A stretch of 48,072 nt of DNA from Nemertoderma westbladi (Eukaryota > Animalia > Xenacoelomorpha), in the NCBI GenBank assembly GCA_032718475.1, contig JAUCBJ010000963.1:1-48072 (forward strand), given 5' to 3'. Positions 1-48,072 of the stretch are shown here, in pieces. Position numbers and translations under genes: made by a program. A model generated the notes under the pieces. That model was not told the DNA's origin, searched no databases, and worked only from the letters and a program-made list of their open reading frames with translations. Numbering within the stretch: the first letter of the stretch is position 1; each line of letters starts with the position of its first letter.

Positions 1-2641
1 CTGGACGGTCACGGCCCTAAACCGATTAGGTTCTCTGTTCGCAGAACACCGAACACTATTCCGGCCACGGAACTAGTCCAGCAGAATGCCTTTATAGAAT
101 CCTGGGATTTGTGGGACGAGAGGATCTCAGCAACTAAGCGAAAACGAACAATAGGATGTTCCTAGACCCCCCCCCCCCCAAAATTTATCCAGAAGACTTT
201 TCGCCATACATAATGTGTTAAAAAAGTCTACGGTTCTCCGGCTAGGGCCAATTTGAGTCAAAAAGACCACTTCCCTAGCAACCACGTTGCTATGGAGATA
301 GGTCCAGAACCGCTAATGCTACGGACTTGGGACCGGCGCCAATCGATAGGCAGCATATGGGTTTACCTTCAAGAGATTTTTTTTGGAGCGATCAGATCAT
401 GATCTTGACCATGATCAGCAAAGATCAGTTTTGATCAGCAATCGGACACTCAAGGCTTGCTCCAATCGAAAAACTTAACATTACAAAAAGATTCAGCGAC
501 CCCACATTAGTCATGATTCCCGTTAAAAGAAAGGTGAATTCTTCCCGGTCAAAACGCAAGATCATGATCGCGCAAAGATCGGACTTCGTAAAATCGTAAC
601 TAAGCATTTTGGATATAAACAATTACTGTAGGAAACGTTCAGAACACCGCCCTGAGTCGATTAAAAAAAAAATTGGCTCGATCGGACAACCGGTTCTCGA
701 GATCTGATACCTGATCATTAAAGATCAGATTTTTTAGTTTTTTCGGATTTTCTCGAAAACTTTGTTTGAGACCCCCGATTTTTTTTTTACGAATCGACTT
801 CTATGATGAAGGGGCAACTTTTGAGCATTTCGAAATTTTCAAAAAGCGATTTGATCAGGCCGCGATCAGAAAAGATCGTGTTTTCGGTTTTATTTCGAAG
901 ACCAAGTCCTGGGAGTTCACCGTATGGAAAAACTTAACATCACAAAAAGATTCCTCACCCTCGAATTATGGGGGGTAGCCAAAATTTGGGCATAAAAAAG
1001 TTCAAGTCTAGTGGGTCAAAACTCAAGATCATGATCGCGAAAAGATCAGTATATTTAAAATCGAATCTAAGCATTTTTCTAATAAACATTCATTGTAAGA
1101 AATGTGCAATGGTCTATTCTGAGTTGATTAAAAAAAAAATTGGCTCGATCGGGCAACCAGTTCTCGAGATCAGCTTCCTGATCATAAAAGATCGTGTTTT
1201 TCGGTTTTTCCCGATTTTCTCGAAAACTTTGTTTGAGACCCCCGATTTTTTTTTTACTAATCGACTTCTATTAAGAAGGGGCAACTTTTGAGCATTTCAA
1301 AATTTTCAAAAAGCGATTTGATCAGGCCATGATCAGGAAAGATCATGTTTTCGGTTTTATTTCGAAGACCAAGTCCTGTGAGTTCACCGTATGAAAAAAC
1401 TTAACATTACAAAAACATTCCTCACCCTCGAATTAGGGGGGGGGGGTAGCCAAAATTTGACCACAAAAAAATTCAATTCTAGGGGGTCAAAAGATCATGA
1501 TCGCAAAATGATCAGTTTTTTCGTAATTACTTCTGAGCATTTTGGGGCAAAACTTTCAAACTAAAAAACATTCACTGGAGTGTTCTAAGTAGATTAAAAA
1601 ATATTTCGACTCAATAGGCCTACCGGTACCGGAGATATGGTCGTCCAAAGTCTGCTTCCGGTAATTCGAAAATATTTCGAAAACCCTTGATCGAATTTTT
1701 TCCTTGAAAATATGTGAATGTACAGTTAGTGGACCCGCATCTAACGATATATCACAATCCATATTTCGGATGACAGGTACCGGTGAAATCAGACTTTACC
1801 GAAAAAAATTCAAATTTTAGCTACTCATGTCTGACTATCTCGAAAACTATAATAGGTATGGAAATACTTTCACTGCAAGAAATGTTCGCCTATCCAATGC
1901 GCTTCTAACTCTGTGCTCGGATTTTGCATAGTGTCAAAACCTACAACTTAACCCCCCCAGCGGAGGGAACGGAGTGACCGGAGCGCCAGTACTATCTTTC
2001 ATTATTATGAAGTAATAAGGGCGGTGGGTGGGGTAGGTGGTGAACACTATTTATAGGGTGGAGGGAGGGTCTAGTATATATTACTTTAGGATATTTGATT
2101 TCTTTGCAATATAGTTTAGCTGCCTCAGTCTTATTTGTAATATGTTATACATTATACCAAATTATATCAAGTTTTAACATACTACATTGTCTACCTGTAG
2201 GAGAAATATACAATGTAGGGCTCATAATATATTTATAAATAGATTTAGTATATTTACATTGTATAACAGAGTTAATTGATACTATTACGGTATTATACTA
2301 AAGACGCCGCTTTGATATATCTGATCAAATGGCAATTTCTTGTATATTATCTATTTCACTATCTTGGGTATATCATTCAATTTCTAAAACTATAATAATA
2401 AACATTTACTTCACTTCTTGTTTACTCGCATGGATATATTAATATAAAATACGTCAGTATAATATCTTATAGGGCCAAACGCAGATTAATCGGAATAATA
2501 TGTTTAATTATTATTACAATTGGCACATTGAAGTAAGTAGTACATGAGTTTGATAAAATAATTATGAATCTGTATCTTATTCTACTTTGTCTATATGATT
2601 ATGTTATATAATAATGTTACTTTATCACTTTGGTTTAAACC
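1..2641 (+). repeat. Segmental direct repeat, copy 1 (begins before the window)
   Basis: 1-2641 recurs at 6208-8849; the only difference I noticed is one extra C in a poly-C run. ORFs 425/766/968/1556 recur identically at +6208. Confidence 0.95.
650..1510. repeat. Internal ~466-bp diverged tandem repeat (about 2 units) inside the duplicated segment; GATC-rich
   Basis: aaaaaaaattggctcgatcgg at ~663 and ~1131; gagacccccgattttt at 768 and 1234. Confidence 0.8.
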
Positions 2642-3052
2642 ATAGCCTACTATATTACAGGCCGTGCCAACGTGCAGGTACGATTCTGACTTGGCGGCCG
2701 ACCTGTAATAACCTACCTATACTATTAGTGGTGGTGTCATCATCACAAAACCTGATAACTAAGCACTAAATACTTTTTCCGTAGGATGCATGCATACGTT
2801 ATGAAACTTTAATTAAACTTTATGTCATTGATTACAGTTTGTCTGTTAATCTGCTGGATTATAATTAATTGAAATTGGTCTTATTTAAAAATCACATCCA
2901 TTGCTTCCCTAGAATAAAAATTTATTATGAATTTTCATTGTTAAGCAGCACTTGAAATTTAGGGTGATAACTTTACACTTATGGTATTACTTTATACTTA
3001 GCCTGATAACTTCACACTTAATGTAATTAACTTTACTGTATGGCAATAAATA

Positions 3053-3162
3053 AAACATATCATTTTAGCACAACTTGATTGCTTTAATTGAAAAACATAT
3101 CATTAGCACAACTTGATTGCTTTAATTGAAAAACATATCATTAGCACAACTTGATTGCTTTA
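3053..3162. repeat. ~37-bp tandem repeat x3 inside the P element
   Basis: aaaacatatcattagcacaacttgattgctttaattg repeated. Confidence 0.85.
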
Positions 3163-3189
3163 TTTGATGTTTCATTAGAGCTTGTAGGG

Positions 3190-4608
3190 GTGACTAATAC
3201 ACTAATTATTAAGAAATATGTTGCAGTCTGGTACAGCACACCTTTGGCACGACTTGGGCGAAATAACTATCCGCAATTGTTTCAAAAATATTGGTTAAAC
3301 TAAAACGAAATAGTATGTGCTTGTTTAAACTAATAAACACGATGTGACTTTGTGTCGAAGGCCAACTCGTCAACCTCAAGGGCTGACAAGGAATCGAATA
3401 CTGCAGCGTCCTCTTCGTTTAGCATGAAAGCACAGTTATCACATGTATGAGCTCCGCTAGTTGATTGAAAATCTAGAAAATCTTGATCCAATGCAGTTAT
3501 TAATTTGGTCTTTTGTATAGAGTGATATTGCATTGCCTGGACTGCAGATATGAAATAAGTACCGCCTGCTGACTGTCGGATCCGTCCAAACGCCTTTTCC
3601 AGGGGATCGGTGGTAAACTGACCGGGGAGTACATATTAAAAACTATTGTTGAGACAATGGCGAATCAAATGTACAATGCCAAAAAATTCAGCCACGAAAT
3701 GTATGAGAGATGGCCTTAGCAGTATCAATAGTAAAAGTATGACAGCGAAGGTTGCCATTTTTGCAATCCATTGAGTCGATTTGGTTAGCCAGCATCAGTA
3801 ACTCGTAGAGTCGTGGGTCATTTGAGTCTTTAAATGGTTGGCGCAGTGGGTCGTTTAAGTGCTGGTCCTCACTGCGACTGCGAATGTTAAGTATCTTAAA
3901 TGCGTGAACGAACGCCTCAATGAAAGTTGCGGTTTCTTTATCATCAGTGGGATCAACCTGAGTACGAAGAGCAACAACAGTTTCATCACAAAAGACACGG
4001 AGCATAGCAGAAACATCCTGTCTTTCAATATAATTTGCGATGTCTTTATCTTCATCATAAATTTTGGCGACGAACCGATAAGTTCAGACGATTGCAATAT
4101 AGTCGTCATATTGTTCCCATTACATCCATCAGCATCATTGCACTCATAGACGATAAGATTTTGGAAACAGTTAAGTTTATCAGCAGCTGTTGAGCGAATT
4201 AATCCATAAGTCACAATATCCCCATGCAGAAACTGGGGTAACTCGTCCGGCTCCGGCTGTAATGATCGCATAGATGCAACGAGTTTACGGTTGCGGGGAC
4301 AGTTGTTAGCGTGGGTGGGCGTGGGCGTAACTTGGAGCGATGTTTGGCCACACAAACGGTGGATCTGCTGGAATCATTTTAATTAAGCGATAAGCACGGC
4401 GCTTTTCATAGTTTTCAGGCCAGTGGAGTTCACAAACAACGGTTTGTATAGACACATGCAAATTAGCACGCACTTTTGATAATACGGAAATCCATGACGA
4501 TCTACAGGGCTCCTCCCCTGGAATACGGAAAACGCTGCATGGTGTGGCGTTTTTATAGTTTGACCGACACTCTGGCGCGCAGCACTTCCGAGGCATATCG
4601 TTATCCAA
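3190..4608 (-). pseudogene. P-element (THAP9-like) transposase, frameshifted with a large internal deletion
   Basis: THAP C2CH domain (CCAPEC...FRIP...W...VCELHW) in 4306-4608; ERQDVSAMLRVFCDETV and ETATFIEAFVHAFKILN near 3688-4020; catalytic-Glu motif YVLPGQFTTDPLEKAFGRIRQSAGG at ~3560-3635. Confidence 0.88.
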
Positions 4609-4902
4609 GCACCAAGTAGGCCTAATACCGGTAGACTTAGGCCTATAGTATTAATTGGTAGTTTTAATTAGTTCTAAATTTTAGCGCCGGCCAGCCGGCG
4701 CAGCACATCTTTGCGATGGCTTCCGCTTCCGACGCCGGTCGTAATGCTGCGTCGAAGAATTTCGGCGCAAAGGCACAAGTAGCCTAAAACTTCTCAAAAG
4801 GGAGTACCAGTACAGTACATGATACAAGTAAGACACGGAACACACCTAGGTCTGTAGGTATCAGGTATGTAGTGTAGGCTCGATTGCTGAATTCAGGTAT
4901 TG

Positions 4903-5317
4903 CAGTTAGGAACACTGGTCACTTTCTGGCTGAAGCTCAGCCAAAAATTGTCCACATATTTACAGCCAGAAAGTGTCCGTGCAGCCACTATTTGTCCTTC
5001 ACAGGCTGCGATTATATTTCCGGACATATTTTGGCTGTAACTCCAATAGTACTCAAAGCAGAAGCTGGGCATATTTTTATTTTTAATATTATGATAAGTT
5101 ATCCCAACGATGAGATTCTAATTCTCAAATTGATTTATACAGAATTTTATGACGATTCTAATGGCATAATTTTTAGAATGCCAATGTTAAAATTTCACTG
5201 CCGGTTTTCAAATGAAATTTAGCATTGTTTTCTATGGAGAAATTTCACTCTGAGAGCGTTTTCCGCGGACACATTCTGGCTGTAAATTGGACATATTGTG
5301 ACCAGTGTTCCTGACTG
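4903..5317. mobile_element. MITE nested in the P element, 5-bp TSD TATTG
   Basis: TIR cagttaggaacactggtcac / gtgaccagtgttcctgactg; TATTG at 4898-4902 and 5318-5322. Confidence 0.75.
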
Positions 5318-5539
5318 TATTGCTGTCTGGCTGTAGGCCTACTGGCTGATTGCGGAGTCTGGTTCCAAGTCCAACTCGGCCGCCAAGTCAGAATTGTATC
5401 TGCACGTTGGCAAGGCCTGTAATATAGTAGGCTATTTTTCAAAAAAAAAAATTGGACTTCTGGATGTCTCTCACAAAAAAACCGCTTTATCTAATACTAT
5501 TTAATTTAATTTGAATATATTTATAAAAACCTTTAAAAA

Positions 5540-5960
5540 GGATTGTCCCATGCAATACAATATTCCATTGGAGCCACTAAAATTCAAAATGACCTCTATT
5601 GGACACTGTTCATAAAGGGCCACCCAAAAATGAAATGGCTCTTACAAGACATTGTCCATTAGAGCCACTTAAATATGAAATATATTTCATATATATTAGG
5701 CAATTTCCCTTAAAGCCATTCAAATCTGAAATGGCCCATATTGGATAGTGTCGCTTGGAGCCACTCAACTATAATGTGGCCCGATATTAGCCAATTTGTA
5801 TCAACCGCCTTTGAAAGGGCAATGGCCCATGCAAGACCATGTTCCATTTGAGCCAAAAGTTCGAAATGGCCTTAATTAGTCACTGTTCATAAAGGGCCAC
5901 TAAAAAATATAATGGTTCTTACAAGACAATGTCCCCTTGGAGCCACCCAAATGACAAATA
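5540..5960. repeat. Degenerate ~46-bp minisatellite
   Basis: Recurrent (g/a)(a/g)gccac...aaatggc motif; cactgttcataaagggccac at ~5604 and 5881. Confidence 0.6.
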
Positions 5961-6207
5961 TTATTTAGATTATCTAATAATAAAAAAAATTAAATGTTTT
6001 TTACAATATATTTTGTTACATTATGTCAACTTAACAGCGTTCTGGTGAATTACTCATAACGCTGCAAAGTACTACTTTGCAGCGTTGCGGCCTATAGGAC
6101 GGAACGTTGCAACACAACTTCAATTACCGTATTCCAGAATGTATTATTTCCATTTATGTTTAATGATTGCAGCTTTATTATCCAATTTGCAGTGACGGGA
6201 CTAGCTA

Positions 6208-8849
6208 CTGGACGGTCACGGCCCTAAACCGATTAGGTTCTCTGTTCGCAGAACACCGAACACTATTCCGGCCACGGAACTAGTCCAGCAGAATGCCTTT
6301 ATAGAATCCTGGGATTTGTGGGACGAGAGGATCTCAGCAACTAAGCGAAAACGAACAATAGGATGTTCCTAGACCCCCCCCCCCCCCAAAATTTATCCAG
6401 AAGACTTTTCGCCATACATAATGTGTTAAAAAAGTCTACGGTTCTCCGGCTAGGGCCAATTTGAGTCAAAAAGACCACTTCCCTAGCAACCACGTTGCTA
6501 TGGAGATAGGTCCAGAACCGCTAATGCTACGGACTTGGGACCGGCGCCAATCGATAGGCAGCATATGGGTTTACCTTCAAGAGATTTTTTTTGGAGCGAT
6601 CAGATCATGATCTTGACCATGATCAGCAAAGATCAGTTTTGATCAGCAATCGGACACTCAAGGCTTGCTCCAATCGAAAAACTTAACATTACAAAAAGAT
6701 TCAGCGACCCCACATTAGTCATGATTCCCGTTAAAAGAAAGGTGAATTCTTCCCGGTCAAAACGCAAGATCATGATCGCGCAAAGATCGGACTTCGTAAA
6801 ATCGTAACTAAGCATTTTGGATATAAACAATTACTGTAGGAAACGTTCAGAACACCGCCCTGAGTCGATTAAAAAAAAAATTGGCTCGATCGGACAACCG
6901 GTTCTCGAGATCTGATACCTGATCATTAAAGATCAGATTTTTTAGTTTTTTCGGATTTTCTCGAAAACTTTGTTTGAGACCCCCGATTTTTTTTTTACGA
7001 ATCGACTTCTATGATGAAGGGGCAACTTTTGAGCATTTCGAAATTTTCAAAAAGCGATTTGATCAGGCCGCGATCAGAAAAGATCGTGTTTTCGGTTTTA
7101 TTTCGAAGACCAAGTCCTGGGAGTTCACCGTATGGAAAAACTTAACATCACAAAAAGATTCCTCACCCTCGAATTATGGGGGGTAGCCAAAATTTGGGCA
7201 TAAAAAAGTTCAAGTCTAGTGGGTCAAAACTCAAGATCATGATCGCGAAAAGATCAGTATATTTAAAATCGAATCTAAGCATTTTTCTAATAAACATTCA
7301 TTGTAAGAAATGTGCAATGGTCTATTCTGAGTTGATTAAAAAAAAAATTGGCTCGATCGGGCAACCAGTTCTCGAGATCAGCTTCCTGATCATAAAAGAT
7401 CGTGTTTTTCGGTTTTTCCCGATTTTCTCGAAAACTTTGTTTGAGACCCCCGATTTTTTTTTTACTAATCGACTTCTATTAAGAAGGGGCAACTTTTGAG
7501 CATTTCAAAATTTTCAAAAAGCGATTTGATCAGGCCATGATCAGGAAAGATCATGTTTTCGGTTTTATTTCGAAGACCAAGTCCTGTGAGTTCACCGTAT
7601 GAAAAAACTTAACATTACAAAAACATTCCTCACCCTCGAATTAGGGGGGGGGGGTAGCCAAAATTTGACCACAAAAAAATTCAATTCTAGGGGGTCAAAA
7701 GATCATGATCGCAAAATGATCAGTTTTTTCGTAATTACTTCTGAGCATTTTGGGGCAAAACTTTCAAACTAAAAAACATTCACTGGAGTGTTCTAAGTAG
7801 ATTAAAAAATATTTCGACTCAATAGGCCTACCGGTACCGGAGATATGGTCGTCCAAAGTCTGCTTCCGGTAATTCGAAAATATTTCGAAAACCCTTGATC
7901 GAATTTTTTCCTTGAAAATATGTGAATGTACAGTTAGTGGACCCGCATCTAACGATATATCACAATCCATATTTCGGATGACAGGTACCGGTGAAATCAG
8001 ACTTTACCGAAAAAAATTCAAATTTTAGCTACTCATGTCTGACTATCTCGAAAACTATAATAGGTATGGAAATACTTTCACTGCAAGAAATGTTCGCCTA
8101 TCCAATGCGCTTCTAACTCTGTGCTCGGATTTTGCATAGTGTCAAAACCTACAACTTAACCCCCCCAGCGGAGGGAACGGAGTGACCGGAGCGCCAGTAC
8201 TATCTTTCATTATTATGAAGTAATAAGGGCGGTGGGTGGGGTAGGTGGTGAACACTATTTATAGGGTGGAGGGAGGGTCTAGTATATATTACTTTAGGAT
8301 ATTTGATTTCTTTGCAATATAGTTTAGCTGCCTCAGTCTTATTTGTAATATGTTATACATTATACCAAATTATATCAAGTTTTAACATACTACATTGTCT
8401 ACCTGTAGGAGAAATATACAATGTAGGGCTCATAATATATTTATAAATAGATTTAGTATATTTACATTGTATAACAGAGTTAATTGATACTATTACGGTA
8501 TTATACTAAAGACGCCGCTTTGATATATCTGATCAAATGGCAATTTCTTGTATATTATCTATTTCACTATCTTGGGTATATCATTCAATTTCTAAAACTA
8601 TAATAATAAACATTTACTTCACTTCTTGTTTACTCGCATGGATATATTAATATAAAATACGTCAGTATAATATCTTATAGGGCCAAACGCAGATTAATCG
8701 GAATAATATGTTTAATTATTATTACAATTGGCACATTGAAGTAAGTAGTACATGAGTTTGATAAAATAATTATGAATCTGTATCTTATTCTACTTTGTCT
8801 ATATGATTATGTTATATAATAATGTTACTTTATCACTTTGGTTTAAACC
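6208..8849 (+). repeat. Segmental direct repeat, copy 2
   Basis: Matches 1-2641; diverges after ggtttaaacc, where copy 1 enters the P element TIR. Confidence 0.95.
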
Positions 8850-8857
8850 GATCTCCT

Positions 8858-8927
8858 TTACTATTACTTACTACTTATACTACTACTACTACTACTACTA
8901 TTACTACTACTGCTACTGACTACTACA
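8858..8927. repeat. (TAC)n microsatellite
   Basis: Direct reading. Confidence 0.85.
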
Positions 8928-10574
8928 GAGTTATATATTATAAGAGGATGGGGTTCGTGATTATTAGTTATTATACAAGTGCCCCTCGGCTATAGAGAGT
9001 CCACCCTCGGTTGCTTACTGGATGTAAATAATTGTTTAACATGTACTGTAATCCATTATGGCGAAACGTCAAATAGAAGACACTAAATTAACCAAAGAAA
9101 GTGACGACAGTGTTCAGTAAAACTGAACGGACACAGACGGTGAATAAGTTTGCTTCAGTCGACTATAGTCAAGATGGATTAATGATTTATCACATCCAAG
9201 CAGGAGATAACTTCCAATAAACTTTAATTAGATTTAAATGTATAATTAATACTGTGTACCAGTGTACCTGTTAATAAATTTCACTTATATTCGATATAGT
9301 ACATGATTAAAATGTATAAATGAACAACCATAAAATCCTTTCTTCACAAACCGAACGCTGATAAGTTGACATAATGTAACAAAATTACATACATCATTGC
9401 TTGCAAAGGTCACTTTTCAGCGTTAAAGACCCTTGTTTATTGATGTAAATCTCCCTCGCTGCCCTCGCTCGGTACATAAATAAACTCGGGTCATAAAGCT
9501 GCAAAGTGCTACTTTGCACACAATGATGTAAATAGTTATTAGATTTAATTAATACGGGATAAAATTCACATTATATTTAATAGGCCTATAGATAATTGTT
9601 ACATTAGGGTAAGAGGCAAAACGTCTACATTTATGTCTCCAATATATGAATTACTGGTGGGGGATGGAATTCGTAGGGGTCGTAAGATGTATTTAGGCTA
9701 GTCTATAAACTAATCCCCCACCAATGACAAAATGTTAATAATGAAGTGTATAGTACGCGAAATAGTGATAAGTGATCCTTCCTAGAGGTACCGAACGGTC
9801 ATACATTATTTCTTAAAAAAGCACAAATTTTAATCGCTTGTCAGTGAGAATTTATTAAAACCTGTTGTTATTTACAGTATTGTTATTTACAATTTAACAT
9901 ATTTTGTTTGCACAAGTTTCGATCTTCAAACGGCTGAGACATCCAAATAGTGGCGCAAATTGACCATTAGTGAAAAGGTATTGTTTATTTATTGTTTTGG
10001 GTAGAAAACACCGCCACTAATGTTTGAAATTTAAATAAATTAATTTTTTAAATCATCTAAAAAACACATATTTTGTGTTTCCGGTCACTTTGCGCCATTA
10101 ACTCGAGAAATCACATCCGCGTTTTTGACTGTCGGTCATAAGTGATAATAATTATCTATAACGAAAGACCTAAAATCGTCTAAAAACTACTTATTGTACA
10201 ACTCATAATCAGAAATTACACAAAAAGTGAATTGTATGCGTTATTGTAGATATATATATTTTTTAAAATATCTGCAAAGGCATTTTTGGCTGTAGAATTA
10301 AATTGATAATAAATACTATTGTTTACCGCTAGGGGTGCAAGTTAAATTCATAAGAACTAAAGGCAATTTCCTTGTAATTGTTTATTTTGGGCCATTATGC
10401 CTAGATTGGGCCATTTTGTTCTAGGTGGGCCATATTTGCCCTAAGAGGACGTGTACCTTTTGGGCCATCGTAGTAGGATTAGGGCCATTGCTCCAAGCCC
10501 AAGGCCATTTAAGGGCCATTGGACCTTTAAAAGGTGGCCCTAATAGTGGGAAAGCTTATATATATATATATATC

Positions 10575-11375
10575 TACAGGCTGTCCTGGTATAGAGTGTC
10601 TTTATTCAGGTACCTGGACCCCCAAATTGTTCTACATGAATATGGTTAATGAGATTGCATGAAATTTAAACACTGTAGTTTCACCGCCCTCCTTCTTTCT
10701 GGGGAGCCAACATTTTTATTTTTGCTTTCATTCTTTAGCTACAAGCGTTTGAAACAGGTGTCTCCGGAACCGCAGTTATTCTTTAAATCTTCAACCGTAT
10801 AGTGATTTGTTGGTACCAATTGAAAGCTGGTCATGCAAGGATTCCAAATATATGTAAGATCTGAATTTTGTTGAAAAACAGCTGCGATCTGAGCGTTCAA
10901 AAGTTGCTGTTGCAAAGGTTCTGCTCTTGGGTGAGGTTATTTTATTCTATTTCATAAATACACCACATTCTGGACATTTTGTTTATGTATGAATAGCTAC
11001 ATAATAGTATGATTAAAAAGGCATTGCATTGTTTCCCAGCTACGTTTGAGATAATAAACGAAATGTTTCAGAATATGGTATATTTATTAAATAAAATAAA
11101 GGGCCTGCATAGGAAGCAAACAAATTCAAATTTCGAATGTGCATATCTCACTATTTCCAAACCAAATGCAAATATTTTTACATATTTGGAATCATGGCCA
11201 GCTTGCCATTGGTACCAACAAATCACTATTAGGTTGATGAATAACTGAAGTGTAACTGGTAAAATATCCCCGGAGAAACCTTGTTCAAATGCTTGTAGCT
11301 AAAGAGTGCAAGCAAAAATGAGAATTCTAGAGGAGGGAGATGAATCTATCTCTGTTTCAAATTTCATGCAATTTC
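10575..11375. mobile_element. Foldback/MITE with long imperfect inverted arms
   Basis: tttagctacaagcgtttgaaac (~10734) vs gttcaaatgcttgtagctaaag (~11283); gtgatttgttggtaccaat vs attggtaccaacaaatcac; related sequence at ~41720-41797. Confidence 0.65.
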
Positions 11376-11383
11376 CTTCAGAT

Positions 11384-11552
11384 TACGGTATACGGTGTTC
11401 TGGTATACGGTATTCTGGTATACGGTATTCTGGTATACGGTATTCTGGTATACGGTATTCTGGTATACGGTATTCTGGTATACGGTATTCTGGTATACGG
11501 TATTCTGGTATACGGTATACGGTATAGCCCGGTCGGTGTACGGATTCTGGTA
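11384..11552. repeat. 15-bp minisatellite (TGGTATACGGTATTC)n
   Basis: About 10 near-perfect copies; explains the repetitive ORFs 11306/11340/11395. Confidence 0.95.
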
Positions 11553-12832
11553 TAGCTTGACTTTGTATCTACCCTATTACCCCAATATTACTAATGAGTC
11601 ATTTGAATGAACTTAACATTTTTATCTTAACATATTTACATCATATTTATCATTGTCTGATGATAATGCTATGTAATTTAATTCAAGCTACTGGTATATA
11701 ACAGGACGACTTCTTACATTGTATACATTATGCCTAATTGCACATCATATCGTATAGACAAACAGAAAAGTGTGATAACACTGTACAGTGTAATGGAATT
11801 ATATTTTACTGATAACATCATTACATCTACGCCCCTGAATGCTGATAAAACAAAAATTGAATAAACAAATAAAATTGCAGAGTCCAAAACCAAGAAACCA
11901 ATAGTGTGTTTATTCATTGTATTTAGGCATACTTTGCTATTTGCTAGAGATTAGAATTAAAATGTAAATCAACATTTGTATAGTACCGGTAATGAAATTA
12001 AATGCAATGAATTATAAATTACCTGTATCTAATGAATTATCTGTAACACTGTATAAAAAATTTCTCAAATTATAATAACATAAATATTGATTGTAATTTA
12101 AAAATGACATCAGATGTCAGAAAAGGATTTCTTATCTTAGGTAAGTGTCAGAAAAAATACCTGCATTAAATTACCTGGTCGCATGTCAATAAATACGCCG
12201 AAGCTAGCTAAAGCGAAGATGAGTAGATCAACAATTGAAAATAAGCAGAAGATGAATTTTTCACCGTATATGCCGTGGCATATGCAATTATACCTATATT
12301 ATATGTTAAATTACCATATCAAAACTCCACACCAACCATTTTTTTTTCTGATATCCCATTTTTTTTGGAAACCTGAATTTTTCTCAGGTAACAGGAATAA
12401 ATTTTCCCCAAAAATTGTTGTGACTATTAGTAGGATTGTTATTGTTAAAGACAGGTTTTAATGCAATGACAAACATAGACTCACGTCTGACTCAGGTCAC
12501 GACTGCCCTTCTATATAGTACAACGTTTTTTCCAGAACAATGGGATAATGTTTTCTATTTAATAATTTTAATATATATTTCCCTAATTTTAATATATATT
12601 TCCCATTTATTCTTCTGATTTAATAAATCATAAACTAAAATAAATAGACCAAGCCTAAATATATTATATATATGAAATCTTTGTTAACTACAGGTGGAAA
12701 TATTTATTGTCATCCGTTGCTTAATAATATGAACAGACATAGGTTATTAGGTGGTTGTATAACTTAATATTATCTTACTATCATGCGTTATCATTATTCC
12801 AAAGTGTCAATATTTTTTTATTTAATTTGGGA

Positions 12833-14154
12833 TACTACTACTACTAGTATCGGCATGCTGCATTGCAGCTGAATTTTTAAGAATGCTGTACCGGCTTGTC
12901 GACAAAATTGCGCCGCCACAACTCCCTATCACCCATGACATTTGCTAGATTATCCGCATCTTCAAGGCCAGTGTCCTTTAAGATGCGTCTCAAGAAAGTC
13001 ATGGGCTGTCCACCATGCTTATTCACTCCATGAGGCTGCCAAAGCACAAGAATATGCACTGGCTGGTCCTCACGGCGAAAGCAATGTCCTGCAAAGCGGA
13101 GGCGATTTTGTTCTAGTGTCAAGCTTGGGGGAACCAATGAGACACCTCCAATGTTATATAGTGTCTGTTTGGAGATGTGTGCATTGTACTTGACACAATA
13201 AACCCGGCGTAGCATTCTTGTTAATATGCCATCCAGAGATTTGGTGTCCTCAGCAGTTGGAGCCCAGCATGGACTCCCATAGAGGAGTACTGGAACTACT
13301 GCTGCTCTAAATAATCAGACCTTAAGTTTCCGATTAATTCTCTGTGACTTCCAAATCCTGGAAAGCCTATTCAAGGCTGCCCATGCCTTTCCCTTACGTA
13401 TTCGAAGGTCCTCACCTGACTTCCGGATCCATGATCCCAGGTAACAGAAGTCGTCCACATGCTCAAGCATACCATCCTTTGAGCTTATGCTCATCCGGTC
13501 AGAGACTTGCTGAGGACTTTCAAAGTTAACTGTCAAAATTTTCGTCTTTTAGAAGTTAATAAAAAGACCAACACTAGAAGCAGCCTGTTCTAATGAGCTG
13601 AGGAGCCGTTGGGCTCCCTCTAGTGATTCTGAGAGTACTCCTAAGTCATTAGCAAAGTGTAGATCAGTTAGGTACTTGGCAGGATTTCCTCGACTTCTGG
13701 AGCCAGTAGGTGGAGTTACCATCACCTCCCATCATCATTATGATCATCTAAGGACATGCGTAAAACATAGTCAACCATCCCATAATACTTCAAATGGTTC
13801 TGTGTCACCATCAACAGTAGACACAAAATGTTGTCGAACCATCGTATACTGATCTGATTGCTGCAATAATTTCATCAGGAATCCCATATAATGAAAGTAT
13901 GTTGAACATATGTGAGCGAGAGACTGAATCAAAGGCCTTGAAGAAGTCAACAAAGATAGCAGCCAGATGCCTGTCTTTCTTTTTTGATAACTCTTCAATT
14001 ATCCTTCTAAGTGCCAAAATGGGCTCCATGTTCCCACGACCTTTACGGAACCCTTTCTGATTTTCACGGAGCAGTCTCTCAATGGGATCCCTGATGCCAT
14101 TTAATAGAATTCTATTGTATAGCTTTGCAGCAATCGAGATCAATGAGATTCCCC
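12833..14154 (-). mobile_element. RTE-clade LINE, 5'-truncated and decayed, (TAG)n tail
   Basis: RT motifs ISIAAKLYNRILL, ENQKGFRKGR, FVDFFKAFDSV, VDDFCYLGS, NRLRFAGHCFR; tandem TAC (TAG on -) tail at 12833-12847. Confidence 0.9.
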
Positions 14155-14327
14155 AAAAAGAACCATAGAGTGTTAGGTTACATATTACATATATATATAT
14201 TTATATTCTATAGATAAGTATTAATGTAGGCTGTGGCTTTAATTAGTGACTAGACGAATAACTTTTCAATGAAACTGAAACTTGAAATTTTGCTACGGTT
14301 GACTTGGAAAACAAAGGATGTTCTGAT

Positions 14328-14640
14328 AACTAGAAAGTCAGCAAACTGGCTTTAAGAAGACCGTCTATAAGAAAAAAACCGAAGAAACTAAATGAAAATC
14401 CCCATGAAATATCAATCCAAATCAATATGTAAACCTCTCCCTCCATGTAGCCATGGAGAAAGCAGAATTAATGTCATGACCAGTTCCAAACAGACAACCC
14501 TCCCCAATCAACACTGCAGCCTCCTTGCTACCTCTCTCTGCCCAGCTAGCTACGAGTTCAATAATTACCTAACGTTGATATGATACAGAGAAAAATCCTT
14601 CACCATTCACTAACAGTCTGATTCAAGCCTGCTTGGGCGA
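14328..14640. mobile_element. Partial copy of the MITE family at 28361-28869
   Basis: Starts aactagaaagtcagcaaactggctttaa, similar to 28361 aactagaaagccagcaagctggctttaa. Confidence 0.45.
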
Positions 14641-16032
14641 ATATTACAAATTTATACACTATATAATTTTTAATCAATAAACAATCATACATCTTTATAT
14701 TAATCTATCGAATAAATAAAAACTTTGTGAGAATGGGACACGGCGAATCGACTTATGGTATACGGTACTTACTACTTAACTTTACTTACTACCTACTACT
14801 TAATTGTACCTCATTAATTAATTACCGAAATAAGAACCCAAATAATCGATACGTCATTTCTTTGTATAGTTGACCATCAATTATAGGGGTGTTTGAAAAA
14901 GGTGTACTGGACACAGAAAACATGGACAGTGGACAGACCAATCACGGGCGATTTGCATCACACAGCATGTCCACCTTTTTCAGCTTTGTTGTCCACCTTT
15001 TTCAAATTTGAATAAGGTGGACTGGGCAGGACATTGGAAATAACAGGCAATGAATTGACCAATCAGATTGATTTGCACATTATAGCATGGATTATTATTG
15101 TTATTATTATCCCATACTTACTGTGACCAACCGAAGTTGTTCGAAATTCAAGTTCAATAATATGGGGCGAGCCACGAAGTCTGTGAGCTTAGCCTTAGCA
15201 TCAATATTGGAACTTCAATATTCTAACTCATCACAGTATAAAGTTAATTATAATAACTACCTATTGTACTGAGAGGAAATTATAATATGCTTTATTTACC
15301 GTTACCGATACTGCCATGAAGTACAATGACATTGGAAATGAATGGACGTTAGTAACAAGCTCAGCAGTAAGAAACTTGGCCAATGCATCAATTGGAGGAG
15401 TAGGAATTCTGCTAAGTCCATTTGCACTTAAGACCCTAAACAACATCGAATCTATAAATTCCAGGGTTATGATCGCAACATTTGATGGTAATCCCAAGAC
15501 AACAGTAATATGTTGCTACAGTCCAACCAATGCCTCAGAGCCAGAACAAGCAGTCAAGTTTTATGAAGATCTGACTGGTCTTATAAAGGACATAAAGGTA
15601 AAGGATCAAACACAATGTTAACGTCATTGCTGATGAAACAAAAAGTGGAAAAACAGCATGATCAACTACGAGGCATACAGCTCGTTCAACCTAATTGGTT
15701 CGGACCACAGAATTGTGACTGCAGAGATCAGACTCAGTTTGAGAGCCAGCAAACCCAGGACAAGCAAGCAAATCAACTATGACTGGGAGAAACTCAGAAC
15801 TGACAATGCAGTAAAGGATGCTTACACAGTAGAAGTTCCAAACCGCTTTGAAGCACTTCAGTCAATGGATGAAGACTAGTCCACCGATTCAATATACCAG
15901 AATATAATAAAAGCCCACAAGGAATCAGCTAAGAGGCATATCCCCCAGAAACCCAAACGAAAACAGTATGTCCCACGGCAAAACTCTGAGGTTACTTGTA
16001 AGAGAGAAGATCTTAAGATAGCCTACAAAGTA

Positions 16033-16102
16033 CTACTACTACTACTAGGATCGGCATGCTGCATTGCAGCTGCATTTTTAAGAATGCTGTGCCGGCTTGT
16101 CA
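16033..16102 (-). mobile_element. 70-bp 3'-terminal fragment of the 12833-14154 RTE family, 8-bp TSD ACAAAGTA
   Basis: Near-identical to 12833-12902; ACAAAGTA at 16025-16032 and 16103-16110; removal restores host frame DLKIAYKVKTEQ. Confidence 0.9.
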
Positions 16103-16396
16103 ACAAAGTAAAAACCGAACAACCAACAACCGAAAACATTAACAAGATTGAGAAAGCTAAGGACGATCTTAAATTGGCCTACAACATCAGCCAGGAAAAG
16201 TATATACAGGATAAAATTGAAGCAATTACAACTGCTCACATACAGCAACAATCAAGACTCACCTGGCAAACTGAATGAGGTATCTGGTCGGAAAAGTTGT
16301 GCAAAGGGGCGCCTCAAAGCCGATAGTCCCGAAGAACGTGTGGGGAAGTGGAAAAATCACTTCAGCAACTTGCTTGGGCAGCCACCAAACATTGAG

Positions 16397-16649
16397 TGAT
16401 AATTAAAGGTCGTACGCGACATCCTGACTAACAGGGGCTTGTTATATATATATAAAAAATAAATAAACAGGTAAACAATAGAGTCTTACACCCCACAAAG
16501 CAATAAAAAAAAATAACATAGAATCAGGACATTATGCCCAAAATCGATGGCCCGAGGGCCGAGTACTATTTTGGGCGTAATGTCCTGATTCTATGTTTTT
16601 TTTTTATTTTTTTGTGGGGTGTAAGACTCTATTGTTTACCTGTTTATTT
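16397..16649. mobile_element. Palindromic insertion (hairpin 16460-16650) inside the RTE LINE
   Basis: taaataaacaggtaaacaatagagtcttacaccccacaaa mirrored by tttgtggggtgtaagactctattgtttacctgtttattta; flanked by accaaacat(t/c)gag. Confidence 0.8.
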
Positions 16650-18439
16650 ACCAAACATCGAGGTCAGCCCTACAAGGAAAATATATGACAAGACACTACC
16701 TATAGAGACAGGGGACTTCACACCTGCGGAACTCCAAAGAAGCATTAAAAGCATGTCCAATAATAAAGCGAGTGGATTAGATGAAATCCCAGTGGAGGTA
16801 TGGAAAACAGGAGTGCTAAACAGACCATTATTGAATGTTTGCAACCGGATGTTAAAAGGGGAAAAGCCACCACCAATTTGGACTAAAGGTCAACTAAAGC
16901 CTCTCCCCAAGAAAGGAGACCTCGGTATACCAACAAACTATCGTGGGATCTGTCTGCTTGTGGTAGCTGCCAAAATATACAATAAAATGATTCTATATAG
17001 GATTAGGCCTCACATAGAGAAACTACTGCGTAAGAGCCAAAACGGATTTCGACCAAGTAGATCAACAATAGCTCAGATACGTGCACTATGGAGACTGATT
17101 GAAGGAATTAAGTCAAAGAATCTCACTGCAGTCATGACTTGTGGACTTCAAGAAGGCATTCGACTCCATCCATAGAGGTAAAATGCTTGAAATCCTAAGA
17201 GCTTAAGGAATACCAGAAGTAATTGTTGCTGGTATTGGATTGTTATATTGTGACACAGAAGCACAGGTACTCTCACCAGATGGTGAAACTGAGTTTTTCT
17301 GAGAAACTTCGCGGATGACATCGCCCTGCTTTCTAATCCGCTAGCAGATGCACAGCTTCTACTAAATAAAGTGGAGAGGGCTGCTAAGGAGGTTGGATTG
17401 CATATAAATGCTTCCAAGACCGAATTCATGACTTTTAATGTTGATGGACACTTGACAACCATTGATAATAATCAACTAAGGAAGGTTGACGACTTCCAGT
17501 ACCTAGGATTATGGATAGAGAGTAGCAAAAAGGACATAGAAGTTATTAAAGCAAAGGCTTGGGTAGCTCTATCAAAAATGGATACCATCTGGAAATCAGA
17601 TGATTCAGAATCAGAATCAGATCTTCAGATACCATCTGAAGACTAAGTTATTTCGAGTCACAGTGGAAAGTGTATTTTTATATGGGGGTGAGACCTGGAC
17701 ACTCACTAAATCACTTGAACAACGAATTGATGGTTGCTACACAAGACTACTAAGGGCAGCCCTAAACATCAGCTGGAGACAAAACATGACAAACGCCGAG
17801 CTTTATGGTACAATACCACCTGTATCAAACACCCTCCGTGAATGCAGATTAAGATTCAGTGGGCACTGCTGGCGAAGTAAAGACGAGGTCATACCAGATC
17901 TACTTTTCTGGCAACCAACTCATGGAAAGCGTAGTCGTGGACGACCGGCCATAACATATATAGATCAACTTGAAAGGGATGCTGAACTTGAGAGAAACGA
18001 AATTGCGACAACTATGGAGAATCGGGAAGCCTGGAAGGATCTCATTTCCACTGTCCGAGTTCGCTCGACTTAGTGGTGGTGGTATTTACCATTCATCCCA
18101 AGATCTGTTATTAAACGACGGAGCGCAGCGAGGGAGGTAAATAAGTCCCCATATTTTGGGAGTGGCGGTACGAAACCCTAATTCAAAGTGGAAATGGAGG
18201 TCCAAAACCTTAACTAAAACTGTCATGTAACCCCAACCTTAAATATTTTGGATCCCAAATTCCACAAAATTTCTTAGATTACAGCATCGGGACTTTAAGG
18301 TTGCAGGGTTACTAATGACAGTTTTAATTAGGGTTTGGGCCTGACCAACTAACCCCAACCACAAAATTAAACCAATAAATCCAAGTTAAATTGCTGTACG
18401 GTACGCTAGACCTACTATTATTATACTGTAAGTCTATAG

Positions 18440-18533
18440 GAGGACAATCCGCTCGCTCGGGGGGTAGATACGCCTAGGACACCGACAGCATTCTTAATGC
18501 AGCTGCTTCCAGCATGCCCATTATAGATAGATA
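18440..18533 (+). mobile_element. Short 3' end of a related RTE-like element with (ATAG)n tail
   Basis: acagcattcttaatgcagctgcttccagcatgcc resembles the sense 3' end of the 12833 element (acagcattcttaaaaattcagctgcaatgcagcatgcc). Confidence 0.55.
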
Positions 18534-19269
18534 ATTGAAACCTGAAAAAGGTGGACAGTCCAATCACTAATAAATTGCATTGCTTTAATACGTTTCTGAT
18601 TGGTCGGACAGTCCACCTTTTTCAAACACACATCTTATTCCCAATTATGTAACTAAGAAAGCGAAAACTTGAAAAAGGTGGACAGACCAATTGCTACAAA
18701 CTGCTTTACATAATACGTTTCTGATTGGTCTGTCCGTTTTCCATGTTTTCTGTGTCCAGTCCACCTTTTCAAACACCCCAATTATAGCACATTACCTTCC
18801 AAGCCAATGTCAATGTGCACAAACATACATACATACAAACATACGTTTTTTTTTCACAGCAAGAAGCCCTGACGATCTTCTAATAAATTTAAATACTAAT
18901 AAGTTGCCTACCAGCTTACTAAAGGCTAATTTATTTTCCCTACATATCTAGGAACATCACTGAACACAAGTTTTCCCACTAACTTTACTCAATTCGCTGA
19001 ACTTTAGCAAAGAATTTGACAGTTGGGAATTTCACTTTCGTACGCCTCCCGCACTTTACAATTTTTTGAAGCAATAATTCTGAGACATAAACTGCTGCAG
19101 GTTTTCCAAACTGCTTTTTTATAAAGAACCGATAATTGGTTTTTCCAAGAAACACAAGCACTATAATATTTTAGTTCATTTTCTTGATGCACAGTGCTAA
19201 AGTATGCACAAAAAGTCGTACGAATGTCCCGCACTTTACATGGAATGGGCAACTTGCTATATAATATGT

Positions 19270-19296
19270 CAGATTGGGCTGGCCAGGGGCGGGGCT
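19270..19296 (+). promoter_or_regulatory. Candidate proximal promoter: inverted CCAAT and GC box
   Basis: attgg at 19273 and ggggcggggc at 19286-19295, just upstream of the metalloprotease ORF. Confidence 0.35.
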
Positions 19297-19362
19297 ATCA
19301 ATATTAAACAGACCATGGATTCCCTGTTAAATAACAGGTCAGTTAAGAAGTCCACATAGTCT

Positions 19363-19932
19363 ATGAGAAGAATATTAAAGAGGTTTTGTTTACTAATAGT
19401 TTTAAATATTTCAGATTACCAAATTCTTGTTTCATTATTTTGCATTAAAGGTGTTTTATGTTATTTACCATTATATACTGCTACGCATGGTGATGAAATC
19501 GTATTCAATAGTCGATTAGAAAGAAATCCATGGTTTCCCGACCGTGGTAGATCCTGGAGAAACTGTAACTGTAAATATGTTTCACCGGTTCCCATTTCTG
19601 TGAAAGAAGAACTCAAACTATCTCCTTTCTACAAGAAATACCTCCACGCTTACGGTATTCCAATAATAAGCTCGGACAAGGTATCAGACAGTGCACTAAC
19701 TCGAGCCTGTTATACGGTTTGGTTTCTCTTCGCTGATAGGCGGGATTTAAGGGACGCTTACTATAACGCTCAAGGACGAGTCGGTGTTATCGCATCCAAT
19801 GAGAGGGCCACTGACATTCCGGAACATGCTCCTTTCTCAGACCTCGGTTGGTCGCGAGGATTGGGTGCAACTTTATTTGCTCCCATATCAACTTCTGGAG
19901 AGGAGAACCAAAGTTGTTATCCCAGGGCAGAG
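19363..19932 (+). CDS. Exon 1: signal-like N terminus and N-half of the zincin domain
   Basis: LSPFYKKYLHAYGIPIISSDKVSDSAL...TDIPEH...SRGLGAT...STSGEENQSCYP; donor gag|gtaaat. Confidence 0.85.
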
Positions 19933-22900
19933 GTAAATGCAAATAAACTATAATTCATACAATTAGCTTTTATTTATTTGAGTTAGTTTCCTCCCGTGGA
20001 TGGTTATCATTACTGTTTCTCGGTATGCCAACTGTGTTCTCTTCATAAACAGTTACAGATCCGAATTTTCCATTTAATTCTAAATTATTCAAAATACATC
20101 CATTCAATATGATAATGTATTTCAAATATAAAAAATTATTTTAATAATTCATGAAAATTATTGCATTTATTTATAAATTATAGTTATTATATAATGACCA
20201 AGGCGTTCTTATTTTGCTCTCAAGGATCCATATAGTGGGGAGGACATATTTGTCCATGAGCTTGCTCACGGAATACATGGAGTGGCTATATTAGAACATG
20301 ATAAAGACGGATTGTTTGCTGATATTAAGAACGCCTACAAGATGGCAATGCTAAATGGGTTATGGTATGACACGTATGCGGCAACTAATTCAAATGAGTA
20401 TTTTGCAGAAGGTAGGGAGGGCATTTAACATACGTAAATTATACAATTAATAGTGGCCATAAACTATAACAACCGCTATTCAGAACATGTATAACTTTGT
20501 AACAGAACCGAACCGCTATGCTTTAATATTAAACTGACCACTAACAACCCTTAGTAGAATATATACTTTTTTTTTTATCAATAATGAGAAATTTTAAATT
20601 TCTTTGAGGTGAGGGTGAGGGTGAGGCTAGGTTTTGTAAGAATATCATTAAATATTTAGTGAAAAGAGTTCAGTATATTTCCATTGGAAAGTACAGAATT
20701 TATCAATCGTTTCTTAGGAAATGTAATCCGGTCCTGCAGATTTCCCTTTTTTTAGGTCAGCTTAGCGAGACCTCTCGTAACCAATCCGTTTGTTGTTTTT
20801 GGTGATTTCCACTTTACTTTTGCTCACTTGATACAGTATTACGCTTTTGCTCATGTAGAGCGTTGGACTTGGATTTCGAGATACCGGGTTTAATCCCACA
20901 CTTAGTTGTTATAGATCGATTTTGTAAAATTGGAGGTAGGAAATTTGAATTACTGCACTACTGCTGCACTACAGTGTGAATTTGCTTTAACCCTCAATAT
21001 ACCGTGGGGAGTTTCATATGATTATTATGTTATAAATATTTCATATTATTAATTTCTTTTGTTATTCTGTTCCCTACATTATTTATTACATTAAAATAAC
21101 ATATTTTGACTTAGAAGGAATTTAATTGAATTGCAATTTTTGTTAAAAGGTTAATAGAACAACCAATTAAATAGTTATATATAAAACCTCCAATCAATTT
21201 CCCTTCTTCGAAATGTTCCACAAAAGCAAAAAAAGCAAACACTTTTTATAATATATTTATTTTAGTTACCCAAAGTTATTTTGGAGTGAATGGGGAAGGA
21301 GGTAGCAACCGCCCCGATGGCGTTCACAATCACATTACTGACAGGTACAAGTTACTGGAATACGACCACTTCGCCATGTCCATCATTAATGCCACATTTC
21401 CGTGCCACAATAAGATAATTGACAGATGTTCGCGCAGAGGTTTGTTATAAATATATAAAATATTATTCAATATTATAAATAAAAAATTCTATAATATAAT
21501 ATTACAATTTACAATGATAATAAATTTCATATAAATAACTTTATAGAGGCTCATGTGGCCTGTTAGTTACCTGCTATTAGCATGTTATTAGCCTGCTATT
21601 CGCATGTTATATTTCTTTTAATTATTATAATATATTAAAAAATAAATAACAGAACTCGTGGCATACCCATTAATGTTATGTGGTTCTTAAATATCTCTAC
21701 CGGTAGATATAGGAGATGTCAATATAATATCAGCCTCTATCAATAAATTATGGCCTAATAATAGCAGACATTTCAAATGGATTAACCTGTAATATTACAG
21801 GTTTCAGAGACGGCTTGTAAGCGGATTCAATTCCATACATTATCCACCCGAAAATGGGACCAGTGGCATTTTATTAATATAGTTGGGGATACGAGATTAC
21901 CAATAATAATTTCGCCTCATAACCAACTTTGGGGGGGGGGGGGCGAAGTGCCAAAGTGACAATTAGTATATTAGCCAATACCAGGGAGGGAAGCACGTGA
22001 ACAGAGATAGGAAAGCATCCACTGGGTACAGAAGGCCAAGTAGAGTAAGAGGTGAAACCAATATCTATGTGTATCAATCATATATTATTCTGTGTTACTG
22101 ATTTACCGGTCAGTTCATTAATCACAGAGTTGCAGACCGGTCATAGTTTATGACCGTCACCGCCACCAACATAACCAATTAATATCTGTGTATTTTCTGC
22201 CGTTATTCTGTATCGTGATATTCATTACATACTGATTCTGTGCTATTATCATCCGGTACATTAATATTGAAAAACACAAACTCTATTATTTTCCCCGACG
22301 GCCTTCGGCCAAAACGACTATAGTACAACAGCACCAGCGGAACGGTGACGCGTACAAATCTAACCCGGTCGGGATCTACGATCCCGTCACACGGCTTTTT
22401 CTAACCAAAACAATAAACGATGTTGTTACCAATTGAGGGAAAGGAGCAGGTTACTGAGACGGGTTTTTCTAACCAAAACAATAAACGATGTTATTATACA
22501 TTTATTACCGGGATGATAACTACCCCTTAGTCTGGGCTAGGGCCAAAAAAAAGTTATTTTGTCCTAAGGAAAAATAACCTTGTTATTCCCTCTTAGAAGT
22601 AGTGAAATGTTTATCGTGACACCACATACTGACAAACAAACATAGGAACAGGTAATGATGGTAACAGGTAACAGGATATGATTTGCAGGATATAAGCGCA
22701 TGTCATATAGATATTTTTACATACGATATAACAACAAACGATATTGTTTTGGTTAGAAAAAGCTGTCTCTATAACCTGGTCCTTTCTCTCAATTGTAATA
22801 TATTTAATTGTAAATATTTTTCGTGGAATTTCTTAAATTTTATTACATGTTTTGAAAGAGCATCAAAGTAGAAAATGTTTGAAGCTTAGCACGTAATTTG

Positions 22901-25900
22901 AGCAAAATAAATGCAGAAACTAAACAGTAAATAACTTAATATATTCTTAATAAACTTAATATATTCCAGAACCATATATATTATTTAACTTTTAGTAAGG
23001 CAGCATCAGGAGGAAGAGTACAGTAATTTGAACCGCAGAACTACGATAGCAATGTAGTAAAATACTGTAGTAAGAAAAGTACCAATTTAAGAATAAAATT
23101 ACGTATTATATGGGAAAAACGTAGTATATTTTATTCAATATTTTCTCGAACCTTTATTAACTTCGCTGGCGCTCGGTAAATAAAATAACTCGAGAATAGT
23201 GAAAAAAGTTATACTTTTTATTTTCCTAAGTAATAAATAATTAATTATGCTAATAAATTTATTTAATGTGAACGATATACACCCCCCTTCTGTGGGTAGT
23301 GGATACATGACATGCCCACCAAAAATGCTATTCAATTCATTCAGCCAATTTAGTTATATATCTAATTTGAAGTTTATGCAATGTTACCCCTAGCGGCCAA
23401 TATAGGAAAATATAGGAATTTTAGAATGTAAACCATTTAAATAAGTTTGACATCAATTTTCACTAACAAATTCGGGTGCTTTTTTGATGATCGAATCTTA
23501 CGGCGATTGGATTAATTAAGCCTAGAACTACACAACACACATGACACAGTGATGTTTTACCTTGGAGCTTGGGTGTTATTATTCCATTGGGCAAAATAAC
23601 TCCTATTCAATTAATGAATTAAGGGGAATTATCGTTCCAGGTTCAAAAAATTAACAATTTTTTACAAGTGATTCTAAATCAAAATTATTCGCTGATTTCG
23701 ATAATGAAAACCGTTTTACAATAGCTTCTCTGGTTCTCGAGATATTAGGAGACTTAGATATTACCTTCTAAGACAAACCAGATTTTATAATCTTCTAGTG
23801 TACATAATTACTCCTATTACTCCCACTGGTTGACGTAGCTCATTTGGTAAAGCGTTGTTGGGTCGGCGGGTGCAATTGTGTGCGGTGAGAGTAGGGCGAT
23901 AGGTCGGGGAGTATGTGAGGACCTAAGGCGAGGAAGGATGGAGAGTGATAGTTAGTAGAGAGTGTGGAAGTGTACCGGTAGGCGGTAGGGAGTAGAGTGG
24001 TACTTGGGTTGCGCGGATTAGGTTTATTGCTCGGATTCAGTAATTGGTTATTGTTAATTGTGTAAACTGGTTTATATTGTTATATTACATATATATATAA
24101 TAAATGATTGCATTTACGCTAGAAGATATATTGATTATTTAAGTGACTGGGAAGTTTGGGAGAACGTTCGTTGTATTCGATGCTACAAGCTATCACCGCG
24201 AGGCTGCATTTACTTATTTCCTATTACAGTATTAGGCCTACTGTATTACCGGTCAACCGGTAACATAATTTTGACACCGCTAGCCTACCACTGTAGGCCC
24301 TATACTTAACGGACGCGGTACTTTAAATAGCTATAGCATCTGTGCAACCTCAGCTTTAAATAGCTATAGGTGCTCCCCGTATAATAAATGTTTACCTGTA
24401 GTACAATCCACTGTGTCATTTAATGAAATAGTTTGTAATTTATCAGTGGGATTAGATACATTTTGTACTCATTCATTGATTTCACAGGGTTTTTTAGACC
24501 GAAATAATGTAAAGTATGATTATTGTGTAAAGACTCTAAATACTTTAGGTGACAAAGTGCCTTTGGTTGGTATGGTGTCATGTACTTTATTCAATGCACC
24601 AGGTGTTAGCCAGCCAGTAGAACTTCAACTGCATGTTGTCGATACAGAATCACTATTTGGGACGGATGCATTATTTGGTATCGATGCAATTCAACATGTT
24701 GGTGGTATTAACTTATCCTATGACAGGCAGTCTGGTGCAATGGCTGTTTGTTTGACTCAAAGTGTGATCAGTGGTGACAGTAAAGTACAGAGCCTTGGAA
24801 GGCTCCATAGTGAAGTCATTGAAACACCATTACAAAGTAGTGTTTGCTCTGCTGCTTTCCAGGATGCTGGGGGAGACAAAGTGGAAGTGTATGGGCGTGA
24901 TGAGCAGTCTATCAGGGGTGTGAATAGTGAGTTAAACGTTAATGCACCTGAATGGTTCCCCCCCAGACATACTGTTCCGTATCCCCGTCTGGGTAAATTT
25001 GTTAAGGTTGCTAAAAGTGTGAATGGAGATGTCGAACTTGTTGAGAAAGATTTTGTAGTTACATGGCTGAATGAAAAACGATATTGGGAATTGAAATGGA
25101 CATGGAAAGGGGGAAACCCTCCGATAAAACATCTGGGGTCTGGTCTTGGCGATTATGGCATCACTATAGGGCAACCACAAAGTAAACTCCTTAATGCTGA
25201 GGTTAACAAATGGATAGAAAATCGCTGGGTTGAGAAATATGAGAGGGAAATGCATGGGGAACTGAGAGGACTTCTCCCACTCATTCCCGTATTACAGGAA
25301 CACAAAGATACTACTCCTGTGCGACCTGTTTTAGACTATACACCCCTAAATAAGTGTGTTCAAGCTGATCCAGGGCGCCAAGTCGCAGTTTGTGATGAAG
25401 CTGTGCGTAGCTGGCGAAAAATGGGGAATCATACTAGGAGTCTAGACCTATCTAAGGCATACTTACAAATTCATGTTGTAGATTACCTTTGCCTATATCA
25501 TGGTATGCTTTGGGATGGAACCATTTATATTATGAAACGTATGGGATATGGCTTAGAAATTGCACATAAAGTGTTGAATGCTGTTGTACTCTTTGTGTTA
25601 GATACAGCTGGATACTCCCCTGATGAGGTAGAAAAATATGTAGACGACATATATGTCAATGAGGATAAGGTCAAAGTGGAAGACGTTAGGGTTAACCTTG
25701 CATGCTATGGGTTAGTTAACAAAGAACCCACAGATCCAAATGAAATGCGCCTACTTGGCATAGATGTTCAATCCAATAAGTGTGGTGTTTTGCAATGGAA
25801 ACGATTTTTAAAGTCATTACTGTCTGTGCCGCATCCGTTGACCAAACGTCAGCTGTTTTCTTGGTGTAGTAAGATTGTTGCGCACTATCCTGTTGCAAGC

Positions 25901-28900
25901 TATTTACGTGTGTGTTGCAGCTGGCTTAAACGCCAATGCAGCGATGGAATGTGGGACAGTAGTGTTAATGATGTAGTTGAGACATTAGCCCATGATCTAT
26001 ATCATATGATCGAACTCGATGATCCTGTGAAGGGGCAATGGACAGTGCTGGACAAAGATGATACTAAGGTTGACATCTGGGTTGACTCTAGTGATATTGC
26101 ACGAGCAGTTGTTTTGGAAGTTGATGGTGTTGTGGTGGAGGATGGTGCATGGTTCCGAAAATTAAAAGATTCAATGCACATTAACATTGCTGAGCTTGAT
26201 GCAGTTATTGATGGTTTAAATCTTGCAGTAAAGTGGAACTTAGTGACTAAGAACTACAATATATTTACCGATTCAGAGACAGTAAATAGGTGGTTGTGCC
26301 AAATGCTTGGAAATGTACAGCGATTCAAAATAGGGGGACTGTCTGAGGTTATTGTAAAAAGACGTCTGCAAGTGATTGAAGAAATTGTTGACTGTTATCA
26401 TTGGAATATTAATGTTATCAAAGTTGCTTCTAAGGATAATAAGGCTGATCGATTGACCAGAATTCCTGAAAGGTGGAGAAAAATTGTTCGGGCAGTTGAA
26501 CATACTGTTGATGATGATGTTATATGTGCTGGTGCACATTTACCTAAGACCGTTGTTGGAATAGATGTTGGTATAATTTGTGCGAGGCAGGATGCTAATC
26601 TGGAATTAGCTGCCGTGAGACATGCCATAAATACCAATGATTGGAGTGAAGTCTCAAAGCATTGTGTTTATAAAGGTTTGAAGTCGCAGCTGCATGTTGA
26701 TTCATCTGGCTTGCTTTTAAGAGAAGTTAAAATTCCTCCTAATGATGTGGTTGATGTACCTGTGATTCCCAGTGATTTAGAGGCTGATGTCATTAGAAGA
26801 GGTCATTGCTCTTCTGGTCATAGCTGTTGGGAGATATCCAGGAATTATTTACGACGTATATGTTATTTTCCATCCATGGCAATAAAATGTCAGGAATTTG
26901 TAAGCACCTGTAGAGAGTGTTGTTTGGCTAACCCGGTTAAACCAGAAAGTAGTTATCCCTCAGAGAGAACTGTAATAGCTGACCATCCGTGGCAAATTGT
27001 GTTTGTTGATTCTCTCAAGGTGGGTGAATCTTCATTGTTGGTTATGGTTGATTCGCTTTCAAAGTGGGCTGAAGTAGAATTTGTTCCATCTTTGTCTGCA
27101 GCAGACGTGACACCTATATTTCTTAATAAGTGTATACAATGGGGCCCCCCTGAAGTCATTCGTTCTGATGCTGGCCCTGAATTTGTAAATGGTCTGATAA
27201 AAAGTGTGCAGGCCGTGTTCGGTTTTAAAATGTTACACGGTGCAGTTAGAAATCCTCGAAGCCAAGGTGTCGTGGAACGTTACCACCGTACTTTTTTGAC
27301 GATCTTAAGAAAAACTTTGATCAACCGACAAACGAATAGTGGTAAATGCACAGTAGAACAAGATGAGTTAAATTGGATTCTTTATTACTACCGTAATCGT
27401 CCTAATACTTAAATTGGTATATCACCCATGAAAGCCTTTTGTGGTTGGGAACAGGGTGCAATCAATTGGACAAGTGCAAAAGGTTACAGCCCTAGTACAT
27501 GGGTTGGTCACTGTATGAAACTAGCCGCCGAGTTGTTTGATTACTTGGAGCTACAACTCTCAGCATTAGATAATGACCTAAAAATTGTAACAAGGCAGTT
27601 CACTGCGGGGGACAGTGTTTTCTACGAAAAGACCCCAGGGCCGGAAAGGCATTCACTCCCTGGGAAGATGGGTGGATGGTTGTGGGACAGAAGGGACCGG
27701 CTACTTACCTGATAAAGCACAAAAACCATAAACGCCAGCAAAAGATTGTAAATGTAGATTTGTTGAGACACCTGATGAAACAACAAATAAAACTGACATT
27801 ACTCTTAACAACTTTACAACTGGTCCCATTCGAGAAGTAGTTACCGATTCGAATTCATTAGATGAAGTTATTGTTGAATTGGAGTCTCCAAAGCCAAATG
27901 TCCTTGTGGTTGACCATGGTATTGGTGAAGGAGTCTTATCTAGTAGTGAGAGCGATGTTAGTGAGTGTGAGGACACACGTGGGGTTATCACTAGGAGCGG
28001 CCGGATTGTGAAACCTCCAAAATACTATGGTTATTGAGAAAGTACAATTGCAGGGGGAGATGTTGGGTCGGCGGGTGCAATTGTGTGCGGTGAGAGTAGG
28101 GCGATAGGTCGGGGAGTAGGTGAGGACCTAAGGCGAGGAAGGATGGAGAGTGATAGTTAGTAGAGAGTGTGGAAGGGTACCGGTAGGCGGTAGGGCAGTA
28201 GAGTGGTTTGGGGGTTCAGATTCTTGGTAGAGGATATTAAAATTTCTGTAATAATTTTTATTTGAAATTTTAAAGGTACCGGCCAAGTATAGGAACATAT
28301 TTGTATTTTTAAATTTCAAATTTCCCTCCAAATATATATGACTAACGCTTTTATCCTGCAAACTAGAAAGCCAGCAAGCTGGCTTTAAACGAACCTGCCC
28401 CTCAAACCAGTTCCCTGAGTGAGCGAAAATGAAAACACGAAAATTGCCATAGACTCATTGATAGCAACACCAGCTGCTGGTACTCATGAGGGCCTAGCCT
28501 AGTAAGCTACTACTATTGATTGAAGGGATAGGCCCAAACTGCACAGAAGTAGGCTTATATTACTTGCTAAAATATATTATTCTCTCACTCTATCCCAAAC
28601 AGTAATCAAACATCAACTGTTAGTTTGGATAATGTATTACCCCGACAGCTGAATAGCTCTTCCCAGTGAATCCTATGGGAATATCTATAAGGTTACTACT
28701 ACTCACTGCTATGTTAGGTGGGGGGCCAGCTGATTGAATTTTAAGCACTGGGCCGTTCAAATGTTTTATAGAATAAATGAGATGTTGTATAATGAATGGG
28801 GAGGGACCCAACTACACTACGTTTGTCAATGGACGGTCTCTTTATAGCCAGCTGGCTGGTTTTCTAGTTGAATCATATTATTCTGCAACCAATAATTTAC

Positions 28901-31900
28901 TCCTTTAGACGAATTTGTGCATTTGTTTGCCGGACTAACAAATTTTGGCGACGTTCTGTGCGAGATTGGCGATATTTGAAAAGATTCTGAGACTCAAATA
29001 TGTTGCTCAAATGACTGAATAGCCCAAATAAAAAAAGTTGGTGAATACTCGACGAGTCGAATCGGTGAAATTCGACATTAAATTTTCAAACCCGCTATTT
29101 TTCACTGACCCCTTGATGTAAACGCCACAAAAAAAATATACAGTCTTGTGCGCAACCAAAATTATGTAGAGGTTGTTATTAAAATTTTCGTGTACCTGCT
29201 TGAGTTTTTGAGATATTGGATGGTTATACACACACACACACACACAAACACATCGTGTTTTTCAACGGCTCAACTCTTGACAAGAACAAGAACTACCCTG
29301 GCCTATTAATAGGCAGGTTCGTTATAATATCCAATATGGGGGGTGGGGGGGTAACAGGAATCATTTGTGTGACGGGGGTGGGGGGTAACAGGAATGGGTG
29401 GGGGGGGGGGGGGGGTAACAGGAATGACGCGCAACGGGAATCAATAAGTGAGTCGGCCAGTCGGCGGGGTAACAGGAATGGGGGGGGGGGGGGGTTAACA
29501 GGAATGGTCGGGGGGGGGGGGGTAAGTGTAAATTCTGGGGGGGGGGGGGGGGGGGTAACAGGAATGGGGGAAGGGAGGTAACTGGAATACACGCAATTCT
29601 GATTAGGGGTGTGGAGGGCGTGACCTGTACCACAGTTAGACACTTCTTACTGTTGACATTATAATATCATTTTACAGACTTGTTTCGGGATTTCACTACG
29701 ACCTTTGGATGTCAAGGTTTAAGCGCACAAACAAGGGTCAATTACACTCTCAACGATTTCCATCTGAGCGAGGGTAGGGACGGATACACTCGTCTGTTAT
29801 CGCCTCCACCGTGCAGAGATTCCGTCACTTTTTGTGAGAGGTTGGAGGAAGAAGGAGTATGTGAGAAAAACCCTGCCTATAGTTGGAACAACTGCGCGAA
29901 AACATGTCATTGGTGTTTCCGAATTAGTTAGTAAAATATTTTTAGAAATATTAAAATGATCTTAGGTATATGAGGTTCTTCTATTAATGGGTGTAACAAT
30001 TATTGTAGAAAGTATTGGTTGTAAAAATAACCATTAATTGGTGTTTCCGAATTAGATAGTAAAATATATCTTTGATATTAAGTGACGACAGCTTCTAAGC
30101 TTCCCAGTGAATGGAATGTAGACGGGCTGTCCAATACATTATTCTCACACAGACAGTCCGCAAAGATACGCCGGTGCTTATTGCTATCGGGGTCCCAAAC
30201 TCCAACTGGCGGCGTTAAATTCAACAATAGTTGTATTGGCTGCTCTGAAATAGTATAGTGGCAATCAAGCAAACCTGTAGCCCACGACTCTTCTCAGCAG
30301 TCTAGAAATATCAAAATCTAAACGTTTGCCAACCACTCACTCCCCTACACCGATATGCTGAAAGATGCACCTAAATCAGTCACACCATCGCACCCCGTAA
30401 CACATCCACAGTTGACGATTGTCCATATACCTCGTCTTTCCATCTACATTACCAAAACCACTGTGGTTTAGCGGACGTCTGAAGAATGTCTATGATATAA
30501 TATTACTAGTCGTGTGGCCGTGGTAGGTTTGTTTGAATAGATTGAAACGTGTTTGATATATCTATTGTACTATTATTTCTGATATTTTCAGACACACCTG
30601 ATCCTCCAACCCATTTGTCGTTGAACACATTGACAACAGGTCTTGTTGGAATCAAATGGCTGGCAGCTTACAACGGTGATTTGCCTGTATCATATAAAAT
30701 CAAGGTAAAAGACACTCGTTTCATGTTGGGTGGTGGTTCAAATGAAACTGAAGATATGGTAAATGGGTTCATAGATTGGATGACCTTCCATACCGATCAG
30801 ACTATGTTTGCTATACCTGGATTAATACCCAAAGTGGTCTACAAATTCCGAATCCAAACTCTACACGCATATGCGAAGAGTGTATTCACAGAAGCGGTCG
30901 TATACTCCCCGGAATTTGTAGCTGGTGAGTAATTATTAATATCAGCCACATTCAACTTCAGATAGGGAACAGGAACTCTCAAGTTGATGCTATGTTCAGC
31001 CATTTTCTGCCAAGTTCTGAAGAAGCCGTCAGCACGCAATGCTGTCAAAGGAAATATGTTGGCTCGTGAATGGCTCATCGTATTGATATTGATATCCGCA
31101 ACCACAAGAATACCCTCAAGTTGTATCTCCCACGGACTGTTTCTTTTTGCAGGTACAACTGAGGAATGCGAACAAGTTACCCCAGCCTACGGTGCTGCTA
31201 TAGAAATAGTAGTGGTTTTAGCTGTTTTGCTGGCGGTTGCTGCATTAATTATCTTAGTATTAGTAGTCCGACTTCGACGAATGCAACACAAATGCGGATC
31301 TAATTTTAAACTCCACAAGACAACAAATGGATTTACTTCAAAGCATCCAAATCTAACGATGGTATCATCAACTTCATCAACTGCTGAATTACTACCAATG
31401 GCCCCAAAAAGTCCATTTAAGTAAGTTTACTTTAATTACACAAAGTGAGTTGGAGAGGTTTTGAAGTGGATAAAATGGCTGTCGGATTGACACAATAACA
31501 GTTGAGTTAACAAATTTTGTATTATCTTGTTATTTCTTGTAGTACAAATCTTGTATATGTATATATTTGCTATGCCATGCCGAATATGTAAACGTAATAC
31601 AGCTAAACGGACAGTTGGTAATAATAGTACATCATAATAATGCTAGGTGATGTCAGGAGAGAACCTAAAACAAATTGAAATAGTTTTATTTTCTTTTTAT
31701 AATTTTTTTACAGACATCCAGAGATGTAATTATTATAATCAATAAACAAAATCGACGAATCGGGGAAATCTGACTACAACCGACAGCCAACAACCACAGG
31801 CAGCAACCGACAGCCGACAACCACAACATATTATCGTTATAAACGTTGAGCCAGAGAGGAGAGGGGACGCACAAGGGGTTGTCGGATGTCGATTGTTGGC

Positions 31901-32406
31901 GGTCGGTTGTCGGTTGTCGGCTGTGGTTATCGTTTCTCGGTTATGGTCTCAAACCCGCAGGGATGGTGATTGTCTCAGGAGTTCTATATGCATCACCACG
32001 GATAGTGATTATTCACATAATGGCTTATATTGTGCCAATATCTGTAAAACTTCCATCGATTTCGCATATTTCAAGTGGGAAATGAATTTCTGTTAAAAAT
32101 TTCTAGATATATTATAGAACAATTAGCAAAAGGAAATAATAAAAATATTTTTGATCTTTAGCTGTTTTGATTCAACAATTAACATTAATATTATAATTTA
32201 ATCCTATCTGAAATATATTATATTATTTTATTTATTTATGATAAGCTCTTAATTATACTGTTTTCAGAGAACGGCTACAGAGAAACTTGAAATCTATACA
32301 ACAACATGTTAATCCAACCAAGAACCTGCAGACAGTACCGGAAGAAGGTATCAGCAATCCGTCGTACCACATAGAAACCAACCTAGATGACGATGGCCCA
32401 GTGTAG
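19363..32406 (+). CDS. Predicted type I membrane zinc metalloprotease: signal peptide - lethal-factor-like zincin - ShKT - FN3 - TM - NPxY tail (~639 aa, 7 exons)
   Basis: Exons 19363-19932, 20225-20411, 21266-21439, 29678-29926, 30592-30924, 31153-31420, 32268-32406; all introns GT..AG with phases 0,1,1,1,1,2; total 1920 nt with no internal stop. Start codon uncertain (possible acceptor at 19414). Confidence 0.85.
20225..20411 (+). CDS. Exon 2: catalytic zinc-binding motifs
   Basis: DPYSGEDIFVHELAHGIH...GLWYDTYAATNSNEYFAE; acceptor ctcaag|, donor g|gtaggg. Confidence 0.9.
21266..21439 (+). CDS. Exon 3: zincin C terminus
   Basis: VTQSYFGVNGEGGSNRPDGVHNHITDRYKLLEYDHFAMSIINATFPC; ttttag| and g|gtttgt. 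Confidence 0.88.
21816..22391. mobile_element. Solo LTR (576 bp), TG...CA, 5-bp TSD CGGCT
   Basis: cggct|tgtaagcgg ... cccgtcaca|cggct; interrupts a unit of the 68-bp repeat family. Confidence 0.8.
22392..22800. repeat. Dispersed copies of the 68-bp repeat family in inverted arrangement
   Basis: ttctaaccaaaacaataaacgat twice (22399, 22468) and the opposite orientation ttttggttagaaaagc at ~22747; same family as 38057-38410. Confidence 0.7.
23856..28207 (+). mobile_element. LTR retrotransposon with PR-RT-RH-IN order, lacking a full gag, 3' LTR truncated; lies in intron 3 of the metalloprotease gene
   Basis: LTRs start tgttgggtcggcgg at 23856 and 28061 (3 differences over ~146 nt); PPT gcagggggaga at 28050-28060. 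Confidence 0.9.
24413..28037 (+). pseudogene. pol: Pol polyprotein (protease, RT, RNase H, integrase); nonsense codon at 27410-27412 and a later frameshift
   Basis: LDTF (degenerate DTG), LDLSKAYLQI, YVDDI, WVDSS/HINIAEL/FTDS/NKAD, HCSSGH..CREC, IRSDAGPEF, SQGVVER; ends TRSGRIVKPPKYYGY*. Confidence 0.9.
28361..28869. mobile_element. MITE with imperfect ~38-bp TIRs
   Basis: aactagaaagccagcaagctggctttaaa / tttatagccagctggctggttttctagtt. Confidence 0.7.
29336..29582 (+). repeat. G-run tandem repeat (Gn-TAACAGGAAT)n, G-quadruplex potential
   Basis: Several runs of 10-20 G separated by taacaggaat. Confidence 0.8.
29678..29926 (+). CDS. Exon 4: linker and ShKT domain
   Basis: CRDSVTFCERLEEEGVCEKNPAYSWNNCAKTCHWC (6 Cys in ShK spacing ending CxxTCxxC); tttacag| and a|gttagt. 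Confidence 0.88.
30592..30924 (+). CDS. Exon 5: fibronectin type III domain
   Basis: PDPPTHL...IKWLAAYNGDLPVSYKI...IPGLIPKVVYKFRIQTL; phase 1-1 exon. Confidence 0.88.
31153..31420 (+). CDS. Exon 6: transmembrane helix and juxtamembrane tail
   Basis: IVVVLAVLLAVAALIILVLVV followed by RLRR; ttgcag| and aa|gtaagt. Confidence 0.88.
32268..32406 (+). CDS. Exon 7: cytoplasmic tail with NPxY
   Basis: KERLQRNLKSIQQHVNPTKNLQTVPEEGISNPSYHIETNLDDDGPV*; ttttcag| in phase 2. Confidence 0.8.
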
Positions 32407-33162
32407 CACGAGATTTATAACCCGCTAGCATTAATAATGCATATATATAGTCGGTTTAACTGGTTGTTTCTCATTAAAATATATGTGAATGATTAATTAT
32501 TATCGGTTTAGGAATCAAAAAGCCAAATTTAATTAACTTAATTTATGTTACAGAAGCAAAAATCGAAGTCTGACCTAAAGTTCATACGAGCAACCTCTAT
32601 TGCGGAAAATGGTTTTAGCAACATATCACACCCCCCCCCCCCCCTCCCCCACACCCGACATTATTTTAGAAAAATGTCGCACACGCCGTAACCCCCCCCC
32701 CCCCCCCCCCCCCCCCCCTACACCACCATTTATGATTTATGCACCCAATTGTTACGCATCTTGGTTTGTCTTTGGGTATATGGGTAAAAAACTTGTAGAT
32801 AAAGCAAATTGCCTGAGCAACATTTGTTCGTGTGAGGTGTGGCCTGCAACAAATTCTGAAACAGGTTGCTGCTATAATTGTTTCCTTTGTTGTAAGAGCA
32901 CACTAATTATGGCGATGAAATGTTGTTTTAATAAATAATATAAATAATATGTTGTTTTTAGTATTATGTGAACCCCATTGCATAGATGCATAATATATTA
33001 CCGGTATGTTAATTAATATTATTAATATTAATATTAATATTATTATATTTTTTATTTATTAAATACATTTATTAAAATGTACTATTAATTGGTGCGTAAG
33101 TAAGCCATTACTTATTTCTTAAATTTATCCGGTTAATTCAGTTGAATTTCATTCAAATATCT

Positions 33163-33690
33163 CTTGAAGTCGTGGTTACGAACTCCACTTGAAGTCGTGG
33201 TTACGAACACCACTTGAAGTCGTGGTTACGAACTCCACTTGAAGTCGTGGTTACGAACTCCACTTGAAGTCGTGGTTACGAACTCCACTTGAAGTCGTGG
33301 TTACGAACTCCACTTGAAGACGTGGTTACGAACTCCACTTGAAGTCGTGGTTACGAACTCCACTTGAAGTCGTGGTTACGAACTCCACTTGAAGTCATGG
33401 TTACGAACTCCACTTGAAGTCGTGGTTACGAACTCCACTTGAAGTCGTGGTTACGAACTCCACTTGAAGTCATGGTTACGAACTCCACTTGAAGTCGTGG
33501 TTACAAACTACACTTGAAGTCGTGGTTACGAACTCCACTTGAAGTCGTGGTTACGAACTCCACTTGAAGTCGTGGTTACGAACTCCACTTGAAGTCGTGG
33601 TTACAAACTCCACTTGAAGTCGTGGTTACGAACTCCACTTGAAGTCGTGGTTACGAACTCCACTTGAAGTCGTGGTTACGAACTCCACTT
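33163..33690. repeat. 25-bp minisatellite, ~21 copies
   Basis: (cacttgaagtcgtggttacgaactc)n with rare substitutions and no spacers. Confidence 0.95.
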
Positions 33691-33743
33691 TAGAGAGACA
33701 GGTAAATTGTCCTTTCGGCATGAAAGCTACAAAGTGACCGTTG

Positions 33744-33795
33744 CATATTGCTCCCCTACGACATATTGCTCCCCTACGACATATTGCTCCCCTAT
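33744..33795. repeat. 18-bp tandem repeat x3
   Basis: catattgctcccctacga. Confidence 0.85.
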
Positions 33796-34115
33796 CTGAA
33801 GTCGACATCTACGGTCTGCGCTTGCCGATAAATAAATGTAAATACCAGTTAGACCAACTAGCAGAACAGTACATGTAACTGCAAAATCTAAACTTACCAA
33901 GAAATTCCGACTGACTGAACGTGTCAGTAACGTGAACGTAGTTTATATTACCTGGCATAAATGTCTCTCCCAAACATATAATAATATATGTATATATATG
34001 AGTGAAGGCGATGGTATTAGTTTGTGATAAACTAGTTGTAAAAACGGAGATCCATTTCAGTTTGCCCTTATCTGTCATTTGTAAACCTTCAACTAGGGCT
34101 TTTTAAGTTAAGTAT

Positions 34116-37063
34116 TATTGGGATCGGAAATAAATGAATACCAGCTGCATCAGTTTATTAATGGTCGACATACAGAACAGCATATCAAACAATAATATGA
34201 ACCAACAGACCAACGAACACACCCACCACCTTACAGCACATCAGTACAGCAGTACAGTAGGTACCGGTAACGGTTACTGTACCTACAGACCTAGAAGATA
34301 GGAAAGACTGAATACCGGAATACCAGAAGAGGACCGGTAGGTAAAAGACCAGTAGGTTGGATCTAACCACCACCAAGCCAGGGTCTACTAGAGCCCTAAC
34401 AATACATAATCTAACATCTCCCCCAAGAACAATGTAGGAGACATTTGTACTGAAAAAAAAAAAATCCAACCACCACCAATAGGTCAGTTCATTGAACTCC
34501 GAATCTTGCTGGTTGCTTGTGAGTTCTCGAACTGCGCCTGGGAAGATCATCAGCGAACTGTACCTGTTTTTGAGGCGTTATGTCACGAAGAGAAGAGTCC
34601 TCTGGGATGGAACGCAGATAACGACGATTTCTCCAATACACCCGACCATTGTCTAGTTCTATCCTGTAATCTCGCCTAGTACCACGGGAAAGGACGATAC
34701 CAGATTTGTTCCATAGTTTGGAATGTGCACTCTGGATGCAAACTCGGGAACCAATAGGAATCGGGGTTAAGTCGTGAGCATGATCATTATAATATGATTC
34801 AGTTGCTGAAGACGTTGAAGGACCAGGGATAGGGAATGAATCACCTGCCAGTGTGGACGAATGAGCTGGTATAGTGGAACGGAGGGATCTACCGAACAAC
34901 AGTTGAGCTGGAGACATACCATGTTCTTTAGGAGTATTTCTCCATTCCAGCAAACCACGAACAAAGCAAGTAGAGTTTAGATCTCCTTTGATATCTAACT
35001 TTTTTATCAATGATTTCATGGCCTTTACAGCCCCCTCTGCATGGCCATTAGACTGAGGATACTCAGGAGTAGAATACTCAGGGATGATATTCCATTCGGA
35101 TAAGAAATCATGATAACGTGCTGAATTAAATTGTGTACCACCATCAGAACGAAGGCGTTTTGGAATACCGAAATCTTTGAACCATCCTCGAAGAGCTGAA
35201 ATAACTTGAGAGCTGGAAGGATCGGCACGCCAAGAATGAACGCATGGCCACCCAGAATATCTATCGACATAAACCAGGTATGACCAGGTGCTGAAGTAGA
35301 AAAGATCAGCAGAGCAATCCTCCATTGGAAGACATGGATGAGGGTCGCTTTGGAGAGACTCTTTAGGTAAACTTGGTTGATAAAGTTGACACTGGGGACA
35401 AGAATTGACTATGTTTGTAATATCGCTATTGATACCAGGCCAGAATACAGTTTGCCTAGCTCTCCTCTTAGAACGTTCAATGCCCTGATGAGCATCATGA
35501 AGGTGCTTCAGGACATTCTTGCGGAGGGAAGATGGAATTACAATCCGGGAACCTAATAAAAGAAGATTATCTTCACAAGATAACTGATGTCGCACATTCC
35601 AGAATGGGCGTATGTGCACAGAACATTGTGTGGATGTTGAGGGAAATCCAGAAATAACAGCATCCACCAAAGCCATGTAAGAAATATCATCCTTTGCAGA
35701 TGATCGGATAGACTCAATATATGAATCCTTGAGATGACTTGGAGCATCAGAGACAACAATTGAGGTAGACACGTGACGAATGACTGCAGAAACATGGTCA
35801 TTGACATCTGTATCACAAAGAATATCCTCTGGAGTAGGATCTGAAACAGGGGCACGGGAAAGTGCGTCTGGAATGGAATGTTCACTTCCCTTTCTCCATG
35901 TTGTATTGAAGAAATAAAGGGTGAGTTTCTCTTTAAGACGTTGGATTCGGGGATTGTCTATCATATCCAAAGTATAATTGTTTAGGATAGGAAGAAGAGG
36001 TTTATGGTCAATTACCAACTCGAATGATGGGAGACCCATAAGATACACCTTACACTTCCTAGTAGCCCATATGACGGCTAACAGTTCAAGCTCTATCATT
36101 GCATAACGTGATTCAGTGTCAGTGATGAATCTTGAACCGCACTGAATGAGTTTCCAAAAGCTGTCGTGTTTCTGAAGAAGTGAGAAACCAAGACCCTTCA
36201 AACGTGAAGCATCTGTCTGCAACATTGTAGGCAGCAATGGATCATATGGAGCTAGAATTGGAGGACTTACAAGAGCTTTCTTAACTGCTTGAAATGCAGT
36301 TTCTTGGGGTTCTGACCAACAGAAGACATTTTTAACTTTAAGAAGGTCCCGAAGAGGGCCTGCCTTTTCGCTAAGAGAGGAAGTGAACTCACCTTTCACA
36401 AGACCCAAGAAAGATCTAAGTTCAGAAATGTTGGTCGGAACAGGAAAGTCAGCAATAGCATTAAGTTTGGAAGGATTTGCTTGAATACCATTACTACTAA
36501 TTATATATCCTGCGAAGCACACCTCAGGGGTAGCTAATTTGAATTTCGCAGCTTTGAGACTGATCTGGTGTTCACGACACCGATCCAGAACGGCAATAAT
36601 ATGTGTGAGATGACTGTGACTATCGGAAGAATGAATTAGAATGTCATCAACTACTTTAGCAATGCCATCCAATCCCTGTAAAGCTATATCACCACGAAGA
36701 CAAAACACATCTTGTGCTGAAGTTAATCCCATGGGATTCCTAAGAAACTTGAATCGACCCCAAGGGGAAATGAATGTTGTTAAATTCTGACTGGATTCAT
36801 CAAGAGGTATCTGCCAATATCCATCCTTGGCATCTAATGAAGAGCCAACCAACAGACCAACGAACACACCCACCACCTTACAGCACATCAGTACAGCAGT
36901 ACAGTAGGTACCGGTAACGGTTACTGTACCTACAGACCTAGAAGATAGGAAAGACTGAATACCGGAATACCAGAAGAGGACCGGTAGCTAAAAGACCAGT
37001 AGGTTGGATCTAACCACCACCAAGCCAGGGTCTACTAGAGCCCTAACAATACATAATCTAACA
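34116..37063 (-). mobile_element. Gypsy (Ty3) LTR retrotransposon with internal deletion, 5-bp TSD AGTAT
   Basis: 3' LTR 34116-34416; 5' LTR remnant 36847-37063 (1 mismatch in 217 nt); PPT ttgggggaga adjacent to 34416; AGTAT at 34111-34115 and 37064-37068. Confidence 0.92.
34489..36888 (-). CDS. pol: Truncated Gypsy Pol (partial RT, RNase H, integrase) with LTR-derived N terminus, 799 aa open
   Basis: LDAKDGYWQ, VVDDILI, LQTDAS, YAMIELE, HDAHQG..CPQC, RSDGGTQF, QSNGHAE. Confidence 0.85.
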   Translation of the reverse strand: MCCKVVGVFVGLLVGSSLDAKDGYWQIPLDESSQNLTTFISPWGRFKFLRNPMGLTSAQDVFCLRGDIALQGLDGIAKVVDDILIHSSDSHSHLTHIIAVLDRCREHQISLKAAKFKLATPEVCFAGYIISSNGIQANPSKLNAIADFPVPTNISELRSFLGLVKGEFTSSLSEKAGPLRDLLKVKNVFCWSEPQETAFQAVKKALVSPPILAPYDPLLPTMLQTDASRLKGLGFSLLQKHDSFWKLIQCGSRFITDTESRYAMIELELLAVIWATRKCKVYLMGLPSFELVIDHKPLLPILNNYTLDMIDNPRIQRLKEKLTLYFFNTTWRKGSEHSIPDALSRAPVSDPTPEDILCDTDVNDHVSAVIRHVSTSIVVSDAPSHLKDSYIESIRSSAKDDISYMALVDAVISGFPSTSTQCSVHIRPFWNVRHQLSCEDNLLLLGSRIVIPSSLRKNVLKHLHDAHQGIERSKRRARQTVFWPGINSDITNIVNSCPQCQLYQPSLPKESLQSDPHPCLPMEDCSADLFYFSTWSYLVYVDRYSGWPCVHSWRADPSSSQVISALRGWFKDFGIPKRLRSDGGTQFNSARYHDFLSEWNIIPEYSTPEYPQSNGHAEGAVKAMKSLIKKLDIKGDLNSTCFVRGLLEWRNTPKEHGMSPAQLLFGRSLRSTIPAHSSTLAGDSFPIPGPSTSSATESYYNDHAHDLTPIPIGSRVCIQSAHSKLWNKSGIVLSRGTRRDYRIELDNGRVYWRNRRYLRSIPEDSSLRDITPQKQVQFADDLPRRSSRTHKQPARFGVQ

Positions 37064-37094
37064 AGTATGACATTTTTTTTTACAATACTCTTCT

Positions 37095-37705
37095 CCTTCA
37101 TAAGTCTCGTTGCGCTCGTCCGGTTTTGTCTTCAAACAATTTTCCTAAAAGGAGACTAACGACCTTTATAACTATGCAAAGTCTCGAAACTGTGAGAGTA
37201 ACTGGCAAATGGATCCATCTCGTATCCACTGTAAACTCGTTATGTTCGTTCGTTTTTTTACCAACCTTCCGATTCTTTCTAAACTTTTGCCGGACTACAT
37301 ACGTACCAAGTTTCGTTTAATTTCATTAAGGAATAACCGAGTTATTAGCGATAAAAAATTTACGACGACGACGACAGACAACTCGTTCCACCTTGTTAGG
37401 TTCCACCTTGGTGTAGTGGTTGCATTGAATTCACATCTCCCGTAGGTCGTGGGTTCGATCCTCACATGGGCCAGGGCAGTTTTCGTTTCGGTACGAATGC
37501 TTTAAAGGGACCAGCCATGGCGCATCTCTGCCTTGCATCCTTAAGTGGTAGCTAAATGAGTACTGGAGTTTGTTCTGGGGGGACCGCATTGGAAATAAGT
37601 CGTCAGACTTTGTGCGTAATCCCGTAAAATTTACTTTACTTTACTTTAACTCGTATATGGTACCCATATGTTAAGGCTTCGCTCATTTCGTGGCTCGCCC
37701 CACAT
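37095..37705 (+). mobile_element. Possible Helentron-associated (DINE/HINE-like) non-autonomous element, interrupted by a SINE
   Basis: taccaagtttcg...ccgagtta...(acg)n microsatellite, then gcttcgctc...gctcgccc; similar architecture at ~29000-29295. Confidence 0.4.
37387..37647 (+). mobile_element. tRNA-derived SINE, 7-bp TSD AACTCGT, (TTTAC)n tail
   Basis: A box tggtgtagtgg at 37409, B box gggttcgatcc at 37451, core gccttgcatcctt...aaatgagtac reminiscent of Deu/Nin-domain SINEs; TSD at 37380-37386 and 37648-37654. Confidence 0.8.
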
Positions 37706-38056
37706 ACATTAAACAACATAAGTTTACTTATGTCAGTCTGTAAACGTATATAGAGTATTGATAAAGTCTTCACATCTTGAGTGCTTGATATTGAGATATT
37801 TTATTACATTACGGTACAGAACAGCAGTACCGGTACTGCAGTACAACAGTAGGCTCTATATTACATTATCGCAATAATTTTTATTGTCCGTTTAAATCCT
37901 TTTTTTGTCCTTTTTTTTATTATTTATGTCCTCCAAAAATCTAATGTTAGGTTCCATGCTACCGGTTTCTCTACTGCTGTTCTCTCAGGCTATCAGTACC
38001 GGTATTAGTATATATAGCACTATTTTGCTGTATTGTATGTACAGATGTAGGTATAT

Positions 38057-38410
38057 TTATTATTTTGGTTAGAAAAGCCTGCCTCTGTAACCTGTTCCTT
38101 TCCCTCAATTTGTAACAATATCGTTTATTGTTTTGGTTAAAAAAAAGCCTGCCTCTGTAACCTATTTATTTACCTCAATTGGTAACAATATCGTTTATTA
38201 TTTTGGTTAGAAAAGCCTGCCTCTGTAACCTGCTCCTTTCCTTCAATTGATAACAATATCGTTTATTATTTTGGTTAGAAAAGCCTGCCTCTGTAACCTG
38301 TTCCTTTCCCTCAATTGGTAACAATATCGTTTATTGTTTTGGTTAAAAAAAGCCTGCCTCTGTAACCTGTTCATTTCCCTCAATTGGTAACAATATCGTT
38401 TATTGTTTTG
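38057..38410. repeat. ~68-bp tandem repeat, ~5 copies
   Basis: ttttggtt at 38063, 38131, 38201, 38269, 38337. Confidence 0.92.
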
Positions 38411-38824
38411 ATTAGTCTGCCCACTTTGTATATATCAACCTAACTTAAATACCCTCGAGACGATCAGTTAGCATTATACGATAGGTTCTCCTTATATAGT
38501 TATTATATTCTCATAGATAATTCTTGAAGGAAGCGATTATCCGATGATCAATATCGTCCACCTTCTAAGTTACTGTATTTTTGTCGGTAGGTTATTCACC
38601 AGTCAGGTAGTTTAGATTAGATTCAAGGGGGATAAAATCTGCGCGAAGGGACAATATCTGCTAGCAGATTTGGTCCTATGGGGGGTAAAATCTGCTGGCG
38701 GATTTTGACCCCCGGTCAAAATGTGCGAGGGGGGCATTTTCAACTGTCACATCGGCAACTTATGGGAATACTTTTATCATAATTTTCATTTATCAAATTT
38801 AGAAACAAAATAGGTATTTGAATA

Positions 38825-39026
38825 TATTATGCGTGCATATATGTGTGCATATAAGCATGCATGTATGCGTGCATGTTTGCGTGCATATATGCGTGCATGA
38901 ATGCGTGCATATATGTGTGCATATATGCATGCATGTATGCGTGCATGTTTGCGTGCATATATGCGTGCATGAATACGTGCATATATGTGTGCATGAAAGC
39001 GTGCATATATGCATGCACATATGCAT
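38825..39026. repeat. 12-bp-period alternating purine-pyrimidine repeat (GTGCATATATGC-like)
   Basis: Direct reading; explains four overlapping low-complexity ORFs. Confidence 0.9.
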
Positions 39027-39863
39027 ACTCCTTATTATTCGTAAAATTTAGGCCCTCTATAAAGAGACAGTTTCGATATAACATGGTAAATTGTAAATAA
39101 CACCGTTTTACATAATGGACTATAAAAATAGGGGAACAGTTCCGTATGCAGTCGCATTTTATAACATAAATCATTGTTACCATGGCAACATTGTAGAGTT
39201 CTAGAACAAAATATAATTATTATACACTATTCTAGATAAAATAAAAAATATAACGTTCTAGAATATATAGCTAGTCATTTTTCATATTTAATATGGCTAG
39301 TAGGCCTAATAACAAAAACTAAATTTTTATAACATAAATCATTGCTGCCATGCAAAAAATGTCAACTGCCATAATATTATCAATATTTTTTGTCATTAAT
39401 ATATTCTGCAACAATTTAAACATGAAATGTCAATGTTTTCACATGTTTTTATAATTATAAAGAATACTAGCTAGTAAAAAAACACTAGCTACCATAAAAA
39501 AACAAATCTACTAATGTTCTAGAACACAAAAAATTGCAGTATTTATAGAAAATTTAAAAAAAAGATGTTTATATATAAACAATTATGTTTTGAAAAATTA
39601 CTAGCTAGTTGATTAGCTAATGTTCTAGAACACAATATTTTTTTGAAAAATGTTGCAATAAAGTCAGTGGTGATATTACTATGCAAAAAGTACATCATTT
39701 CATTAATTAATATCAAAATATCAAATGCGACTGCATAGGGAACTCTAGCCAAATATAGTTCCATTGATATAGGAAAAAGACAAGCCCCAAAAATGTTATT
39801 ATTATTTGAGTGTGAAACAGTATCATATCTTATAATATTTCATATATTTATAGATTTATAGTA

Positions 39864-40187
39864 GTAGTAGGGTCTTGGCCGGCTCTGTGACAGTTAGACA
39901 ACACTGATGACCCATTGTGTGTCAGGGCGCTAATCAGTCTGATTAATTAGGATAATCAATTAAACCCTAATTAGGAGTCATATGACACCTGTTAGGGTTT
40001 AATTGTACTAATTAATTGATGACACCTGTCAATTAGGGTCTAATTAGCCTAATTGGGAGGTGTCACCCAGACAGTCTGGCGCCAATGACACCCAATGACA
40101 CCCATAGGGTGATAATTGGGTGTCATATGACACCCAATGGGTGTCAATTGGGTCTAACTGTCACAGAGCCGGCCAAGACCCTACTAC
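39864..40187. mobile_element. MITE, perfect 36-bp TIR, 8-bp TSD TTATAGTA
   Basis: gtagtagggtcttggccggctctgtgacagttagac and its exact reverse complement; TSD at 39856-39863 and 40188-40195. Confidence 0.92.
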
Positions 40188-40234
40188 TTATAGTATTATA
40201 AAACGCCGTATTAATTCAAATCATTTGATTCCAT

Positions 40235-41047
40235 CTAGAGCATGGCATATATTTTTTTGGTCTTTACAAGAATAACACAAGACAATATGACCATTATGAT
40301 TTCCAATGACATGATACTCAGACCAGAGTATGCTAATATGGTCGTGTGTTGTTTAATTTTAGTAGCGATAACTGGGCCACAACCCTGAATACGCTCCCCC
40401 AATCTCTTATCCAACCAGAACACTTCCCTGCCTTCTAAACAATCTTCCAAAGTTGTCTCATCCATCTCCACAACGTCTGAGTCGCAACAGGTCTCAGGGA
40501 GTTTGAATCTTCCGTGAGCCACATGGAATCTTTCTATAGGTCCACTTTTGTAGTCCTCGTAGCTAAACCCGCCGCAACATTGCGCCATTTCCTGTATTCC
40601 ATAGAAAGTTTCTATAACAGCATTCTCAACACTGTCATCCGGGTCGTATTCGTTGGCTATCTGCTTGTAGAGCTGCCCAACAGACTCAGTTACATCCAAT
40701 CGTTCCTTATACTTAAAGACTATTACGATACAGGCGATCTTCACGATGAAGAGAATTGTAATCACGAGGATGTAGAACCACAAACAGAATCGGTTGTTTA
40801 GAAAGGCGCCACAACAACCGAAGAATGCCGTTAGACACACGAGCCCGCCGCTGATAGTAAGGACGTAGGCCGCACGACGGAAAGACAGTAACTCAATACT
40901 AGCAAACGTGCTGGAAATAATTTCAGTCTTTCTGGAAATTAGTAAGACTCCTGTTATGAGGATGAGCAAGCCAAATAAAACAAGGATAAAGTTTAATACA
41001 AATAAAGCCCCTTTACAGTAGAGCATAATAAGAGATTTCTGTGCCAT
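40235..41047 (-). CDS. Tetraspanin (6-Cys large loop), intronless CDS
   Basis: Four TM helices, FFGCCGA, CCG motif, LPETCC, QGC, C-terminal YAML. Confidence 0.95.
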   Translation of the reverse strand: MAQKSLIMLYCKGALFVLNFILVLFGLLILITGVLLISRKTEIISSTFASIELLSFRRAAYVLTISGGLVCLTAFFGCCGAFLNNRFCLWFYILVITILFIVKIACIVIVFKYKERLDVTESVGQLYKQIANEYDPDDSVENAVIETFYGIQEMAQCCGGFSYEDYKSGPIERFHVAHGRFKLPETCCDSDVVEMDETTLEDCLEGREVFWLDKRLGERIQGCGPVIATKIKQHTTILAYSGLSIMSLEIIMVILSCVILVKTKKIYAML

Positions 41048-41797
41048 TATTTAATATATTCACTGTAACTCCAGGTGATTTCTAGTCCTATTATTTTTTA
41101 TTAATTCATTCATTATAATGTACTAGAATACATAGTTGCTATAAAACCGTAACGAATCTTATTTGAATGGAATCACTAGCATTGTCCTATTAGTAGCCGT
41201 ATGGCCGTATAAGTTTTTGGTAGCCGGAGCTACCCCACATACCGTAGATGTTTAGAACAGATATTACAAAAATTTGTGTGGACTTGTTGCCCTTGTTTTT
41301 AACAGGGTCGTAAAACATAGCATAGGATAAAATTGCCATAGCAACAGCTCTTATAATAATAGGTATGACGAGTTAAGAATTTCAGCTACTAATTTGGATG
41401 TGAAGAACTTAAAGAAACATTATATTTTTTAAATTATCATAGCAACCAGGAGAGCACAACCTTCACGTTAGCAAATATTGGCATTGTTCAAAGCAAATGG
41501 CGTTATACCAGTAATTCTTTGTTGATACAAACCGTATGTGTTACCTACGAGTTGAGTAAAGGACAACTCCGTGACTGGTTGGCGACAGTATAGTATACAA
41601 GGTAACATCAACCTTCAACTCATTGTGCACTGGCCGCATTCTTAATTATCACTGAAAAACTGGAAAACTGATAAACTGGATACTTATTGAGGAACGCGAT
41701 ACTGAGTAATAACTGTAATGTAACTGGTGCAATATCGACGGAGACACTTTTTCCAAACGCTTGTAGCTAAAGGTTGAAAACTAAAATGAAAATTTTT

Positions 41798-42434
41798 GCG
41801 AAAACAAGCGAAAACAGTTGGAATTTAAGGTTAACAGTCGAAAACAGTTATATCGTTTAAAAATAATCATTCATGCATTCAGGTGAAAATCGATATTGAA
41901 GTTAACAAGGTGCAATAATAGATTTAAAATTTAGTGGCATTTATAATGTCGCTAACTTAAGATGACGTACCCATGTACAATAACACTGCTCATATCTGCT
42001 ATACTAGGTATGTAAAATACATAGCCCATAGGCCTATTTCATTTTCAGCATTCAATAATTTTGTTTGTTCTGATAATGGCGAAACCGCTGGAAGCGAAGA
42101 TACTGGAACTTCGTACTTCAACTTCTTCTTCTATCGGTGCCGGTACGGGTGCCGGTACAATAGACTCACTGAATACTCAACTCTGTAGGCTTACTGCCGT
42201 ACTGGAGTAATCCATAATCATGCAACACGTAATCAGTGTTATTGTACATTGGATATGGGTAGAACGTCATCTTAAGTTAGCGACATTATAAATGCCACTA
42301 AAGTTTAAATCTATTATTACACCAAGTTAACTTCAATATCTATTTTCACCTGGACGTATGGATGATTATTTTTAAACGATCTAACTGTTTTTGTCTGTTT
42401 TCCCTACATTCCAACTGTTTTCGCTTGTTTTCGC
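41798..42434. mobile_element. Foldback MITE with ~190-bp inverted arms
   Basis: tttagtggcatttataatgtcgctaacttaagatgacgt mirrored by acgtcatcttaagttagcgacattataaatgccactaaa. Confidence 0.85.
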
Positions 42435-42464
42435 CTGTTTTCGACTGTTGTCACATTTTTAGTA

Positions 42465-43786
42465 CTTTCCCAAAGATGCCGTTGTATATCCAGTTGTAAA
42501 GAAGATTAAACTTGATCCAGAGATACTAAAGAATTTTCGGCATGTGTCTAATCTCTTATATATTGCCAAGCTGACAGAAAAAGTATCGCAATCCAGCTCA
42601 TGAAGCACCTAACAATGAACAATCTCCATGAGGGTATGTAGATGTAGAGTGCATATCGTCCATTCCATGGTACAGAAACTGCACTGATCAAGGTAAACAA
42701 TGATATCTTACTGGATATAGATAAAGGATCAGCTGTTTTGATGATTATGCTCGATCTTAGTGCGGCATTTGAGACCATGGATCACTCAATGCTACTTCAA
42801 ATATACATATATAATAATGTGTAAAATGTGTCAAATATACTACAAGCATACGGTACCACCTATATGCAGGTGATACCCAGGTATACATCTCATCTCATTC
42901 CACCACAATGATTCCAGCTCTACTGTTGATGTAACTGAAGATTGTCTTTGGGACATAAAAAATTGGACGACGACACAACAAATTAAATTGAACACGGACA
43001 AAACGGAATTTCTCCTCATACAAAATCGTTTTGGTGCACAAACGGATCCGGCAAAAATCAGAATAGGTGATGATGAAATTCAGGCAAGTGACAGTGCAAG
43101 GGGTATCGGTTTTGTGATAGACTCGCATAACTTTCACTAAGCAAATTAAAACAAGCGTTCGTGAGGCGTTTTTTAACTTACGCAACTTAGCTAAAATTAA
43201 ATGGTACCTCTCCCAGCACGATTTAGAATTACTAATCCATGCATTAACCATTAATTACCAACAAGATCGATAACAACAAATTACAGCACTCCAATCCTGA
43301 AGGTACTCTATTGCTTACATGCAAAACACAGACTATAATATAAGTTAGCATTGCTAACCTATAAGTGCCTCAATGGGTTAGCACCAACTTATCTAAATAA
43401 ACTTCGAATCCCATATAGACACTCATGGGATCTTCGTTCGAATAGTGCTGGTCTTCTCATGGTACCGCGATACCATTTAGAATCTTATGGTAGACGAGCA
43501 GCACCTACTGCCTGGAACTCTATCACCCAGTCAGTTAGAGAGGCACCCTCTTAGGACATGTTTAAAAATAGGCTAAAGACGTTCCTATTTAGAGCAGAAT
43601 ATGGTGAAAAAATGTAGGCCCATCATTTCGTCACTTTACTTAATGTTGACTCTTTTAAATTATTTTATCTCTCAACTGATTGTGATTTTTTATTTTTTTA
43701 TGGTTACAATGTTATATTTATTTGTTAATCGCTCTGAAACTAGCTCAGAAGAGCGCTATATAAATAGTTAATAATAATAATAATAA
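42465..43786 (+). mobile_element. L2/CR1-group LINE, 5'-truncated, decayed, (TAA)n tail
   Basis: LDPEILKNFRHVSNL, SAYRPFHGTETALIKVNNDIL, MLDLSAAFET, LTYKCLNGLAPTYL; 3' end gagcgctatataaat then (taa)n. Confidence 0.88.
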
Positions 43787-44160
43787 ACCCTCCCGCTCTG
43801 TTACCTAAAGGAATGTGTGTTCTCTACCATGGGTGATCTTCCACAGTAAACCCTACCATTGTGGTCCCTAAAGGAATGTCTGTTCACCACAATGTGGGTG
43901 ATCTTCCACAGTAAACCCTCCCGCTCTGTTTCCTAAAGGAATGTGTGTTCACTACCATGGGTGATCTTCCACAGTAAACCCTACCCTTGTGGTCCCTAAA
44001 GGAATGTCTGTTCACCACCATATGGGTGATCTTCCACAGTAAAGCCTGTTCACCACCATGGGTGATCTTTCACAGTAAACCCTACTACTCTGATTCCTAA
44101 AGGAATACCCATTCACCACCATGCCATGGTGTTATCTCACACAGTAAACCCATTCCACAC
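43784..44160. repeat. ~63-65-bp tandem repeat with alternating A/B units
   Basis: taaaccctccc (43784, 43912) alternates with taaaccctacc (43847, 43975). Confidence 0.85.
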
Positions 44161-44493
44161 GGCCTCTCAGTAAACCCTTCTTCCCACCTTTATGCCTAAC
44201 AATATTATGCAGATTTAGCAACATTTGTGCCTACCAGGACAAGAATACCTTGTGATACAGTGTCAGCACTGCCCCACCCTGGGTACCCTGACTATGTCAT
44301 GTCTAAATCGACATATTTTGATCTGTACATAAAATTTAATTAACATAGTGTTATTACTGAAACTAACTCTATGGAGGAAAGCCTACGTTTATTGAAAATA
44401 ACTCACAAACACCCCACCCCGTACTCCGCATAAATACACACTTTTAAAAAGTTTAAAAGTTTGTTTGACACGTATTCTTGCAAATACGAAAGT

Positions 44494-46313
44494 TTATCGT
44501 GTTGTGGGACGAAAATCCCCTCGTTGTGAGGGTATAGTGACCGCATCGGTGTTATGGGAAGAATTAGTTCGTGTCGCAGCCACCAAAGTTGATTCTTCAA
44601 TGGTTGCAACTGTCATAGACTCATTCCGAGACTGCCTCTCATGGGGATGCCTTACCGCCTCAGACTCCCATCCCAAAGGCAGAGCTAGCTCAGACACCTC
44701 TAATCCAAGCATCCCAACCGGAGACACCCCTACCCCAGAATGATTCACTCCTGACATTCGCACCCCACAATGCACTACCCTAGACTGGCCGAAACAGGAC
44801 TGCCCTATAACAGTTTCACCATGCTCAACAGCCCCTCCTCGCCCAGACAAACCAGAAAATATTTCATCATAGCTTGGCGGTAGCGAAGTGGCCTCAGGGT
44901 CGCAACTATACGGAGGGGGTGGCGGGTTAGCTAGCGAGCCCATCCGGTAACCTAGAGACCCACTCCGGTTACTTAGAGACCCGCCCCTACTACCGCAACT
45001 ACTCGCTGATTGGCTGTCATCCTCCAACGGATGGACGCGCAAATCTTGTGACGAGAAAAAACACGTCTTTAAACCGGAGAATAAGATCTGCGATACAGAA
45101 ACGCCAATGTCTAAAATCCAAAGTGTCGTCGATACGTAGACCAGGCCGGTGCAATTCGAGAATTGGTTTCCTAGCAACGCTGTAACGCCAGTCGCGGTAC
45201 CCCATACTGCCAACGTCATCACAAAGATATTGATGATGATTTTCACCAATAGAAGACAATCGCTGATGCCTTGATCCTGTAATTCATAAAATATTTTAAA
45301 GTTGGCCTAATATTTATTTATTTCAATTAATTATATTGTATGTAAATGGAAAGGTAAGCCGTGTATCATTAAACTACTTTATGTTGCATAATAATTTTGT
45401 TACCTCAAAATTAACTTAGGCAGTAAGTTCATAGGCATTTTAAAATTTTAAAAGGGGAAAATAAATCTGTTTTGTTGTAGACAATATGATATTACGCACC
45501 GGTATAAAGATATCTGTTGTAATAAAGAGATATACAGTTTTAGTTTTGAAACAAATGATCTAACACCAAACTCGTTCGATTTAATAGGATGTTATATTAT
45601 ATATATCCTACTGTATTATGTATTTATACATAATGTATATAAATTCAGACAAATAATATGAAATCAATATACAGTATATGAAATATATATTTATACTTAG
45701 ATTATATGCTAGGTCGCTTTTGTGATGTTGAGCTGGTCTCTAATACCACGATATTTTGCGATATTTTACTATTACGTTAATAGAAATAAAGGAGATCTAA
45801 CGATCTCACCTAACTAACTAACTATCACCCGAGAAGGGCATTAAATATTAATCAATTAATTCAAACAGATCTATTCAACAGATGTGTCTCCTAAGGTTGC
45901 ACTAATTCTTTTCCTTATTATGTTTCATTTTCCGCAAGAGAAGTAAAAATACCATACCGACAGATGGCATGTAATTGAGAATTGGTACCAAAACCTCTTA
46001 AATCATTATAATATGAAACAGCTCGTTTAAGAGTTGATTGTGATATGAAACAACTAACCTTGACATACCCGTAGAATCCAAAAGAAGCCGATACGATTAT
46101 AACTGGCCCACCCCATATACGCAGTATGTGAGTTTCACCGTATTGAATACAAGTTCTATTGTAACTCAATAGACCTGTGGCCAGAATAGCCACACCAATA
46201 AGGAACTCGACAGACGAAAGTCTCACAGTGGTCCCGTGGTAGACCCATCGCGTTTTAGCCCGATGGTGATGAACTTGGAATTGTTGGGATGTGGAATTTC
46301 CCATATGAAACAT
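44494..46313 (-). CDS. CD20/MS4A-like four-pass membrane protein with PPxY tail (FAM189/ENTREP-like architecture), 2 exons, ~345 aa
   Basis: Exon 46313-46059 (LSSVEFLIGVAILATG, IWGGPVIIVSASFG; donor aag|gttagt) joins in phase 0 to exon 45276-44494 (ttacag|DQGISDCLLLVKIII); two further TM segments; PPPPPY and LPPSY. Start codon uncertain. Confidence 0.75.
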
Positions 46314-48072
46314 AATATTGTATTCTTTTAACGTCCAGCTGTTTATTCGCTCACAGGTATCGTTGGAGGGACTCAATCAAAATCGTCATATGTTATTGGC
46401 ATACAATAAATTGTGATTGTGAGACAAGTTTATAACAATTTACACTTGTGTGTAAAGTAAAGTGTAAAGGGAGTTTGCTACACAAGCGAACATGGTCTGT
46501 CAGTAAAGATAAAGATAGGATAATGAGAAGGCTGTAAAGTAGGCGAAATATTTAACAAGTATGGAGGTCATCGTATGGAGGGAGATTCTAACTAATTAAT
46601 CTCGAATATATTTATTTTAACAATCAATTAAAATATTTTCAAGTTGTGCTCGTTAATTAATAAAAATGCCAAGTACAGTATATTTTAATATTAGGTACCG
46701 GTACTAGTCTTGTGTACTATTGCGTTGTTATAACTTAATTATGTATGATCTCAATAATAATAATAATAATTAGAAAGCGGCTACATTAAGATTTTCTTAG
46801 AGAGTTTATGGTCACTATGGATACATCATACATAAATCCTCGTCAATAGCTTCGAAATCTGAAAGCAATATTTTCACCGGAATATTGAATGGAATTTGGT
46901 ACTCCGAAATTTTATGAGTTTCTGGGTTGTAAATATTTGAAGCCGCAATTGTGATTAAATACAGAAATGAAAACTGTTGATTTAAAGTATAACTTGTACT
47001 GTACGCCTACACAAAATATAGGAAGTTTATATTTAAACAGTGCAACATTGTGCATAATTAAACAGCGTCGGTGATTACGTTAACAACGTCTAAAACTAAA
47101 GCAGTATAATATTATTAATGTAGGCCTAAGTAATAAAAATTTAATGTAATGCAACCCTTATCCGGTATCGCCAATATAAAGGATGTCCCTTCGTTGAAAT
47201 CATTGAACCACCAGTTTGATAGAAACAAGTCGTCTGAATGTTACATTGTTGCTGAGCAACTCAATGGTGGTGATGTAGGATTGGCATGGTTTGTAGGAAT
47301 GGATGCTTCGTCTAGTAGGCGATATAACAATGAAATATTACATTATATTATTCTTAGTTCAATTATTATTATTCATTCATTATTAGAATTCACCAACCTC
47401 AGAAAAATTAATATGCCAGACAAAATAGATACATAACGAATAAAGTTCTGATATATAAAGTTCTTATACAATATGTGTGGGGTTTTAGATATCTGCTCAA
47501 AACTGAAAGTCTTATATAGAAAAAATATCAAATATAACTGTAGGGTGTGAGAACCAGTTGAACGCAATAAGAAGGATAACTGGTGTTTTAATTTCAAATG
47601 TTCAATCACATAACTGTTATTTTAATTTCAAATGTTCAATCACTTTTTAAAAAATTGTATTTATTTTATGAGCTTTCGATAATTCTTTGTATCTTTTCCA
47701 ATATAGGCCAGAGGCGGATATTCCACAGTATAAAAAATTAGCATTAGACATAGCATTCATTGTCTTTCTCCCTCACCTTCTCTCAATTTCTTACTGTTTA
47801 GTTATAAGGAAGTGATTTATGTCATGCTGGAAGTCATGCAGGAAGTCATGCTGAAATGTTTATCTATTGCCGTAGATAGTGTATTGATTAATAATTTTGG
47901 TTTTGTAGTTGGCAATCCCTAGTTTGAAAATCAACAAAGATACCAATCTTTTTACACTTTAAGCACGGCACTAAAAAAAATTTGGGCGACACATGGAAAA
48001 TTATCTTTATTGTAGAATTTTCCTTGTTTTTTCCGTTGTCGATGTGACATATTTCAATGAGAGTAGATTTCT

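What the first reader, a model, noticed from the sequence alone, without database searches (positions are those of the whole stretch)
19363..32406. Hidden 7-exon gene for a membrane-tethered lethal-factor-like zinc protease with ShKT, FN3 and an NPxY tail
Seen: splicing seven GT-AG-bounded exons gives one open ~639-aa frame; HELAH and EYFAE lie in an exon missing from the ORF track. Known: HEXXH followed about 40 aa later by an EY(F/W)AE third ligand is the signature of anthrax lethal factor/PPEP-type zincins, unlike the HEXXHXXGXXH of ADAM, MMP and astacin. ShKT usually accompanies astacins, MMP23 or peroxidases; NPxY binds PTB/FERM adaptors and drives endocytosis. Inference: a cell-surface, endocytosable protease-receptor built on a toxin-like catalytic fold, functionally analogous to sheddases. 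I do not recall this domain architecture being described.
Basis: partly seen in the sequence, partly recalled or inferred. Interest (0 to 1): 0.88.

Follow-up and report, generated by a model that had tools for sequence, protein, structure and literature searches.

The report
Animal membrane protease with bacterial-toxin fold
A multi-exon animal gene encodes a zinc-binding protease-like domain whose relatives are predicted to share the fold of bacterial Pro-Pro endopeptidases and anthrax lethal factor, likely anchored in the cell membrane behind ShK and fibronectin domains, and it belongs to an apparently undescribed protein family spread across marine invertebrates.

Summary
Seven GT-AG exons with matching phases give 639 codons. 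Exons 1-3 tile one domain with H201, E202, H205, Y241 and E248; ShK, FN3, a transmembrane helix and NPSY follow. The domain is not unique. It belongs to a family found in cnidarians, molluscs, nemerteans, barnacles, echinoderms, hemichordates and amphioxus, which forms one clade against Planctomycetota/Verrucomicrobiota/Bacteroidota relatives. A 55%-identical stand-in folds closest to Pro-Pro endopeptidases (Z 12.9), then lethal factor (9.9); the metzincin motif is absent. ShK pairing (59 of 82) and membrane anchors (19 of 82) recur, but zincin-ShK-TM order was seen in 0 of 82. No RNA tested any junction. The weakest link is junction 4: exon 4 can end in a stop just after ShK, as 27 of 36 relatives do. 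The first ~36 codons may be intron. Ten literature searches found no description of the animal family. Verdict: a new architecture in an uncharacterised M34-like family; 'sheddase' is unsupported.

The parts
19363..19932 (+). Exon 1: possible signal/pro segment (first ~36 codons uncertain), RxxR at aa 51-54, N-terminal half of the zincin domain
   Evidence: profile 18-149, E 2.8e-47; 55% to P0121
20225..20411 (+). Exon 2: active-site helix HELAH (20255), Tyr241 (20375), third-ligand Glu248 (20396)
   Evidence: ATLF E 2.6e-4; profile 149-211
21266..21439 (+). Exon 3: C-terminal helices of the zincin domain with the family's two late cysteines
   Evidence: profile 212-263
23856..28217 (+). LTR retrotransposon inside intron 3 (99% identical 135-nt LTR cores, pol-like ORF 24284-27412); accounts for about half of the 8.2-kb intron; 3' end approximate
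29678..29926 (+). Exon 4: terminal conserved Cys322 of the zincin domain, linker, ShK domain (29812-29916); read-through reaches a stop at 29929-29931
30592..30924 (+). Exon 5: fibronectin type III domain
   Evidence: 25.8 bits, above cut-off; score 0.96, fn3 clusters
31153..31420 (+). Exon 6: short stalk, transmembrane helix (about 31206-31268), basic stop-transfer residues, start of tail
32268..32406 (+). Exon 7: rest of the cytoplasmic tail with NPSY (32356-32367) and stop

Best explanation
The locus encodes a zincin domain with a full HExxH, Tyr and Glu set followed by ShK, FN3, transmembrane and NPxY segments, and these are likely spliced into a single-pass cell-surface protein predicted to be a zinc endopeptidase of the PPEP/lethal-factor (M34-like) fold. 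Inferred mechanism: H201, H205 and E248 bind zinc; E202 activates water; Y241 stabilises the oxyanion, as in PPEPs. The protein would be exported, possibly trimmed at RxxR (aa 51-54), and would cut extended extracellular peptides or proteins at the cell surface or in endosomes. ShK would act as an accessory module and FN3 as a spacer, and the NPxY tail would couple the protein to PTB/FERM adaptors for uptake and recycling. A secreted zincin-ShK isoform ending in exon 4 likely co-exists. A preference for proline-rich substrates is my best guess, and a weak one. Shown: exons, motifs, domain calls, family membership. Predicted: fold (on a stand-in). Inferred: splicing, topology, catalysis, trafficking, substrate.
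For: Matching splice phases and an open frame. Exons 1-3 tile the family profile. H,E,H,Y,E are kept in 75 of 85 animal-type and 272 of 276 other domains. Tyr lies 7 residues before the third-ligand Glu, as in PPEP-3 Y190/E197 (PMC12828418, passages). The AlphaFold model of stand-in P0121 (pLDDT 89) matches PPEP-2 at Z 12.9 (rmsd 3.3, 171 aligned), PPEP-3 12.7, lethal factor 9.9 and MtfA-like 3dl1 8.6; the top Foldseek hits are all PPEPs. Exon 4 supplies a Cys 14 residues after the exon-3 Cys, within the 12-16 spacing of 49 of 50 family segments, whereas exon-3 read-through stops after three codons. A crude scan found no plausible separate start exon for FN3-TM in introns 3 or 4. 19 of 82 animal relatives carry a downstream TM; amphioxus FN3-ZP-TM forms have NxxF tails. 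SNX17 binds NPxY/NxxY (PMC11772769, passages). Proline hint: cyclophilin, VHL-beta or DPP-IV fusions in 42 of 69 bacterial hits and 16 of 77.
Against: No transcript evidence. 0 of 82 relatives have ShK after the zincin plus a TM. 27 of 36 relatives with a downstream ShK end there, and exon 4 can too, with a double stop and ATTAAA at 29950; its donor (TTA|GTTAGT) is weak. The junction-3 test was not specific: 59 of 640 AG sites give a Cys at family spacing, 27 of them with an open frame, and 29678 was not among the top 15 by similarity. The loop before the RGLG strand is the shortest seen (9 against 10-18 residues, n=368) and lacks an Arg present in 362 of 368. The window's own half-domain model matched only weakly (best Z 4.3; no Foldseek hit at E 0.001). 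ATLF is below the Pfam cut-off. The bacterial fusions are not independent of each other, and many other partners occur (sulfatase, Sel1, Ig-like).
Confidence: 0.58

Rival explanations
1. The gene makes only a secreted zincin-ShK protein of about 395 aa that ends in exon 4. The FN3-TM-NPxY exons belong to another transcript or are rarely used.
For: 27 of 36 relatives with a downstream ShK end within 8 aa of it. Exon 4 reads through to a double stop, followed by ATTAAA. The donor is weak. 0 of 82 relatives show zincin-ShK-TM order.
Against: Exons 5-7 are in phase with exon 4, open and on the same strand within 665 nt. No plausible signal-like first exon for them was found in introns 3-4 by a crude scan.
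Confidence: 0.2
2. The membrane protein is made, but the zincin domain works mainly as a peptide-binding receptor module with little or no catalysis.
For: Shortened substrate-side loop and a missing near-invariant Arg. All 10 animal domains that lost catalytic residues are from amphioxus-type Ig/ZP proteins, several of them FN3-ZP-TM forms. One relative is the N-terminal domain of an adhesion GPCR.
Against: All five catalytic residues are intact here.
Confidence: 0.12
3. Two separate genes, or a gene disabled by the LTR insertion, with no splice from 21439 to 29678.
For: 8.2-kb intron with a same-strand LTR element; junction test not specific.
Against: Exon 3 alone lacks the terminal conserved Cys, which exon 4 supplies at family spacing. 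ShK follows the zincin in 36 of 82 relatives. Exon 4 has no Met before ShK. Coral relatives P0123, P0130, P0131 and P0135 lose family similarity at about the same point, as expected for a shared intron (my inference).
Confidence: 0.07
4. A conventional metzincin (ADAM/MMP/astacin-like) sheddase.
For: ShK and type-I membrane architecture recall astacins and MMP23 (PMC6409789 passages for astacin-ShK; MMP23 recalled).
Against: HExxHxxGxxH is absent (positions 8 and 11 are His and Ala). The best structural matches are PPEPs and lethal factor.
Confidence: 0.01

Closest known systems
Pro-Pro endopeptidases PPEP-1/-2/-3 (MEROPS M34, per PMC8610288)
   Same: Predicted fold of the stand-in (Z 12.7-12.9), HExxH, Tyr 7 residues before the third-ligand Glu, extracellular setting; some PPEPs also carry anchor domains.
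   Different: 15-18% identity; no Glu-Glu tandem at the third ligand (Asn-Glu here); cysteine-rich, eukaryotic and intron-containing; ShK/FN3/TM; specificity untested; PPEPs are described from Firmicutes only.
Anthrax lethal factor catalytic domain / Pfam ATLF (PF07737)
   Same: Best sequence match in the PDB for the family profile (E 0.0012), same motif layout, Z 9.9.
   Different: No protective-antigen-binding or translocation part; extracellular type-I topology; below the Pfam cut-off. Nothing suggests an intracellular toxin.
Uncharacterised invertebrate zincin-ShK proteins (e.g. Acanthaster P0121, Branchiostoma P0007/P0008/P0009, Mytilus, Lineus, Ptychodera)
   Same: 36-62% identity over exon 1, same motifs and cysteines, one clade in the tree (SH-aLRT 99).
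   Different: None of 82 has zincin-ShK-FN3-TM order or a ~97-aa tail with NPxY. The closest parts list (P0008: Ig-ShK-zincin-FN3-ZP-TM) has lost its first zinc histidine.
MtfA / Peptidase_M90 (PF06167)
   Same: HExxH plus Glu zincin, Z 8.6 to 3dl1.
   Different: More distant (exon 2 E 0.26); bacterial.
ADAM / MT-MMP / astacin-ShK proteases
   Same: Type-I membrane or ShK-bearing zinc protease layout (analogy).
   Different: Different zinc motif and fold; no shedding substrate shown.

Membership tests
M34 / ATLF-fold zincins | HExxH on the active-site helix | tested here: met
   H201-E202-H205
M34 / ATLF-fold zincins | Third ligand Glu about 40 residues downstream, with a Tyr 7 residues before it | tested here: met
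   E248, Y241; aligned to LF and PPEP-1; PPEP-3 Y190/E197
M34 / ATLF-fold zincins | Overall fold, tested on a 55%-identical stand-in (P0121) | tested here: met
   Z 12.9, rmsd 3.3, 171 aligned to PPEP-2; Foldseek E 5e-5
M34 / ATLF-fold zincins | Overall fold of the window's own sequence | tested here: inconclusive
   Only the exon-1 half was folded: PPEP-2 ranks first at Z 4.3, rmsd 4.0, 84 aligned; no Foldseek hit at E 0.001
Pfam ATLF (PF07737) | Score above the curated cut-off 27.4 | tested here: not met
   Exon 2 alone scores 21.2; stand-in 17.1; 55 of 117 family members hit at E 0.01
M34 / ATLF-fold zincins | Zinc-dependent endopeptidase activity | not testable with these tools
   needs assay
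Pro-Pro endopeptidases | Cleavage between two prolines | not testable with these tools
   needs assay
Pro-Pro endopeptidases | Glu tandem at the third ligand that closes the S-loop (PMC12828418) | tested here: not met
   N247-E248
Pro-Pro endopeptidases | S-loop and diverting-loop residues | not tested
   no residue-level structural alignment was returned
Anthrax lethal factor (toxin) | Protective-antigen-binding domain for cytosolic delivery | tested here: not met
   single ATLF-like domain followed by ShK, FN3, TM
Metzincins | HExxHxxGxxH | tested here: not met
   sequence after HELAH is G-I-H-G-V-A
Invertebrate zincin-ShK clade | Groups with animal members against bacterial ones | tested here: met
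   SH-aLRT 99
Invertebrate zincin-ShK clade | Arg two residues before the RGLG strand, loop of 10-18 residues | tested here: not met
   loop of 9, Arg absent; present in 362 of 368

The most novel reading that the evidence does not exclude
Animals have an overlooked class of PPEP/lethal-factor-fold proteases, acquired once from or shared with Planctomycetota/Verrucomicrobiota/Bacteroidota-type bacteria and shuffled onto ShK, FN3, ZP, fibrinogen, F5/8 and adhesion-GPCR scaffolds. This gene is an endocytic, cell-surface, proline-directed member: a membrane-protease class independent of ADAMs and MMPs.
Probability: 0.25. Interest if true: 0.8.

Novelty: new variant of a known kind. Interest (0 to 1): 0.58.

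Why it matters
M34-type zincins are described as bacterial enzymes (lethal factor, PPEPs) in the papers I read. Here they appear as a conserved, domain-shuffled family in at least seven invertebrate groups, annotated almost only as 'uncharacterized'. A membrane-anchored member with a trafficking motif would add a cell-surface protease class outside the metzincins and make its substrates and origin testable. The interest lies more in the family than in this one architecture.

Tried and rejected
RNA runs for 19300-21500: none was listed. No whole genome is held, so paralogues and synteny were not examined. phmmer of exon 2 against the PDB gave no hit. A homolog search with the FN3 exon found none among 54 candidates, so no orthologue of the C-terminal half was found; this is weak evidence. 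tblastn with 240 relatives and a ShK profile found no further exon or ShK in the window. The junction-3 ranking did not single out 29678. NCBIfam gave nothing above cut-off. Crude scans found no signal-like upstream exon in 8400-19300. The census dropped 13 of 83 rows through a narrow pattern and was redone as (1 of 83 missed). No metzincin appeared among the 50 rows, which alone excludes nothing. Four look-ups in earlier findings returned nothing. Literature searches (one search was on NPxY) listed no paper describing the animal family; 'lethal factor' in PMC4202326 and PMC12964963 refers to unrelated venom proteins. Supplements were not read and subscription journals are not covered.
Full report
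OBSERVATION. All six introns (292, 854, 8238, 665, 228, 847 nt) are GT-AG, the phases agree (0,1,1,1,1,2), no exon has an internal stop, and the total is 639 codons plus stop. Single-exon Pfam scans gave ATLF for exon 2 (E 2.6e-4, 21.2 bits, under the 27.4 cut-off), ShK for exon 4 and fn3 for exon 5 (both above cut-off); the Atlas agrees on FN3. Exon 6 holds one strongly hydrophobic helix (3.62 at aa 523). NPxY appeared in 696 of 100000 shuffles of the tail. About half of intron 3 is an LTR retrotransposon with 99% identical LTR cores. No RNA run was listed and no genome is held, so splicing is inferred.

HOW FIRM IS EACH JUNCTION. Junctions 1 and 2 are firm: exons 1-3 cover profile positions 18-149, 149-211 and 212-263 of a 117-sequence family alignment. 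Junction 3 is likely. Exon 3 read-through stops after three codons. The animal members end the domain with a Cys 12-16 residues after the previous one (49 of 50 segments), and exon 4 supplies it at 14. My control was unflattering, however: 59 of 640 downstream AG sites also give such a Cys, 27 with an open frame, and 29678 was not in the top 15 by similarity. Junction 4 is the weakest. Exon 4 can run on to a double stop four codons after ShK, with ATTAAA at 29950, and 27 of 36 relatives with a downstream ShK end there. Against this, exons 5-7 are open and in phase, and a crude scan found no plausible separate first exon for them; its one candidate, in intron 3, was a low-complexity Gly-rich stretch. 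The 5' end is uncertain: 19363-19470 has intron-like GC (21-23%) and a branch-like site with CAG at 19414, yet inverted CCAAT and GC boxes lie 70-90 nt upstream of the ATG.

THE FAMILY. Exon 1 found 144 longer and 157 similar-length relatives (120 of each listed). Named animal hits are amphioxus, Mytilus, gastropods, Potamilus, a barnacle, Lineus, Clytia, Porites and sea stars, and, by look-up of 10 proteins, hemichordates, a crinoid, a brittle star and a sea cucumber. Most names read 'uncharacterized', 'hypothetical' or 'ShKT domain-containing'. The profile matches 5973 representatives at E 0.001. Of the best 80 bacterial loci, 35 are Planctomycetota, 19 Verrucomicrobiota and 14 Bacteroidota. 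The tree had 86 rows: the window, 53 of 83 animal-type domains after removing near-copies, and 32 sampled from the other 278. The animal sequences form one side of a branch with SH-aLRT 99; the single 'bacterial' row inside is an amphioxus domain mislabelled by my pattern. The window sits near hemichordate sequences with only 86 support (quick method, unrooted, so no direction of transfer can be claimed). H,E,H,Y,E are kept in 75 of 85 animal-type and 272 of 276 other domains. The window has all five (H201, E202, H205, Y241, E248) but the shortest pre-strand loop and no Arg at a site kept in 362 of 368.

FOLD. The spliced protein itself was not folded. The stand-in P0121 (55% identical over 128 aa of exon 1) modelled at pLDDT 89. 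Foldseek's hits at E 0.001 are PPEP structures. VIA-align gives PPEP-2 Z 12.9 (rmsd 3.3, 171 aligned), PPEP-3 12.7, lethal factor 9.9, Certhrax 9.5, MtfA-like 8.6 and collagenases 6-7. By sequence the profile's best PDB hits are lethal factor (E 0.0012) and PPEP-1 (0.048), aligned over HExxH-Tyr-Glu. The window's own exon-1 half modelled well (pLDDT 87) but matched weakly (PPEP-2 first, Z 4.3; nothing significant). PPEP-3 uses H153/E154/H157, oxyanion Y190 and third ligand E197 (PMC12828418, passages), the same layout. The metzincin motif is absent.

ARCHITECTURE. Among 82 animal-type proteins (many are amphioxus paralogues or isoforms), 59 have ShK, 36 after and 22 before the zincin; 19 have a downstream TM; none has ShK after the zincin plus a TM. 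P0044 (Lineus) has zincin-ShK with a hydrophobic C-terminus that may be a GPI signal (inference). Amphioxus P0008 has Ig-ShK-zincin-FN3-ZP-TM with an NxxF tail but has lost a zinc histidine; other partners are F5/8, fibrinogen-C and an adhesion GPCR. So the parts list exists elsewhere, while this order, intact active site and long NPxY tail were not seen.

MECHANISM. Most likely a type-I membrane zinc endopeptidase acting outside the cell or in endosomes, with a co-existing secreted isoform. NPxY/NxxY tails bind the SNX17 FERM domain for recycling (PMC11772769, passages); PTB-adaptor binding is recalled. The substrate is unknown. Proline-rich peptides are a lead: PPEPs are the nearest fold, and bacterial members are fused to cyclophilin, VHL-beta or DPP-IV domains in 42 of 69 hits and 16 of 77 (77 of 95 long candidates scanned). 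These are not independent events, hydroxyproline binding by VHL is recalled for the human protein only, and the PPEP Glu tandem is absent. Sheddase activity is an analogy without evidence.

LITERATURE. Nine searches on the family listed no paper describing the animal proteins. I read passages only of PMC8610288 (PPEP homologues in two Firmicutes orders, M34), PMC3482391 (lethal-factor-like peptidases listed for bacterial toxin systems only), PMC6409789 (ShK with astacin and CAP; molluscan ShK-metalloendopeptidases uncharacterised), PMC12828418, PMC11772769, PMC4202326 and PMC12964963. No supplements were read; gene lists there could mention such proteins. The Atlas has a 52-member eukaryotic cluster under an automatic name, 17% ATLF, so the family is visible in databases.

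VERDICT. A real gene, a new domain order in an uncharacterised invertebrate branch of the M34-like zincins. New variant of a known kind; interest 0.58.

Noticed in passing
P0328 / P0382 (Acanthaster planci, XP_022107763.1): An adhesion GPCR (GPS + 7tm_2) carries this zincin domain, with intact motifs, at its N-terminus.
   Followed up: partly
P0332, P0335, P0347 (hemichordates): A ShK-like module is inserted between the last two conserved cysteines of the zincin domain, and the ExxAE motif ends in Lys; consistent with exon shuffling at the intron-3 position.
   Followed up: partly
P0003, P0006, P0008, P0018, P0019, P0028 (amphioxus-type): ZP-bearing membrane forms have lost zinc ligands or catalytic residues and share an NxxF tail motif: likely pseudo-proteases.
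   Followed up: partly
window 19315-19359 (+): An ATG in strong Kozak context starts a 14-codon ORF in the same frame as exon 1, ending at a TAG three bases before the modelled ATG.
   Followed up: no
window 31714-31729 (+): A strong acceptor in intron 6 could give an alternative short last exon that stops after five codons and lacks NPxY (read from the sequence).
   Followed up: no
window 30038-30075 (+): Near-copy of the last ~35 nt of exon 4 and its donor region, 129 nt downstream.
   Followed up: no
window 40238-41050 (-): Uninterrupted 270-aa tetraspanin ORF (Pfam E 1.7e-33); tetraspanins partner ADAM10 (recalled), but no link to this gene is shown.
   Followed up: no
window 44497-45306 (-) and 45921-46376 (-): ORFs with hydrophobic segments; the first has two PPxY-like motifs; no Pfam hit.
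   Followed up: no
window 34200-37063 (-): Second LTR element with identical 217-nt LTRs and an 832-aa RT/RNase H/integrase ORF.
   Followed up: no
window 1-8500: Repeats with a 6208-nt period flank a THAP-domain transposon-like remnant (about 3333-4650, -); a recent duplication or an assembly artefact.
   Followed up: no
window 12880-14200 (-), 15286-18073 (+), 33163-33715: LINE-like reverse-transcriptase fragments upstream of the gene, and a 25-nt tandem array just downstream.
   Followed up: no
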